Made by a program: the position numbers and the translations under genes. The notes under the pieces are model-generated. The model saw only the letters and a list, made by a program, of their open reading frames with translations. It was not told the origin of the DNA and ran no database searches. From Octopus sinensis (taxonomy: Eukaryota): a DNA stretch of 64,000 nt. Shown here piece by piece: positions 1 to 64,000 of the stretch. The stretch spans positions 107,322,001-107,386,000 of the forward strand of contig NC_042998.1 in assembly GCF_006345805.1 (NCBI RefSeq), given 5' to 3'. How positions within the stretch are numbered: position 1 is the first letter of the stretch; every line of letters begins with the position of its first letter.

Positions 1-28
1 CTGAAACAAGTAAAAGAATAAAAGAATG
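1..28 (+). mobile_element. 3' tail of tRNA-headed SINE (cut by window edge)
   Basis: ctgaaacaagtaaaagaataaaagaa matches the tails of the full copies ending at 2559 and 27244. Confidence 0.7.
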
Positions 29-258
29 TACAAACACGTATAAACATTTTTACATGAGCTGAGCTAAACAAATATTTAATATCTGCATTTCCATAAAATT
101 CTTATACAAATACACTCACATACACGCGAGCGAATATACTTGTATAATATATTGTATAACGATTACGTAAGCTTGTGTATTAGTTTACTTAAATCTAATA
201 ACATTTACGAGAGGTCAGTGGTCCATTTCCACACTATAGCATCGTTCTAAAAAATATA

Positions 259-724
259 TCTTTTACTTGTTTCTTACATTGGACTGTGACTATACGGGGG
301 TACCGCCTTGAAGGAATCGACCCCCATACTTAACTTTTTTAAACTTGGTATTTATTTTTCCCGTCTTCTTCAGCCGAAATGCTGAGTTACAGGGACGTAA
401 ACAAACCGACACTGGCTGTCAAGTGGTGGAGTGGAGACAAACACACACACACGCATATGTATGTATATCTCTGCGTAGCACCTTGTGCAAGCGTTTTCTA
501 CCATAGCTCTGAGCCGACCAAAGCCTTGTGAGTGGATTTCATAGATAAAAACTGTGCGTGCGTATATCTATGTGTGTGCGTGCATGCGTGCATGCGTGCA
601 TGCGTGCGTGCGTGTGCGAGCTATAGTAGAAGACATTTGCCCAAGTTTCCACGCAGTGGTAATCAACCCAGAACTATATGGTTGAGAAACAAACGTCTTA
701 TCACATAGCCACACATGTGGCTAT

Positions 725-725
<1 letters not shown>
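259..725. mobile_element. Scrambled fragments of the tRNA-headed SINE family
   Basis: Reverse tail cttttacttgtttc at ~260, plus-strand piece ccgaccaaagccttgtgagtggattt at ~515, reverse head piece gctatagtagaagacatttgcccaag at ~620. Confidence 0.6.
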
Positions 726-795
<70 letters not shown>

Positions 796-939
796 GGGAG
801 GTAATAGTGTCAGTGAGACCCAAAGGTATCAGGTAATACTGAGTAAGTGTTATGCATAGATCATAGTTAAGTACCAGGTTCGGTGATTATGCGAATAAGG
901 GGTCAAACGTAGGTCATATATCAGCGTGTGTATATAAAA

Positions 940-1253
940 AAATTTTCCGTAATGAGATAAAAAAAAACAAATGTAGATTTTAGAACATTTATAAATAGAA
1001 GGTCTTACAGCTGTTTCCAGGTTATTTATTATATCCCTTCATCAGAGACAGTGCCCTGCATATCTCACATCTATTTTCATTCCTCCTCCTCACTCTCTAT
1101 TTCGTATCTTATCTAAATTAACTATTGCTTAGCCATCTGCTAACACCGTCTCCGATGAAGGGATATAATAAATATCCTGGAAACAGCAGTAAGACCTTCT
1201 ATTTATAAATGTTCTAAAATCTACACAGCCTTCACTTTTTATCTCATTACGAA

Positions 1254-1259
<6 letters not shown>
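940..1259. mobile_element. Penelope-type inverted pseudo-LTR pair carrying minimal hammerhead ribozyme motifs
   Basis: ~115-bp inverted arms (940-1053 / 1143-1259); each contains gtct-CYGATGA-stem-GAAACAGCWGTA-agac. Confidence 0.7.
1002..1049 (-). ncRNA. Minimal type I hammerhead ribozyme motif
   Basis: Minus strand gtct CTGATGA agggatataataaataacctg GAAA CAGCTG TA agac: stem I gtct/agac, core CUGAUGA and GAAA, palindromic stem III, GUA cleavage triplet; stem II closes with a non-canonical A.G. Confidence 0.6.
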
Positions 1260-1296
<37 letters not shown>

Positions 1297-2085
1297 ATGG
1301 ATGTATATAAAGGAAATGGAAAAGAATCGCACTGTATTAAGAATACACGATTTTCATAAATATCTATGTCTGCTGTTGTTTTTGTGGTATTTTCATTAAT
1401 TGTTGTTGTCATCTACAATAAATGTCCATTTTATATTGCAATCGAATTAATTATGCGATACTTTGATTCTTCCTTTAACACCAACACCAGATTCGAGATG
1501 GCAGTAGCGTTTCTCAAGAGTTGCTGTATAGCTGCAATACAACAAACAAAGTAGTTAATTCAACCAGTCGTCGATTATGGATTAAATTTAAGAGTGACAG
1601 CTTAATAAACAACAAAGGACTTGCTTCATCCTGGGATACTCACTACACAGGTTCGTTTTGAAGAAGAAAAAAAACACTCTTCATTTCTTTTTCTTTTTTT
1701 TTTCTTTTTTTTTTTGGCAATCCAAGTTTACGCTTTAATATATTGCTTGCAGAAATGTAAGTTTCGATAGTTGCTTACAACTGGATATGTTTTTCTTTTT
1801 GCTTTACCGTTTCACTTACCATCTCTTCATCCTGTAAATATGGTTCAAAGAAATCAAGTTCGCGATCCTATTTCGATACTAGTTGAAACAGATTTGTGTC
1901 GCTAGCATTGCATGGACGTTTTATTATCTCATTGCTTTTAATTATGAAAAGTGAAGCCTTGTACCTATGAACCTTAGTAAGAAGTTAGTTAATATTCCTT
2001 GATTCTTTTTAATCTTGAACTGTCAGAGTTACACAAATCGTTGGTTTGAAAACATCTGTATTTTGCAGATATTCATACATATATA

Positions 2086-2241
2086 GGCGTAGGAGTTGCT
2101 GTGTGGTAAGAAGCTTGCTCACCAACCACATGGTGCCACCTTGGGCAAGTGTCTTCTACTATAACCTCGGGCCGACCAAAGCCTTGTGAGTGGATTTGGT
2201 GGACTGAAACTGAAAGAAGCCCGTCGTATATATGTATATAT

Positions 2242-2321
<80 letters not shown>

Positions 2322-2559
2322 TTATATATATGTATGTGAGTGTAATGTGTTTGTGTGTCTGTGTTTGTCCCCCCAACATCGCTTGACAAACGATGCTAGT
2401 GTGTTTACGTCCCCATCACTTAGCGATTCGGCAAAAGTGACCGATAGAATAAGTACTAGGCTTACAAAGAATAAGTCCTGGGGTCGATTTGCTCGACTAA
2501 AAGCGGTGCTCCAGCATGGCCGCAGTCAAATGACTGAAACAAGTAAAAGGGTAAAAGAG
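2086..2559 (+). mobile_element. tRNA-headed SINE with internal (TA)n/(TG)n microsatellite
   Basis: A-box-like ttgctgtgtggtaa head with the B-box region partly deleted, internal microsatellite, tail tgactgaaacaagtaaaag; colinear with 26710-27244. Confidence 0.85.
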
Positions 2560-2924
2560 TATACATACATACATACATACATACATGCATACATGCATAC
2601 ATACATACATACATACACATACATACATACATACATACATACATACATACATACATACATACATGTGTACATTCTTAAATGCTTAAGCAGGGACATATTA
2701 CAACGTAAAATCTATCTACACCTTGAAAATAACACGGTTGGAACATTCTAATAAAACACCAGTTTGGTACTACAAATGCGGAAATTCAACATGAGAATAT
2801 TTCATCTGCAGCTGGAGGGAAAGCAATGAGCTTTCGCACCGTAAACCGAATTATTTTAAACCCATTATTCAAATCCCTTATGCACAAGGATTTGGACATT
2901 AATAATCGTTTCTGCTATTGGCAC

Positions 2925-3110
2925 AAGACCTGGAACTTGTGGGTGGGGAAGGTAAGTGAATTCGATTACATCGACCCCAGTGCTCAGCTGGTACTTATAA
3001 CATCGAACCTAAAAGGATCAAAGACAAAGTCGACTACGGTGGAACTTGAATTCAGAACACAAAGACGGACGAAATGCCGCTAAGCATTTTATCCGGCGCG
3101 CTACATTGTG
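2925..3110 (-). mobile_element. Short SINE with Meta-like central domain
   Basis: Reverse complement of the family core ...cctttcggggtcgataaattaagtaccag...ggggtcgat seen at 6266 and 36457. Confidence 0.7.
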
Positions 3111-3244
3111 CGCTAATAATACAATATAATTATGTCTGTTAGGCCCAGCTATACAATTATATAATGACTTGAACACACAATACGGTTGTCGAAGTAATAA
3201 GTCAATATCCCATTATAAGGAAGAACAAAATATTCTTTTCTCGG

Positions 3245-3572
3245 GGGGAAGGGGCCAGTCGATTAGATCGACCCCAGTATGTAACTGGTACTTATCGACC
3301 ACAAAAGGATGAAAGGCAAAGTCAACCTCGGCGGAATTTGAACTCAGAACGTAACGGCAGACGAAATACCTATTTCTTTATTGCCCACAAGGGGTTAAAC
3401 ATAGAGGGAACAAACAAGGACAGACAAACGGATTAAGTCGATTACATCGACCCCAGTGCGTAACTGGTACTTAATTTATCGACCCCGAAAGGATAAAAGG
3501 CAAAGTCAACCCCGGCGGAATTTGAATTCACAACGTAACAGCAGACGAAATACCGTTAAGCATTTCGCTGGG
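3245..3572 (-). mobile_element. Head-to-tail dimer of the short Meta-like SINE
   Basis: Two direct copies of gtcgatta.atcgaccccag...ggcaaagtcaacc.cggcggaatttga...agacgaaatacc separated by a ~70-nt unique tail. Confidence 0.75.
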
Positions 3573-4170
3573 TCTCTCTCTCTCTCTCACTCTCTCTCCC
3601 TCTCCCTCTCTCTCTTTCTCTCTCTCTCTATCTATCTATATTTCTCTCTATCTCCCTCTCTCTCTCTCTCTTTATATCTATCTATCTCTCTCTCACTCTT
3701 TCTCTTATGTCATAGCTGCCTTCCCTCATCGATTAGCAAATTTTGAAACCACATTACTCCGTAGATCATTCAAGGGCTTGTTTCAAATATTGCTTGAAGA
3801 GCATACTGAAAACCTCCCGACTTTTTGAGACAAAGATAAGTCACTTTTCTCCTTGCTCTTCCTCCGATAAAATCGCCAGGAGGCAGATTTATGGACATAT
3901 CTAGCCCACACTCGTTTTTCTTTATCAGTGCCGACCCATATTCAGAATTATCCATTACCACAAATGAAGTTGTTATTTTTTTTTCTGTATAGTGCAATAT
4001 CTGTGTTTGCTTTGACCAATTTTTTTTTTACCTCAAGATAAAAGGATTGGATAATAAAATATTCTAAAGCGTGACAATCCAAAGCAGTGATATTTTTTCA
4101 TTTAGTGCAAACACGATAATTTGACTCTTCCATACAGCTATGTCTGAACACTCCCGCTCTCCTTCAGTAT

Positions 4171-4171
4171 C

Positions 4172-4206
<35 letters not shown>

Positions 4207-4254
4207 CAACAACAACAACAGCAGCAGCAGCAGCAGCAATAGCAGCAGCAACAC

Positions 4255-4289
<35 letters not shown>

Positions 4290-4340
4290 ATAGTAGTAGT
4301 AGTAGTAGTGGTGGTGGTGGTGGTGGTGGTGGTGGTGGTG

Positions 4341-4384
<44 letters not shown>

Positions 4385-4420
4385 GGTGGTGGTGGTGGTG
4401 GTGGTGGTGGTGGTGGTGGT

Positions 4421-4460
<40 letters not shown>
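4171..4460. repeat. Compound trinucleotide microsatellite (AAT)n(AAC)n(AGC)n(AGT)n(GGT)n
   Basis: Read directly from the sequence. Confidence 0.95.
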
Positions 4461-4461
<1 letters not shown>

Positions 4462-4802
4462 TCTATAATGGGCTCACATGATGATGCTGAGTGTTTTTAA
4501 GTATCTCATTATTAAATGATGCACGCGGCACGGAAGCCGTCAAAACAGATCTGGTCTGCAAAAGATTTTATCACTTGCCTATTCGATATTCTGAAATCGT
4601 TAATTATTGCTCAATATTGGTCAATATTTCCAGTGTATCACCTATATTCAGATCAAATAAATATTCTTATATTTTGTTTTTTATTCTTTTATGCTTTCTT
4701 TTTTTCATCTCAATTTACATACATGAATATTTTAAGCAGAGAGGCAACACATACGCATGCGCGCGTGCACACACGTGTGTGTGTTTGTGTGTGCGCGTGT
4801 GC

Positions 4803-4879
<77 letters not shown>

Positions 4880-5398
4880 TGTGTGTGCGTGTGTGAATTG
4901 TTTTATAATGATATTGGAGCATGGCTAAAGTAATAAAACGCATATTATTTATTTAGTTGCCATTTATGTTCATTTTTGTGCAAAAACTTGGTAATATGGT
5001 GCGAAAAAGTGATAATAAAGTATTGATGCAATAAAATCAATAGCTATATAGGGAATTTACTTCATATACACTAGTTTATCCACCTTTTCGAAATTGCACT
5101 CGAATGTATAACATAAAAGTGTTTGATCATTATTTACTAAAAGATTCTTCGTTTTGAAACACAATCTTCATTCAAAGAGATTATTATTATCACACTAAAA
5201 ACATGCAAACGTACGCGCATGCACACGCACAAATAGATACACATACGCACGCACACACGTTTGCACACACATATGAATGCATTTACATACACACACACAA
5301 ATACAGAGAGAGGGGGGTCGTAAAGAACGGATATATCACACTTTCGTAGTATTAGTAAATGAAAAGGATACACATTTCCTGTGGATAAAATACCAGAT

Positions 5399-5460
<62 letters not shown>

Positions 5461-5461
5461 G

Positions 5462-5630
5462 TAGGACGCCGCCACTACACACATTTTTTCTCTCCTTGTT
5501 TCTCCCTTTCTGTTGAAGAGCGTAGGCTTGAAACGTAAAATACTTTTTCTGTTCCTGAGCGTTATACTAATGCATCTGTTTGTTTTGTACACCACATGTC
5601 TTCGTCTTTTGTTGTTTTTTCGTAAATTCT

Positions 5631-5635
<5 letters not shown>
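5462..5635 (+). mobile_element. Penelope-type non-autonomous element between (TA)n tracts
   Basis: Degenerate hammerhead-like core ctgttgaagagcgtaggcttgaaacgta; homologous copy on the minus strand at 23280-23425. Confidence 0.55.
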
Positions 5636-5680
<45 letters not shown>

Positions 5681-6203
5681 TAGCTTAAAAGCCGCACTCC
5701 ACGCAGACTTTTAAGCTAGCTCCTGTGGCCCAAAACTAAAGAGAGCTAAATAGCATGGTTATAATACATTTAAAATTATGTACTATATGCTCTGTTGGTG
5801 TTTGATCAGAGGTTAAGGACGGATAAAAATTAATTCTGCAATGCAATCATTTTATTGTTCCAGTCCCAAGTTGAATCTAACTGTTGGCCAATTTATCCCA
5901 AAGTTCTTATCTCGACGTAAAGTTAACGAAGCGAATGTCATATATTTCCCGCTTGATCTCTGACGTCATCTGACAAACAGCAACCAAGATGTCGCGAATC
6001 AGCCAATCTTTACCTGCTAGAAATAGCGACCCAAATGCTTTTAAATCAGATCCCAATGCTGGATGTTCAAGAACCAAATGAAGGACAGATTTTCAATCCT
6101 GGAATCATCCTGATTCCAAAGTGGTTTAATATGTCTATGTAGAACAAAAATAGTCTGAGATACAGAGGTCCTAGACGGACAGAATTCCCGTTTATTATTA
6201 TTA

Positions 6204-6265
<62 letters not shown>

Positions 6266-6473
6266 GGGCAGCGAGCTGGCAGAATCGTTAGCGCACCGGG
6301 CGAAATGTTGAGCGGTATTTCGTCTGTCTTTACGTTCTGAGTTCAAATCCGCCGAGGTTGACTTTGCCTTTCATCCTTTCGGGGTCGATAAATTAAGCAC
6401 CAGTACTGAGGTCGATCTAATCGACTGGCTCCTCCCCCAGAATTTCAGACCTTATGCCTATAGTAAAAAGAAT
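6266..6473 (+). mobile_element. Short SINE with Meta-like domain, embedded in (TTA)n
   Basis: ggcagcgagctggcagaatcgttag...gttcaaatcc...tttgcctttcatcctttcggggtcgataaattaag; TTA repeats on both sides. Confidence 0.85.
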
Positions 6474-6495
6474 TATTATCATTGTTATTATTATT

Positions 6496-8361
6496 GCCTT
6501 TGCACAGCTTCTAACGCTAGAGATGTAGCAGTGTCAGCTGTTCACTACCTGTGAACAAAGAGAACACCTCTTATTTTTCGAGCACGTTCCGGAGTATTCG
6601 AGCGGTTCCAAGCAGTGCTATTTTCTGCAAGTGCTCCACTCTTAATGCAACCCCTATTTGTTCCACGTAATTCTCGAGATTTTTGCTCGCTGTTACCAGG
6701 GCTCCGACAATTATTGGTGCTACTGTTACCTTTTTCATCAACCACAACTGCTTAACTTCCCAAGCTAACCTGTCATATCTCTCGACTTTTCTTTCTTCCT
6801 TATCGCATACCTTGTTGTCAGCTGGCATGCTTTATCTATGATCAAGCATAGTTTTTTTTTCTTTCTCAATTAAGATTATGTCCGGCTTCCTATTCTCTAT
6901 CACATGGTCGTATTTAATCATAAAATCCCATAGGATCTTTGCATTTCTATTTTCAACGATGCCTTCAGGTTTGTGGTCGCACCAATTTTTTGCTCTGTCA
7001 AGTCCATACTTGTTGCAAAGTGTCCAATGGACAAGCCTGGCTATATTGTCGTGGCGTCTCTTATATTCCTTCTGGGCTAGTGGCGTACATTGGCTGGTAA
7101 TATGCCATACGGTTTCACCGTTTTGTCCACAGATTCTACACTTATCACTTTCTGCTATGTTGTCTAATCTGTGCTTTATGTAGTTTGTTCTTAGTGCTTG
7201 CTCTTGGGCAGCACAGATTAGAGCCTCCGTTTCTAGTTTCAAATCACCTTTTTGTCATCCACAGCCTCCTTTTTTCTCTGTCTGTTTTATCTTGAATTTC
7301 CCTATGAAATTGACCATGCATTCTTTTCTTTACCCACCTATTTTCAGTTTCATCCGTTTTCAATTTCTTGTATAGTGCTTTATCTTTTCAATCTTTCACC
7401 TACACAAGCCTGACCTTCTTACTTCTAATAATAGCGGTTCTGTAGCATTTTTTACATACCATGCTATGTTGTTTTTTTCTGCTCTAATGCCGTGTTCGCA
7501 TCCAATAAGTCCTCTTCCTCCTCTTTTTCTTGGTACATACAGTCTGTCTGTGTCAGTTTTGGGGTGGATTGACCCATATGCAGTTAGCAACTTCCTTGTC
7601 TTTTTGTCTAAACTGTTTAGTTCGTCTACTGTCCATGCGATTACCGCTGCTCCATATCTAAGTAGTGAAACCGCCGAGGTCTTGATAGCTTCGATCTTAT
7701 TCCGTCCATTTAATTTCGACTTAAGGATCAGTCTCGGTCTGCGCAAGTACTCCACTTTAAATTTTTCTGTCATTTCTTTCTCCATCAATTTATCCATTTC
7801 CAATATCCCCAAGTACTTATAGCCCGTTTCTTCTATCTGCTTCATAACCTCCCCCGACGGTATCGTTAGCTCCTCCATACATTTGATTTTGCCTGTTTTC
7901 AAGACTAACATATCACACTTTCTCAGTCCGAACTCCATTCTGATATCAGCACTGAAGGTATACACCGTATCATCGAGGGAACTGACTTAGGCTTCATCTT
8001 TACCATAAAGTTTGAAGTCGTCCATGAATAACAAATGGTTGATATTTTGTTGTCGGCTTTTGAATACATACCCAGTTTTTGCTTTCCTCAGAATCAGTGT
8101 TAGTGGTATCAAGGACAGTACAAAGATCAGTGGGAACATGTAGTCCCCTTGGAAGATGCCCCTCCTAATTTCTACTGTCCCTAAACGTCTTCCGTATACT
8201 GTCAGGTCTGTTGCCATACTTTTTCCAAGCAATCACTCAACATTCGATGCAATACCAAATAGGTTCATACACTCCGTAATCCAAGAATGTGGGATCATAT
8301 CGTACGCCTTACGATAGTCGATTCGTGACATGGCCAAGTTACTTTTCTTCCTCTTGCAATT
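6496..8361 (-). mobile_element. 5'-truncated, frameshifted R4/Dong-clade non-LTR retrotransposon (RT + CCHC + restriction-like endonuclease)
   Basis: ORF fragments [31 protein letters not shown] (RT); ALICAAQEQALRTN, CRICGQNGETVWHITSQC (CCHC); NRKPDIILIEK and PIIVGAL (RLE). Confidence 0.9.
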
Positions 8362-8376
8362 ATAATAATAATGATA

Positions 8377-8420
<44 letters not shown>

Positions 8421-8513
8421 CATTATACATGTGTGTGCGTGTGTGTGCGTGTGTGTGTGTGCGTGTGTGTGTGTGTGTGCGTGTGTGTGTGTGTCTCTCT
8501 CTCTCTCTCTCTC

Positions 8514-8544
<31 letters not shown>

Positions 8545-8710
8545 ACTGGCAATCCGTCGGTTACGATGAAGAGAATCTCAGCTGATCCGACCAACTGAAC
8601 AGCCAGCTCGTGAGATTAACGTGCAAGTGGCTGCCTTTAACGTAGTTCTCAGGAAGATTCAGCATGACACAGAATGTTACAAAGCTGAGCCTTTGAAATA
8701 CAAGTAAAAC
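8545..8710 (+). mobile_element. 3' part of a SINE/LINE-tail repeat after a (TG)n tract
   Basis: ctggcaatccgtcggttacg...gtgcaagtggctg...gattcagcatgacacagaatg resembles a recurrent cephalopod SINE tail (from memory). Confidence 0.45.
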
Positions 8711-9004
8711 TTACATTTGCCTGCTGAGGTTAGCAGCATTTCGTCCGTCTTCTAGTTCTAAGCTCAAATTGAGATTTGCGTTTCAATGCTCGTGCTCAAA
8801 ACATTGAACTACCACGCTTCAAGGATGAATATTCAATCAATATGAAATTCTCTATTATCTGGATGGCAGGGTTATCGATTTTTACTAGTTAACAGAATTA
8901 GTAATATCAAATAAGTTTCAGTACTGTGAGAAGAATTGAATTGACATTTCGGGTTGATCATCGTTATTTTCTTGAATAGTGTTCCCCACTCATTTTTTTC
9001 AAAT

Positions 9005-9200
9005 TTTGGCACGAGGCCAGCAATTTTAGGGGAGAGGTAAGTCGATTACATTGACCTCAGTATTCAACTGGTACTTATTTTATCGACCCCGAAAGGATGA
9101 AAGATAAAGTCAACCTCGGCAGAATTTGAGCTCAGAACTAGAAATGCTGCTAAGCATTATTTTCCCGGCGTACTAACGATTCTGCTGGCTCGCCAGCTTC
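9005..9200 (-). mobile_element. Short Meta-like SINE
   Basis: aactggtacttattttatcgaccccgaaaggatgaaag...gtcaacctcggc. Confidence 0.75.
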
Positions 9201-9749
9201 CCCACTTCTTTAATACTGATTGACAGTTAACATAACTGTTTACGAAGGATATAGATGCAGTCCTTATCCTCTAGAATAAACTAATAAAAAATGTATTATT
9301 AACAAACCGTATTAAATCAAGTCTTATCCTGTGCATAATACATTTTCTAGTTGCACGTATTCCTTATTTATGTTATCTCAAGAATTTTCTAATATCAACT
9401 CTGCGAGGCTGCTTCGATTAGGTTTTGCTATACTTCTGCATCTGTAAGTACAGGCTCCAGAATGTTTTTCTTTTATTTTTGAAAAACCGGCAGTTGTTCA
9501 TCCATGCAAGTTTCCTCTTTCACACCGCTGATGTCAAAGTTGCCACAAGGGATCGTTACAAGTTTGACACTAGCGTCGGCTCGAAAAGGATGATTAAAAA
9601 GGAAACTTGGCTTCGGTGAAATTTAAACTAAAAACGCAGGGAATTGGAAGAAATACTGCGAGTCATTTTAGCCAGTGTTTCAATAACTCTACGAATTCAC
9701 TGCAATATCAATTCTATAGAAAGATTCTTTTTTTCTAATTTAGTCATAA

Positions 9750-9930
9750 GACCAGCAGTTTTGAGGGAATGTTAAGTCGAGATCATCGAATCTAGTACTT
9801 GATTGATACTTTATTTTATCTAGCCCGAAATGATGAAAAGTAAAGATGACCTTAGCTGGATTTGAAATCAGAACGTAAAGAGCGAAAGGAAATACTGCCC
9901 AACTCTCTAATGATACTGCCACCCCGCAGT
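9750..9930 (-). mobile_element. Degraded short Meta-like SINE
   Basis: gatactttattttatctagcccgaaatgatgaaaagtaaagatgacc. Confidence 0.55.
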
Positions 9931-10262
9931 AGTGCAAATCAAATTGATGTCTTATTTCTGTTTTCTGTCAATTTTTTTTAGCTTTTTACTTCATTTTCTT
10001 CTTGTTAGATTTTTGTTTCAGTTATTCTTTTCTTCTCCCCGCCCCACCTCATATTGTTCCTTATCTCCTCTTCCCCTCTATCTACATTGCTTTCTCTTTT
10101 TCTTATCACATTCTTCCTCTACTCTTTTTCATTTCCCAACGTCCTCCCCCACTACCACAACGCACGAATATCTTTCTTTCTCTCCTCTTTTTTCTTTCTC
10201 TTTCCCTCTCTCTCCCTCTCTTTCTCTGACTTTCCCTCTTCCTTTCCCACTCCCGCTCTTTA

Positions 10263-10336
<74 letters not shown>

Positions 10337-10339
10337 ATA

Positions 10340-11166
10340 ATTACATTATATATAAGGGCTTAGTAAAATAAATTACTTTGCCACATACTGAACTCATTAG
10401 AAATAGCAGCTAAAGAAATTTCTTCAGCTATTTCTAATACTTAAAGAAGATCTCTCTCAGATAGTGTTTGCCTAAACTAACTCACAAAAGTATGGGGGAA
10501 AAAACATTAAAAAATCAAGTGCAAAGGTTATTTGAGAACGTACGTTTCTAGATTAGTCAATTCGACATTTCTTTCTTCAGCTCAGAATTCCTTGAATCGG
10601 ATTTGGGAACACTGAAAGTCGGGAGCATACCCTTTCGGCTTCTAATCACCTCTAGAATTCTGCTCGAACTAAAAGTGCTATCAAATTCGAATATGCAAGC
10701 GAAGAATTTCTGCTCTCCCCTTTCCACCAGCGTGGGTTAAAATTGACAAACACCATGTATTAACTGTGAAAACCGCAGAATTTAGCAAAGAGAGATGAAT
10801 TATAATTTCAACAATTGAGGGTAAAATTAATTAAGAGCTGAAGAAAGAAATGTCGAATTGACTAATCTAGAAACGTACGTTCTCAAATAACCTTTGCACT
10901 TGATTTTTTAATGTTTTTTCCCCCATACTTTTGTGAGTTAGTTTAGGCAAACACTATCTGAGAGAGATCTTCTTTAAGTATTAGAAATAGCTGAAGAAAT
11001 TTCTTTAGCTGCTATTTCTAATGAGTTCAGTATGTGGCAAAGTAATTTATTTTACTAAGCCCTTATATATAATGTAATATTTTGAATTCGCCTATAATGG
11101 TCCCTTTACATACTGAACACTTGGTGAAACTGATTAATAATTAATTAATTTTACCCTCAATTGTTG

Positions 11167-11169
<3 letters not shown>
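10340..11169. repeat. Long perfect inverted repeat element between (TA)n tracts
   Basis: 244-bp arms 10340-10583 and 10835-11078 read as exact reverse complements; a second 29-bp inverted pair at 10806-10834 / 11141-11169. Confidence 0.9.
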
Positions 11170-11201
<32 letters not shown>

Positions 11202-11659
11202 CTCTCTTGCTCATTCCTTATACCTCTGTTATCTTATTACATTACCACACAGGAGGGGAGGGGATGAGGGGAGGATAAAGGGGAGGAGGAGGAGGAGGAG
11301 GAGAAGAAGAAGAAGAAGAAGAAGAAGAGAAGAAGAAGAAGAAGAAGAAGAGAAGAAGAAGAAGAAGAAGAAGAAGAAGAAGAAGAAGAAGAAGAAGAAG
11401 AAGCTGCAACATATAATCATATTATTATATTAGGCTCAGAATCAATCGTTGTGAAATCCACCGCAGTAAGGCAAGTGGGGTCAAAAATAAAACTGATGCT
11501 GGCTGAATTTGAATATGATGCTACAGTGTTCTTAAGAAGTTTGTTTAGTAACTGTGTGGTTTTAAGTTCGATCTTACTGCACGGTACCTGGGGGCAAGTA
11601 TCTTCTACAGTAGCCTCAGTTTGACCAATATTTTGTGTGCGTGTGTGTGTGAGAGAGAG

Positions 11660-11750
<91 letters not shown>

Positions 11751-11796
11751 ATGGTCTATTTACTTCGTTAGTTTAGAATAAATTTTGACCGGCCAC

Positions 11797-12200
11797 CTAC
11801 TTAGTAGCAAGGTTGTGAAGGAAATCATCTTGTTTTAAGCTTCGTCCTTTAAATCTGAAGAAGGTCTTGCAGATTTCTATAGTCCCCGATATCGTGATCA
11901 TTTGTAACATATGAATTAAGGATTTGCACTCTCTTCCCAAGTTCAGCCATACTTTGCTCCGAACGGGTTGGTATATAACCTGTTGCTCCAATAATAATAG
12001 TTAAGAAACGGAAAGTATACCTTGGGTACTGGATTTGCAAACTCCTTCTCAGTAGTCCATAGATGTCCTCTTTCTCTTGTATTTTTCTAACCACATTCGT
12101 GTCCAGAGGGTCGCTGATTTCCACAACAGAACATATCTTTTCTTTGTGGTCCCACGCAATAATATCTGGCCAGTTGTGTTTTAAATTGGTGGCTATTTTA
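11797..12200 (-). mobile_element. 3' fragment of a second RLE-type (R4/NeSL-like) non-LTR retrotransposon
   Basis: HNWPDIIAWDHKEKICSVVEISDPLD...IIIGATGYIP, then frameshifted ISGTIEICKTFF: PD-(D/E)xK-type RLE C-terminus. Confidence 0.75.
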
Positions 12201-12639
12201 ATTATGTATGTACCTATGTATATTGCGTAAGAAATGTCTGTCTGTGTGTCTGTTTGCACCTGTCTAAAAAATGATGCTGTTGTTTATGCTGTGCCCCTTT
12301 ATGTGAGCGGTGTGACAAATAGAAATTGATAAAATAAGTACAAGACTGGATTAGATATTTTGTTTATCATATTCGACTAAGACTCTTTAAGACGAAGTCC
12401 CAGTATACACAGTACAGTAAGTGAAATCAGCAAAACACTATGAGATAGACAAAACAAACTTACTCTTTCGCACCCGCAACATTTTTATCCGATAGATACG
12501 TATCTTCCGTGGTCAATTTATCCTTAAAATCATAAACGAATTTTAAGCTCAGCAGAAAGCTCATTGGCCGTAGAGATCCTTCAAAAGCAGTTAGTTAAAT
12601 GCGTTTCTTTTAAATTAAACATCCGTAGTATATATCGTA

Positions 12640-12856
12640 TTGGCTTCAAATTTTGGCACAAGGACAGCAATTTCGGTGGAGGGCATAAGACGACTATATT
12701 GATCCCAGTACTCAACTGGTACTTATTTTTTATCGACTCGGAAATGATGAAATGCCAAGTCCACCTCGGTAGATTTTGAACTCAGAAGATAAAGCAGACG
12801 AAATACAGCTAAGCATTTTGTCCGGCGCGTAACGCTTCAGCCAGCTTGCCGCCTTC
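12640..12856 (-). mobile_element. Short Meta-like SINE
   Basis: caactggtacttattttttatcgac...gcagacgaaatacagctaagcattt...gccagcttgccgcc. Confidence 0.75.
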
Positions 12857-13685
12857 GTAGTATGTATCATAATAATCATATAATAATTCTACTTGTCATT
12901 CCGTTACTTAGCCTGTCAGTAACGCTTTCACATGATTAGAGAAAAATGGGGAGAGAGAAAAATATAATTTTAGCAGAAGGGTGATGTTCTGATGGTGAAG
13001 TTAAAGAAAGGCACAGAGTGAGGAGAGGGGGGAGAAGAGATAGGAGGGAGAGAGAGGAGGAAGTGGGAGAGGAGGGAGTGAGAGAGGAGAGAGTGAAAGA
13101 GAAGGAAGGGAGAGAGGAGAGAGGGAGAGATGATGGAGGGAGAGGGGAGAGAGAGAAGAGAGAAGGGAGAGAGATGATGATGATGGTGGTGGTAATGGAG
13201 GTGAGGATGGTGATTGGATAGTGAAAGTGTATGTTTTAATTGAACTAAGTTTTTTATATCACCTATCACTTAACGCATGCACATAAGTGCAATTCTGTAA
13301 AATATTCCCGCTTATTTGTGGCAGGTATATGCAATTTAACTAAAGGTTGTATCATATGTACGGGATATTTTTTCTTGTTTGTTTATAGGAAAATAGAAAA
13401 ATAAGAGTGAATATTTATTTTATGAGTGCTGTGTATTAAGTCTATAAAATTGTGCATAAAGTATATAAGGTGTATATATAAAGTGCATTATATAATCATC
13501 GTATTTCAACTTCTTTCGCTTTTCAATGAGTAGCAGATGAGCAACTAGCTTTCCATGTATACACAACACAGGCTACACCCTCAGGTTTTTTGGACAAAGT
13601 TTTCTGAAATAACCCAATAGGTTTACCATTCATTCCATGAAATATTCACGGGTCCTGCTAGTAAGTATTAATATTAATAGAGATC

Positions 13686-13885
13686 AAGGCAGCTAGCTGG
13701 GCAAAACGTTTAGCGGTATTTCATCCGTCTTTACGTTCCGACTTCAAATTTCGCCGAGGTCGACTTTATCTTCTGGCACTTATTTTATCGGGGTCGATAA
13801 AATAAATGCCAGTTAAGCGCTGGCTGTCGATGTAACCGACTTACCCCTCACGCAAAACTGCTGGCCTTGTGCCTATATTTGAAAC
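13686..13885 (+). mobile_element. Short Meta-like SINE
   Basis: aaggcagctagctgggc...ttcaaatttcgccgaggtcgacttt...ggggtcgataaaataaatgccag. Confidence 0.75.
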
Positions 13886-14379
13886 GTATATTAACAGAGC
13901 TCCTTATACATGTCTTCTTTGTACATTATTTTCTTTATTTCCGTTGTCCTGAACAGCACATCGGTTAGGCTTGGGATGACTCCAGCGGTATATCAGATTT
14001 TCTTTTTTTTTTTGTTGTTGTTTTTTCTATAAAACGTTACAGGCCCCTATTTCAACCCTGCTTTATTCTATTTCAGAAGAAAGGGACACTGTATGTGCAA
14101 CCTTATGACTCTCTTTACAGAGCAACTTTATTTCATAAAATTTGCCATAAAGGCATGACACAGAGTAGCTTGCGGGTTGGACAAATACATTGATGAGATG
14201 AATGATGAAAAAGGATGATATTGATGGGAGAAGACAAAAAACGCCCGCCGATTTTTGGCTCCTCTAAAACATTATTCTTTTTTTTTAATACATAAAAAAC
14301 AAAACGAGGTATTAAACCTCTTACTTTAGTTTTTATAATTGCTCCATTACAAATTTTCTTTTACCTTTTTACAAAAAGA

Positions 14380-14760
14380 AACACACAAAAATGAGGTAAT
14401 GAACCTCTTACACAGACTGAGACACCAAGTCTCTTCAACCATCCCCTATCAATTCTCTTGCCGCCTGCAGGTAATCCTGCAGCAGCAAGTTGAGGCCCCC
14501 AAAGAGATAATTGTAATTTTCCTTCGAAAAGGAATCCATTATTCGAAGAAATCTCTTTCTTTCACCACCAGCGCAGTCACCTGCGGAGGCCAATGCTGAC
14601 TATCAATACCGGTCGGGTCCATCAGGTCCCGACCTTCAAGACAACTTTCTACAAAGTTGTCTACAGCACCTCCCTCAAGATAGACGACCACATATTCTTC
14701 AGAGCAACTTATTACAGAGCAACTTATCCGATTCCTATCCCGCGCGCATGCGAAGGGGAC
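14380..14760 (-). mobile_element. Possible retroelement ORF1-like fragment
   Basis: GC-richer coding-like stretch (ORF 14539-14817) broken by stops; family not recognised. Confidence 0.3.
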
Positions 14761-14820
14761 AGAGAAAGGAGAAGAGAGATAGGGAAAGAACAAACAGACA
14801 GGGAGAATAATATTCATCTG

Positions 14821-15345
14821 GGTTTTAATTGGCAGTTTATTTATCGGCCCTGAAAGGTTTTAATTGGCAGTTTATTTATCGGTCCTGAAAGGTTTTAATT
14901 GGCAGTTTATTTATCGGCCCTGAAAGGTTTTAATTGGCAGTTTATTTATCGGCCCTGAAAGGTTTTAATTGGCAGTTTATTTATCGGCCCTGAAAGGTTT
15001 TAATTGGCAGTTTATTTATCGGCCCTGAAAGGTTTTAATTGGCAGTTTATTTATCGGCCCTGAAAGGTTTTAATTGACAGTTTATATATCGGCCCTGAAA
15101 GGTTTTAATTGGCAGTTTATTTATCGGCCCTGAAAGGTTTTAATTGGCAGTTTATTTATCGGCCCTGAAAGGTTTTAATTGGCAGTTTATTTATCGGCCC
15201 TGAAAGGTTTTAATTGACAGTTTATATATCGGCCCTGAAAGGTTTTAATTGACAGTTTATTTATCGGCCCTGAAAGGTTTTAATTGGCAGTTTATTTATC
15301 GGCCCTGAAAGGTTTTAATTGACAGTTTATATATCGGCCCTGAAA
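14821..15345. repeat. 35-bp minisatellite, 15 tandem units, inside a SINE
   Basis: Unit ggttttaattggcagtttatttatcggccctgaaa in exact 35-bp register; followed by the rest of a minus-strand Meta-like SINE to ~15440. Confidence 0.95.
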
Positions 15346-17440
15346 ACAAAGATGACCTAAGTGGGATTAGAACTCAGATAACTGGAGCAAATAGCACCGT
15401 CTCTGCAACACACTAACAAATCTGCCAATTCACCGCCTTCCTAATAAACCCACAAAACATTACTACATTTCAATACATGTAAGGATCTTTTATTACAGAA
15501 ATGTTAACGTGAACTTAAATTTATTCCTTTGTAATTTCCCCAGAGAAATTTTCCAAATGCGCAATTCTATATGTACCGAGATTTCTAATATTAATCCATC
15601 AATGAAAGCACGGTCTTCATTTGTGAGTTAATAGAATACTTGGAAATATTTCTACACGTACGCGCACACGCATACGTGCACACGCATAAATATACGAACG
15701 CATACATACATACATACATACATACATATACATATATAATTCGTTATAATTACCTTATGTATGTATGCGTGCATGTATGTATATATGCATACATGCATGT
15801 ATGTATGTATGTGTGTATGTATGTATGTGTGCGCGTATATGTATGTATGTGCATGTACTGTTTGTTGTCATATATCGTTCTTATAAGGTAGAGAAAGTAG
15901 AGAAAGACGGATTCGGTTTTCGTAACTGACGACGCACAAAAATGCAGAAGCGCATGCCCCTTCCGATCCGATATGATCGCTCATCACGCTAGAAGTAGCA
16001 GCCAAGGTTCTCTCAAATTATTTCCCAATCTCTAAAACAAATGGTAGAATGATGCATTGAGTAATATAGTCTGGAATACACTCTAATTGGGGGGAAAAAG
16101 AAAGAAATTAGCAATATTAAGGCTTGAACGCTCTTGATCTTAGTCTGCTGATTAGGGCTAACCTTGTGCTAAACAACAATATTAGCAATAAATGTAGTCG
16201 CGTAGATTAACGAGTATTTCATCAGCTTGTAGTACTGACTTTAAGTCCATTTGCAGAGAGAAGATAACAGGAAATTATTCCAGAACATTCTTCCCAAAAT
16301 TGGCAAGATCAAGGATTTTAATCTCGTGATACCTGCAGTTATATAAAGTAAAAACCAGCAATAACAATGAGTATGTTACATTTTATGTTATGATAACCTG
16401 ATTTGTGTTATGTAGAGTTGTTTTCTTTCAGTTATATTCCAGTTTCAAGTCATAGTTGTACTCATTTGACTGCTTTTACATCACTAATATTTGCGTGAAA
16501 GACAGACATTATATTAATTCCCCCTTTTCTCAAGGAAAGTTCAGATATTGTGCCAAAGTAAGAAAAATAATTACAAAAAAAAAATGGTCTTCAACTAATT
16601 AAATAATGGTCATCATTATTTTTAAAACTAGACAAATTATTTGTAATGTAATATAAGTTCACAAAGATCGATATAAATTTGGCTTTCAAACTTCATCCCT
16701 TTATCGAAATGCAAACCACACTTCTATAATAAAAACACAGTTTCAATAAATGCTAGTTTAGGCGGCTTTTGGCACACACATAATTTCATTCTTCTAATTA
16801 AATTCCTTTTTAAATTAGTGATCCACACAGAATAGAATTTCTTGTGTAACAACCAAATGCAACATAGTGAGGGGGGGGAGAAGGGGTAAGAGGAAGTGAG
16901 AGAAAGAGTTGGTTGAATAAACATGAGAGAGAAGGAGAGTGGGAGAACGAGACAGTGAGTTTGAGAGTGAGACAGACAGAGACAAAGAGTGAGAATGAGA
17001 GAGTGAGAGAGAGAGAGAGAATAGAGAAAAAAGAGAAAGAAAGAAATTAAACGCAAAATAATTTGGTCATCATCAGAAGCAGACATTGGAAATGAAACAA
17101 AGCATATATAATTTGAAACGTAGTTAATTATCTTCATTGATTAATTAATATATGTATTTTATTCAGCATTGTTATCGTTGTTTTTGTTGCTCTTGTTACT
17201 CTTAATGTTTCCTTTATTGTTGTAATTGTTGCTGTTGTAGAAGTTATCTTCTTTTAATTGATTTTGAATTGTTATTGTTTTTCTGATCCTATACGTTTTA
17301 GTCGTTGTTATGATATTGCTGTTGTTCTTATTGTTACAGTTGTTGGGTGATGTTAACTTTAATGTTGCTATTATTTGAGAACTGATCATGCTTTTATTGC
17401 AGCTATCATTTTCTTGTTATTAACGATTTCTAACAATTTT

Positions 17441-17651
17441 AATAATAATAATAATGATGATGATGATAATAATAATGGCTAAGGTAGTGGTGGTTGTGGC
17501 GGCGGCTGTGGCAGCGGCTGTGGCGGCGGCTGTGGCGGCGGCGGCGGCTGTGCGGCGGCGGCGGCGGCGGCTGTGGCGGCGGCGGCTGTGGCGGCGGCGG
17601 CGGCTGTGGCGGCGGCGGCTGTGCGGCGGCGGCGGCGGCGGTGGTGGTGGT
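17441..17651. repeat. Compound trinucleotide tract (AAT)-(GAT)-(GGT)-(GGC/GCT)
   Basis: Read directly; GC-rich tract next to the 3' end of the Tx1 element. Confidence 0.9.
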
Positions 17652-17699
17652 GTTACGAAAACAGACATAAAATGTGATGGTTTGCATATAATGGAATGT

Positions 17700-20570
17700 A
17701 AAAAAGAAAAAAAGTATACATCGAATACATTAAAAGAAATTAAGTATACATAATATACAGCAATAAGGAAAAAGAAATTGATGGAAAATTCTCCTGATAC
17801 AGGGGGACCTCTAGGGATGATCGAGGAACCCCACCATCCAAGATCACCCTGAATACCGCGGACAGATACTTTTTCCAACTACTTTTCCTCCGACTCACAG
17901 GTCTACACTGAGAGTGGTACCGTCCACTCTTTCCATTTTCGCAACTTTCACCCACCTTTTCATAAATTCACTCGAGGACACCACCTCCCTCTCCACCCTC
18001 AATTTCCTTTTTAAGTGAAATTTGAAAAAGTCGATGAGGGCTTTACCAAAGAAGAATGTCTGTCCTCATTCCTTTCAGCCTCGTCCACCAGACAACCTCT
18101 TTCGCCACAGTAACCAGGCAAAGGAAAGCTGCCTTGCCTGCTCGATTAAAAGAGGGCAGCGGGGCAATCATCATTATAGACTCGGACGATAGATGGATCC
18201 GTCCCACACACGACAGCAGCTGTTCGACATAACTCCACGAGTCAGCAATTGCCGGACACGGAACGAGTGCATGCAGAACGGTTTCGTCGCACTGCACACA
18301 CCTCGAACATGCCCGTCTGACAGCACATCTGTACCTGTAGAGTTTATCTCGAACCGGTAGCGCCCCTCGGTATCACTGCCAAGCCAAAGACATCTGGAAA
18401 TTATCCATAATAGTCCCCGACCGAAAAGTCCCCCGGAACAGACTAGTCAGTTCATCTTCGTCAACTCCCAGAGTCTCCTCTAGGACGTCGTCGCACTTTC
18501 CCGCCACTAATCCTCTATAAATAGCTAAAGAGGAACATCTACTGATCCTATTGCCCGATTGGTAGAAAACTGAGCGCCTGACAACATTTTAAGTGCCAGG
18601 TGCCCAGTCTTGGTTTATCCTTCACCCAGGACTGCAGCTCCGTCAAGGAAACGATTTGTGGAAATACGTGCCTCACAAACGGAGTCCACACACTGCAGAT
18701 GGTGCAACTTGACCGCATCAAAAGCCACGGCATGCCTAAGCCACCGCTCAAAGGGAGCTGACAACAGATTGACCACCTGACCATTGGAACGCGTCCCTTC
18801 CACAAGAACATGAACAAGAGACGCTCCAACTTGATCAAGCAATAACTGGGGCAAGGTAAGACGGTCAGACGCTAAATGATAACGGAGGCGATGTAGGCAT
18901 TCGCCACCTCTGCTCGACCTTTCAAGGACAGCCTCTTCTCAGCCCATTCCTGGGTAAGATTGGCCACCTTGTTCGTCAACTCGTCCTATTTCTTATCCAC
19001 CTGGAGGTTGAGACCAAACCAGATCCCGAGCATTGTAATTCGTCCGTCAGTCCAGCGTCCGACGACGCCGTCTGATGGCATCGATCTTCCTCTCCAGATG
19101 CCCAGTCACAAGCCCACTGACTTCTCGACATTGATTTTATCTCCTGCAACCGACTCTTCTGCTTGAATGGAGCCGACCGCCTCAACTTCGAAGGCATCCG
19201 ACACCATGATGGTGACGTCGTCCACGTATGTAGACTGCTCTTCCGAGTCTCAGTTCGAAAGGGATGCCCCGCAATTATTCCGCAGTAGTGGCTCGAGAGC
19301 CAGCACGTACAGGAGAGGTGACAACGGGCAGCCCTGACGGACCGAGCGTGGGATACTAAACTGTTCTGATAGATAGTTATTTACTTTGACCACCGAACAT
19401 GTGCCGCTGTACATTGCAGCGATCTAGCCTCTGAAAACGGGTTGGAAACCGGCCGCTTTAAGGACGGCTTTCAGATAGCGACGGTCGACCCTATCAAATG
19501 CTTTTGATAGATCCAAACTGATTAGGGGCCCACCGAAGCCAGCTTTAATCCCAGTCCTCTCTATGATGTATCGCATAAGGTGGAGGTTGTCGTGGATAGA
19601 CCTGTTCGGGATTGCGCACGTTTCTGCTTCCCCTACTAGACTACCAACGACAATCACCAACCTTTTCGCTAACACTTTGGCCTAACAGATTTATGAACCA
19701 AAAATTCTCTTGTATGTCCCTACTATAGGCGTCCTTCTTCAGCAGTATCACCACACCCCGACTAATAGCACTGGCAATTCTCCCGTTCTGTTACTAGTTG
19801 TGGTAAACGTCTGCCAAGAGGTCGCCAAACAAATCTGGCACAAATATATAGAATTCATAGGGCAAACCATCTAAACCTCGAGTACTGCGGCAGGCCATCT
19901 AAGTACTAACTAAAGTCCACTACCGTCGTTGACCCATCCCCCCTCCAAACAGTTGCCGCACACATTTGCTCAGAATCATGAAGCACGCACCCATCCCGAT
20001 TCGTCAAACACCCTATCGTGGTTTTGTTGCCACGTCGCGTCGCCACCATTCGAGCCCATCGGACGGCTTTAGTTCCCTTATGTTTTAGCATACGAGCCTT
20101 AGCTCTGACAATGCAACCTTCATGTTTCGCCTCAAATTCTAGCCGCTAACACGTCTGTCACGATGCCTTTACTAGTTTGCTAACTAGTTCTCTTTTATTT
20201 TGCTAACTAGTTCTCCCTCTAATCTGTTTCTTTCTATTGCTAACTCTTTGCTAAATTCTATGGATTCTGCTCTAATCACCCTCTTCAGGGCTATCCGGTT
20301 GTTAATGATTGCCCCCGTCAACTGCCGCTTAACTAGTTCGCTAATCCTCTCGCTGTAGTCTTTGCGCGCCGGAAAGGACGCGTTCAACTTCCAGTAACTG
20401 GGTCCCTGTCTACTCGTCCTATCTAAATCGACTGTGCAGATCACAAATTCGTGGGCTGTGTAGCCAGCCAATTTGAATTGTGGACACCCTATACTTTCCT
20501 TATCCGCTAACCTAACAAATACTCTATCTAGATACGGTCTGGATGATCCATTGTGATGGCACATCAGGGA
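17700..20570 (-). mobile_element. Decayed Tx1/L1-clade LINE ORF2 (APE end, RT, C-terminal zinc finger)
   Basis: YLDRVFVR and GPSYWKLNAS (endonuclease end), AIPNRSIHDNL and LDLSKAFDRVD (RT), CDETVLHALVPCP (zf); many stops and frameshifts. Confidence 0.88.
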
Positions 20571-21029
20571 AATCCAATCGATACCTGTCAGAAAGCTGGA
20601 AGTTTCTGAACAGTTTAACTTAGAGGAAAGAAAATGGAATTACATACCTTGGTTTTCAGGGATGACTGCTGACACAGTCTTCTTTTTGGTCGAGGTGGGA
20701 GTGGGGAATGGTTTTTCTAGGAAGTTTTTTGCGGGATACTTGCTAAACTCTCCAAAGTCCTGGGGGAATTTCGGTTTCAAGTCAAGATACATGTCCGTAT
20801 CTGTTTAAATTAACTTTTTGTCCAGTGGAGTTTTCGGGGGCAGTTCCGCAAAACTTTCTCCACTTGTTGTAATGTTTTTGTTATTAATAACTTCCTCAAT
20901 CAATTTAATGTTGCTCTTCTGAATAACAGTAAAGTTGATGAAATACGTACCTGAGAGTGTGACTGTTGGTCATTTTGTTTTCGGGTGTTTCTTTTTTGTT
21001 TTCGTATTTTTTGTTGTTTTTTTTTCGTG

Positions 21030-21520
21030 GTTGTTAGTTAGTTAGTTAGTTAGTTAATTTTTTGGCTCAAAAAGCAAAAAGCAAGGCCATGTAGGGGGAC
21101 ATGGAGTTATGTACAGAGTGGTGTTCATGTAAAGAGTTCAGGCCACTTGAGGTCAAGGGAGACTTTGAACCGAGCGGTCGTCGGCATCTTCACCATCTCG
21201 TCCGGCAGCTTATTCCACGGATCGTGTTTATAAAAATTGGTTGCCTTGTTATGAAGATGTTGATGTTGGTGTTGATTTGTTTTTAAGTTGGAGTTGTGAT
21301 GGATTTTTCTTTTTACCGTCATGCCTTAGGGCTGGTCGTTATTTCGGTGCGAAGTCAATGAGGACTTTGCTTTTGTGAGGCCTGAGTCGAAGGAAGGAGG
21401 CAGATGCGAGGTAATATATTTGTCCTCACCTTGAGTAGTTGGTAATAACGGTGGAGAGATTCGAGCTTTGTCCACCGAGGAGCAAAAGGCTTTGAGGTGG
21501 TTCGAATTCCCACACACAAA
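21030..21520 (-). mobile_element. CR1-clade LINE 3' fragment with (AACT)n tail
   Basis: PWNKLPDEMVKMPTTARFKVSLD C-terminus; (GTTA)n on the plus strand at 21030-21058. Confidence 0.75.
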
Positions 21521-23177
21521 ACACTTTTTTTTTCTTTCTATAGAAACTGGTATCTGTTTGCATTCCCCGAAACAGAAAAATCAGGAATGCGATTTATTTC
21601 CTCTGGAGAAACTAGAATCTGTAATTCCATAAGAATTGCAGTCCTGTTGAGTTGTGGGGTGGACTTCACCTCCACAATCTCCCCATGCTCCTCCAGAATG
21701 GCTAAAACCATAACAAGTACTTATCTTGTTTTTATCATATTGAGAATGTCGAATTCAAATAGTTCTTGTTTTTTTATTCTTTGGTATGTATTTTCGATAT
21801 CTCAAGCCTTAACTCTTTTCCTTGTTATAGCACAACAAACAAACACGCATACACATAAGTAGTATAATAATACATCTTTAACATAAACAAACGCGCACAA
21901 AATTGCCTAATCAACGCTCATAAAATATTCAAAGAAAGTGTTCGCATATAGATGAATTAATCAGTTCTGTGCTCTCGCGTTCGGCAAGAGTTTTGACGGC
22001 TATGTGTTGCACTAATTATCTAATTTGCCGTCAATTTCTTTGAATTGTGATCTCCCGAAAACTCTGGAATTCAGTCAAGGCGAACACTACGAAAACTCTA
22101 ACGAGGGATATTCTTTATTTTACCACAGGGTGGGAAGAAATTAGATTATATAAGCTTGACAAATTTAAAGAGATTTTAGATTTTGCTAATTGTTCGTGAA
22201 AATCCTTAAGAAACGCCTTGGCATTCTCTTCCCCTTCCCCTTGGCCTTTTGGTGGGGTTTTTTCTGTAGGTGATTTTATCATCTATTATTAAATTTTAAC
22301 CAATGATTTTTTAAACCATTATCTGGCTGCTGTTCAAACAAAATCCCTTTGAATTATTGAAATGTTCCTGAACATTTGTTTTTATCGTTTTAATAATTAT
22401 TTCTTAAATACTGGAAAATAATCATTTCTCTTCCGATAAATATTCATCTATTATTTTTTTCGTTGCCAAACACATAGTTCTTTCCGCACTTAATTTATTG
22501 GCCTAGAATTTGATTTGTTGTAATCTCTTTAGCGAACTTCTTTAGCACACTTCAACGGATTTTGTTCATGGAGATAATTTGTCTTACTTCTTTATTGACT
22601 CTTTCTTAAGCCTTTCTTTTATATGTGAATCTCAATCTTACGTTCTACTAACACACTATGAAATATTGACATCTCTGTCAGATCTTATTTACTAATGCTA
22701 AAACGTATTACCTTTAACTTCCATCTCATTCTCTTGATTAGATATTTGCTCTTTTCAATTAGGCACTTAATTTTTTTTCTGTAACATCAAAAGCATTCTT
22801 TGCAGATATTTTTGTGGGATACTGTTCCATTTTCAGTTATTGTAGCCTTATGTATTGACAGTTTTCGACAAAGTAAAGAGAACCGTTTTGATTGGTGAAA
22901 ATGTTTGTGCATACAAGTGGAAAAAGTACATTGTTGGGATCTGAAGGGTTTTGGATAATCAATTAAATAGCGATAATTTATATTTCGATGGTTTTACGAA
23001 TGTTTTTACTTATGTATCATCACGCTGCTCTCCAACTTCAAACGATTAAATAGTTGTCTACGTGAAGCTCAGATCAGAATAATGATTCATACATCTTTGC
23101 CTTCAATTAAAATATACACATTCCTTGTATTCAGATCTTTTCTACTTCACTACTCTCTCTCTCTCTCTCTCCCCCTT

Positions 23178-23237
<60 letters not shown>

Positions 23238-23279
23238 CACACATACAACCACACACATACATGTATATATATATAGGTA

Positions 23280-23425
23280 GAATTCACGAAAAAAACAAAA
23301 GACGAAGACAGGTGGTGTAGAAAACAAACAGATGTATTAGTATAACGCTCGGGAATTGAAAAAGTTTTTAACGTTTCGAGCCTACGCTCTTCCACAGAAA
23401 GGGACACAGAAAGACACAAGGAGAG
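23280..23425 (-). mobile_element. Penelope-type non-autonomous element between TA-rich tracts
   Basis: Minus strand ctgtggaagagcgtaggctcgaaacgtta; homolog of 5462-5635. Confidence 0.55.
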
Positions 23426-23929
23426 AAAAAAACTATATATATGTATATAGTTATTCCGTTAACGTGGTAGAGTACCGTATAAAGTTCGAACACCTTCAGA
23501 ATTGCCCAGTACTATCCGGTAGTATTATTATATACTTCCAAGTTTAAGTTTGGGCATTCGTCGTGTGAGAATATAAAATTGAAGAAATGGGAGTCGACAA
23601 GAAGGAGCACGGTTGGACAGTTACTTTTTTAATCGCTATAATTGTTTCAACACAAAGTAGTTCTTCAAAAATATAGGTACTTGATTATGCAACTGCTTGT
23701 TTGCATAATGAGATCTAGTTGTGCTTCCTCGGGCGATCTGCGAGTGTTGTCTCCGTTAGTTTAAAATCGTCGGCTTCAATGCCATCCCCTCCGTCCGGCG
23801 TAGTTTGAATTTAGTAATAGCTGATAGACTCATGGTGTGTGCTGCCAGAGTGAGTTTGGCGAACTGCTATGAATGGTAGTAGTTGGCTATTTGAATGGGA
23901 TTGGTGGTGCTAGGACAATTCGTTCTTGG

Positions 23930-25600
23930 GTATTTCATCGTCGGTTAATTTATTCCCGGTCAATTCGTCGTTGATCAATTCATACCCAGTTCAATTCGTC
24001 ACAAAATACTCTTAAATGTGATTTTCGAGGGAAAATTTAGAACAATCACTTTAGAATTAAAATTGTCGCTGCACAGTTTCAGATGTTTTTTTCCTTTCTT
24101 TAACTCCATCTCTCTCTCTTCTCTCTCTCTCTCTCTCTCTGCCCTCTCTTAAATATCTGTGCTGAATAAAGCTTATGAACAAAGATTTTCAAGCAAATCG
24201 AATTAAATTTATTCAATACGCCTACCCATCAACAAGACTACCTTCAAGATCATAACTTCAGAGAAGGAAAAATCAAAGGGGTCGATCAAGAAAATTATAT
24301 ATACACAAAAAATAAACAGAATGCAGATGGATTGAAGATATACCAGAGGTGCGAAAATCGTGTATGTAAGGCGAGACTTCATATAGATGAAAATTATAAG
24401 GAGCTTAAAAAGATTGGGATCCATGATCACGCTTCAACTACTGCAGATGTAAATGCAAGGATAATAGTTTCAAATATTAAAATAAAGTCTATTTCTTCTC
24501 GTGATGCCCCTCGCTCAATTATCTCTAGTGAAGTCCAGAATTTAAACGACTGTACATTGTGGCAAATACCTCCGTTTGCACAGCTTAATAGGAATATTAG
24601 ACGTTGGAAGCAAGCTAACTTCAACTATCCTGCCACTCCACTTACAAATGTTGGGTTTTCCATTCCAAGTGAATACTCCTACCTTGACACTGATGAAACA
24701 TTTTCACGATATAACAGCAGGATGGAAGATTCAAAAGGAACACTAATATTTGCAAGTGATGAAGCACTTCCACAGTTAAAACAGCTCGAGAACTGGGCGG
24801 CAGATGGAACATTTAAGTGATGCTCTCGTATATTTTTTCAGTTATATATACTTCACATTCAAATTGATAATTTTAATGCCCCACGACTATTCGCATTGCT
24901 CTCTGACAAAAGTCAAGACACATATAGTAGACTTTTAACTAAAATAAATGAATTACTGCAGAATGAAGGATCTGATAATATGATTATGGATTTAGAAAAA
25001 GCAGCCCATAACGGATTTCTGGAATCGTTTCCTGGCTCGAATTTGGCATGCTGCTTGTTTCATTTAGGACAAAATGTGTACAAGCATGTTGTGCAAAAAG
25101 GACTAAAATGCAGATATCACGAAAATGACAGTTCTAGTCTAAAAATGCGTTGTTTTGTTGCCTTTGCCCTCCTGCCGATTGATGATGTTGTAGATGGATA
25201 TGAACAACTTGTAGATGATTATGATATTCCACAGTCAATTGTATCTTATTTTTAAAATAATTATGCAGGACCACCTAGAGGAAGAGGACAGAGGAGGTGA
25301 CGCCTTGAACATCCATTTGCATTACTTATATGGAATGCTTGGGATCGATGTATGACGGGGATTGCTCGTACTACAACTAGTTTAGAAGCCTACCATAACG
25401 CGCTAAAAAAACACAGTGAATATTAGTCATCCAAATATTTGGAAACTTACTGATGTGATTAAATGGGGAAAGGTTTGTCAGAAGTTTTTGCAAGAAGAAC
25501 CAAGCTAAAAGAAAAAATACAGAGATATGAACCAGCGTATAAAAAACGCCATGAAAAATATGATCCAAGCCAAAAATTTTTTTTATAAAGGCAATTGCAC
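23930..25600 (+). pseudogene. MULE (Mutator-like) transposase relic with FLYWCH-type N-terminus
   Basis: CENRVCKARLH...HDH; WAADGTFK*; IMDLEKAAHNG...CCLFHLGQNVY; in-frame stops at 24820 and 25255; caattcgtc repeats at the left end resemble a MULE terminus. Confidence 0.8.
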
Positions 25601-25920
25601 ACAATCTTAAATTTTAAGAAAAAATAAATATGTGATACAGCAAACCTTAAAATAAACGTTTTTTAATTCAGATATTCATTCTTCCATTTTCCAAAATTGT
25701 AAAAAAATATATTAGGATTTCATTAAAAATCATGTTTGTTTGAAAGTATCTATATATAGTATCTATATATAGTATCTATATATAGATGTTGAAATTTGCC
25801 TCTTTATTCAGAGAACAAGCCGAATAGTAAGCCTTCTCTTGAACATAAAAATTTAATATCCATCTCTCCTCTTGCACAATACTTATAGTACTATATTAAG
25901 TCATTTGAAAGTTGTACTTC

Positions 25921-25951
<31 letters not shown>

Positions 25952-26559
25952 TCTTCGATGTACGCAATTGAAATAGTATTGAATTAAAATAGACATATTT
26001 GTAATGTCTATACATCATTGAAAGGTATGATATTGTGGCGTTTGTCTGAGAGAAAATCTCTTAGTGGACATGTGATACGTACACAAGAAAGAAAGAAAGA
26101 AAGAAAAGGAAAAAAACAACGAGGAGTTAACTAAATTATTTGAAATCAGCATTTCTCTGGTGTAGTTTTGAGCTTCGTGGTCAAGAAGTCGGCCAATGTA
26201 ATTTGTTTAACAGATTTCCTCGGCAACATAATTAATAAATGAATAATCAATTAAAAGTTATTGTTGTTGATTTATTGATCGAACTTGTGTAGACGGCAAT
26301 GGGGTAACTTTAAGTGTTTCAAGTTAATTGACAGATAATGAAAATTATGTAAAAGGTATATACGTGTGTGTGCGTGTAAGCGTACGAATGTATGCGTGTG
26401 TACACGTATGCACATGCTTGTGTGTGTGACCTTATGTGTATGTGTGTGTGCATAGTTACACACACGTACCTATACATACATGCATAATTGCATAAACATG
26501 TGCGTATGTATGCATGTATATAATTGCATAATCATGTGCGTGCGTATGCATGTATATTG

Positions 26560-26607
<48 letters not shown>

Positions 26608-26709
26608 TACTAATATAGGATGAAGTTTTTTTTCCTGCAGAAAAAAAAATTCCATCAAAAAATGTGGCTGCATATTAAAATACCTTTACGGTTAAAAAGT
26701 TGTTAAAAA

Positions 26710-26880
26710 GGTGCAGGAGTGGCTGTGTGGTAAGTAGCTTGCTAACCAACCACATGGTTCCGGGTTCAGTCCCACTGCGTGGCATCTTGGACAAGTGTCT
26801 TCTGCTATAGCCCCGGGCCAACCAATGCCTTGTGAGTGGATTTGGTAGACGGAAACTGAAAGAAGCCTGTCGTATATATG

Positions 26881-26932
<52 letters not shown>

Positions 26933-26940
26933 ATATATAT

Positions 26941-27003
<63 letters not shown>

Positions 27004-27240
27004 GTGGTGTGTGTGTGTGTGTATGTATGTGTGTGTTTGTGTGTCTGTGTTTATCCCCCTAGTATTGCTTGACAACCGATGCTGGTGTGTTTACGTCCCC
27101 GTCACTTAGCGGTTCGGCAAAAGAGACCGATAGAATAAGTACTGGGCTTACAAAGAATAAGTCCCGGGTCGATTTGCTCGACTAAAGGCGGTGCTCCAGC
27201 ATGGCCGCAGTCAAATGACTGAAACAAGTAAAAGAGTAAA

Positions 27241-27244
<4 letters not shown>
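26710..27244 (+). mobile_element. Full-length tRNA-headed SINE with internal microsatellite
   Basis: A box tggctgtgtggtaa, B box ggttcagtccc, internal (TA)n(TG)n, tail gaaacaagtaaaagagtaaaagag. Confidence 0.9.
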
Positions 27245-27284
<40 letters not shown>

Positions 27285-28312
27285 TATAATACAGAAAAAT
27301 GGAATGAACAGGCTTTAATTCAAACCACAACAATTGTTTCTATGGATTAGCAATAGCTGTGTACTCGCACGTCATCAGGTGAGAGTACTGCTGGATTGCC
27401 CATAGTTCCCAGTGCTTACAGACAAAAGAGATAAGGAATTATTCAAATATATATTTTGGCAACATTACTATCTATTTTCATAAAAGGCGAGACATGTCTA
27501 TGCTAAAGAAAATACTTAATATGAAGTTGTGATTTGGCTTGTCCTGGTTTGGATTAAAGCCTATTCATTCCATCCAGTTGTATTATATATTTTTTTTAAT
27601 TCTGCGTACACCAGCGGATTTCCACATGTATATCCAGTTAAAGGAGGATCCAAGAACTGTGAAATGCACGTTATTATTAAATGTGTATGTGTGTGTGAGA
27701 GAGAGACAGACAGACAGACAGACAATCCTAAACCTAACCCTAAAACCTTAAAGCTAAAACCAGTACAAACGCAAGAAGGATGTCATAAATAACAGTGACA
27801 AACGAAAAATACACCACCGATAGTTGTTGTTGACAAACAACGGCTGTAATTTTATTCAGCTGTATACACATCATTGATTGGTTGAAATAACCAAAATACG
27901 ACAACTTTAATGTGGAATAATTTCCTAAATATAAGCTTTTCTCAAAAACGCTAAGAGTAAAAGATGTTTTATATGACACATTCTACCAGTGTCCGAAGTT
28001 TGAAAGTGTATAGTTACAAAAAATTATTTTTTTTAATTTGCCAGTCAAAAGGTAAAGATCCGATTATCGTTTTATGTTTTCTCAACTAAAATCATTTCAC
28101 ATTAAATGTTTGAAATATTGATACGTTGTAAGTGAAATCTATAAAAATGACTAAAAACAAAATTTTTATCAAATTGTTTGGTAGGAACCTGAAGATATAT
28201 AAATAGTTTTTTCCATTTTGTTTACTGAGAATATTTGCAAATAAATTAATAGTATTATAGACAGATATTACTTTTTATCAGCTTTAACAATCTATTTCCA
28301 TTTCTATTGCAG

Positions 28313-28345
28313 GAGTATCATCCGAAAATATATCATCACTAATCG
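28313..28345 (+). CDS. Candidate 33-nt phase 1-1 microexon (xG-VSSENISSLI-E) of the LDLa/TM gene
   Basis: Acceptor tctatttccatttctattgcag, donor G|gtaagt, stop-free in the frame that joins the LDLa exon. Confidence 0.55.
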
Positions 28346-28948
28346 GTAAGTACATATGTTTGCGCATGCGCGCACGTATATGTGCGTGTTTGTGATACAA
28401 AATTTAAGCTATGTATTCACTGAACATTCTGGATATGGCTTAATATTTTCTTTTTGCTCTAAATATTTTATGGGTACGAAAGTATATATTTTATCCAAAA
28501 AAAATATTGCAACTATAACATGTCATAAGCACACGCAGACACATATATTGATACACACATACACACAAGACGAACCGAAACTAACAAATAAAATAAATCA
28601 TTGTATAATTGTATGACGTTGTTTGCAACAATTCCGAAAATTTGGTTAAACGGCCAACACACATGTACGTAGGAGAGTGAAAAGCAGAATGAAAAAACTT
28701 TAACACTTCTGATGACAATGTTTTTTGTTTTGTTTTAGTTTGTATTTCTGTTTTTTTCTTTTGCTTTTGTTTTGGGGCTTTGCATTTTTGTTTCTTCAGA
28801 AAAATATTGCCAATTTGTCTTTTTTTCCATCCTAAGTTAATTTTTAATGGAATTGCTCTGTAAAAATTTAGACATTAATATTTTGTCTTCTTCTAAGACA
28901 GAAAGCATGGACAACCCAGTTAAGTTAATATAGTTTTTTGTATATGTA

Positions 28949-28990
<42 letters not shown>

Positions 28991-29022
28991 ACATATATAT
29001 ATATATATATATGTATATAGGT

Positions 29023-29870
29023 ATCATCATCATCGTTTAACGTCCGTTCTCCATGCTAGCATGGGTTGGACGGTTCGACCGGGGATCTGGGAAGCCAGAA
29101 GGCTGCACCAGGCTCCGGTCTTATCTGGCAAGGTTTCTACAGCTGGATGCCCTTCCTAACGCCAACCACTCCGTGAGTGCTTTTTACGTGTCACCTGCAC
29201 TGGTGCCAGGCGGGGCTGGCATCGGCCACGGTCGGATTGGTGCATTTTACGTGCCACCTGCACGGAAGCCAGTCGAGGCGGCACTGGCTTCGGCCACGAT
29301 TCGGATGGTGCTTTTTACGTGCCACCGACACGGAAGCCAGTCGAGGCGGCGCTGGCATCGGCCACGATTCGGATAGTGCTTTTTACGTATCTCCAGTCCA
29401 GGGGTCCTGGCATCTGCCGGGTGCCAGTCATAGGATTGGTTCAATTTCGATTCCGATTTCGATTTCGATTTCACTTGCCCCAACAGGTCTTCGCAAGCAA
29501 AGGTGCCTGTCGTTGGATGAGGTTCGACATCGACTTCGCTTGCCTCAACAGGTCTTTGTGTCCAAGGGAGGAAAGGCATGCATAAGTGGGCTGGACTCAC
29601 TTGTCCTGCCTGGTCTTTTCACGCACAGCATATTTCCAAAGGTCTCGGTCGCTGGTCATTTCCTCAGTGAGACCTAAAGTTCGAAGGTCGTGCTTCACCA
29701 CCTCGTCCCAAGTTTTTCTGGGTCTACCTCTTCCACGGTATCCCTCCACTGCTAGGGATTGGCACTTTTTCACACACCTATCTTCATCCATTCTCGCCAC
29801 ATGACCATACCAGCGCAATCGTCTCTCTTGCACACCACAATTGATGCTCCTTAGGTCCAACATTTTTCTA
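29023..29870 (-). mobile_element. RTE-clade LINE 3' end (ORF C-terminus, repetitive 3' UTR, (GAT)n tail)
   Basis: RRLRWYGHVARMDEDRCVKKC...GRGRPRKTWDEVVKHDL; UTR with repeated ggcacgtaaaaagcac units; tail aaacgatgatgatga. Confidence 0.9.
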
Positions 29871-29912
29871 CAATGTATATATATATGTATATGTGCGTGT
29901 ATATATATGCGC

Positions 29913-29948
<36 letters not shown>

Positions 29949-29952
29949 GCGT

Positions 29953-30115
29953 GAAGGCGCATGGCTCAGTGGTTTAGGTGTTGTACTCACGATTGCGAAA
30001 TTGTGGGATCGATTCCCAGACCGGGCGTTGGATTGTGCTCTTGAGTAAAGCGCTTCATTTCACGTTGCTCTACGATCATTTCGTCATCTGACATGTGGCA
30101 CCTGTTGCGCCTGTA
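29953..30115 (+). mobile_element. tRNA-derived SINE head with CORE-like segment
   Basis: A box tggctcagtgg, B-box-like ggatcgattccc, then gtgctcttgagtaaagcgcttcatttcacgttgctc. Confidence 0.6.
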
Positions 30116-30707
30116 TGTATGTATATATATATATATATATATATATACTTAACAGTAGAACGTTGGAATGAGTGCTCAACACCGCATAGGTGAATAAAGA
30201 ATTTCTTTATTTGTGAATTAAGGCTACCATTGATTTCTTGTGGGAAAATAACATTATATTAAAATATATTTAAAATGTATTAAAATCGTCATGATAGGAA
30301 AATGATGTAAAATTTTGTGTATAGTGATATCATTTTTGGAGAAATAACCGGTTTCGCATTTTCGTTTCAAATTTCTTTACCGATGTTGTGTCATCTATTC
30401 GTTATGGTGTGATCTAGAAGAGTTCGAAACAGGGGGAGGTAATCAGAGATTTTTTTTTTTTTGGTATAAGGGAGGGCATCGAAAATGTTGGGAATCAGGT
30501 TTTGTTAACTTAGCATGATATGGTTTTGATAGAATAAAATGTTAGAAATGGTTACACATACTATATATATATATTTATATATAGTCAATCCAAACATGAA
30601 CAAGCAAGAAAAGACAACAACGCGAGGACGTCGAATAAGTACAGTGTTGTTGGACGCTCAGGAAAGGAAAGAAAAGAAAGAGGATTTCGCGTTTCGAGCG
30701 GATATAT

Positions 30708-30768
<61 letters not shown>

Positions 30769-31342
30769 TTTCCAGTTTTCCCATATTCATTTTGTAGTTG
30801 TGTAATTGGTAGTCAGCACCCATCAAGTACCACTATGGACCTCTGGTTGCCAAACAAGGTATCTTGTGGACACTTCTTTTTGCATTTGGATTACTCAGAT
30901 CTATTTTGCCTTTCGACCGTTCTGAGGGCCATAAATAAGTACTGGGTCAAATGTAATCGACTTTCCAAAGCATGGACATAGTTCAATGACTAAAACCAAA
31001 AAGAATAATATAAAGTAATATATATATGAGCGTTCATGTATGTATATACAAGAGTAAACATAGGTACGACATATAGAAATATGTATTTACAGAATTTGAC
31101 TCAGAATTGCATTAGTTTACATTTCACAAACTCAAAAGCATTTCTGATCGCTCGGATGCTTCATACTGAGTGGAAAGAAGATCACAGCTTCTAAATATGC
31201 TTATTGTCATTGGATGATGATGAATGTAGCTCGCTCTTATTCTCCAGTTTGGATCACGTGGTGAAATCGGCTACTGCGGCTGGATAAGAAGCAAGTCTGA
31301 TGCAATGCATAGGCGTAGTCTCGCTTGTTTTCATTAAAAAAA

Positions 31343-31762
31343 TTACTGTGAAATCGAAATTTCAGCAAATTTCATGAAATAGTATGAATAGCTAATGGCT
31401 TAAAATTAAGTAACAGATGGCTCTGTAGGTGACGGCAGCATGAGCGTTTAGTTTTCTTAAGGGATACAATGGGCTGTTGCAATATATGCAATTTATTACA
31501 GAAGTAAAAATAAGCCGGGTCTTATTGAGAATGTTCTAGATTATACTGGGTGGAACTTTCCCTGGTCTTGCATCCTCCAAATCAAACAAATCAGGAAAGA
31601 GGAGATTTCTCTGTCCGTGAAAGTAAAGAAATATATTTACTGGGTTAACTTTGTTTTGAAATCATCGCCTGTAAGGCCCGTACAGTATCTGTTACTTCAT
31701 TTTAAGCCATTAGCTGTTCATACTATTTCATGAAATTTGCTGAAATTTCGATTTCACAGTAA
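31343..31762. mobile_element. MITE-like element with ~76-bp terminal inverted repeats
   Basis: 31343-31418 is a near-perfect reverse complement of 31687-31762; no internal ORF. Confidence 0.7.
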
Positions 31763-32159
31763 CCAGCTAGGAAATACAGAATCCTCTCAGAAGGCAGGCT
31801 GATTAATTTCTATAGTTTCAGGCAGGTGCAAAGGAAAAAGCCTGTATGAGTGTACACTTTTTTTCTTTTGGAACATACGATATCTGAAGCAATTTTTTTC
31901 TTGACAAGAGTAACTCACTCTAGCATTTTGCACATCAAAAGCTTTGAATTTTATACATGCTTGGAAATGGTGCCTTATTAAGAATAAAACTTTTGTAGCT
32001 ATATTCGTGGAAACAGCTAGTTTGAACAGAGAATTAAATCGGGTTATTTTTCTTTCATGACTCTATGGGCTGGGTGGGGTAGGATTTCACCACCACACCC
32101 CATGTACACTAACTATTCTCCAACTATACTCCTCACTAACGCCTTCACATGTATCCAAT

Positions 32160-32570
32160 GCACTTTTCTTTCTTTTATGCACCTACCTGGCATGTGATGC
32201 ACATCTTAGACCGCATCCAGAAAGCAGCCATCCAAAAGAGTATTTTAAAGTCATCACAGAAATGTTGAAACTTCTAGCCCACAAGTGTGCAGTCTTCCCT
32301 TTCTGCTTTATCTACTGCTACGACAATGGACTCTTCTCTTCAGAGGTAGCTGGGCTCGTGCCTCCTCCCCTCAGACATAATCAACCCACTCATCCCTCCT
32401 CCAGTAATCACCCTTTTGTTCAACCCACCCCAAGCCCCACACCAATCACTACATTTTGTCTATCTGTCCCAAAACGTCAACCCTCCTAAACTCCGCCTCC
32501 GTGCTCATGTTTTTACCGTATGCGTTGATTTACAATGGTTCAAGAACATAAAAAGGCATTCGTCTCACCT
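32160..32570 (+). mobile_element. CR1/Zenon-like LINE 3' fragment
   Basis: Frameshifted LDRIQK..., LAHKCAV...YCYDNGLFSSEVAGLVPP motifs typical of this clade's C-terminus. Confidence 0.55.
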
Positions 32571-33698
32571 GTCTCGGACAGCTTTCCCAGACCCAGCAAG
32601 TAGTATTTCAGCTTGAAGACTACACTATTTTGTGCTTTATTGTTTAGAGTGGCCCTCTCCAAGATAAACTCTACAATATTGCTGCACTCACCCCTATTAA
32701 TTTTTTTTTTTCAAATACATTTCAAGTGCGATATAGTTTACTTTGTGACAGTGAAACTACATCATTTTCCAACTACTTAGACCAAATACAACTGTAGCAT
32801 TCGTGAAATTAACAATTTTCCCATTTGCAATCAAATTTGGAAATCACACAGGTCATTAGTACCTTGTTTTGTTTTCTGGCTTGTCGTTTACCATTGATAA
32901 GGTTTTTAATTTTGGCATTTGTATGTATGGTGGGATAGTACAGACACTCAGCACATGTACACTCATACTTTTATATATATATATATATATCATCATCATA
33001 TATATATATATCTTAAACAAATGTATGCGATTCTTTCATGATCAACTAAAACAAAGATAACGACACAAGAAGCTGTAACTTATAACAGTGGTAATGGTAA
33101 CATGACATACTAAACATTTTCGGATATGAATAAAGTAAAATTGAAGAATTGGCAAGCTCATCTGATTTGGGTCACAAAGCAAACTAATTAAAATATTGGC
33201 AGTATACCGAAATGTGTATATCTATATGTATGTAAATCTACGTGTTCATCCAGATGGAATAAAATGTTTGTATTTCATTGATTGTGAAGCTTTGTTTGTA
33301 TCTTAAATATCCATTAGACAACATTAAGCAACAGGTTTCTGATAAAATGTGTACACAAATATGCAGACACACCACATCGAACACATATATGAATCAACAG
33401 AAGAGCCTTCATATGATTGATCGACCTGTTAGAAATAGCAACCAAATCTCTTTCAAATCTTACCCTACCATCTTAGAGTGTTAGGCGACATTTTATAATG
33501 TAACCCTATATACGTTATATCTAAAAAAATGACAGGGTAGTGACATGCACAAATACACATGCACACACACACACAGAGGCATGCATGCACACAGAAAGAG
33601 AGAGAGAGAGAGAGAGTGAGTGAGTGAGAGGGGAGAAAGAAATAGGAGAGGGAAAGAATGAAACAGTGATATCTAATATCTGATCAATATATTTTCAG

Positions 33699-33827
33699 AA
33701 TGTGTCAACAGTTTCCAGTGTTCCAATGATGAATGTGTATCAAAATCATCACACTGTGATGGCATCAACGACTGTGGTTGTATGGTCGGTTGTGATGAAC
33801 ACCAATGTGACAAAACGGAAATAATGA
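33699..33827 (+). CDS. Exon encoding an LDL-receptor class A (LDLa) module
   Basis: ttttcag|AA TGT GTC...ATG A|gtaagt; 129 nt, phase 1-1; CVNSFQCSNDECVSKSSHCDGINDCGCMVGCDEHQCDKTEIM fits the CxxxFxCxxxxCxxxxxxCDGxxDC...DExxC pattern. Confidence 0.9.
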
Positions 33828-35529
33828 GTAAGTTACAATCCCGAATAGACATTTCATTTCATTTCCTGTTTGCAAACAAGCCAATTTTATGAGTAAATGA
33901 AGAAATCGAGTCCAAATATATAAATGCTAAAAATGTAAGTTATAGGATTGTACCAGCTCACCCACACTATAATTTCTTGTATAATAAAATTTTAAGGATT
34001 ACTTTTTTAAAAAATCTGTGAAAGTCAACTAAATTGGTATACGTAAAGCAAATATACTTTAGAACCAAAAGATGTCAAATTTTTCCAACATTTTGGCTGT
34101 TCATCACAATACTGGGAGTGAAAAATTTAGATTCATAATTTGCAGGCAAATATTATTAGCTTTATAAATAATTTTCCTTCTTAAATATCTTTTTTAAAGA
34201 TATTTAGTTGTTTTATTCAGAATTTGTCTTTCATTTCATTTTATCAATTCAAATGAGATGAAGTTCTGAAATTAGAAGAGCATGCAGTAAATTAAACATT
34301 TTTCAATCATTTGCTAACTTTATCTCCTTACTGTTACCAAAATCGAGTGACATGATAAAATGAGGTTTAAAAAGACTCAAGCTCAAATTCTTTAAATATT
34401 GAGCTTCATATTTGGGTATAAAATCACTTATTTTATAAACTAGTGATTTACATTCTGTGAGTTCTTTGTCTTTCCTTTTATAAAAAATAACAGTGTAAAT
34501 AAAGCAACTTGGTATCAATCAAAAATCGAAATTAGATCATAACATCAGTGTACTGAGACTTCATCTAGTGTTCTACTGTCTTTGCCTCATACTCTAAACA
34601 GCATCAAAAATCACTAACTTCAATTCTGCTTAAACTAATGTTAATACAAAAACAGTACTGACTAAATTGCAATGATCTAAACTCCAATGATCTAAGTTCC
34701 AATAACCTGATGATCAATAACTCATTGAATAGCAGGAATTTGAGAAGTTTACTGAAGTGTATTGTGTTTAAAGGTAACACTTTTACTGTTGAATGAATTT
34801 TGGGGGGTTACTCACAAATTCTTAGCAAAGCAGCATGAGTGATAAGAGAACTGATTGATGATTTCTGGAGCTTTGATAAAAAGAAATTAAAGCCCATAAT
34901 TCAGAAAAAAAAATGTTGCCTACCTTACACATTGTTAAATACAGAAGTGATTCTCCACAGAGTACTTACACTTCTCTTTTTCTTCTAATGGTGGAAAAAT
35001 TAATTGTACTTGCTATTTGCTGGCACTGACCTTCATTAGTGACCTCAGATTCCACTGTTTCACATAGAAATTAATAGAACATTTTTATCTGGACAATGGA
35101 TAGTAGAATTTGTAGGTCCATGAAAAATAAATCATGTGGTATCTAATTAAATTGCATCCTTTTAACTTATGAGTTCGTACTATACAGCACATGAATTTGT
35201 CTCCCATTGTTTCGTGGTCGATGAAATTATATTACCAGTATTAAAGTCGATTTAATTACACCTCTCTACCCACAAAATTTGTCACCTTTCTCCGTTGTAA
35301 TAAATAATAATTATTATTGCAAATATTTAAATACAGCATATGAAGAAGATCAGTAAAACTGCAATGTGCAAAGCAATACATAAACGTTTTCAGTTCTGCT
35401 GTGGATGAGTTAGAGTAATAAAAGCACAACAAAAGACAAAAACGATTTATCAACTATTTTGAGAGAAGTAAACCAGTACTTTCAAACAAAATATTTTGGT
35501 AATATTTCTTTTGTTCCACTCAAAGGCAA

Positions 35530-35700
35530 TGACCTGGCAGAACCTTTAACACACAGGGCAAAATGCCTAGTGGCATTTCGTCTGTCTTTGTGTTCTAAGC
35601 TCAAATTGCACCAAGATCGACTTTGCCTTTCATCCTTTCAGAATCAATAAAGTAAGTACCAGTCAAACACTGGTGTCTTGTGCCAAAATCTGAAATCAAT
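35530..35700 (+). mobile_element. Short Meta-like SINE
   Basis: ctggcagaacc...ggcatttcgtctgtc...gactttgcctttcatcctttc...taagtaccag. Confidence 0.7.
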
Positions 35701-36108
35701 ATTTCTTCCATTCGAGTTCCATAGATGCTTCCACAATGCCTTCAATATCATAAACGCAGAGAACAAGTGATTGGCCTATTGCAAATTTGTAGCCAATTAC
35801 CCTATTGTTCACAAAATACAATGATAAGAAACCAAAAAATATGAACTGCAGTTCATATACTTTTTCATTTAGGAATAGATGATTCCTTATAGATATCTGT
35901 TTCCATATGAACAGTGGTATTTAATTAGCAAATTTATTTGTAAATTTGTAAGCTGTGTGGTGATATCTTTAAATTTCATTAGACTTCTGTATAGATTGTG
36001 TTGTCTGTGTATACATATATACACAAAAACATATATACACACACACATATATGCATGACCATATATGTGTGTGTGTGTGTGCATGTATGTATTTATATGT
36101 GTGTGTAC

Positions 36109-36148
<40 letters not shown>

Positions 36149-36199
36149 ATGCACACACAGGTGTGTGTGTGTGTGTGTGCAATGATGAATGGATAGATG

Positions 36200-36690
36200 T
36201 GTGGCAAGCTGGTAGAATCCTTAGCAGCATTTCGTCAGTCTTTATGCTTCAAGTTCAAATTCCACCATGGTCGACTTTGCCTTACATTCTTTCTGGGTCG
36301 ATAAAGTAAGTACCAGTTCAACACTGAGGTCGGTGTAAATGACTTTTGCCTTAAACCACCCAAAATCACTGCTGGCCTTGTGCCAAAATTTGAAACAATT
36401 ATTATTACTATTATTATTATTATTATTATTATCATCATTGTTATTATTATTATTAAGGCAGCAAGCTGGCAGAAACGTTAGTGTGCCAGGTGAAATGCTT
36501 AGCGGTATTTCATCAGTCTTTATGTTCTGAGTTCAAATTCCGTCAAGATCAACTTTGCCCTTCATCCTTTCAGGGTTGATAAATTAAGTACTAGTTGCGT
36601 ACTGGGGTTGATCTAATTGACTGGCTCCCTACCCAAAAATTTCGGGTTTTGTGCCTAGAGTAGAAAAGATTATTATTATTATTATTATTA
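36200..36690 (+). mobile_element. Two tandem Meta-like SINEs separated and followed by (TTA)n
   Basis: Copy 1 ~36200-36395, (TTA)n 36398-36455, copy 2 36457-36670, (TTA)n tail. Confidence 0.8.
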
Positions 36691-37092
36691 TTATTGTTGT
36701 TGTTGTTGTGTTGTTTGCATATGTGTGTTTTTTAAAACCACTTAATAGTGCATACTTCATTGCTAAGTGTCTTTCCTCAATACCCTATATTTTAAGAATG
36801 TTTCAAACAAACAATATGATATTAAGAGGTTTCTATACTGATTGAAAACAATGTCTTATCTTTTACATATCAAATCACTGACCAATTGATATTTTCTTAC
36901 AACATAGAATTTTATAACAAATTAACATATAATCAATACATCCTTTGTTAGTATATATACATTACATTCATACATACATACATACACACATATATATAAT
37001 ATATACATATATACACACACACACACACACATATATATGTATGCATGTGTACATGCCTATATATATATACATATATATAAATATATATATAT

Positions 37093-37137
<45 letters not shown>

Positions 37138-37191
37138 CCGCATGTCTATATCTAATATATATCTAAACTGCTCTGTTTTACCATCTTACAG

Positions 37192-37727
37192 GCTTTGGTG
37201 CACAAATGGCAATCGGTATAAGCATTGGAGTGGCACTGTTTGCTATTTTGTTCTGTGGCACACTTTTTGTAGAGTGGCGGAACAAGTGGACCAAAAATAT
37301 TACTAGTAATGGCCGACCTCATAAGCCTCATCTTAAAAGCAAAGAAGCCGATGCAGAAGTGACAGAAAGACTTGGTACCAGCCAGACAAACAACGTCACT
37401 CAGTCACCTGAAGGATTTAGTACACCTACAGCTGCAACATCATTAACAATTACGTCAATGGATACTGGAAAAAATGCTTCTTCTTCTCTGTTGCAATCTT
37501 CAGCCGCATCATCATCACCATCATCAACAATAACCACAACAACAACAACAGCCAAAACACCGCCAGAGGGTACGGCATCAATAGCAGCACCAGCACCAAC
37601 GCAACCACCGACAACAACAACTTCAACAGTTCAACCACCGAATATAGACAATAAAAATATTATGCACAATAACAAATTTCCTGATGAATCTAGTGATGGA
37701 ACTGCTGGTCAATCTGCACTACTGTGA
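37192..37727 (+). CDS. Last coding exon: transmembrane helix plus Ser/Thr/Pro-rich tail
   Basis: Acceptor ctgttttaccatcttacag in phase 1 joins the LDLa exon (A|GC = Ser); AIGISIGVALFAILFCGTLFV followed by WRNKWTK; open to TGA at 37727. Confidence 0.88.
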
Positions 37728-37851
37728 AAAAAAAAATTTCATCTTTCTTGACAAAATGTTTGTCAACCGAGATATTTCTCTTTTGTCCATATATACATAG
37801 TAAACGCTTTTGTAAAATTATATGCGACAAATAAGCAAATATGTATGACAT

Positions 37852-37857
37852 AATAAA
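37852..37857 (+). promoter_or_regulatory. Candidate polyadenylation signal of the LDLa/TM gene
   Basis: AATAAA 125 nt after the stop codon, just before the large TA array. Confidence 0.35.
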
Positions 37858-37879
37858 TATGACAGAACTTATACACACA

Positions 37880-38357
37880 AATATATACATGTATATATTC
37901 ATACATATATATATATATATTACATATATATATTATATAAAATTATGTACACTTTTATATAATATATATGTGTATATGTATGTATGTATATATGTATGTG
38001 TGTATATATATATATACACACATACATATACACATATATATTATATAAAAGTATATGTAGATATGTGTGTATATATATATACATGTATACACATATATTA
38101 TATAAATTATATATATACTTTTATATTATATATATGTGTATATGTATGTACGTGTATATATATATACACACACACAAACACAAATATATATATACATATT
38201 ATATAAAAGTATATATACATGTGTGTGTGTAATATATATATATATATGTATGTATGTATATATATATATATATATGTACATATAGATATATATGTATGTG
38301 ATTATATATACATGTATATATATATATATAAATACATATATATATAAATATATACAT

Positions 38358-38389
<32 letters not shown>

Positions 38390-38687
38390 CATATATATAT
38401 ATATACATATACATACATATATAATATATATATATACATATACATACATATATATATATATATATACATATACATACATATATATATATAATACATATAC
38501 ATACATATATATATATATATACATATACATACATATATATATATATATATACATACATATATATATATATATATATACATATACATACATATATATATAT
38601 ATATACATATACATACATATATTATATATATACATATACATACATATATATATATATATACATATACATACATATATATATATACAT

Positions 38688-38718
<31 letters not shown>

Positions 38719-38867
38719 CATATACATACATATAATATATATATACATATACATACATATATAATATATATATATATATACATATACATACATATATATA
38801 TATATATACATATACATACATATATATATATATATATACATATACATACATATATATATATATACAT

Positions 38868-38926
<59 letters not shown>

Positions 38927-39323
38927 CATACATATATATATAACATATACATACATATATATATATATATACATATACATACATATATATACATATACAT
39001 ACATATATATATATATATAATATACATACATATATATATATATACATATACATACATATATATATATATACATACATATATATATATATACATATACATC
39101 ATATATATATATATAATATATACATATATATATATACATATACATACATATATATATATATACATACATATATATATATATACATATACATACATATATA
39201 TATATATATATACATACATATATATATATATACATATACATACATATATATATATATATATACATACATATATATATATATACATACATATATATATATA
39301 CATATACATACATATATATACAT

Positions 39324-39362
<39 letters not shown>

Positions 39363-39432
39363 CATATATATATATATATATACTATACATACATATTATA
39401 TATATACATATACATACATATAATATATATAC

Positions 39433-39475
<43 letters not shown>

Positions 39476-39678
39476 TATATATACATATATATATATAACA
39501 TATACATACATATATATATATATATACATATACATACATATATTATATATTATATATATATACATACATATATATATATATACATTACATACATATATAT
39601 ATATATATACATATACATACATATATATATATATATACATATACATACATATATATATATATATATACATATACATAC

Positions 39679-39738
<60 letters not shown>

Positions 39739-39851
39739 ATATATATACATACATATACATACATATATATATATATATATATACATATACATACATATAT
39801 ATATATATATATATACATATACATACATATATATTATATATATATATACAT

Positions 39852-39890
<39 letters not shown>

Positions 39891-40030
39891 CATACATATA
39901 TAATATATATATATACATATACATACATATATACATATATAATATACATATACATACATATATACATATATATATATATTATATATATATATATATATAT
40001 ACATACATATATGCATACTTACATATATAT
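37880..40030. repeat. ~2.1-kb (TA)n/(TACA)n microsatellite array
   Basis: Recurring (TA)n-CATATACATACA unit; source of the spurious Y/I/M/C-rich ORFs. Confidence 0.95.
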
Positions 40031-40622
40031 ACACGCACCTTCGCACACAACATGCATGCTCTCACATGCCAATACTGAAATACATACAGTCACCCCACAC
40101 ATACACACACACATACTACACATACTCACACACTCATAGATATGTATGCATAATATATGAACATGCACAGTTTTATATGAGTATGTATCTATGTATGTGT
40201 GTATGTACAGGTGTGAATAAAATGCATAAAGACGCACAGTTTTATATGCAATATCTGCATATATATATAAATGCATATATAAGAACATATTGTTCATATT
40301 CATCAGCCTTTAAACTCAGAGAAATAAGCATAATTTATGTATTTATAGATTTGCATAAGTATTCCCAAGACAAGTATAAATATATATATATATGCGTATA
40401 CGTGCATTCATATTAATATATGTACGTACATATATGAAATATCTATATGAATATATTACATATGTTTATGCATGTGTATGTGATAATATATAGAGATGTT
40501 CTACATGCTTATGTGTGCGTATGTGTGTGAAAGAGAGTGTGTGTGTTTTTATATGAGTGTGTGTGCGTCTCTACATAGCAAATGAATGTATCAGAGAAAG
40601 TGATAATAATTCCAATGAAACC

Positions 40623-40685
<63 letters not shown>

Positions 40686-41519
40686 CTGTAACTAAGATAC
40701 TGAAATGTTACCTTTCAAATGTTAAACCAGTCCCAATATTTCAGGTTAATAACTCCTTTACAGAGCCTTAAAGAAGAGAGGGAATGATGTAATTTGCATG
40801 CACATTCCATTAGTGAATCCTGCCAACGGAATAGGCATATAATTTATATCTTTATCCCTTTTCTTCTTTAAAGCCATTTCAAAGAATTTATTCGACCCAA
40901 CATATCAGTACTTATTAAATATTTCAAAGGTAACATTCCAATATTGCTTTTTATGTCATACTGATTTTTTTTTATATATTCAGTAATGCTTCAAATATCA
41001 GCGCACATGCATGAATTGTTTGTGTGTTTGTGTGTCTGTGTGTGTGTGCACGCATGTTTAAATGCACTTATAAGGACGTATGGGTTGGTAAGATTCTGCG
41101 TCTTAAAGTGAAATGACCGACTGGATAGTGATGGTTGCCTGTCTCAGCTCAAGTGTTCATATCTGTTGCTGGCATATCTTTTCACTATTGGACAGGACAG
41201 ATACTTAGTTCTACAAAGACCACGTGATTTAAATGTAGAAGAATCTAAAAAGTATGAGATATCCTGGGTAAGAGTGGCTACAAAGGGTAGCATACTACCC
41301 AGAGGAAATTTTTGACATCAACAGAAACGCTACCGATATTGAAGATACACAGCAGCATTATAACTTTCTATGGTTCATACAAACAATTATCATATAAATT
41401 AGCAAATTTATATCAAGAATGTTGACTGATACACATACATTTCTGTCTACAATATTTTGTAAGTATTGTTTCCAAACGTACATAAATATACACAAATCAT
41501 CATATTTGAATATGTGTCT

Positions 41520-41926
41520 ACAGAGATGTATATATATAGAGATATATACACATGTGTGTGTATATACATACATATATACATGTGTGTCTTTATATACATG
41601 CATACATATACATGTGTGTATATACATATATATATGCACACGCACATTTTTACATATGTATTATATATGCATATTTATACATATATGAAAGTATGTATGA
41701 GCACATAAGTATATATGCATAGATGATGTTTTCACGTACATGTACACACCCACATATATATGTGTGCATGAGTGTGATTATTGATATGTATACATACATA
41801 CATATACATATAGACATAAATATATATATATATATGTACATACATATATATACATATCCATATAAATATATATATATACACACATTTACGTATATATATG
41901 TACATATACGTATATATATGTTTATA

Positions 41927-41999
<73 letters not shown>

Positions 42000-42547
42000 G
42001 TACATATAAACATATATATACGTATATATATGTATATATATATATACACATCTATATATACATTATAAATATACACACACATATATATATATATATACAG
42101 CCATATATATATAGATATATACATATATATATGTATACACACATACACATATATACATATATGCATATATATATATATATATATATACATACATAAGGAC
42201 AAAGATACATATAAACATATATAAATATATATACATGTATATACATATATATATATATATATATACACACACTTATATATACACAGACATATATATACAT
42301 ATATATATATACACATATACATGCATATATACATATATACTTATATATATATTTTTACATATATGTAGACATATAAACATATATATATGCATACATATAT
42401 ATATATACACATATATATGTGTACATGTACTTACATATATAGATATATATATATACATGTATATATGTACAGATATATATATATATATATATATATACAT
42501 TATATTTATATATACATACATATATATACATGCATACATATACATAC

Positions 42548-42578
<31 letters not shown>

Positions 42579-42633
42579 TATATATATACACACACACACA
42601 TATATGTACACATATATATACACACACACACAC

Positions 42634-42674
<41 letters not shown>

Positions 42675-42830
42675 TATATATACACACATATATATATACA
42701 CATATACATATATACACACATATATATATACACATATACATATATACACATATATATACACACATATATATATATATATATATATACACATACATATATA
42801 TATACATGAATATATATATATTTCTATAAT
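41520..42830. repeat. (TA)n/(CA)n low-complexity array
   Basis: Read directly. Confidence 0.9.
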
Positions 42831-44294
42831 ATTTATGTTTTTGAGGCTTGCGTAAGTATACTTATTTATTTGATAATAATTGGAGGAAATGTTTATGCAT
42901 AGACTTCTATTTATATAAAATATTTCATTGTGGCTTTATTAAATATACACATCAGAAAAGAATAATAAATATATGTATTTAAAGAAAAAATTGTTTTTGT
43001 TTATATTAGTTCCTGGGAATTTTCCATAATCACTTTGATTTTGTTAAAATTTAATTTTTCAACAAGTATACGGCCTGATTCTTATGTATGCAGATAGATA
43101 GGATAGAGGGAGAGAGAGAGACAAAGAGAGTGATAGAGAGACCTAATGACACCCTACAGTTGTACTAAAGCAATTCTTTGAATCCCATCATCCATCTTTG
43201 AAGTTTTGTCCTTAGCCTCGAAAATGTTATTGTTTACATCTTACGAATCTAGAAGCATTTCTCATGATTCAGAAATTGTGGCCTCAACTCCCACTGAGTC
43301 TTCATCTTTTTCTACCCAATAGGTTTTTTAACCCAATGTTTACATGCTATTATTTATAGAACTATGAACATAATTTGTACAACTGCTGTTTTTTGAACAA
43401 GGTATAACAAAATACGTCCATATAATATGTCTAAATAAGTACAAGGCTTTAAATGCTGATGGGTGGGGGTAACTGCAAAAATCAACTTTCATTTCATAAC
43501 TGGTACTTATCAATTGAGAAGGACGGAAGACAAAGTTGACCATGGAGATTTGGATTCAGAATGCCAAAGGGCATAATTAAATACCACAAATCAATGTCTG
43601 ATGTTCTACCAATTTTGTCGTCCAGCATTCACAACGATGAATGATGTCCTTTGTGCTCTGATTTCAATCCTAGCAGTTTATTTTTGCTTTCATCCTTCAA
43701 ATGGTTCATAACATAATGTAACAGTTAAGTATTGCAACCAATTCAACTGACTCCCACAGAATGTTTTCCTATGTGCATAAGTCAGAAATAATCATTATAA
43801 TCATAAAATCTTGATACTGATTGTGTCAACAGATTCAGATCTTAAAATTCAGCAACAAGAAGTTTCTGCTCTCAAGAACTTTGTAAAGGATTCAAAAAAT
43901 AGATAATGACAATTTTCTTTGACTCCAGTACTGATTCATGTAATACTAATGCCTTGTGATCATTAGAATATCTATTTTGGTGCTTTGCAGATATTTCTAG
44001 CACAATAAATAGCTTATACTCACTTGTCACAAAATTTGCTCGGGCACTTTTTTTTTCCGTTTCTCACTTTTTTTACTCAAAACTATGTGATTTTACATAC
44101 CTTGCTCTCTGTCTTTCTTTGTGAATGGATAAACAGCCATGTAGTAAAGAAGACGCAGTGACTGTTGCTATATAATACTTTTTACAGGTAAATATTTACA
44201 TTGTTTTTTCAATCTTCAGTTTAGGGTTAAACAGAATGGATGGAATGATATAAAGATTACAGAAACCACAACTTCCTTATTCTATCAGGTACCT

Positions 44295-45175
44295 TGAGAG
44301 AAAAGTTGGACCTAAGAAGCATCAGATGTAGTATGCAAGAGAGACGACTGTGCTAGTATGGCCATGTGGCGAGAATGGATGAGGATAGCTGAGTGAAACA
44401 GTGCCACACCCTAGCGGTTGGTAGACCCAGGAAGACCTGGGATGAAGTAGTGAAGCACGACCTTCAAACATTAAGCCTCACCGAGGCAATGACTAATGAC
44501 CGAAACTTTTGAAAATATGCTGTGCTTGAGAAGGCCCGGCAAGCCAAATAACCTCGTGGCTTATGCCAAGAGTGTAACCAGCCCACTTATGCATACCTTT
44601 CCTTCATTGGACACTAAACTCTACTTGCGAAGACCTGTTGAGGCAAGTGAAATCGAAATCAAATTCGATGACTGGCACCCGTGCTAGTGGAGCGCTAAGA
44701 TCGTTGCTAGAGCGGCTAACTGGCTTCCATGCCAGTGGCACATAAAAAGCACCATTTGAGCATGATCGTTATCAGCGTTGCCTTACTGGCACTTGTGCTG
44801 GTGGCACGTGAAAAAAACATTCAAGTGAGGTCATTGCCAGTGCCATTGGACAGTACTTCTTGATACACCAAACATTTATACAACCAATAACATTTATATT
44901 ACTAGAGCTGCTCCTGTACTGGCGACACGTAAAAAAATACTATTTGATCTTGGCTATTGCCAGTACTGCCTGACTGGCCCTCATGCTGGTGGCACATAAA
45001 AGCACCCACTACACTCTCGGAGTGGTTGGCATTAGGAAGGGCATCCAGCTGTAGAAACTCTGCCAGATCAAGATTGGAGCCTGGTGCAGCCATCCAGTTC
45101 ACCAGTCCTCAGTCAAATCATCCAACCCATGCTAGCATGGAAAGCGGATGTTAAACAATGATAATGATGATGATG
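44295..45175 (+). mobile_element. RTE-clade LINE 3' end, second copy
   Basis: Colinear with 29023-29870 in the opposite orientation: agacctgggatgaagtagtgaagcacgacc, repeated ggcac.taaaaagcacc, aggaagggcatccagctgtagaaac, GAT tail. Confidence 0.85.
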
Positions 45176-46694
45176 TTTGTTTGATTCCATTTGATTAGCA
45201 TATTGCACAAGCAGATAAGACATTGGAAAACTAAGGCCAGAAGTTAAACCACAGTTCCCATAACATACTGTTGATTCAGAATCCAACTAATGGCACAAAC
45301 AGCAACAGCAGATGGGTATCCAGGGTAGCCTAGTCCAGTTAGAGTGTAAGAAGTTAAAAACCGAAGCATGGAGACGGAGTTCTCTGAAGAACTTCTGTTG
45401 CCCATCTTACCTTAAAAATTCTCACTACTAGAAAAATATTCTGCTCACCATAATACTGTTACATAAAAATGTATTTATCAAGCTAATATTTTACACAGTG
45501 ATTTATTGACAGTAGTTGATTTGACACAGTTATCTTTACATCAGGTGAACAGATAACTAATGAGTCACAATGATCTGTTCCTCAGACTAATGGGGTTTAA
45601 TCATCTAATCATTAGACCAGAACCTATGAGAGGCAAGTTCAACTCGTACATTGGTCTGGGGCCTAGAAGCCCCATGACAATCTGAGAGCTACCTGTGGCT
45701 CTGTTTGGCTCTCTCTAAAACAAAGCTTACCTCCAAGTCCATCATGTATGTGTATGAGAGAGAGAGAGAGAGAAATAAAGAAGGTGTGTGTGTGCATGCA
45801 TGCATTGTCTCTAACTGCTTGACGACCTGTGTAGGTTTGCAGTTCAATGAATGAAACAGGCAACAATAATTAAAAAGTAAAAAACCAAATGTAAACTAAA
45901 TTCACTTCTTTGAACCTATTTAAACAATGATCTGTAAGTAATTACATGCATTGTGCAGCAGTGAAACACCATTACATTTAATTCAGAAACATAAAATAAT
46001 ACACTGTGAACAATGTTTGAGTGAATAGCTTGCAAATCTTGAAAAACTTGATCAAAGTTGGAAGGCAGTGACTATGACCTTTTAAGGACGATTCCATGAT
46101 GTGTGAGAAGAGAGGAAGTTATGTTCAGATCAAAGTGGATCAGTTAAAAGCACCAAAGTGCCATGTCATGGTGGTTTTAAGCTGATCAACGGATAATGTC
46201 TAACACCCACAATATTCTCCTTGCTTCCATGTCTACAATAGCAAATTTGACAATTATAGATAATGTTCCAGTTGGCTAATGGAAAAGAAATAAAAGGAGT
46301 GACGGAAAGGAAATTAAAACAGGAAATTCAAAGAAAAATCAATTTTAGATGGATTAATGGACACACCACCTTGAGACATTTAAATTTTCAATTTTAAAAT
46401 GGTTTCTTCATATTCCGTTATTAAAAAGAAAAACAACAGCTCTAGTTTCATTCTACAGCTACAGAAAACTCCACAGATGTAAATATTACAAACGTTAATG
46501 CCAGAAATATAACAGAATCTAATTCTAAGGACCAGTATTTCAGTGATACCTTTGTCTTTATAACAGAACATTGCATCTAATTGCTCATGATTACTACTTC
46601 TTTACTATCCTTATTTTAATTCTCATATCAAAAGTTACAATTATATTGTATTTTACTAAACTACAACAGTGACAATATATTTTTGGATAGTAAA

Positions 46695-46900
46695 CTGACA
46701 GAAACGTTAGCATGCCAGGCGAAATGCTTAGTGTTATTTCGTCTGTCTTTACGTTCTGAGTTCAAATTCTGTCGAGATCGATTTTACCTTTCATCCTTTC
46801 GAGGTTGATAAATTAAGTACCAATTGCGTACTGTGGTTGATCTAATCGACTGGCCCCCTCCCCCAAAATGTTGGGTCTTGTGCCTTGAGTAGAAAAGGAT
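46695..46900 (+). mobile_element. Short Meta-like SINE
   Basis: gacagaaacgttagc...gttctgagttcaaattc...ttcatcctttcgaggttgataaattaagtacc. Confidence 0.8.
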
Positions 46901-48042
46901 AGTTGGGTTTCGATATTAGACACAACCAGCACCATTGATTCTGGAATAATTTTATCTCAGAAAACCGAGGAAATTTTAGCATTTAAATTGGTCTATTTCG
47001 GTTTTAATGAGTTACGTTTAATCAATGATAATATAAATACAATGTTACATAGAGGAATGTAATTTAGAATTGAATATTATTTTCTTATCCAGTGTAATTT
47101 CGTATACCGTCTATGTTTTTTTTTTAAGCTATAGTTTACAGAAAACTGGACTTTCACTTCTAGTAGACTGAGTGATTATGTCCTCGTTCACGAGTGTCAA
47201 GGTGTAAGACATAAAACGTGCGTACTGATTCATAATCTTCACACCAATTAATAGTGAATAATATAGCAGTAAACAACTTTGAAATCTTGAAATTTGTCCT
47301 ATATCAATTTCCAACGAAAATCACACAAAATAACTATGAATTATAAAGAAAAATGTGATGCATGGCATTGCCGCGCATAGAGCTAAACGTTTAAATGAAA
47401 ACAACATATGGGAAATAACTCTAGTAAATCTAGTAAACAAGGGAAATAACTCTTAGTGTTGTTTTCTGGACAAAAAATATTTTTGTTTTACTTCCGTAAT
47501 TTGTCAGCCAAAACCAGACGGCAAATGAAGAGGATATCTAGGAGAATGTCCAAGCCATGCTTTTTCCCACCTTCCATTTCTTCAATCAGACATGAAAATT
47601 TTACTTCATAACAAGAGAATTCTGATTCATTTATGTCATATCGCTTAAAGATCTTATTCTGTTTATTCTAACATTTTTTAATTTTTCCCTAGTTAATTCA
47701 AATTATTTCTGAATTTTTTGTCTTAATTTGAATTTAAACATACATACTTGTAAGCCGTTTTAGTTTTAGCTACACTGTTATAAATTTCGAGTTCTATGAA
47801 CAAATTAGTCACAGTAAATAGCAGAGGTGCTTCATGTGGCTAGACTATGAAATTCAAGAGGGAATGTAGCCTGCTGCCCATTTTAGATTGAGAATATTGA
47901 ACTGGAGGAACAAACCAATACATTTATAAGTGCAACTCGTGGCCATATATTGTTTGTAAAACTGAGTTCAGTTGTCACTAGTGTCACAATGTTTTGGTTT
48001 TACAACACTACTAACGGTTTTATATCTTTCCAAATGAACATG

Positions 48043-49090
48043 CAAGGGTAGCCTGAAAAGTTCATTGGCTATGAAGGAGTGATGCTGCAAAAACTTGCAT
48101 GTATTCATTTCAAATCTTCAAATTAGTTTTCTTTTTTGTTTTATTTTGTTTATTTTGCATTGTTTCTTTGTAAGTAAATTGGTATATGACTGTTCAAAGA
48201 CTTCAAAAGTAACTAGAGGCAACTCCTCTTGAAAATGGACAGAATATAGAATCGTGGTGTTATCAAGTACATGCAGGGAAAAGGTTTTGCTCCCGACGAC
48301 ATTCACTGACATGGTTGCTACATTCTGGGATGACACTCCAGTTTTATTATTAACAGTGCAAAAGAGGGCAGCTGAATTTAAGACAGAAAGGTAGTCTTGA
48401 AGATGACCCAAGGTCCTGACGTCCTGCAATTGCCACCGCCAAGAAAAACATTGACCATGTTCAGTGATGGATGAAAGACGACTGATTATAAATCAAATTG
48501 CAAATGATATTAGCATATCCCATTAGATACTTGTGTATATTCTGTGCAATGGACTTAACATAATGATTTCTGCTCAGTGTGCACCACATCATCTGACACC
48601 TGATCAAAAGTACACCAGACTGATCACATCATGAGGAAAATGTGACACTGCTTGAAGCAGAACCAGCAGGTTTCCTTGAATGTTTCTTAACACAAAATGT
48701 GTGTTACATTCATCGCTTTGAGCCAAAGACAGAGACATGGAGCAGAAACACCTTTCCTCACCTGCTCCAAAAAAGGCCAACGTCACTTCATCTGTAGGCA
48801 AGATGACAGCCTGCTTTTGTGGGTACAAAAGGCATTGTGCTTATTGACCATCTTCAAAAGGGAGCAATGGAGAGTAATATGCCAACCTTCTGAGGCAGTT
48901 ATGAAGAGCCATCAAGACCAAACGCTCAAGAAAACTGACAAAATAGGTCGTGTTTCAGTAAAACAATACTCTAACATCCAAGTGCTTGGTTTCAGTGGCT
49001 GCTATGCTTAAATATGGCTTTGAACTAGTTAATCACCCTCCTTATTCTCCTGGTTTGGCCAGATGTGCCTATCATCTATTCCCCCATGAT
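48043..49090 (+). pseudogene. Decayed mariner transposase
   Basis: Frameshifted RGVIKYMQGKG and LEDDPR, fragments of the WVP region, HPPYSPGLA near 49030; TIR-like aagggtagcctgaaaagttc at the left end. Confidence 0.7.
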
Positions 49091-49699
49091 TTTCAGCTTA
49101 TGCATTAGGCATTGCAATGATGTTTTCGGTATGGATAGTTCTAGAGAAGTACGTTGTGTAGGCTTCTTTGGACTATTCACAAATGTCATAGCCACTAACA
49201 TCTCATTTTTTTTTTCAGTCAAAGTTTTAGGGTGTGCAGATTTTGATGTGTGAAAGGCTTCTGGCCATGTTGTGTACACCTGCTCAGCATTTTGAGACTT
49301 CCAATATTGCTTTAATATCCACTTTCTTTGCTCTTGATTTAAATTGTTTGCTATGGCTTACACTTTATAATACCTTTATAATACAATTACAAGCTAAAAA
49401 GGGAGCTTGAAAAAATTAACTAAATTAGCATAGAATAATGAATGATCTCATACTGTTTTATAATTATGATCTTAATATATGAATGCGAAAGAGATAGTTG
49501 AATAACTGTAAACCTACTTTAGGGCCACCCTATAGGTAGCAGCCACTGACAACCTTCCAGAGGAAGAGGAAACGAAATTATGAAATTAAAATATAGAAAA
49601 GATTATTTTCATGAACGCTAACTTCATTCATCATTCTCTATTAAAAAAAAGATAACATGAATCCAGTCTGTGAACAGAGAAGTATTTCACCTTGTCCTA

Positions 49700-50010
49700 T
49701 GTACAAACTCCCTCGTACCTTTAACGAACGTTTAAACAAAAATTACAGAAGGGGGACAACTTTTCATACGTCATACTTTGGCGCGGAAATTGTTTTGGCT
49801 CGACTCGAAGTATTACCAGTGACAAATTAAAAGCATCTAGTTATCTTGCGTCCATTTGCCTGGTGCATTAAATATTAAAGCTTAATAATAATCTCCCAGC
49901 GTTCATTATAGTAATGCAAGCATTACTTAGCGACTTTCAAGGGACACCAGATAAGCCACCTATACTAGGATGTATCTCAGTCAACCATAGCTCCCTACTT
50001 GAATAGGCCG
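49700..50010 (+). mobile_element. CR1/L2-like LINE 3' fragment
   Basis: GTPDKPPILGCISVNHSSLLE* resembles the PDxP...NSLLxW C-terminus of this LINE group. Confidence 0.55.
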
Positions 50011-50119
50011 ATACCACAAAACAATGCTATTAAGTTACCTGGGCCAATCTGGTTGAAACATACTTAAGCTACATACAGGAAATAAAATTAAACTACGAAT
50101 TAAAAGCAGCTCTAGTAGT

Positions 50120-51257
50120 ATAAATGTTTGGTGTATCAAGAAGTACTGTCTCAAAAGAAATGACAGCTTTGAGAAAGAGGGAAAAACCTCCTCATCGAAA
50201 CAAAACTCTGGAAGAAAACCAAAACTTTCAGATAGGGACCAACGGACTCTTGCACAAATTGTTAGAAAGGACTCAGCTATAGTTGACTGAGATACATCCT
50301 AGTATAGGTGGCTTATCTGGTGTCCCTTGAAAGTTGCTAGGTTTGTTTTGAAGGTGATGGAGTCTTTTTCTTCATTTTGACAATGTTAAATAGCACGGCC
50401 TGCTGAAAAGAATTTTTGTTGAGGCTGAATTTTGTAGGTGACGTGTGGTATGTGACCCTAGTCTTTGATGAATTTTAAATCTGATGCTAAGGCCGTCCGC
50501 ACAATGCTGGTGATACAAAAAGTACAGCTCCCAAAATTACTGCAGAGCTTAATGACCATCTCAAGAACCCAACTTCCACAAAAACTGTTCACTGGGTGCT
50601 GCACAAAGCCAGTTTTCATGGGAGGGCTGCAATCAGAGAAAACCACTACTTTCAAAAACAAATGTTGCAACATGTTTACAGTGGAGTAAAAACCTGTAGA
50701 ATTGGTCCCAAGAGCAGTGGAAGAATGTTATTTTCTCTGACAAGTCATCCTTTACTGTATTTCCATCCACTGGCCAAGTATACATGTGGAGACAGCCAAA
50801 AGAAGCATTTGACTTTGTGCTACATCATGGAAATCCGCTAGCCCAATGGTTTCCCTTCATGGCAGAATTAATAGTCAAGACTATTTAAGCATTTTATCTG
50901 ACCAAATTCATCCTATGGTTGTGGGACTGTTTCTGGAGGGAAATGCAATTTTTCAGGATAATAATGCACCAATTCACACAGCTATAGTTGTTACTGAATG
51001 GTACAAGGAACATCCTAGTTATGTTGAACATCTTATCTAGTCGCCACAGTCCCCAGATCTCAATATTACTACAAGAAATGGAGACTGTTTTAGCTGAAGA
51101 ATGGATAAAAATTCTTTTGGAAACAATTCAAACTTTGTACAAGTCCAAACCTCATAGAATTCAAGCTGTAATTACTGCCAAAGGTGGTCCTACCCAGATT
51201 AAAATAAATTAGCTTGAAATTTTAAGGTGTTTCCATTATTTTGTTTAACCCCTGTAT
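50120..51257 (+). pseudogene. Decayed Tc1-family transposon interrupted by an antisense LINE fragment (50272-50465)
   Basis: FGVSRSTVSK, SGRKPKLSDRDQR, KITAELNDHL, FSDKSS, FQDNNAPIHTA, SPQSPDLNI; right TIR ending ...aacccctg-TA. Confidence 0.8.
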
Positions 51258-51499
51258 ATAATGAATATAATAAAAGTTAACTTTGTATTTGTTTATAAAA
51301 TAAATGCAAAATAAAAATATTGTTTCTTTCTTTTCCGGAAACTCACCGCACACTGGCAGCTAATAGCTCATAGACTGGCACTGGTCCACAGACCACTATT
51401 TTGAGTGGCACTGCCTTACACAACAAAGTCTCAGATCAGGTGATATATTTGGATTCAAGGCAATCCAACTAAATAGTACTGAGGATCCACAATCATCAT

Positions 51500-52075
51500 T
51501 TAACATCCCTTGTCCATGCTGGAATAGGTTGGAGTTTGACAATAGTTGGTAAGCTGCACCAGATGGATGCCCTTCCAAACACCAACCACTCCAAAATGTA
51601 ATGGGTCTTTTTACGTACCAGCAGCACAGATGCCATTTGCATGACATCAGTATCTGCCATGACTGCAATTTCGCCTGGCTAGATAGTCATCTTCTTGATC
51701 ACAATATAATGCCAAAGGTCTCAGTCATTGCCTCTTGCAAGACCCAACGCTGGAAAGGAACTCGGCCACTTTGCCTCTGTGAGGCCAAACACTCAAAAAG
51801 TCTTCAGCCACTTCGCTTCTAGGAGGCCCAATGCTCCAACAGTGCTTTTTACATGCCACCAGCATGGGTGCCAGTTACACAACTCCAACATCAGCCATAA
51901 CAATTCGAATTGGTTTGCATATTGCCAATAGTCTGTCACTAGTCATTGCTTCTGTGAGGCATACTTCACCACTTTGTCCCATGTCTTGTGGGTCTACCAC
52001 TACCACATGTTTCCTCCATAGCTGTCCACATCCATATGCATCGAATGACCATACCAGCACACTCATCTGATGTCT
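51500..52075 (-). mobile_element. RTE-clade LINE 3' end, degraded third copy
   Basis: ggatgcccttccaaacaccaaccactcc, repeated tttttac(g/a)tgccacc, atgaccataccagc (reverse of RWYGH). Confidence 0.7.
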
Positions 52076-52449
52076 CTTATCTCTGAAGATCTACAACCAT
52101 GGAGCCCAGTCATCCTTTATGGCACCAAAACATTAAGAACCCTGCCCCACAACAAAATGAGTACTTACAAGTTATTACAAATAAATTAACTTACAGGGGT
52201 TGGACAAAATAATTTTTTCCTTAAAATCCAATTCAACACGCATCTTTTTCAGTTTGCTTCTAAGTCCTCCACTTTATCACAACCATCAATCTACTACTGT
52301 TTCTATGCCTACAATTACTCTCACCCCAACATGAATAGTAAACAGGGTCAATGAATAAAGAGCAGGGGTCAGAGTGTGATACAATAACACAAATTAGTTT
52401 TCCACATTTATATTAGATGAGTCATGAATTTTCCTGAAACAGGCTACCT

Positions 52450-53750
52450 TCATGACCACTACAATAGTACTTCTTTTTTTTCATTATCAGAATTCTTGCA
52501 TAGCAAAGTTTGCACAGAAGAACTTTGAGGATTTACTTGGCCCAGCCTATGCATTTTTGTATATTTTTATCAGGGATCTATCTATACATTTTCTTAATTT
52601 TCTTGTAATATTTCTACCAGTTGGTTTTGTAAACAATATATGAATTGATAATCCAAACAACTCTCTTCCAAGCTTTCAGCATCATTAGGTAACTTCAACT
52701 AGAGTTGTAACAGAGCTAACTATTCCTACTTTGATTTCTTATTGTAAAATACTATCCCTGACTTCATGACACTTCCTGATATATATTTTTCTTTGAGGTT
52801 AAGGACCAAGCACACCTATGTCTCATGTATTTTTGTATTTCCAGTAGTTTTATTCTATGCTTAGTTGATAGCATTCTTACATCTCTTTATCTTTCTATTT
52901 CAAGACGGCTATTCCATTGTCATCTTCAAATGCAATCATCTCTCCCTTCTGCAATGTACTTTACAAAGGTGTTTGCAAATTTTATTTCTGACTAACAGCA
53001 TTTTTTTTTTCTAACTCGTAAACATTATGTGCAGTGTTCTTCCTTCATTTGAATGCTTTGCTAAGTTCACGTTGTACACTAATCTTTCTCATTTTTCGCT
53101 GGACTTTTTCTGGCCACTCATCACATGAAAGTATATCCACTTAGAACACAAAACACGAGTAGCTATATTCCATATTAATGGCTTTAATTAGTGATATATT
53201 GTCTAATTAAGCAACCCCTCCAATGATACCAAAGACTTGCCAATTATTTCTTCTGGAAAGATCTCCCTGTAATTCTTCAAAGCATCAATCAATGGATGAA
53301 TCTTAGCTGGTGTCATCTTTGCCTGTTCAGCATCTTAACTAAAACAGTTTACAAGTTGAAACCTGTTTCTAGAGTGTCTTCCCTTTTGTGGATGTCTGTC
53401 ATAGCCCCACTTTTAGACAATCCCATTCGTAACAGTAAACACAGTAAATACAACTTCTCAAGCAGTTGTATTTAATTTGTTTATTCTGCGTTTTGGTTTT
53501 ATCATTTTAGCTTTTTGTTGAGCAGTAAATAGGTTGCAGAGGTATTTGAATGCTCTCATCCTATAAATGGAAATATTTTGTCCATTGAGTAATTTGGCAT
53601 TGTTTCTGAAGCACTTACGTCTAGATCGTTATCATCCAACTCTTTGACCTTCAAAAATGCAATTAACTCTCCATTCAAATCTTGACATCATCCATCAACT
53701 TTAGATCTTACCATCACTGTCATATTACTTAAGCATTAATTTAATCAAAT
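52450..53750 (-). pseudogene. piggyBac transposase relic
   Basis: KIHPLIDAL; WRGCLIRQYITN*SH*YGI (cf. WRGRLxFRQYIPNKxHKYGIK); GEMIAFEDDNGIAVLK*KDK/RDVRMLSTKH with a frameshift. Confidence 0.75.
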
Positions 53751-54438
53751 GGAATTGTAAGCCACTAGTTCATAAATGCTGGTATATAGGATTTTAAAAA
53801 TGACTGAGCACCAAATATATTACCTAACTGACACATAGGTCAACGTATCTAAGATTTGAAAATCACATCTTGGAGATGGACACCACCACCAGAGAACATC
53901 CATGAGCTTTTCTGTCGCTTTTTAAAGTGCTGTCGGAATTTTCTCAGGGCTGCAATAGATCCTTGGCTAGTAATGTATGCTTTGATAATATAAGCATACG
54001 ACAATACCAACTTCCTATAAAAAAAAAAATTGCAAAATCTTCGATGTGTTGAACTGTGTCCCCAACATCATGGCCCACTCTGAATATACAAAAACAGGCT
54101 TGTCAGTCTTCCAAATCTACTCAAGGCCTTTGTCAGCAGAAAGATGCAGAAGATAATTATCCAAGGTTCCATGTAGTGAGGCAAAACCCAATTGCTTGGG
54201 AAGCAAACACCAGCATTGATAGCAAATTTTGTGATGTATAAAGAATCAAAGTAGGACTCGAAAGAATTATAGATCTTTCAGCACAGTTGAACTGGTTTAC
54301 ACACGAATATTTGAAGTGCAGCTGTCACACTGGAGTTCACAACCAGATGCAACCACTATGTACAAGCTGTGATACGACTATAGTAATAAAAAATTTTACA
54401 TATTCATGGATGAGTATGTGTGTGTGTGTGTGTGTGTG

Positions 54439-54479
<41 letters not shown>

Positions 54480-54537
54480 CACACATACATACATAGGTGT
54501 CATATACAGGCAGTCTGTACTATTTAAAGTTAAATTA

Positions 54538-54592
54538 ACCTTCATAGTGTATCTCTGGTGGAAACCGAACAATTAAGTTCAATACATCATCC
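54538..54592 (-). pseudogene. Truncated U14 snoRNA relic
   Basis: Keeps ...gttcggtttccaccagagat...tatgaaggt but has a damaged C box (GGATGA), a 2-nt deletion in domain A, and no domain B or D box. Confidence 0.75.
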
Positions 54593-55049
54593 ACCAACAT
54601 TACAACAGTGAAATATCATCCCACTCATTTTTTCAAATGGAATGTGATTTTGCCACTAATTGTATTGCAATTTTTTTATTGCTTTATGTCAGCTAACTGG
54701 CAAGGTCTCTATTGGCGTTTCAAAATAACCACACTAAGGCACATGGAAACACAGGGGGGGGAGTAGATTCATTGGAACTTCCATTTCAGTTGTGTGTGCA
54801 TGTATACATGTATTGGTGGAAGCATGGCTGCTACCTATTTATATAGATATCCATCCTCTTTGAGGAAAAATTGCCATAAGCAGATCACAATATTAACCAC
54901 AATGAGAAGTTCCAAAAGATTTATTGTATCTAATCAAGACTACTGATTTATAAACTATAGCCAACACAGGGAGAGTGAAATTGTCCTATAAATGGACCTA
55001 ATTTGTAAATTATTCAGTACAGCAAACTGAAGACCAAGAACTGCACCAA

Positions 55050-55148
55050 AGAGAACTCAGACATCCAAGAAAGGAAGGTGACCTTCATAGAATACATCTC
55101 TGGTGGAAACCGCGAACAAATATGTTCAATACATCATCATTGTTCTCT
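55050..55148 (-). ncRNA. SNORD14: U14 box C/D snoRNA, copy 1
   Basis: AGAGAAC/GTTCTCT terminal stem, C box ATGATGA, domain A TTCGCGGTTTCCACCAGA, domain B CCTTTCTTGGATGT, D box CTGA (vertebrate U14: TTCGCAGTTTCCACCAGA and CCTTCCTTGGATGTCTGA). Confidence 0.93.
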
Positions 55149-55674
55149 GGAACATCAAATGCTAGGTTAAGAGGTCAGAATGACAAAAAAATTAGCTTAT
55201 ACAATATCCTTAATAATTGTGTAAATGTTCTACACATGATTGGGTGTGAGCCATGAAGTACTGGTGTTACATTGAAAGCACCTAGTACAGGAGTTGGCAT
55301 AAGGGCATCCAGCTATAGAAACCAAGCCAAAACAGAAGATGGAACGTAAAGTGCTCCCTGGCCCTGCTCATTTATGTTTAGGCATTTAAGCCATACCAGC
55401 ATGTAAAACGGACACAAAAAGTTGATATGTTGAAATGAAATCATTGAATTTTGACATTAAGTGTCCTCTTTTAAAGTAGGTTCATAGGATGTAATTCAGC
55501 TGTAAAAACAATTTTGATATTTCTTAATGAAGGAGACGATAGTGGATATGAAAACTAAGTTCTAAAAAGCTCGTCATGCCAGAATTAAGCTAATGTATTT
55601 AAAATTGTTTACAGCAATCAAACTACCAGTTAAAAGCGAATGGTCAAATGAGCATAACATCAGACTGCTGCAGG

Positions 55675-55773
55675 AGAGAACTCAGACATCCAAGAAAGGA
55701 AGGTGACCTTCATAGAATACATCTCTGGTGGAAACCGCGAACAAATATGTTCAATACATCATCATTGTTCTCT
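55675..55773 (-). ncRNA. SNORD14: U14 box C/D snoRNA, copy 2
   Basis: Identical to copy 1. Confidence 0.93.
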
Positions 55774-56160
55774 GGAACATCAAAAGCTGGATTAAGGTCA
55801 GAGCTTATGATATATCCTTAATAATTGTGTAAATGTTCTACACATGTATGGGTGTTACATTGAAAGCACCTAGTGCAGGAGTTGGCATTAAGACGGGCAT
55901 CAAATGTTTTATTTTATATTTTCAAATTTATTTTGTTTTTATCTTTCATGTAATTTTAATTTACCTCTACAATGAGCGACAAATTTTGATCAATTTCTTT
56001 TGTAAATCATTATTCTATGTATCTATACATTATTGTATCTGTGTACGTGTGAGTGCTTATATTATCTAGTTGATGGTATTTTGTTTTCTAGTTTTCAAAT
56101 TCCGGTCTTTCATTTTACTTATACCTTCATGGTACACCTGTCCTTTGTGCTTAAATTCAC

Positions 56161-56190
56161 CTGATGAATCCAGTAATGTACACAACTCTT
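56161..56190 (-). other. Candidate 30-nt exon of the snoRNA host transcript (B-type spacer)
   Basis: ttttactatag|aagag...catcag|gtgaat; conserved at 57700-57729. Confidence 0.45.
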
Positions 56191-56584
56191 CTATAGTAAA
56201 ATTTTGTTGTATACCCAATTGAATATTAGCTAATAACCCATTTTCCATAGCAGTGTTTGAACAAAAATTTTAATGACTTTATATCTTGTTGAATGTACCT
56301 GTATCTTCTGTAATTAGAGCTACTTTGTGACAAAAATTATGGTATGGAATTGGTTGAGAATGTTTCGTAAAATCATCTTCCAAAAATCACAATATTTTGA
56401 TAAATAAAAATGTTTTATGAAACCAGACTAAATTCATGATTATGTTAGAAATTAATTGAAACACCTAAGGGGTGTATTTTTGTTAGAAATATATTAACGA
56501 AAGGTTTAACATTGTTTACAGCAATCAAACTGTACCAGTTAAAAGGGAATGAATAGTCAAATGAGCATAACATCAGACTGCTGA

Positions 56585-56683
56585 AGAGAACTCAGACATC
56601 CAAGAAAGGAAGGTGACCTTCATAGAATACATCTCTGGTGGAAACCGCGAACAAATATGTTCAATACATCATCATTGTTCTCT
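56585..56683 (-). ncRNA. SNORD14: U14 box C/D snoRNA, copy 3
   Basis: Identical to copy 1. Confidence 0.93.
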
Positions 56684-57195
56684 GGAACATCAAATGCTAG
56701 GTTAAGAGGTCAGAATGACAAAAAATTAGCTTATCATACAATATCCTTAATAATTGTGTAAAGGTTCTACATATGTATGGGTGTGAGCCATGAAGTACTG
56801 ATGTTATATTGAAAGCACCTAGTACAGGAGTTGGCATAAGAGCATCCAGCTATAGAAACCAAGCCAAAACAGAAGATGGAACGTAAAGTGCTCCCTGGCC
56901 CTGCTCATTTAACCCATGCCAGCATGTAAAACAGACACAAAAAGTTGATATGTTAAAATGGAATCCTTGAATTTTGACATTAAGTGTCCTCTTTTAAAGT
57001 AGATTCATAGGATGTAATTCAGCTGCAAAAACAATTTTGATACTTCTTAATGAATGAGGCGATAATGGATATGAAAACTAAGTTTTAAAAAGCTCGTCAT
57101 GCCAGAATTAAGCTAATGTATTAAAAATTGTTTACAGCAAACTGTCCCAGTTAAAAGTGAATGGTCAAATGAGCATAACATCAGACTGCTGCAGG

Positions 57196-57294
57196 AGAGA
57201 ACTCAGACATCCAAGAAAGGAAGGTGACCTTCATAGAATACATCTCTGGTGGAAACCGCGAACAAATATGTTCAATACATCATCATTGTTCTCT
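57196..57294 (-). ncRNA. SNORD14: U14 box C/D snoRNA, copy 4
   Basis: Identical to copy 1. Confidence 0.93.
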
Positions 57295-57699
57295 GGAACA
57301 TCAAAAGCTGGATTACGGTCAGAATGACAAAAAATTAGTTTATGATATAATATCCTTAATAACTGTAAATGTTCTACACATGTATGGGTGTGAGCCATGA
57401 AGTACTGGTGTTACATTGAAAGCACATAGTGCAGGAGTTGGCATTGAGACGGGCATCAAATGTTACATTTTATATTTTCAAATTTACTTCGTTTTTATCT
57501 TTCATGTAATTTTAATTTACCTCTAAGGTGAGTGACAAATTTTGATTAAATTCTTCTATACCTTATTGTATCTGTGTATCTATGTGAAGAGCTTATATAA
57601 TCTAGTTGATGGTATTTTGTTTTCTAGTTTTCTTCAAATTCCGGTCTTTCATTTTACTTATACCTTCATGGTACACCTGAACGTTGTGCTTAAATTCAC

Positions 57700-57729
57700 C
57701 TGATGAATCCAGTAATGTACACAACTCTT
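57700..57729 (-). other. Candidate 30-nt host exon (second B-type spacer)
   Basis: Same acceptor and donor as 56161-56190. Confidence 0.45.
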
Positions 57730-58124
57730 CTATAGTAAAATTTTGTTGTATACCCAATTGAATATTAGCTAATAATCCATTTCCTATAGCAGTGTTTGAA
57801 CAAAAATTTTAATGACTTTATATCTTGTTGAATGTACCTGTATCTTCTGTAATTAGAGCCACTTTGTGACAAAAATTATGGTATGGAATTGGTTGAGAAT
57901 GTTTCGTAAAATTATCTTCCAAAAATGGCAATATATTGATAAATGAAAATGTTTTATGAAACCAGACTAAATTCATGATTATGTTAGAAATTAGTTGAAA
58001 CACCTAAGCGGTGTATTTTTGTTAGAAATATATTAACGAAAGTTTTAACATTGCTTACAGCAATCAAACTACCAGTTAAAAGGGAATGAATAGTCAAATG
58101 AGCATAACATCAGACTGCTGCAGA

Positions 58125-58223
58125 AGAGAACTCAGACATCCAAGAAAGGAAGGTGACCTTCATAGAATACATCTCTGGTGGAAACCGCGAACAAATATGT
58201 TCAATACATCATCATTGTTCTCT
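58125..58223 (-). ncRNA. SNORD14: U14 box C/D snoRNA, copy 5
   Basis: Identical to copy 1. Confidence 0.93.
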
Positions 58224-58750
58224 GGAACATCAAATGCTAGGTTAAGAGGTCAGAATGACAAAAAATTAGCTTATCATACAATATCCTTAATAATTGTGTA
58301 AATGTTCTACACATGATTGGGTGTGAGCCATGAAGAAGTACTGGTGTTACATTGAAAGCACCTAGTACAGGAGTTGGCATAAGGGCATCCAGCTATAGAA
58401 ACCAAGCCAAAACAGAAGATGGAACGTAAAGTGCTCCCTGGCCCAGCTCATTTATGTTTAGGCATTTAACCCATGCCAGCATGTAAAACGGACACAAAGT
58501 TGATATGTTGAAATGAAATCATTGAATTTTGACATTAAGTGTCCTCTTTTAAAGTAGATTCACAGGATGTAATTCAGCTGTAAAAACAATTTTGATACTT
58601 CTTAATGAAGGAGACGATAGTGGATATGAAAACTAAGTTTTAAAAAGCTTGTCATGCCAGAATTAAGCTAATGTATTAAAAATTGTTTACAGCAAACTGT
58701 ACCAGTTAAAAGCGAATGGTCAAATGAGCATAACATCAGACTGCTGCAGG

Positions 58751-58850
58751 AGAGAACTCAGACATCCAAGAAAGGAAGGTGACCTTCATAGAATACATCT
58801 CTGGTGGAAACCGCGAACAAATTATGTTCAATACATCATCATTGTTCTCT
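58751..58850 (-). ncRNA. SNORD14: U14 box C/D snoRNA, copy 6
   Basis: As copy 1 with a 1-nt insertion between the C box and domain A. Confidence 0.92.
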
Positions 58851-59399
58851 GGAACATCAAAAGCTGAATTACGGTCAGAATGACAAATTAGCTTACGACA
58901 TAATATCCTTAATAATTTGCGTAAACGTTCTACACATGTATGTGTGTCAGCCATGAAGAAGTACTGGTGTTACAGTGAAAGCACTTAGTACAGTGGAGTT
59001 GGCAATAAGACGGGCATCCAGCTACAGAAATGAAGCCAAAACACGATGGAACCCAAAGTTCTTCCTGGACCTGCTCATATATGTTGAGCAGTTTAACCCA
59101 TGCCAGCATGTAAAACAGACACCAAAAGAGGATTTGAAGTTTAGATTTATCTAAACCATGCTAAAATGAAATCACTGAATTTTGACATACTAAATAGGTT
59201 CTTAGTATAGAAGTAATTCAGCTGTAAAACCATTTTGATACTTCTTAATGAATGAGACGGTAATAGTGAATATGAAAACTGTAAGGGTTAAAAAGCTTCT
59301 CATGCCAGAATTAAGCAAGTGTATTTAAAATTGTTTACAGCAGACTGTACCAGTTAAAAGCAAATGGTCAAATGAGCATAACATCAGACTGCTGCAGAA

Positions 59400-59496
59400 G
59401 AGAACTCAGACATCCAAGAAAGGAAGGTGACCATCACAGAATACATCTCTGGTGGAAACCGCGAACAAATATGTTCAATACATCATCATTGTTCTC
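59400..59496 (-). ncRNA. SNORD14: U14 box C/D snoRNA, copy 7 (variant C' box)
   Basis: All boxes and guides intact; internal GTGATGG replaces ATGAAGG; GAGAAC/GTTCTC stem. Confidence 0.93.
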
Positions 59497-59955
59497 AGCA
59501 TGAAAACAGCAACAGATATAGTTACAATGAAAATTACTGGACTATCATAATGAAATATGAAGTGACCAACAATAAGAGCATCATAATAATGAGAAATATC
59601 TAACAGCAACTTCGTTTTTGTGTCTACAGTCGTGATCACTTTATAATTCATGCTCTCACAAAAATGGACAATAATTATGTTAACCCTAGCTCTTATGAGA
59701 GAATCTGGTCAGTTGAGAAACGAAGTAGAAACCACATACATCAAATTCACTTCATTATGCTCACATATATACACTTTTGAAGTAGTAGAATAACTATAGC
59801 ATGCTATGAATGCAACATTATAGCCTAGAGAAAAATAAATGTACACAAAATCAGTCAGATATCTGAAGTAACAAATACAAGATATGTAGTGCTGTTCACA
59901 GTAACTTGTACAAGTCTTTCATATAAAATTTCAAGTATTAAAGCTCAACTTTACA

Positions 59956-60023
59956 CCAATCAGATATATCAAGTTTCCACAGAAGTTTCAGAACAGGTCT
60001 GTGATATTAAATCATCATGTTGG
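59956..60023 (-). ncRNA. SNORD25: U25-type box C/D snoRNA (guide for the 18S G equivalent to human Gm1490 / yeast Gm1428)
   Basis: ccaa-c-ATGATGA...ATCACAGACCTGTT-CTGA (D')...CTGA-ttgg, 68 nt; the 14-nt guide complements conserved 18S AACAGGUCUGUGAU; fifth-nucleotide rule gives AACAGm. Confidence 0.9.
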
Positions 60024-60699
60024 AAAAACCAGTACTAACACAAGCATGAATCTTGAACATCTAGCCAAGTGTACATTATTTGTGTATTTCAATAAATATA
60101 ATGAAGAGTCAATGACACTAAACTAGAAAGCTGTAACTACCCACATGTCAAGGAACATAAACCAACACTTAAACATGAATTACTATTCATAGTATCGTAA
60201 ATAGAAAATACCGAAAAACTCAAGAACATACTTTGTGAAAGATAAATCAGACAATCAAGAAAGGGTCTTTCAACAAATCCATCTAAAGAACATTAGATGA
60301 ATTTAACCTAAATATTACTATAGCATAACTTTTTTTAAAATAATTTTACATGCACTTTGTTAACGTTCATACAGGAGGAATGTATTTCCCGTCTTAAGCA
60401 AAACGTATTGTTTAAAAAATTATACACCAGCTTTCTTAATCATTCGACAAGCTTTCTGTCATTCATAATCCAAATCACTTTTCCTGTCCTACTGTATGAC
60501 AATACCTTTTTTAAATTCTAGTTGGATTCTCTATCAGCAAGCAGAGCACACGCAAGCTGTCTTTATTCAGAGGGTTAAGACATTTAGATATAGATTCTAA
60601 TTCTATTTATATTCCAAAATGAGTTCAAATTGTGTCATTTCAGATTCACTTTAAGTAGCATCTTCATTACAGATCTAAATCTAACTACTGAAAACTTAC

Positions 60700-60733
60700 A
60701 CATTAGAAAAGCTTTCTCAATAGAAGTCTACCT
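60700..60733 (-). other. Candidate non-coding exon of the snoRNA host gene
   Basis: ataatttttgtag|...atgt|gtaagt; 34 nt with stop codons in all three frames. Confidence 0.6.
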
Positions 60734-60758
60734 CTACAAAAATTATCGATTAATAGCA

Positions 60759-60841
60759 TTGAGGTCAGTTACTGTCTAGTGAGCATGGTCTCATCGATGT
60801 TACATCTCATGAAAACCCAGTTAATCTTCATCATTCCTCAA
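60759..60841 (-). ncRNA. Box C/D snoRNA, target unassigned
   Basis: ttgagg/cctcaa terminal stem, C ATGATGA, D' ATGA, gatg-taa-catc hairpin, C' CGATGA, D CTGA; 83 nt. Confidence 0.8.
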
Positions 60842-61142
60842 AATGCAATTTAGCTAAGAATGAAATATTGATATAAACCAGAAGATTAAAATCCTACACT
60901 GGAAGCTTCATTTGGATCAAAATTTACATAAGCCCATCCATCAAACATTTCTGATAAAATCTACTTATGTACCTAAATCTTTGATAAATGATTCAAGACC
61001 TTTATCGGGCAGCATCTTTTGCCTACAAGCACCCAATACTACCATACAACTGTCCTGATATTTTTGATGCTGTATTTAGATTTATTTCTACAGCAATGGG
61101 AAATCCTAATTCATTCAATCTTGCTACAGATCAACTTTTAAA

Positions 61143-61255
61143 TCATGTTTGCATTTCACGAAGTCACACCAACCTTAAATGTCACTGAGTTGCAATCTAC
61201 TCTGCAGGTTTAACCAAATGGATAACAATTTCATATCCAGATTAACAGACATACT
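61143..61255 (-). ncRNA. Candidate box H/ACA snoRNA
   Basis: Hairpin (ttaatc-tggata/tatcca-ggttaa), hinge AGAGTA (ANANNA), second hairpin (ttgca/tgcaa), then ACA plus 3 nt; ends 54 nt before a ctgtag acceptor. Confidence 0.5.
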
Positions 61256-61569
61256 GAAGATTTAAAACTAAAGTGTTTGTGTACAAGTTAACCATTAATC
61301 AAATGGTATTTCACCAGTTATCAATGAGAGACCAGAGCTAAATGTTTTAATCAGAATAGTGATGAAAAAGTAAGAAAACATTTAATTGAAACTAGCATAA
61401 ATAGTTGGGCTTGCATAGCTTTTAATTGATTATATCTGGAAAAAATTGACCAGGAAAACTGTAGGTTGGCAAGAAAGTAACTTCGGTTTTTTTGTGTGAA
61501 ACAAGTCGTTTTCTGGTTTATGTTTAACACCTGGTCCTGATTTTAAACATTCAATACAACTCTTCTTAC

Positions 61570-61596
61570 CCTAATGGTGTTTTTGCATTTTTTATA
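61570..61596 (-). other. Candidate 5' exon of the snoRNA host gene
   Basis: gtgttttacag|tataaa...attagg|gtaaga. Confidence 0.4.
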
Positions 61597-62215
61597 CTGT
61601 AAAACACTCAATACCGCTCTACCTATTCCCATTAGACTTAACTTGCTTATTGGAATCCGAGAGAACTTGTAATTAATCGAAAATATTAAACAAGGCATCA
61701 GATGGTCGGGAGATGCGCTAGAAACAGCAGGTAAATTGCCCTTTTCCTAAGTGAAACCATATTCAACACCGTAATCGTTCGTCAAATCAGAACGTGTTGT
61801 TGACAATAACTTTTATATTAGTTTTTTCAATTCTTGTTTATATCTTGAAACAAAGCAGTAAGAAATGATAGGTAGATAAGCAAAGTTAGAAATCAGTTGT
61901 ATTTATGTCCCTTTGCTTTCTTTTTTTTTTACGAAAGTAAACTGAACGATTTACCATATGAAGGAGTTTCTCTTACCATGATACATGAGATCTTTGTTAA
62001 AATCTTTATCTATTACTCAGACGAAAAATAAATCTAAAAATTATATTTTCAAACCCTTTTCCGTTAGACTCAAAAAAATAATTCCTAAATGTCTCGTCCT
62101 CTCCCACACCCTTGGGAAAAAAATTTCCCCCAAATTTCATTATAATCGGTTCGTTGGCGCAAATTTCACTATAATCGATTGTTCTCATATTCGTTTAATA
62201 CACATTTTACTCTTT

Positions 62216-63241
62216 TTAATCAATTATATATTTTCCATTTCGATCGATGACCTTTTGCCATCTTTCTGGCAACTTCATGATTCCGCACTCATAGAACTTC
62301 TGGTCCTTATCAGCCAAAAACTCAAGCAAGTGCGATTTCAGGTCATCATCATTATTGAAAATATTATCATTCAAAGAATTTTGCAGACTTCGAAATAAAT
62401 GATAATCTGATGGTGCCAGGTCAGGGCTATATGGTGGATGTGACATCACTTCCCAACCAAGCTCTAATAATTTTTCACGAGTTGGCAAAGACATGTGTAG
62501 TCTAGCATTGCCATGGTGGAATATGATTCCTTTACCATTTGCCAATTCTGGCCGTTTTTCTTCGATTGCTTTCTCCAGTTTCACTAGTTGTTGACAGTAA
62601 ACATCTGAATTAATTGTTTGGTTCCTTGGAAGCAGTTCAAAATACACAACACCTTTGTAATCCCACCAAATTGACAGCATGACCTTTTTTTGATTCATTT
62701 CAGCTTTCGATGTGGTTTGTGTTGGTTTATGCTTGGACCATGATCGTTTTGAATTGATGTTATTGTAGACAATCGATTTTACATTACCAGTTATGATTCG
62801 TTTTAAAAAAAGGTCGATTTCATTGCGTTTGAGATGCATATCACAAATATTGATTCGTTGTGTTAAGTGAATCTCTTTCAATTCATGAGGAACCCAAATT
62901 TCGAGTTTCTTAACGAATCCAAGACATTTTAAGTGATTTTCAATTGTTGTATGTGATACATTCAATCTATCTGCAATCTCTCGCACAGTTATATGACAAT
63001 CAGATTCAATTATAGCTTTGATTCGGTCATCATCAACTTCAGTAGGTCGACCAGAACGCTGGTCATCTTTGAGTGAAAAATCTCCAGAACGGAATTTTTT
63101 AAACCATTTCTGACATGTGCGTTCTGTTAAGCAATCAACACCATAAACTTCACATATCTTTTTGTGAGCCTCAGCTGCTTTCACCCCTTTACGGAAATAA
63201 AAAAGCAAAATATGGCGAAAATGTTCGTTTTTGCGTTCCAT
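62216..63241 (-). CDS. Mariner transposase (mellifera-like), full-length 341-aa ORF, two catalytic Asp residues mutated
   Basis: HFRHILLFYFRKG, RSGRP, WVPHEL and YSPDLAPSDY intact; ITGNVKS for ITGDEKW and HHGNARLH for HHDNARPH. Confidence 0.93.
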   Translation of the reverse strand: MERKNEHFRHILLFYFRKGVKAAEAHKKICEVYGVDCLTERTCQKWFKKFRSGDFSLKDDQRSGRPTEVDDDRIKAIIESDCHITVREIADRLNVSHTTIENHLKCLGFVKKLEIWVPHELKEIHLTQRINICDMHLKRNEIDLFLKRIITGNVKSIVYNNINSKRSWSKHKPTQTTSKAEMNQKKVMLSIWWDYKGVVYFELLPRNQTINSDVYCQQLVKLEKAIEEKRPELANGKGIIFHHGNARLHMSLPTREKLLELGWEVMSHPPYSPDLAPSDYHLFRSLQNSLNDNIFNNDDDLKSHLLEFLADKDQKFYECGIMKLPERWQKVIDRNGKYIID

Positions 63242-63374
63242 GTTGAACAGTTGTAAACAAAATTACGCGCAATTTGCTTCTAAAGCAAGTAACGGCTATC
63301 AAATGTCAAAAGGGAAAATCATAACGAAATCAAAGTCATTGAAAAAATATCCTAATTCTATGATGATAATTTGC

Positions 63375-63407
63375 GAAAAACGAAACTACCTTCTTGCCAA
63401 CCCAATA
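63375..63407 (-). mobile_element. Mariner 5' terminal inverted repeat with TA target site
   Basis: Minus strand TA-ttgggttggcaagaaggtagtttcg, mellifera-type TIR, ~165 bp upstream of the ATG. Confidence 0.8.
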
Positions 63408-64000
63408 GTTTTTTTTTTATTTACATTCACCTTTTCTGTATACTCGGTCGTCACCAACCGCTGATATTGTCAATATCTGGAAAATAAAAGAATATTCGTT
63501 TAAGTATAACAGTTTGATGCTTTTATTTACACGACGTACGGGTATAAGAACGACTGTGGCATAGGTTTATACAATACACCAAATACATGGCATACACTAG
63601 TGTATAAACACTTTGCCTAATATAATTTAGCAATTAATATACACAGTCATTCAACATATGAAGACTGTTCTAGCAAAATTGCCGCGTAGGGTAAATTAAA
63701 ACTAAATAAGTTTTTCATAACAAGCAGTTTTAATATCAAGCACGTGAAAAGACTAGCAATCCTTGGGAGATGATAGCCATGTATCAGCATTTGAAAATGT
63801 ATCTAAGTGTTCGACAATTTCCGGAAATTTAATTTTTTTCATGTGCCGATGCCGCCAGAGGATTCATTAGTTGGATACAGCTCCGTTGTATCGGGTGAAT
63901 TGTGTGTGTAACTTTCAAGAAACGCAAGACAATTTTTGGATATATCTACCTCCGTTGTACAACACAGAAGAACGAACTTTAGTTAACACACACATTATAT

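What the first reader, a model, noticed from the sequence alone, without database searches (positions are those of the whole stretch)
54538..59500. Tandem array of seven intact U14 snoRNA genes
Seen: seven 97-100-nt minus-strand copies with terminal stem, C, D', C' and D boxes and both U14 18S-binding domains, invisible to the ORF track. Known: U14 has a dual role, 18S processing through domain A and C462/C414 2'-O-methylation through domain B. Vertebrates carry a few copies in HSPA8 and RPS13 introns, Drosophila two, and plants short polycistronic clusters. Inference: a lineage-specific dosage amplification of an essential rRNA-processing RNA by tandem duplication of intron-exon units. I know of no description of this in a mollusc but could not check.
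Basis: partly seen in the sequence, partly recalled or inferred. Interest (0 to 1): 0.9.

Follow-up and report, generated by a model that had tools for sequence, protein, structure and literature searches.

The report
Seven tandem octopus U14 snoRNA genes
An octopus genome segment carries seven well-preserved tandem copies of the U14 small nucleolar RNA gene, which helps make the small ribosomal subunit; the array is real, but multi-copy tandem U14 clusters turn out to be common in eukaryotes, so this is an ordinary arrangement.

Summary
Seven full-length U14 (SNORD14) box C/D snoRNA genes lie head-to-tail on the minus strand between 55050 and 59497, and a decayed eighth copy lies at about 54538-54600. 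Each has a 7-bp terminal stem, perfect C and D boxes, and both 18S-complementary domains. Five copies are identical. The snoRNA block is far more conserved than its flanks (3/98 versus 92/232 variable columns). Rfam scores them at 50 bits, below its 64-bit cutoff, so routine annotation misses them. A model built only from unrelated environmental U14s scores them at 66-67 bits (E~1e-13). The window is from an octopus: one exon is 98% identical to an Octopus vulgaris protein. Two other C/D snoRNAs, one U25/snR56-like, lie just upstream on the same strand, and no coding exons flank the array, which suggests a non-coding multi-snoRNA host gene. The proposed intron-exon units are plausible but unproven, because the splice signals are weak and the acceptor lies 7 nt from the snoRNA. 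The amplification is not remarkable. Vertebrates have 3-5 copies, and 7 of 23 environmental contigs carry 2-5 tandem U14 copies, one with duplicated mini-exons and one with five copies in a ribosomal-protein (L7Ae-family) gene intron. This is a new member of a known kind, of low to moderate interest.

The parts
59399..59497 (-). U14 copy 1, the 5'-most on the minus strand. Its C' box reads GUGAUGG and its terminal stem is 6 bp.
   Evidence: Rfam SNORD14 50 bits; model R1 66.4 bits, E=1.5e-13; sequence.
58751..58850 (-). U14 copy 2, with a 1-nt A insertion between box C and domain A.
   Evidence: Rfam 48.9 bits; R1 66.3 bits.
58125..58223 (-). U14 copy 3, the consensus sequence.
   Evidence: Rfam 50 bits; R1 67.5 bits.
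57196..57294 (-). U14 copy 4, the consensus sequence.
   Evidence: Rfam 50 bits; R1 67.5 bits.
56585..56683 (-). U14 copy 5, the consensus sequence.
   Evidence: Rfam 50 bits; R1 67.5 bits.
55675..55773 (-). U14 copy 6, the consensus sequence.
   Evidence: Rfam 50 bits; R1 67.5 bits.
55050..55148 (-). U14 copy 7, the consensus sequence and the last intact copy. Its downstream flank differs from the other units.
   Evidence: Rfam 50 bits; R1 67.5 bits; alignment.
54538..54600 (-). Decayed, truncated U14 relic. Box C reads GGAUGA, domain A has a 2-nt deletion, and domain B and box D are absent.
   Evidence: Sequence; R1 22.1 bits, E=0.0095, over 54493-54598.
58703..58743 (-). Candidate 41-nt non-coding mini-exon, one example of six. 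The others are at 59351-59391, 58073-58117, 57148-57188, 56536-56580 and 55627-55667. It is flanked by cag| and |GTA. This is an inference only.
   Evidence: Coordinates. The segment is 95% conserved across units. Splice signals are weak.
55050..59497 (-). The tandem array as a whole. Short (~615-650 nt) and long (~915-933 nt) units alternate, giving a ~1.54-kb higher-order repeat that is 96% identical between dimers.
   Evidence: No part of the unit is found elsewhere in the window.
59955..60024 (-). U25/snR56-like box C/D snoRNA upstream of the array. It has a CCAA/UUGG stem, and its guide CACAGACCUGUU followed by D' CUGA is complementary to a conserved 18S site.
   Evidence: Rfam snR56 34.9 bits and snoU25 23.3 bits, both below gathering; duplex of -21.7 kcal/mol with the 18S 1209F site, a primer sequence typed from my own memory and not checked against the literature.
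60759..60842 (-). A further box C/D snoRNA candidate with a GAGG/CCUC stem, AUGAUGA and CUGA boxes. It is followed by a short exon-like segment that ends at a consensus GT|GTAAGT donor.
   Evidence: Heuristic C/D scan; weak Rfam snoR118 hit of 21 bits; sequence; donor.

Best explanation
This is a cluster of seven functional, near-identical U14 (SNORD14) box C/D snoRNA genes in an octopus genome. It was generated by repeated local tandem duplication and is kept intact by selection, possibly aided by gene conversion, while the spacers drift. The copies lie on the same strand as two other C/D snoRNAs immediately upstream, with no recognisable coding exons around them. They are therefore most likely transcribed by RNA polymerase II as part of one non-coding, multi-snoRNA host transcript of the UHG/GAS5 type. 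The mature ~97-100-nt RNAs would be released by exonucleolytic trimming up to the snoRNP-protected terminal stem and C/D kink-turn. Each U14 snoRNP would pair with pre-18S rRNA in two ways. Domain A would act in its chaperone and processing role, and domain B would place fibrillarin on the C five nucleotides from box D, the equivalent of human C462 or yeast C414. What is shown: sequence, copy number, architecture, constraint and complementarity. What is inferred: expression, host transcript, processing route and methylation.
For: There are seven full-length matches to Rfam SNORD14 (E about 1e-8). An independent model built without the window also matches them at 66-67 bits, E about 1e-13. The terminal-stem geometry (stem, one unpaired nt, box C ... 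box D, stem) is the same as in 15 environmental U14s, where the stem covaries strongly: 80% of cells paired versus 44.6% in shuffles, 7 of 7 pairs with double changes, and 0 of 500 shuffles as good. Constraint is clear. There are 3/98 variable columns in the snoRNA versus 92/232 in the best-conserved flanks (Fisher p=9e-14). Within recently duplicated subtypes the counts are 1/98 versus 58/534 (p=5e-4) and 0/97 versus 110/860 (p=6e-6). The relic at 54538-54600 shows what an unconstrained copy looks like. Domain A forms a 14-bp duplex (-17.5 kcal/mol) and domain B an 11-bp-plus duplex (-19.7 kcal/mol) with 18S sites documented by the universal primers 82F and SSU_R22. The guide nucleotide at -5 from box D is G, opposite the target C. 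Co-oriented U25/snR56-like and other C/D snoRNAs lie 460 and 1260 nt upstream. No Pfam-recognisable exon is found on the minus strand across 47-64 kb. The candidate mini-exons are 41-45 nt, carry stop codons in two of the three frames, and are not multiples of 3. The same organisation (tandem U14 plus other C/D snoRNAs on one strand) is seen in L006, L012 and L020, which carry several co-oriented C/D families, and more simply in L003, L013 and L015.
Against: There is no expression, processing or methylation evidence. Rfam scores are below the curated gathering threshold (50 versus 64 bits), although all 21 environmental U14s also fall below it. The C' and D' boxes are degenerate. Domain B carries a C-to-U change that is not seen in any of the 23 environmental contigs and gives a G.U wobble at position 10 from box D. 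The proposed acceptor sites lie only 4-7 nt from the snoRNA, which is far from the ~70-80 nt optimum known for vertebrate intronic C/D snoRNAs (my own knowledge: Hirose and Steitz 2001). The donors are weak and one is mutated. Identity among copies could reflect gene conversion and not selection on every copy. No promoter or first exon of a host gene was identified.
Confidence: 0.8

Rival explanations
1. The genes are the same functional U14 copies, but they are not organised as one snoRNA per intron. Under this reading the whole array, and perhaps the two upstream snoRNAs, lies in a single long intron or in an unspliced polycistronic precursor. Copies would be released by endonucleolytic cleavage plus trimming, as in plant clusters and Drosophila intronic gene clusters.
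For: The candidate splice sites within units are weak. The acceptor is 4-7 nt from the snoRNA stem, and one unit lacks the GT. Locus L003 shows five U14 copies between two consecutive exons of an L7Ae-family (RPL7A-like) ribosomal-protein gene, all in one intron. Intronic gene clusters of snoRNAs are described in Drosophila (Huang et al. 2004 and 2005, cited in PMC2246290). Polycistronic units are common in plants (PMC7277114).
Against: The ~60 nt just downstream of each snoRNA, which holds the candidate mini-exon and its donor, is 95% conserved between otherwise unrelated spacer types. The upstream C/D candidate at 60759-60842 is followed by a short exon-like segment with a consensus GTAAGT donor. 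Locus L012 shows that the one-per-intron design with duplicated mini-exons exists for U14.
Confidence: 0.35
2. The array is a largely redundant or neutral by-product of recent segmental duplication. Only one or a few copies are expressed, and the uniformity comes from recency or gene conversion, so there is no dosage function.
For: Dimer units are 96% identical, so the duplications are fairly recent. Tandem snoRNA duplication in non-coding host genes is described as an ongoing 'hotspot' process (PMC2653536). One relic copy has already decayed.
Against: At the spacer divergence of ~4-9%, about 4-9 differences would be expected per 98-nt copy pair, yet five copies are identical across both spacer types. 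All seven retain every functional element, including the terminal stem.
Confidence: 0.15
3. The copy number is an assembly artefact, with a shorter or longer real array expanded or collapsed.
For: Tandem repeats are error-prone in assemblies, and no reads or second assembly could be examined.
Against: The units are not identical. There are two spacer types of different length, 4-9% spacer divergence, unit-specific indels and two variant snoRNA copies. An assembler stutter would not produce this.
Confidence: 0.08
4. The copies are retroposed snoRNA pseudogenes or a U14-derived SINE.
For: snoRNA retroposition is known in mammals (PMC1687206, listed).
Against: The copies share ~170 nt of upstream and ~60 nt of downstream flank, are regularly spaced on one strand, and have no poly(A) tails. 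No part of the unit occurs elsewhere in the 64-kb window.
Confidence: 0.02

Closest known systems
Vertebrate U14 / SNORD14A-E (introns of HSPA8 and RPS13)
   Same: It is the same RNA family: box C/D, terminal stem, domain A and domain B complementary to 18S, and the short form without the yeast Y-domain. It is multi-copy in the genome: three copies in HSPA8 introns 5, 6 and 8 (PMC7277114, PMC2653536).
   Different: Here there are seven copies in one local tandem array produced by recent duplication. No HSP70 or ribosomal-protein exons are nearby, and the host is probably non-coding. Domain A has G where vertebrates have A, and domain B has a C-to-U change.
Environmental eukaryotic U14 clusters found here (L012, L006/L020, L008/L013/L015, L003)
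   Same: They have 2-5 same-strand U14 copies a few hundred nt apart, co-oriented with at least one other C/D snoRNA in most (SNORD12, SNORD52, snoR1, SNORD15, SNORD36). All score below the Rfam gathering threshold and share the same stem geometry. L012 has duplicated mini-exon and intron units.
   Different: In L012 the snoRNA lies ~75 nt upstream of a strong acceptor and the donor is consensus GTAAGT, whereas in the window the acceptor is 4-7 nt away and the donors are weak. L003's host is an L7Ae-family (RPL7A-like) ribosomal-protein gene. The window has more copies (7) and longer spacers (0.6-0.9 kb).
Plant U14 gene clusters (maize, potato, Arabidopsis; Leader et al. 1994 and 1997, my own knowledge)
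   Same: Several U14 genes are closely linked in tandem on one strand.
   Different: Plant clusters are tightly packed (about 100-200 nt spacing), are transcribed as polycistronic pre-snoRNAs, and are processed independently of splicing. Plant U14 carries the extra internal domain.
Non-coding multi-snoRNA host genes (UHG/SNHG1, GAS5, Drosophila Uhg genes)
   Same: Several different C/D snoRNAs lie on one strand with short, poorly conserved non-coding exons. Tandem snoRNA duplication in such hosts is documented (PMC2653536; Tycowski and Steitz 2001, cited in PMC2246290). SNHG1 hosts U25, and a U25-like snoRNA sits upstream here.
   Different: The host transcript, its promoter and its exons are not demonstrated here. 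U14 is not in these hosts in vertebrates.
Mammalian SNORD115/SNORD116 tandem arrays (my own knowledge)
   Same: They are tandemly repeated units that each carry one C/D snoRNA within a long non-coding transcript.
   Different: Those are orphan, imprinted, brain-specific snoRNAs in arrays of 29-47 copies. Here the RNA is a canonical, essential rRNA-directed snoRNA with seven copies.

Membership tests
U14 / SNORD14 (Rfam RF00016) | Box C (RUGAUGA) near the 5' end and box D (CUGA) near the 3' end | tested here: met
   AUGAUGA and CUGA are present in all seven copies.
U14 / SNORD14 (Rfam RF00016) | Terminal stem bringing boxes C and D together | tested here: met
   The stem AGAGAAC/GUUCUCU is 7 bp (6 bp in one copy). 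It has the same geometry as 15 environmental U14s, whose stems covary: 0 of 500 shuffles reach the observed score.
U14 / SNORD14 (Rfam RF00016) | Domain A: ~13-14 nt complementary to the 5' region of 18S rRNA (GAAACUGCGAAUGG) | tested here: met
   UUGUUCGCGGUUUC forms a 14-bp duplex (including G.U pairs) of -17.5 kcal/mol with the site documented by primer 82F; 11 of 1000 shuffles do as well. The GCGG variant also occurs in 7 of 23 environmental contigs.
U14 / SNORD14 (Rfam RF00016) | Domain B: a methylation guide directly upstream of box D, complementary to 18S CAUCCAAGGAAGG, with the target C opposite the 5th nucleotide | tested here: met
   CCUUUCUUGGAUGU is followed directly by CUGA. The duplex with the SSU_R22 site is -19.7 kcal/mol. 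Position -5 is G. There is one G.U wobble at position 10.
U14 / SNORD14 (Rfam RF00016) | Score at or above Rfam's curated gathering threshold of 64 bits (an annotation cutoff, not a biological feature) | tested here: not met
   The scores are 48.9-50 bits. The loss comes from the absent internal stem, model positions 49-74 (alignment). All 21 environmental U14s also fall below the threshold at 49-62.8 bits. The window-independent model R1 gives 66-67.5 bits, E about 1e-13.
U14 / SNORD14 (Rfam RF00016) | A stable ~90-130-nt nucleolar RNA that is required for 18S production and guides the 18S Cm modification | not testable with these tools
   This needs small-RNA-seq or a Northern blot, RiboMeth-seq and depletion experiments.
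Intron-encoded snoRNA in a non-coding multi-snoRNA host gene (UHG/GAS5 type) | Several snoRNAs on one strand, each within an intron, separated by short non-coding exons | tested here: inconclusive
   Three snoRNA species are co-oriented. Candidate mini-exons of 41-45 nt are conserved. However, their splice signals are weak and the acceptor is 4-7 nt from the snoRNA. No transcript data are available.
Intron-encoded snoRNA in a non-coding multi-snoRNA host gene (UHG/GAS5 type) | Absence of a conserved protein-coding frame in the host | tested here: met
   No Pfam hits are found in minus-strand open segments of 30 aa or more across 47-64 kb, other than transposon debris. This is weak negative evidence, because short exons would escape detection.

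The most novel reading that the evidence does not exclude
The unusual placement of each U14 could mean that octopus releases these snoRNAs by a route not described in animals. An acceptor-like AG abuts the 5' end of each copy (uuccag|AGAAC), another lies only 4-7 nt after its 3' stem, and the donors are weak. One possibility is plant-like, splicing-independent processing of a polycistronic precursor. Another is a switch in which the choice between the two acceptors decides whether a unit yields a snoRNA or an exon. A further possibility is that the fixed C-to-U change in domain B, absent from the 23 other U14-bearing contigs, reflects a cephalopod-specific change in the 18S interaction.
Probability: 0.1. 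Interest if true: 0.45.

Novelty: new member of a known kind. Interest (0 to 1): 0.2.

Why it matters
There are three practical points. First, it adds a clean, apparently unannotated multi-copy U14 locus, plus a U25-like and one more C/D snoRNA, to an octopus genome. Second, it shows that Rfam's SNORD14 gathering threshold misses short-form U14 genes outside vertebrates and yeast, so ncRNA censuses that use gathering cutoffs (for example the giant squid genome, PMC6962438) will under-report this essential RNA. Third, the side result gives context for how this gene evolves: tandem U14 clusters are widespread in uncultured eukaryotes and occur in different host contexts, including non-coding mini-exon hosts and an L7Ae-family ribosomal-protein gene intron. 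It does not open a new biological question by itself.

Tried and rejected
1. The default Rfam scan gave no hits; the permissive mode was needed.
2. The many mir-297/mir-466 and similar 'hits' are (TA/TG)n microsatellite artefacts.
3. I tested whether the ~170-nt conserved flank upstream of each copy is a second structured RNA. The consensus fold is weak (-8.7 kcal/mol), there is no Rfam hit, and one copy carries internal deletions, so I rejected this.
4. I asked whether the repeat unit is a dispersed transposon or SINE. There is no blastn match outside the array, so I rejected this.
5. Organism identification failed via the mariner ORF (best hit 82%, and the element transfers horizontally). 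It also failed via a LINE RT fragment (best hit 70%, on an unnamed ENA contig). It succeeded with the exon at 37167-37724.
6. The Octopus vulgaris locus could not be fetched because the gene spans 327 kb. Exact look-ups of the mariner ORF and of three ORFs overlapping the array found nothing, so no second assembly or transcript could be compared.
7. My recollection that protostome 18S reads AACCGCGAA, which would make the domain A G a perfect Watson-Crick match, could not be confirmed from the literature. It is left as untested.
8. My crude donor/acceptor scoring did not resolve the exon structure.
9. Pfam scans for a coding host gene on the minus strand were negative.

Full report
**Observation**

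The default Rfam scan of the whole window reported nothing at gathering thresholds. In permissive mode, the region 53.5-60.5 kb gave seven end-to-end matches to SNORD14/U14 (RF00016, model positions 1-111). All are on the minus strand, at 48.9-50 bits against a 64-bit gathering score. The E-value is 1.6e-8 in that scan and 1.4e-7 over the full window. All other 'hits' in the window are microsatellite artefacts, apart from weak C/D matches discussed below.

Reading the sequence shows that each copy has:
- a 7-bp terminal stem AGAGAAC/GUUCUCU (6 bp in the first copy);
- box C AUGAUGA;
- domain A UUCGCGGUUUCCACC;
- a degenerate D'/C' pair (C' is UAUGAAGG, or GUGAUGG in one copy);
- domain B CCUUUCUUGGAUGU abutting box D CUGA.

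Five copies are identical, one has a single-base insertion, and one has two substitutions in C'. With stems, the copies span 59399-59497, 58751-58850, 58125-58223, 57196-57294, 56585-56683, 55675-55773 and 55050-55148.

**Is it more than chance, and is it U14?**

The sub-threshold Rfam score has a clear cause. The model expects an internal stem (positions 49-74) that short-form U14s lack (alignment). To test membership independently, I scanned public metagenome contigs for the two 18S-binding domains and recovered 23 eukaryotic contigs. Every one of the 21 U14 copies that I re-scored on the seven multi-copy contigs also falls below the Rfam threshold, at 49-62.8 bits.

I then built a covariance model from 15 of these sequences, excluding the window. 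It finds exactly the seven copies at 66.3-67.5 bits (E about 1e-13), the relic at 22 bits, and nothing else convincing in 64 kb.

The terminal stem has identical geometry in all of these sequences and covaries strongly. 80% of cells are paired versus 44.6% in shuffles, all 7 pairs show double changes, 0 of 500 shuffles match the observed score, and slid registers drop to 26-49%.

Domain A forms a 14-bp duplex and domain B an 11-bp-plus duplex with the 18S sites documented by the universal primers 82F and SSU_R22. The guide nucleotide at -5 from box D is a G, opposite the target C.

**Constraint**

The units come in two spacer types, about 615-650 nt and about 915-933 nt. These share only ~170 nt upstream and ~60-70 nt downstream of the snoRNA. 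They alternate to give a ~1.54-kb higher-order repeat that is 96% identical between dimers.

| Comparison | snoRNA, variable/total columns | Flank or spacer, variable/total columns | Fisher p |
|---|---|---|---|
| All units, best-conserved flanks | 3/98 | 92/232 | 9e-14 |
| Short-type units u2, u4, u6 | 1/98 | 58/534 | 5e-4 |
| Long-type units u3, u5 | 0/97 | 110/860 | 6e-6 |

No part of the unit occurs elsewhere in the window, so this is a local duplication and not a dispersed element. The conserved upstream flank shows no convincing structure or Rfam match, and one copy has deletions in it. The snoRNA itself is the constrained element, whether through purifying selection, gene conversion or both.

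**Context and organism**

On the same strand, 460 nt upstream of the array, there is a well-formed C/D snoRNA at 59955-60024. Its guide plus D' box (CACAGACCUGUUCUGA) matches the snR56/U25 consensus and a conserved 18S site (the 1209F primer sequence used for that site was typed from my own memory). A further C/D candidate lies at 60759-60842 and is followed by a short exon-like segment with a consensus GTAAGT donor.

Apart from one isolated plus-strand candidate and a repeat-derived artefact near 33.0 kb, a heuristic C/D scan finds candidates only in this minus-strand cluster. ORFs around the array are transposon debris, and no Pfam family is detectable in minus-strand open segments across 47-64 kb. 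This suggests a non-coding multi-snoRNA host transcript.

The window is AT-rich (35% GC), microsatellite-rich and transposon-rich. One plus-strand exon (37167-37724) is 98% identical to a predicted CUB-domain protein of Octopus vulgaris, on a 215.6-Mb record of assembly GCA_951406725.2. That gene spans 327 kb. The source is therefore an octopus, and the array probably lies within and antisense to that long gene.

**The intron-exon unit inference**

Six of the seven copies are followed by cag|CAGUCUGAUG...AACUG|GUA, a 41-45-nt segment that is 95% conserved between spacer types. It has stop codons in two frames and a length that is not a multiple of three, so it is a plausible non-coding mini-exon.

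Several things count against it. The acceptor is only 4-7 nt from the snoRNA stem. The donors are weak (GUACAG or GUAGUU), and one unit has GGACAG instead. My crude splice-site scoring does not single these sites out.

The two comparators show that both architectures exist for U14. L012 has each U14 ~75 nt upstream of a strong acceptor, then a duplicated ~65-nt mini-exon and a GTAAGT donor. L003 has five U14 copies within a single intron between two exons that match the ribosomal L7Ae family (RPL7A-like; Pfam 40.5 bits), with a SNORD36 upstream of the first of those exons. The processing route in the window remains open. I give about 0.35 to the single-intron or polycistronic alternative.

**Comparison with what is known**

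U14 is required for 18S production and guides one 18S 2'-O-methylation. It was the first intron-encoded snoRNA described, with three copies in hsc70/HSPA8 introns (PMC7277114; chicken HSPA8 introns 5, 6 and 8 in PMC2653536). Two more copies lie in RPS13 in mammals (my own knowledge). Plant U14 genes form tight polycistronic clusters (my own knowledge; plants in general in PMC7277114).

Tandem duplication of snoRNAs in non-coding host genes is described as a recurrent 'hotspot' (PMC2653536). Intronic snoRNA gene clusters and non-coding host genes are described in Drosophila (Huang 2004 and 2005; Tycowski and Steitz 2001; cited in PMC2246290).

In my metagenome scan, 7 of 23 U14-bearing contigs carried 2-5 same-strand copies, mostly together with at least one other C/D snoRNA. 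Seven copies is at the high end of what I saw, but it is the same kind of organisation. The 'dosage amplification' is modest compared with the five copies in humans.

I found no paper describing U14 or snoRNA clusters in cephalopods. The giant-squid genome paper annotated ncRNAs only above Rfam gathering scores, which would miss these genes.

**Verdict**

The feature is real and almost certainly functional. It is a new member of a known kind.

Residual oddities worth a look:
- the acceptor-like sites that hug both ends of each snoRNA;
- the fixed C-to-U change in domain B, absent from all 23 comparison contigs;
- the systematic failure of the Rfam SNORD14 threshold on short-form U14s.

Noticed in passing
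window 59955-60024 (-): An unannotated U25/snR56-like box C/D snoRNA with a CCAA/UUGG stem. Its guide CACAGACCUGUU plus D' CUGA is complementary to the conserved 18S site AACAGGUCUGUGA. It scores below Rfam gathering (34.9 versus 54 bits).
   Followed up: partly
window 60759-60842 (-): Another box C/D snoRNA candidate with a GAGG/CCUC stem, AUGAUGA and CUGA boxes. Its target is unknown. It is followed by a short exon-like segment that ends at a consensus GT|GTAAGT donor.
   Followed up: partly
window 54538-54600 (-): A decayed, 3'-truncated U14 pseudogene about 450 nt downstream of the last intact copy. It is a relic of an older duplication and serves as an internal example of an unconstrained copy.
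   Followed up: yes
window 31208-31306 (+): An isolated box C/D-like element (GAUGAUGA ... CUGA with a 5-bp terminal stem) on the plus strand, possibly an intronic snoRNA of the long CUB/LDLa gene. No Rfam match was listed.
   Followed up: no
window 55050-59497 (-), domain B of every copy: All seven copies read UCUUGGAUG where all 23 environmental U14 contigs read CCUUGGAUG. This is a fixed C-to-U change that gives a G.U wobble with 18S at position 10 from box D.
   Followed up: partly
Rfam RF00016, across L003-L020 and the window: All 28 short-form U14 copies that were scored (7 in the window, 21 environmental) fall below the SNORD14 gathering score of 64 bits. Annotation based on gathering cutoffs therefore systematically misses U14 outside the seed taxa.
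   Followed up: yes
L003 2873-4916 (-): An environmental eukaryotic contig with five U14 copies in a single ~2-kb intron between two L7Ae-family (RPL7A-like) exons, and a SNORD36 (63 bits) upstream of the first of those exons. This differs from the vertebrate host arrangement for U14.
   Followed up: partly
window 62216-63241 (-): An intact 341-aa mariner (Mos1-type, DD34D) transposase ORF. Its best database hit is only 82% identical, and it may be a recently active element.
   Followed up: partly
window 38100-42900: A ~5-kb tract of (TA)n/(TG)n-type microsatellite that produces dozens of spurious mir-297, mir-466 and mir-3149 matches in permissive Rfam scans.
   Followed up: no
window 33677-33889 (+) and 37167-37724 (+): These are exons of a very long (327 kb in O. 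vulgaris) CUB/LDLa-domain transmembrane gene. The U14 array probably lies antisense within or next to it.
   Followed up: partly
window 24179-25252 (+): FLYWCH zinc-finger and MULE transposase domain ORFs, the remnant of a Mutator-like element.
   Followed up: no

What the first reader, a model, noticed from the sequence alone, without database searches (positions are those of the whole stretch)
54538..61596. Non-coding snoRNA host gene linking U14 and U25, as in Drosophila Uhg2
Seen: all snoRNA-like RNAs are on the minus strand and interleaved with short splice-bounded segments (61570-61596; 60700-60733 with stops in all frames; 57700-57729; 56161-56190). A conserved acceptor (ttttacag or tttgcag|ctgaattac) lies 172-176 nt downstream of four U14 copies. 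No coherent ORF. Known, from memory: Drosophila Uhg2 hosts two U14 and U25, whereas vertebrates host them in different genes. Inference: an unannotated lncRNA host, with U14-U25 linkage possibly ancestral to protostomes.
Basis: partly seen in the sequence, partly recalled or inferred. Interest (0 to 1): 0.8.

Follow-up and report, generated by a model that had tools for sequence, protein, structure and literature searches.

The report
Octopus U14 snoRNA array with U25
A 6-kb stretch of octopus DNA carries seven near-identical copies of the ribosome-maturation RNA U14 plus a U25-type guide RNA, all on one strand and with no protein-coding frame; this is an ordinary kind of snoRNA gene cluster, and its proposed spliced non-coding host gene is plausible but not shown by sequence alone.

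Summary
The RNA genes are real. The minus strand carries seven U14 copies (55053-59494; five identical), a truncated eighth (54538-54591), one U25/snR56-type guide (59955-60023) and one unassigned C/D-like RNA (60762-60838). The U14 copies are 99.3% identical while their flanks are 91-92%, so each copy is under constraint.

The host-gene reading is only partly supported. The four "splice-bounded" segments exist and no ORF is present. Their acceptors score no better than background, and strong donor-like sites are no more frequent than in shuffled sequence. The "conserved acceptor" sits in only one of two spacer types, is no better conserved than the spacer around it, and has no shared donor. 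A metagenomic U14 array scanned as a positive control shows textbook one-snoRNA-per-intron signals; this array does not.

New support for transcription comes from CpG content. The cluster lies at the edge of a CpG-depleted domain (o/e 0.32) that ends sharply at ~61.6 kb against CpG-normal DNA. In octopus this pattern marks bodies of constitutively expressed genes.

Ancestral U14-U25 linkage is untested. None of 23 other U14 loci carries a U25 guide.

The parts
60762..60838 (-). Unassigned box C/D-like RNA ('CD3'), 77 nt. It has AUGAUGA and CUGA boxes and a 6-bp terminal stem. Its target was not identified.
   Evidence: best Rfam hit snoR118, 21.4 bits, not significant; box scan; fold with terminal stem.
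59955..60023 (-). U25 / snR56-type box C/D snoRNA. Its D' guide AUCACAGACCUGUU-CUGA is identical to the family consensus, which directs 18S Gm1490 (human numbering).
   Evidence: alignments (snR56 34.9 bits, snoU25 23.3 bits, both below gathering); target equivalence from PMC3511168; fold.
59402..59494 (-). U14 copy 1. It has two substitutions in the internal loop and a 6-bp terminal stem.
58754..58847 (-). U14 copy 2, with a 1-nt insertion.
58128..58220 (-). U14 copy 3, identical to copies 4-7.
57199..57291 (-). U14 copy 4.
   Evidence: fold with 7-bp terminal stem.
56588..56680 (-). U14 copy 5.
55678..55770 (-). U14 copy 6.
55053..55145 (-). U14 copy 7, the last intact copy. Its 3' flank diverges from the repeat.
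54538..54591 (-). Truncated U14 pseudocopy. It aligns to U14 positions 8-65 with two 2-nt deletions. Domain B, box D and the 3' stem are missing.
61570..61596 (-). The donor AGG|gtaaga is one of the three best on this strand, but the acceptor is weak. The segment begins TATAAAAA and lies exactly at the CpG boundary, so it could equally be promoter or first-exon DNA.
60700..60733 (-). Stops in all three frames. Donor TGT|gtaagt. The weak acceptor lies only 28 nt after CD3.
57700..57729 (-). L-type 30-nt exon-like segment (tactatag|...CATCAG|gtgaat). It lies 398 nt after U14-3 and 408 nt before U14-4.
56161..56190 (-). Second copy of the L-type 30-nt exon-like segment. It lies 397 nt after U14-5 and 390 nt before U14-6.
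55499..55508 (-). S-type acceptor-like site ...ttttacag|CTGAATTAC (G of the AG at 55500). Equivalent sites have the G at 57023, 58578 and 59222. They lie 176-180 nt after U14 copies 6, 4, 2 and 1.
   Evidence: no shared donor downstream.
58341..58493 (-). Part of the S-type spacer derived from a dispersed repeat. The repeat also occurs at 29.02-29.18 kb, 44.7-45.3 kb and 51.56-51.63 kb. The equivalent piece in spacer S6 is at 55261-55322.
61601..62150 (.). CpG-normal zone (o/e 1.05) abutting the CpG-poor cluster (o/e 0.32 over 54.4-61.6 kb). This is the candidate promoter-proximal region.
   Evidence: octopus methylome, PMC9476566.
62216..63241 (-). Intact 341-aa mariner transposase ORF. The element spans about 62.1-63.4 kb and lies between the cluster and the upstream exon-like segment.
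63431..63476 (-). Best-scoring exon-like segment in 54.4-63.9 kb (acceptor 7.3 bits, donor 4.2 bits). It ends 24 nt before the mariner 5' end and may be an upstream host exon.
63741..63746 (.). The only CACGTG E-box in 54.4-64.0 kb, next to a CTTTTC pyrimidine run. About one such site is expected by chance (my own estimate from base composition, not computed in a call), so it is only a lead.
54920..54925 (-). AATAAA 128 nt downstream of the last intact U14 (a second one lies at 54675-54680). Candidate poly(A) signal, unproven.

Best explanation
This is a box C/D snoRNA gene cluster of Octopus vulgaris. In 5'-to-3' order on the minus strand it holds one unassigned C/D-like RNA, one U25/snR56-type guide (18S Gm1490 equivalent) and a tandem array of seven functional U14 genes ending in a decayed eighth copy. 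U14 acts in 18S processing through domain A and guides methylation of the 18S Cm462 equivalent through domain B.

The array grew by duplication of a ~1.54-kb unit that already held two U14 genes, separated by a short (S, ~520-555 nt) and a long (L, ~820-835 nt) spacer.

I think the RNAs are most likely made from one non-coding RNA polymerase II transcript. It would start in the CpG-normal DNA just upstream (61.6-61.8 kb, or ~63.75 kb with the mariner sitting in an intron). The transcript would be spliced, and the snoRNAs released by snoRNP assembly on the boxes and terminal stems followed by exonucleolytic trimming.

Within the array the only credible exons are the two 30-nt L-type segments.

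Shown: the RNA genes, their strand, the constraint on every U14 copy, the repeat anatomy, the absence of an ORF, and the CpG boundary. Inferred: the common transcript, its start, the splicing and the exon layout.
For: - RNA genes: U14 boxes, domain A and domain B match the Rfam consensus in seven copies. The U25 guide is identical to the snR56 and snoU25 consensus. All three RNA types fold with terminal stems of 4-7 bp.
- Clustering on one strand is far above chance.
- Constraint: U14 copies are 99.3% identical, against 92.3% for 3' flanks, 90.9% for 5' flanks and 89.5% for S spacers.
- Repeat anatomy: start-to-start spacing of 625/910/611/929/626/648 nt and a ~1.54-kb periodicity.
- No ORF.
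- Donor sites: the three best donor-like sites on this strand are 61569, 57699 and 56160. Further donors of 4.0 bits lie in the L spacers. An acceptor of 7.1 bits lies 130 nt after U25, and an exon-like segment at 63476-63431 has a 7.3-bit acceptor and a 4.2-bit donor.
- CpG: o/e is 0.32 over the cluster, with TpG/CpA excess. It is 1.05-1.16 immediately upstream and 0.85 in the TE-rich 1-31 kb.
- In octopus, methylation marks bodies of constitutively and highly expressed genes and avoids promoters and transposons (PMC9476566).
- Indels of up to 14 nt within 60 nt upstream of otherwise identical U14 copies argue against a spacing-dependent promoter for each copy.
Against: - No transcript evidence of any kind was available.
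- Generic splice-site scoring finds no excess of strong donors over shuffles, and it gives poor scores to most proposed acceptors.
- S spacers have no shared donor.
- The U14-to-acceptor distances are 176-180 nt or about 400 nt. The L011 control array shows about 68 nt.
- The CpG-poor domain runs on to ~32 kb. It does not delimit a 7-kb host gene and could belong to another transcription unit.
- The splice matrix is a generic consensus written from general knowledge, not trained on octopus.
Confidence: 0.55

Rival explanations
1. Unspliced polycistronic precursor. The cluster is transcribed as one RNA and cut between the snoRNAs by an endonuclease, then trimmed, as in plant, yeast and trypanosome snoRNA clusters. 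No exons are joined.
For: Strong donors show no excess over shuffles. S spacers lack a shared donor and are partly made of a dispersed repeat. There is no regular donor-snoRNA-acceptor pattern of the kind seen in the control array. The 7-bp terminal stems would allow splicing-independent assembly.
Against: In animals this mode is rare outside intronic clusters. Good donors (GGgtaaga, gtaagt, CAGgtgaat) sit at sensible places between the single-copy snoRNAs and in both L spacers.
Confidence: 0.2
2. Independent genes. Every U14 unit, and U25 and CD3, has its own promoter in the ~190 nt conserved upstream block.
For: About 190 nt upstream and 110 nt downstream of every U14 are shared by both spacer types. 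A 26-nt tract starting 10 nt after U14 and a 14-nt tract just before it are invariant in six units.
Against: The flank conservation (91-92%) is what recent duplication gives. Indels of 12-14 nt occur at about -40 to -55 and about -150 upstream of identical U14 copies. Part of the upstream block is a dispersed-repeat fragment. U14 is processed, not independently transcribed and capped, in the animals and yeast studied (established knowledge).
Confidence: 0.1
3. Introns or 5'-UTR introns of a protein-coding minus-strand gene whose coding exons lie outside 54.5-61.6 kb, for example further down the 30-kb CpG-poor domain or beyond the window.
For: The CpG-poor domain extends from 61.6 kb to ~32 kb. 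The exon-like segment 63476-63431 has one open frame.
Against: No minus-strand ORF with a Pfam domain was found in 31-54 kb other than transposon remnants. The only annotated gene found, the CUB-domain protein P0241, is on the plus strand.
Confidence: 0.1
4. A dead array: retroposed or decaying U14 copies that are not expressed.
For: One truncated copy lies at the array edge. All Rfam scores are below the gathering thresholds.
Against: Seven copies are 98-100% identical inside flanks that are 8-10% diverged. All boxes, both functional domains and the stems are intact. There are no poly(A) tails or target-site duplications. None of the other non-vertebrate U14 loci scanned with Rfam reached the gathering score either.
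Confidence: 0.03

Closest known systems
Drosophila melanogaster Uhg genes (Uhg1-8), in particular Uhg2
   Same: Both are ORF-free, same-strand clusters of box C/D snoRNAs. Uhg2 hosts snoRNA:U14:30Ea (PMC4430873 supplement). The fly U14 domain A (GCGGTTTCCACCAG in the published probe) matches the octopus copies.
   Different: Uhg genes carry one snoRNA per intron in nearly all introns (PMC4430873), and Uhg2 is only ~1.2 kb. Here the array has 7 U14 in 4.4 kb and no regular exon pattern. The octopus C/D-like RNA CD3 does not resemble the other documented Uhg2 guide, Me18S-A1576. U25 in Uhg2 rests on memory only.
Vertebrate non-coding snoRNA host genes (UHG/SNHG1, GAS5) and the protein-coding vertebrate hosts of U14 (established knowledge)
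   Same: In both, guide snoRNAs are released from introns of broadly expressed Pol II genes, and the non-coding hosts have poorly conserved exons.
   Different: Vertebrates keep U14 and U25 in different genes (established knowledge). Their C/D snoRNAs lie about 70-80 nt from the 3' splice site. Here the distances are 28, 92-130, 176-180 or about 400 nt.
Tandem U14 arrays in metagenome-derived eukaryotic contigs L011 (OFHQ01000317.1) and L005 (organisms unknown)
   Same: Both have several U14 genes head to tail on one strand, accompanied by other C/D snoRNAs (SNORD52 in L005 and L011).
   Different: In these contigs every U14 has a CTG|gtaagt donor 45-50 nt upstream and a ctaac branch site plus ttttag acceptor about 68 nt downstream, with ~66-nt exons. 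That is a textbook one-snoRNA-per-intron layout. The octopus array lacks this pattern and has 520-835-nt spacers.
Polycistronic and intronic snoRNA clusters of plants, yeast and trypanosomes (established knowledge)
   Same: Multiple snoRNAs share a precursor, including tandem U14 genes in plants.
   Different: Those spacers are short (tens to about 200 nt). That processing pathway has not been documented in molluscs.

Membership tests
U14 / SNORD14 (RF00016) | Box C near the 5' end and box D near the 3' end, brought together by a terminal stem | tested here: met
   AUGAUGA and CUGA boxes with a 7-bp stem AGAGAAC/GUUCUCU in the copies (6 bp in copy 1).
U14 / SNORD14 (RF00016) | Domain A, the 18S-complementary element needed for 18S processing | tested here: met
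   UUCGCGGUUUCCACC against the consensus UUCGCAGUUUCCACC, 14 of 15 identical. Pairing with octopus 18S could not be checked because no rRNA sequence was available.
U14 / SNORD14 (RF00016) | Domain B methylation guide directly upstream of box D (18S Cm462 in human numbering) | tested here: met
   CUUGGAUGU-CUGA is identical to the consensus next to box D. Target equivalence from PMC3511168.
U14 / SNORD14 (RF00016) | Score at or above the Rfam gathering threshold (64 bits) | tested here: not met
   Score is 50 bits (E about 3e-8). The model's internal hairpin is absent here. None of the U14 loci from other eukaryotes scanned with Rfam reached it either.
U25 / snR56 (clan CL00049; RF01188, RF01298) | D' guide complementary to the 18S AACAGGUCUGUGA region, placed so that the fifth base pair upstream of D' targets the G | tested here: met
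   AUCACAGACCUGUU followed by CUGA is identical to the snoU25 consensus. The fifth-base-pair placement was worked out by hand from the 18S sequence as I recall it, not computed.
U25 / snR56 (clan CL00049; RF01188, RF01298) | Score at or above the Rfam gathering threshold | tested here: not met
   34.9 bits against 54 (snR56) and 23.3 bits against 50 (snoU25).
Non-coding snoRNA host gene (UHG / GAS5 / dUhg type) | Several snoRNAs on one strand and no conserved ORF in the exons | tested here: met
Non-coding snoRNA host gene (UHG / GAS5 / dUhg type) | One snoRNA per intron, separated by short exons with canonical splice sites | tested here: inconclusive
   This is plausible for CD3, U25 and the two L spacers. 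The four S spacers have no shared donor (best 0.3 bits), and the acceptors are weak.
Non-coding snoRNA host gene (UHG / GAS5 / dUhg type) | C/D snoRNA about 70-80 nt upstream of the 3' splice site | tested here: not met
   Distances are 28 nt (CD3), 92 or 130 nt (U25), and 176-180 nt or about 400 nt (U14). The L011 control shows about 68 nt.
Non-coding snoRNA host gene (UHG / GAS5 / dUhg type) | Spliced, polyadenylated, usually 5'TOP transcript from a housekeeping promoter | not testable with these tools
   Only indirect evidence is available: the CpG boundary at 61.6 kb, one CACGTG at 63746, and AATAAA at 54925.
Orthologue of Drosophila Uhg2 | Same snoRNA cargo (U14, U25, Me18S-A1576 and others) in a syntenic non-coding gene across intermediate taxa | not tested
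   U14 in Uhg2 is documented, but U25 in Uhg2 is not documented in any held paper. No mollusc, annelid or arthropod genomes could be searched. None of 23 U14 loci from metagenomes has a U25 guide.

The most novel reading that the evidence does not exclude
The U14-U25 pairing in octopus and in the fly Uhg2 reflects one ancestral protostome (or older) non-coding host locus that has kept its snoRNA cargo for more than 500 million years while its exons turned over. That would make a lncRNA gene traceable across phyla through its introns. A variant of this reading is that the host transcript is about 30 kb long and runs antisense through the 3' end of the CUB-domain gene, as the extent of the CpG-poor domain hints.
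Probability: 0.12. Interest if true: 0.55.

Novelty: new member of a known kind. Interest (0 to 1): 0.3.

Why it matters
If confirmed by RNA data, this would add a cephalopod example to the small set of non-coding snoRNA host genes known outside vertebrates and flies. It would also show a layout in which two or three copies of an essential snoRNA share an intron. The wider question is whether snoRNA co-hosting can be ancestral despite the reported mobility of snoRNAs. That question becomes testable by a simple covariance-model survey of U14 and U25 across spiralian and ecdysozoan genomes. As it stands, the locus is a useful annotation (7 U14, 1 U25-type, 1 orphan candidate) rather than a surprise.

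Tried and rejected
1. Organism identification through transposon proteins. The mariner's best relative is 82% identical and the LINE reverse transcriptase's best is 69%, so neither was informative. The CUB-gene exon then gave Octopus vulgaris.
2. Exact look-up of the mariner protein, hoping to fetch the locus from other assemblies. Nothing is on record.
3. The idea that the invariant 3' flank of U14 is a decayed half-copy of U14. Rejected: the local alignment scores no better than shuffles (433 of 500 shuffles score at least as well).
4. The idea that the junction after the last U14 (GCTGTA|CTGAATAATTTAC) is a footprint of intron removal. Rejected: the missing piece starts AA and ends AG, not GT...AG.
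5. Pairing the mariner terminal inverted repeats to define an empty site. No convincing pair was found.
6. The plus-strand C/D-like candidate at 31214-31300. It has no Rfam support.
7. Rfam hits SNORD87-like at 62020-62098 and snR67-like at 62998-63073. Both are weak (E 0.039 and 5.5). One lies inside the mariner ORF and the other just beyond its 3' end, so I treated them as chance.
8. The mir-297 and mir-466 hits are (TG)n(TA)n microsatellites.
9. Literature confirmation that Uhg2 hosts U25. It was not found in any held paper or supplement.
10. Target assignment for CD3 by inspection against remembered rRNA segments. No convincing match, so it is left unassigned.

Full report
**What is there.** At gathering thresholds Rfam finds nothing in the window. 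An E-value scan of 52-64 kb finds seven minus-strand matches to SNORD14/U14, all full-length to the model at 49-50 bits (E about 3e-8). They lie at 55053-55145, 55678-55770, 56588-56680, 57199-57291, 58128-58220, 58754-58847 and 59402-59494.

- Box C, domain A (UUCGCGGUUUCCACC) and domain B plus box D (CUUGGAUGUCUGA) align to the consensus. The 14-bit shortfall comes from the model's internal hairpin, which these copies lack.
- None of the other non-vertebrate U14 loci I scanned with Rfam reached the gathering score either.
- Five copies are identical. One has a 1-nt insertion and one has two substitutions in the internal loop.
- An eighth copy at 54538-54591 aligns only to U14 positions 8-65, with two deletions. 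It lacks domain B and box D, so it is a pseudocopy at the array edge.
- Upstream on the same strand, 59955-60023 matches snR56 (34.9 bits) and snoU25 (23.3 bits). Its guide AUCACAGACCUGUU-CUGA is identical to the consensus. U25, snR56 and AtsnoR19 guide the equivalent 18S G (PMC3511168).
- 60762-60838 is a well-formed C/D-like RNA whose target I could not assign.
- All three RNA types fold with 4-7-bp terminal stems.
- A simple box-and-stem scan of all 64 kb, both strands, finds these nine candidates, one unsupported plus-strand candidate and one low-complexity hit. The clustering and common strand are not chance.

**Organism.** Transposon proteins were uninformative. The ORF at 37206-37727 matches a CUB-domain 'hypothetical predicted protein' of Octopus vulgaris at 100%. 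tblastn places three of its exons in the window on the plus strand at 92-100% identity: 1488-1652, 28309-28347 and 37185-37373. The gene spans 327 kb of a 215.6-Mb chromosome of GCA_951406725.2.

**Anatomy of the array.** Start-to-start spacings are 625, 910, 611, 929, 626 and 648 nt, and longer repeat families have a period of 1523-1556 nt.

- Alignment of the units shows two spacer types. The S type (~520-555 nt) follows copies 1, 2, 4 and 6. The L type (~820-835 nt) follows copies 3 and 5.
- Both types share about 110 nt downstream of U14 and about 190 nt upstream of the next U14. Their middles are unrelated (46% identity in the forced alignment).
- The array therefore grew by duplication of a two-gene ~1.54-kb unit.
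- Mean pairwise identity is 99.3% for U14, 92.3% for 3' flanks, 90.9% for 5' flanks and 89.5% for S middles. At flank divergence about 8 differences per U14 pair are expected, but 0-2 are seen. Every copy is therefore held by selection and/or gene conversion, which argues strongly that the copies are used.
- About 150 nt of each S spacer derives from a dispersed repeat that has three other copies in the window. Much of the spacer is therefore filler.
- A 26-nt tract starting 10 nt after U14 is invariant in six units. Its meaning is unknown.

**The host-gene claim.** Segment 60700-60733 has stops in all frames, as do the four segments joined together. No minus-strand stop-free run exceeds 77 codons. 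Beyond that, the evidence is thin.

- I scored all GT and AG in 54.4-63.9 kb with a generic metazoan splice-site matrix, written from general knowledge and not trained on octopus.
- The minus strand has 3 donors of at least 5 bits, against 2.6 +/- 1.7 in dinucleotide shuffles. It has 7 acceptors of at least 5 bits against 2.6 +/- 1.7, but five of these are the same ttctctcctgcag|CAG motif abutting the 3' end of U14.
- The 'conserved acceptor' lies 176-180 nt after U14 copies 1, 2, 4 and 6. It exists only in S spacers and is no more conserved than its surroundings.
- No GT shared by the four S spacers downstream of it scores above 0.3 bits. The proposed S-type exon therefore has no 3' end.
- The two L-type segments are copies of one 30-nt exon-like unit. 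It has a good donor and lies about 400 nt from the U14 genes on either side.

**A positive control.** A pattern scan of metagenome contigs for U14 returned 23 loci from unknown eukaryotes, several with tandem U14. The same matrix applied to L011 and L005 finds a 6.6-6.9-bit donor 36-50 nt upstream of five of the six U14 copies in those two contigs. The L011 sequence shows ctaac and ttttag|exon(~66 nt)|gtaagt, with U14 ending about 68 nt before the acceptor. The method therefore detects a classical one-snoRNA-per-intron host when one is present. The octopus array does not show that pattern.

**Independent support for transcription.** CpG observed/expected values across the window are as follows.

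| Region | CpG o/e |
|---|---|
| 1-31 kb (full of transposons) | 0.85 |
| 32-61.6 kb | 0.38 |
| 54.4-61.6 kb (the cluster; TpG/CpA o/e 1.2-1.5) | 0.32 |
| 61.6-62.15 kb | 1.05 |
| 63.4-64.0 kb | 1.16 |

The switch occurs at about 61,600-61,615. [quoted passage not shown] Methylation is concentrated in bodies of constitutively, highly expressed genes and is absent from promoters and transposons (PMC9476566).

- The cluster therefore lies in DNA with the mutational footprint of germ-line methylation, next to a promoter-like unmethylated zone. This is what a housekeeping minus-strand unit starting at about 61.6 kb would leave.
- One caveat is that the CpG-poor domain runs on to ~32 kb, so it does not define the 3' end and may include other units.
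- The plus-strand CUB gene does not explain the domain, because its exons at 1.5 and 28.3 kb lie in CpG-normal DNA.
- Upstream of an intact mariner (ORF 62216-63241) lies the best exon-like segment of the region, 63476-63431 (acceptor 7.3 bits, donor 4.2 bits). The only CACGTG of the region is at 63746. These are leads, not evidence.

**Most likely mechanism.** I favour one non-coding Pol II transcript from the CpG-normal zone. It would be spliced at a few sites (61569, 60699, an acceptor 92-130 nt after U25, and the two L-type mini-exons). Introns in the array would then carry two or three U14 each. The snoRNAs would be protected by snoRNP assembly on long terminal stems and released by trimming. 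I give this 0.55.

The rivals are:
- an unspliced polycistronic precursor (0.2);
- independent promoters per unit (0.1), weakened by 12-14-nt indels at about -40 to -55 and about -150 upstream of identical copies;
- introns of a protein-coding gene with exons elsewhere (0.1), for which I found no minus-strand coding evidence;
- a dead array (0.03), contradicted by the constraint on the copies.

**Comparison with what is known.** Drosophila Uhg genes are ORF-free hosts with one snoRNA in nearly every intron (PMC4430873). The supplement of that paper lists snoRNA:U14:30Ea and Me18S-A1576 under Uhg2, a ~1.2-kb gene. I could not confirm from any held paper that Uhg2 also hosts U25.

None of the 23 other U14 loci has the U25 guide core in its flanks. 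Rfam finds SNORD36, SNORD52, SNORD31 or SNORD12 beside U14 instead. Those flanks are short and the organisms are unknown, so this is only mild evidence. Hoeppner and Poole found snoRNA-host associations unstable over deep time (PMC3511168). Ancestral U14-U25 linkage is therefore possible but unsupported.

**Verdict.** This is a genuine and apparently undescribed cephalopod snoRNA cluster, so it is a new member of a known kind. I found nothing on cephalopod snoRNA hosts in the held literature. The Uhg-like interpretation is plausible in outline, but the exon details are not shown and are partly contradicted. The evolutionary inference is untested.

Noticed in passing
window 1-64000 (boundaries at about 31-32 kb and 61.6 kb): The CpG landscape is bimodal. 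CpG o/e is 0.85 in 1-31 kb, 0.38 in 32-61.6 kb (with TpG/CpA excess) and about 1.1 in 61.6-64 kb. It reads like a ~30-kb germ-line-methylated domain inside or overlapping an intron of the plus-strand CUB gene.
   Followed up: partly
window 62100-63404 (ORF 62216-63241, minus strand): A mariner element with an intact 341-aa transposase ORF. Its closest database relative is only 82% identical. The terminal inverted repeats do not pair convincingly. It lies in CpG-normal DNA between the snoRNA cluster and an upstream exon-like segment.
   Followed up: partly
window 1488-1652, 28309-28347, 37185-37373 (plus strand): Three exons of an Octopus vulgaris CUB-domain, single-pass membrane protein (P0241; gene range 327 kb). 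The ORF continues in frame for about 115 codons beyond the annotated donor at 37374.
   Followed up: partly
window 33677-33889 (plus strand): A stop-free segment encoding an LDL-receptor class A-like cysteine pattern (FQCSNDECVSKSSHCDGINDCG...DEHQC). It may be an unannotated exon of the CUB gene.
   Followed up: no
window 38000-43000: About 5 kb of almost pure TA/TG/CA microsatellite, with GC down to 9-12%. Shorter blocks elsewhere produce spurious mir-297, mir-466 and mir-1277 matches (for example 54417-54495 and 30690-30770).
   Followed up: yes
window 29020-29180, 44700-45300, 51560-51630; 55261-55322 and 58341-58402 inside the array: A dispersed repeat family. A fragment of about 150 nt is built into every S-type spacer of the U14 array.
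   Followed up: partly
window 59369-59394 and the equivalent positions after U14 copies 2-6: The 26-nt tract GCAGTCTGATGTTATGCTCATTTGAC, starting 10 nt after U14, is invariant in six units, while the rest of the flank is 73% invariant. It could be a processing signal or the edge of gene-conversion tracts.
   Followed up: partly
L011 (OFHQ01000317.1), reverse-complement coordinates 7750-8600; L005; L019: Metagenome-derived eukaryotic contigs with tandem U14 genes in a textbook host-gene layout: a gtaagt donor 45-50 nt upstream, an acceptor about 68 nt downstream and ~66-nt exons. SNORD52 lies on the same strand in L005 and L011.
   Followed up: partly
window 6832-7965 (minus), 24332-25255 (plus), 49079-49357 (minus), 50000-51200 (plus): Transposon remnants: a LINE reverse transcriptase with zf-RVT, a MULE-type transposase, a DUF4817-type helix-turn-helix and a Tc1-like transposase. 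Those in 1-31 kb keep normal CpG content, whereas those in 49-51 kb are CpG-depleted.
   Followed up: partly
window 31214-31300 (plus strand): A box C / box D / stem candidate from my simple scan. It has no Rfam similarity at E <= 1.
   Followed up: yes
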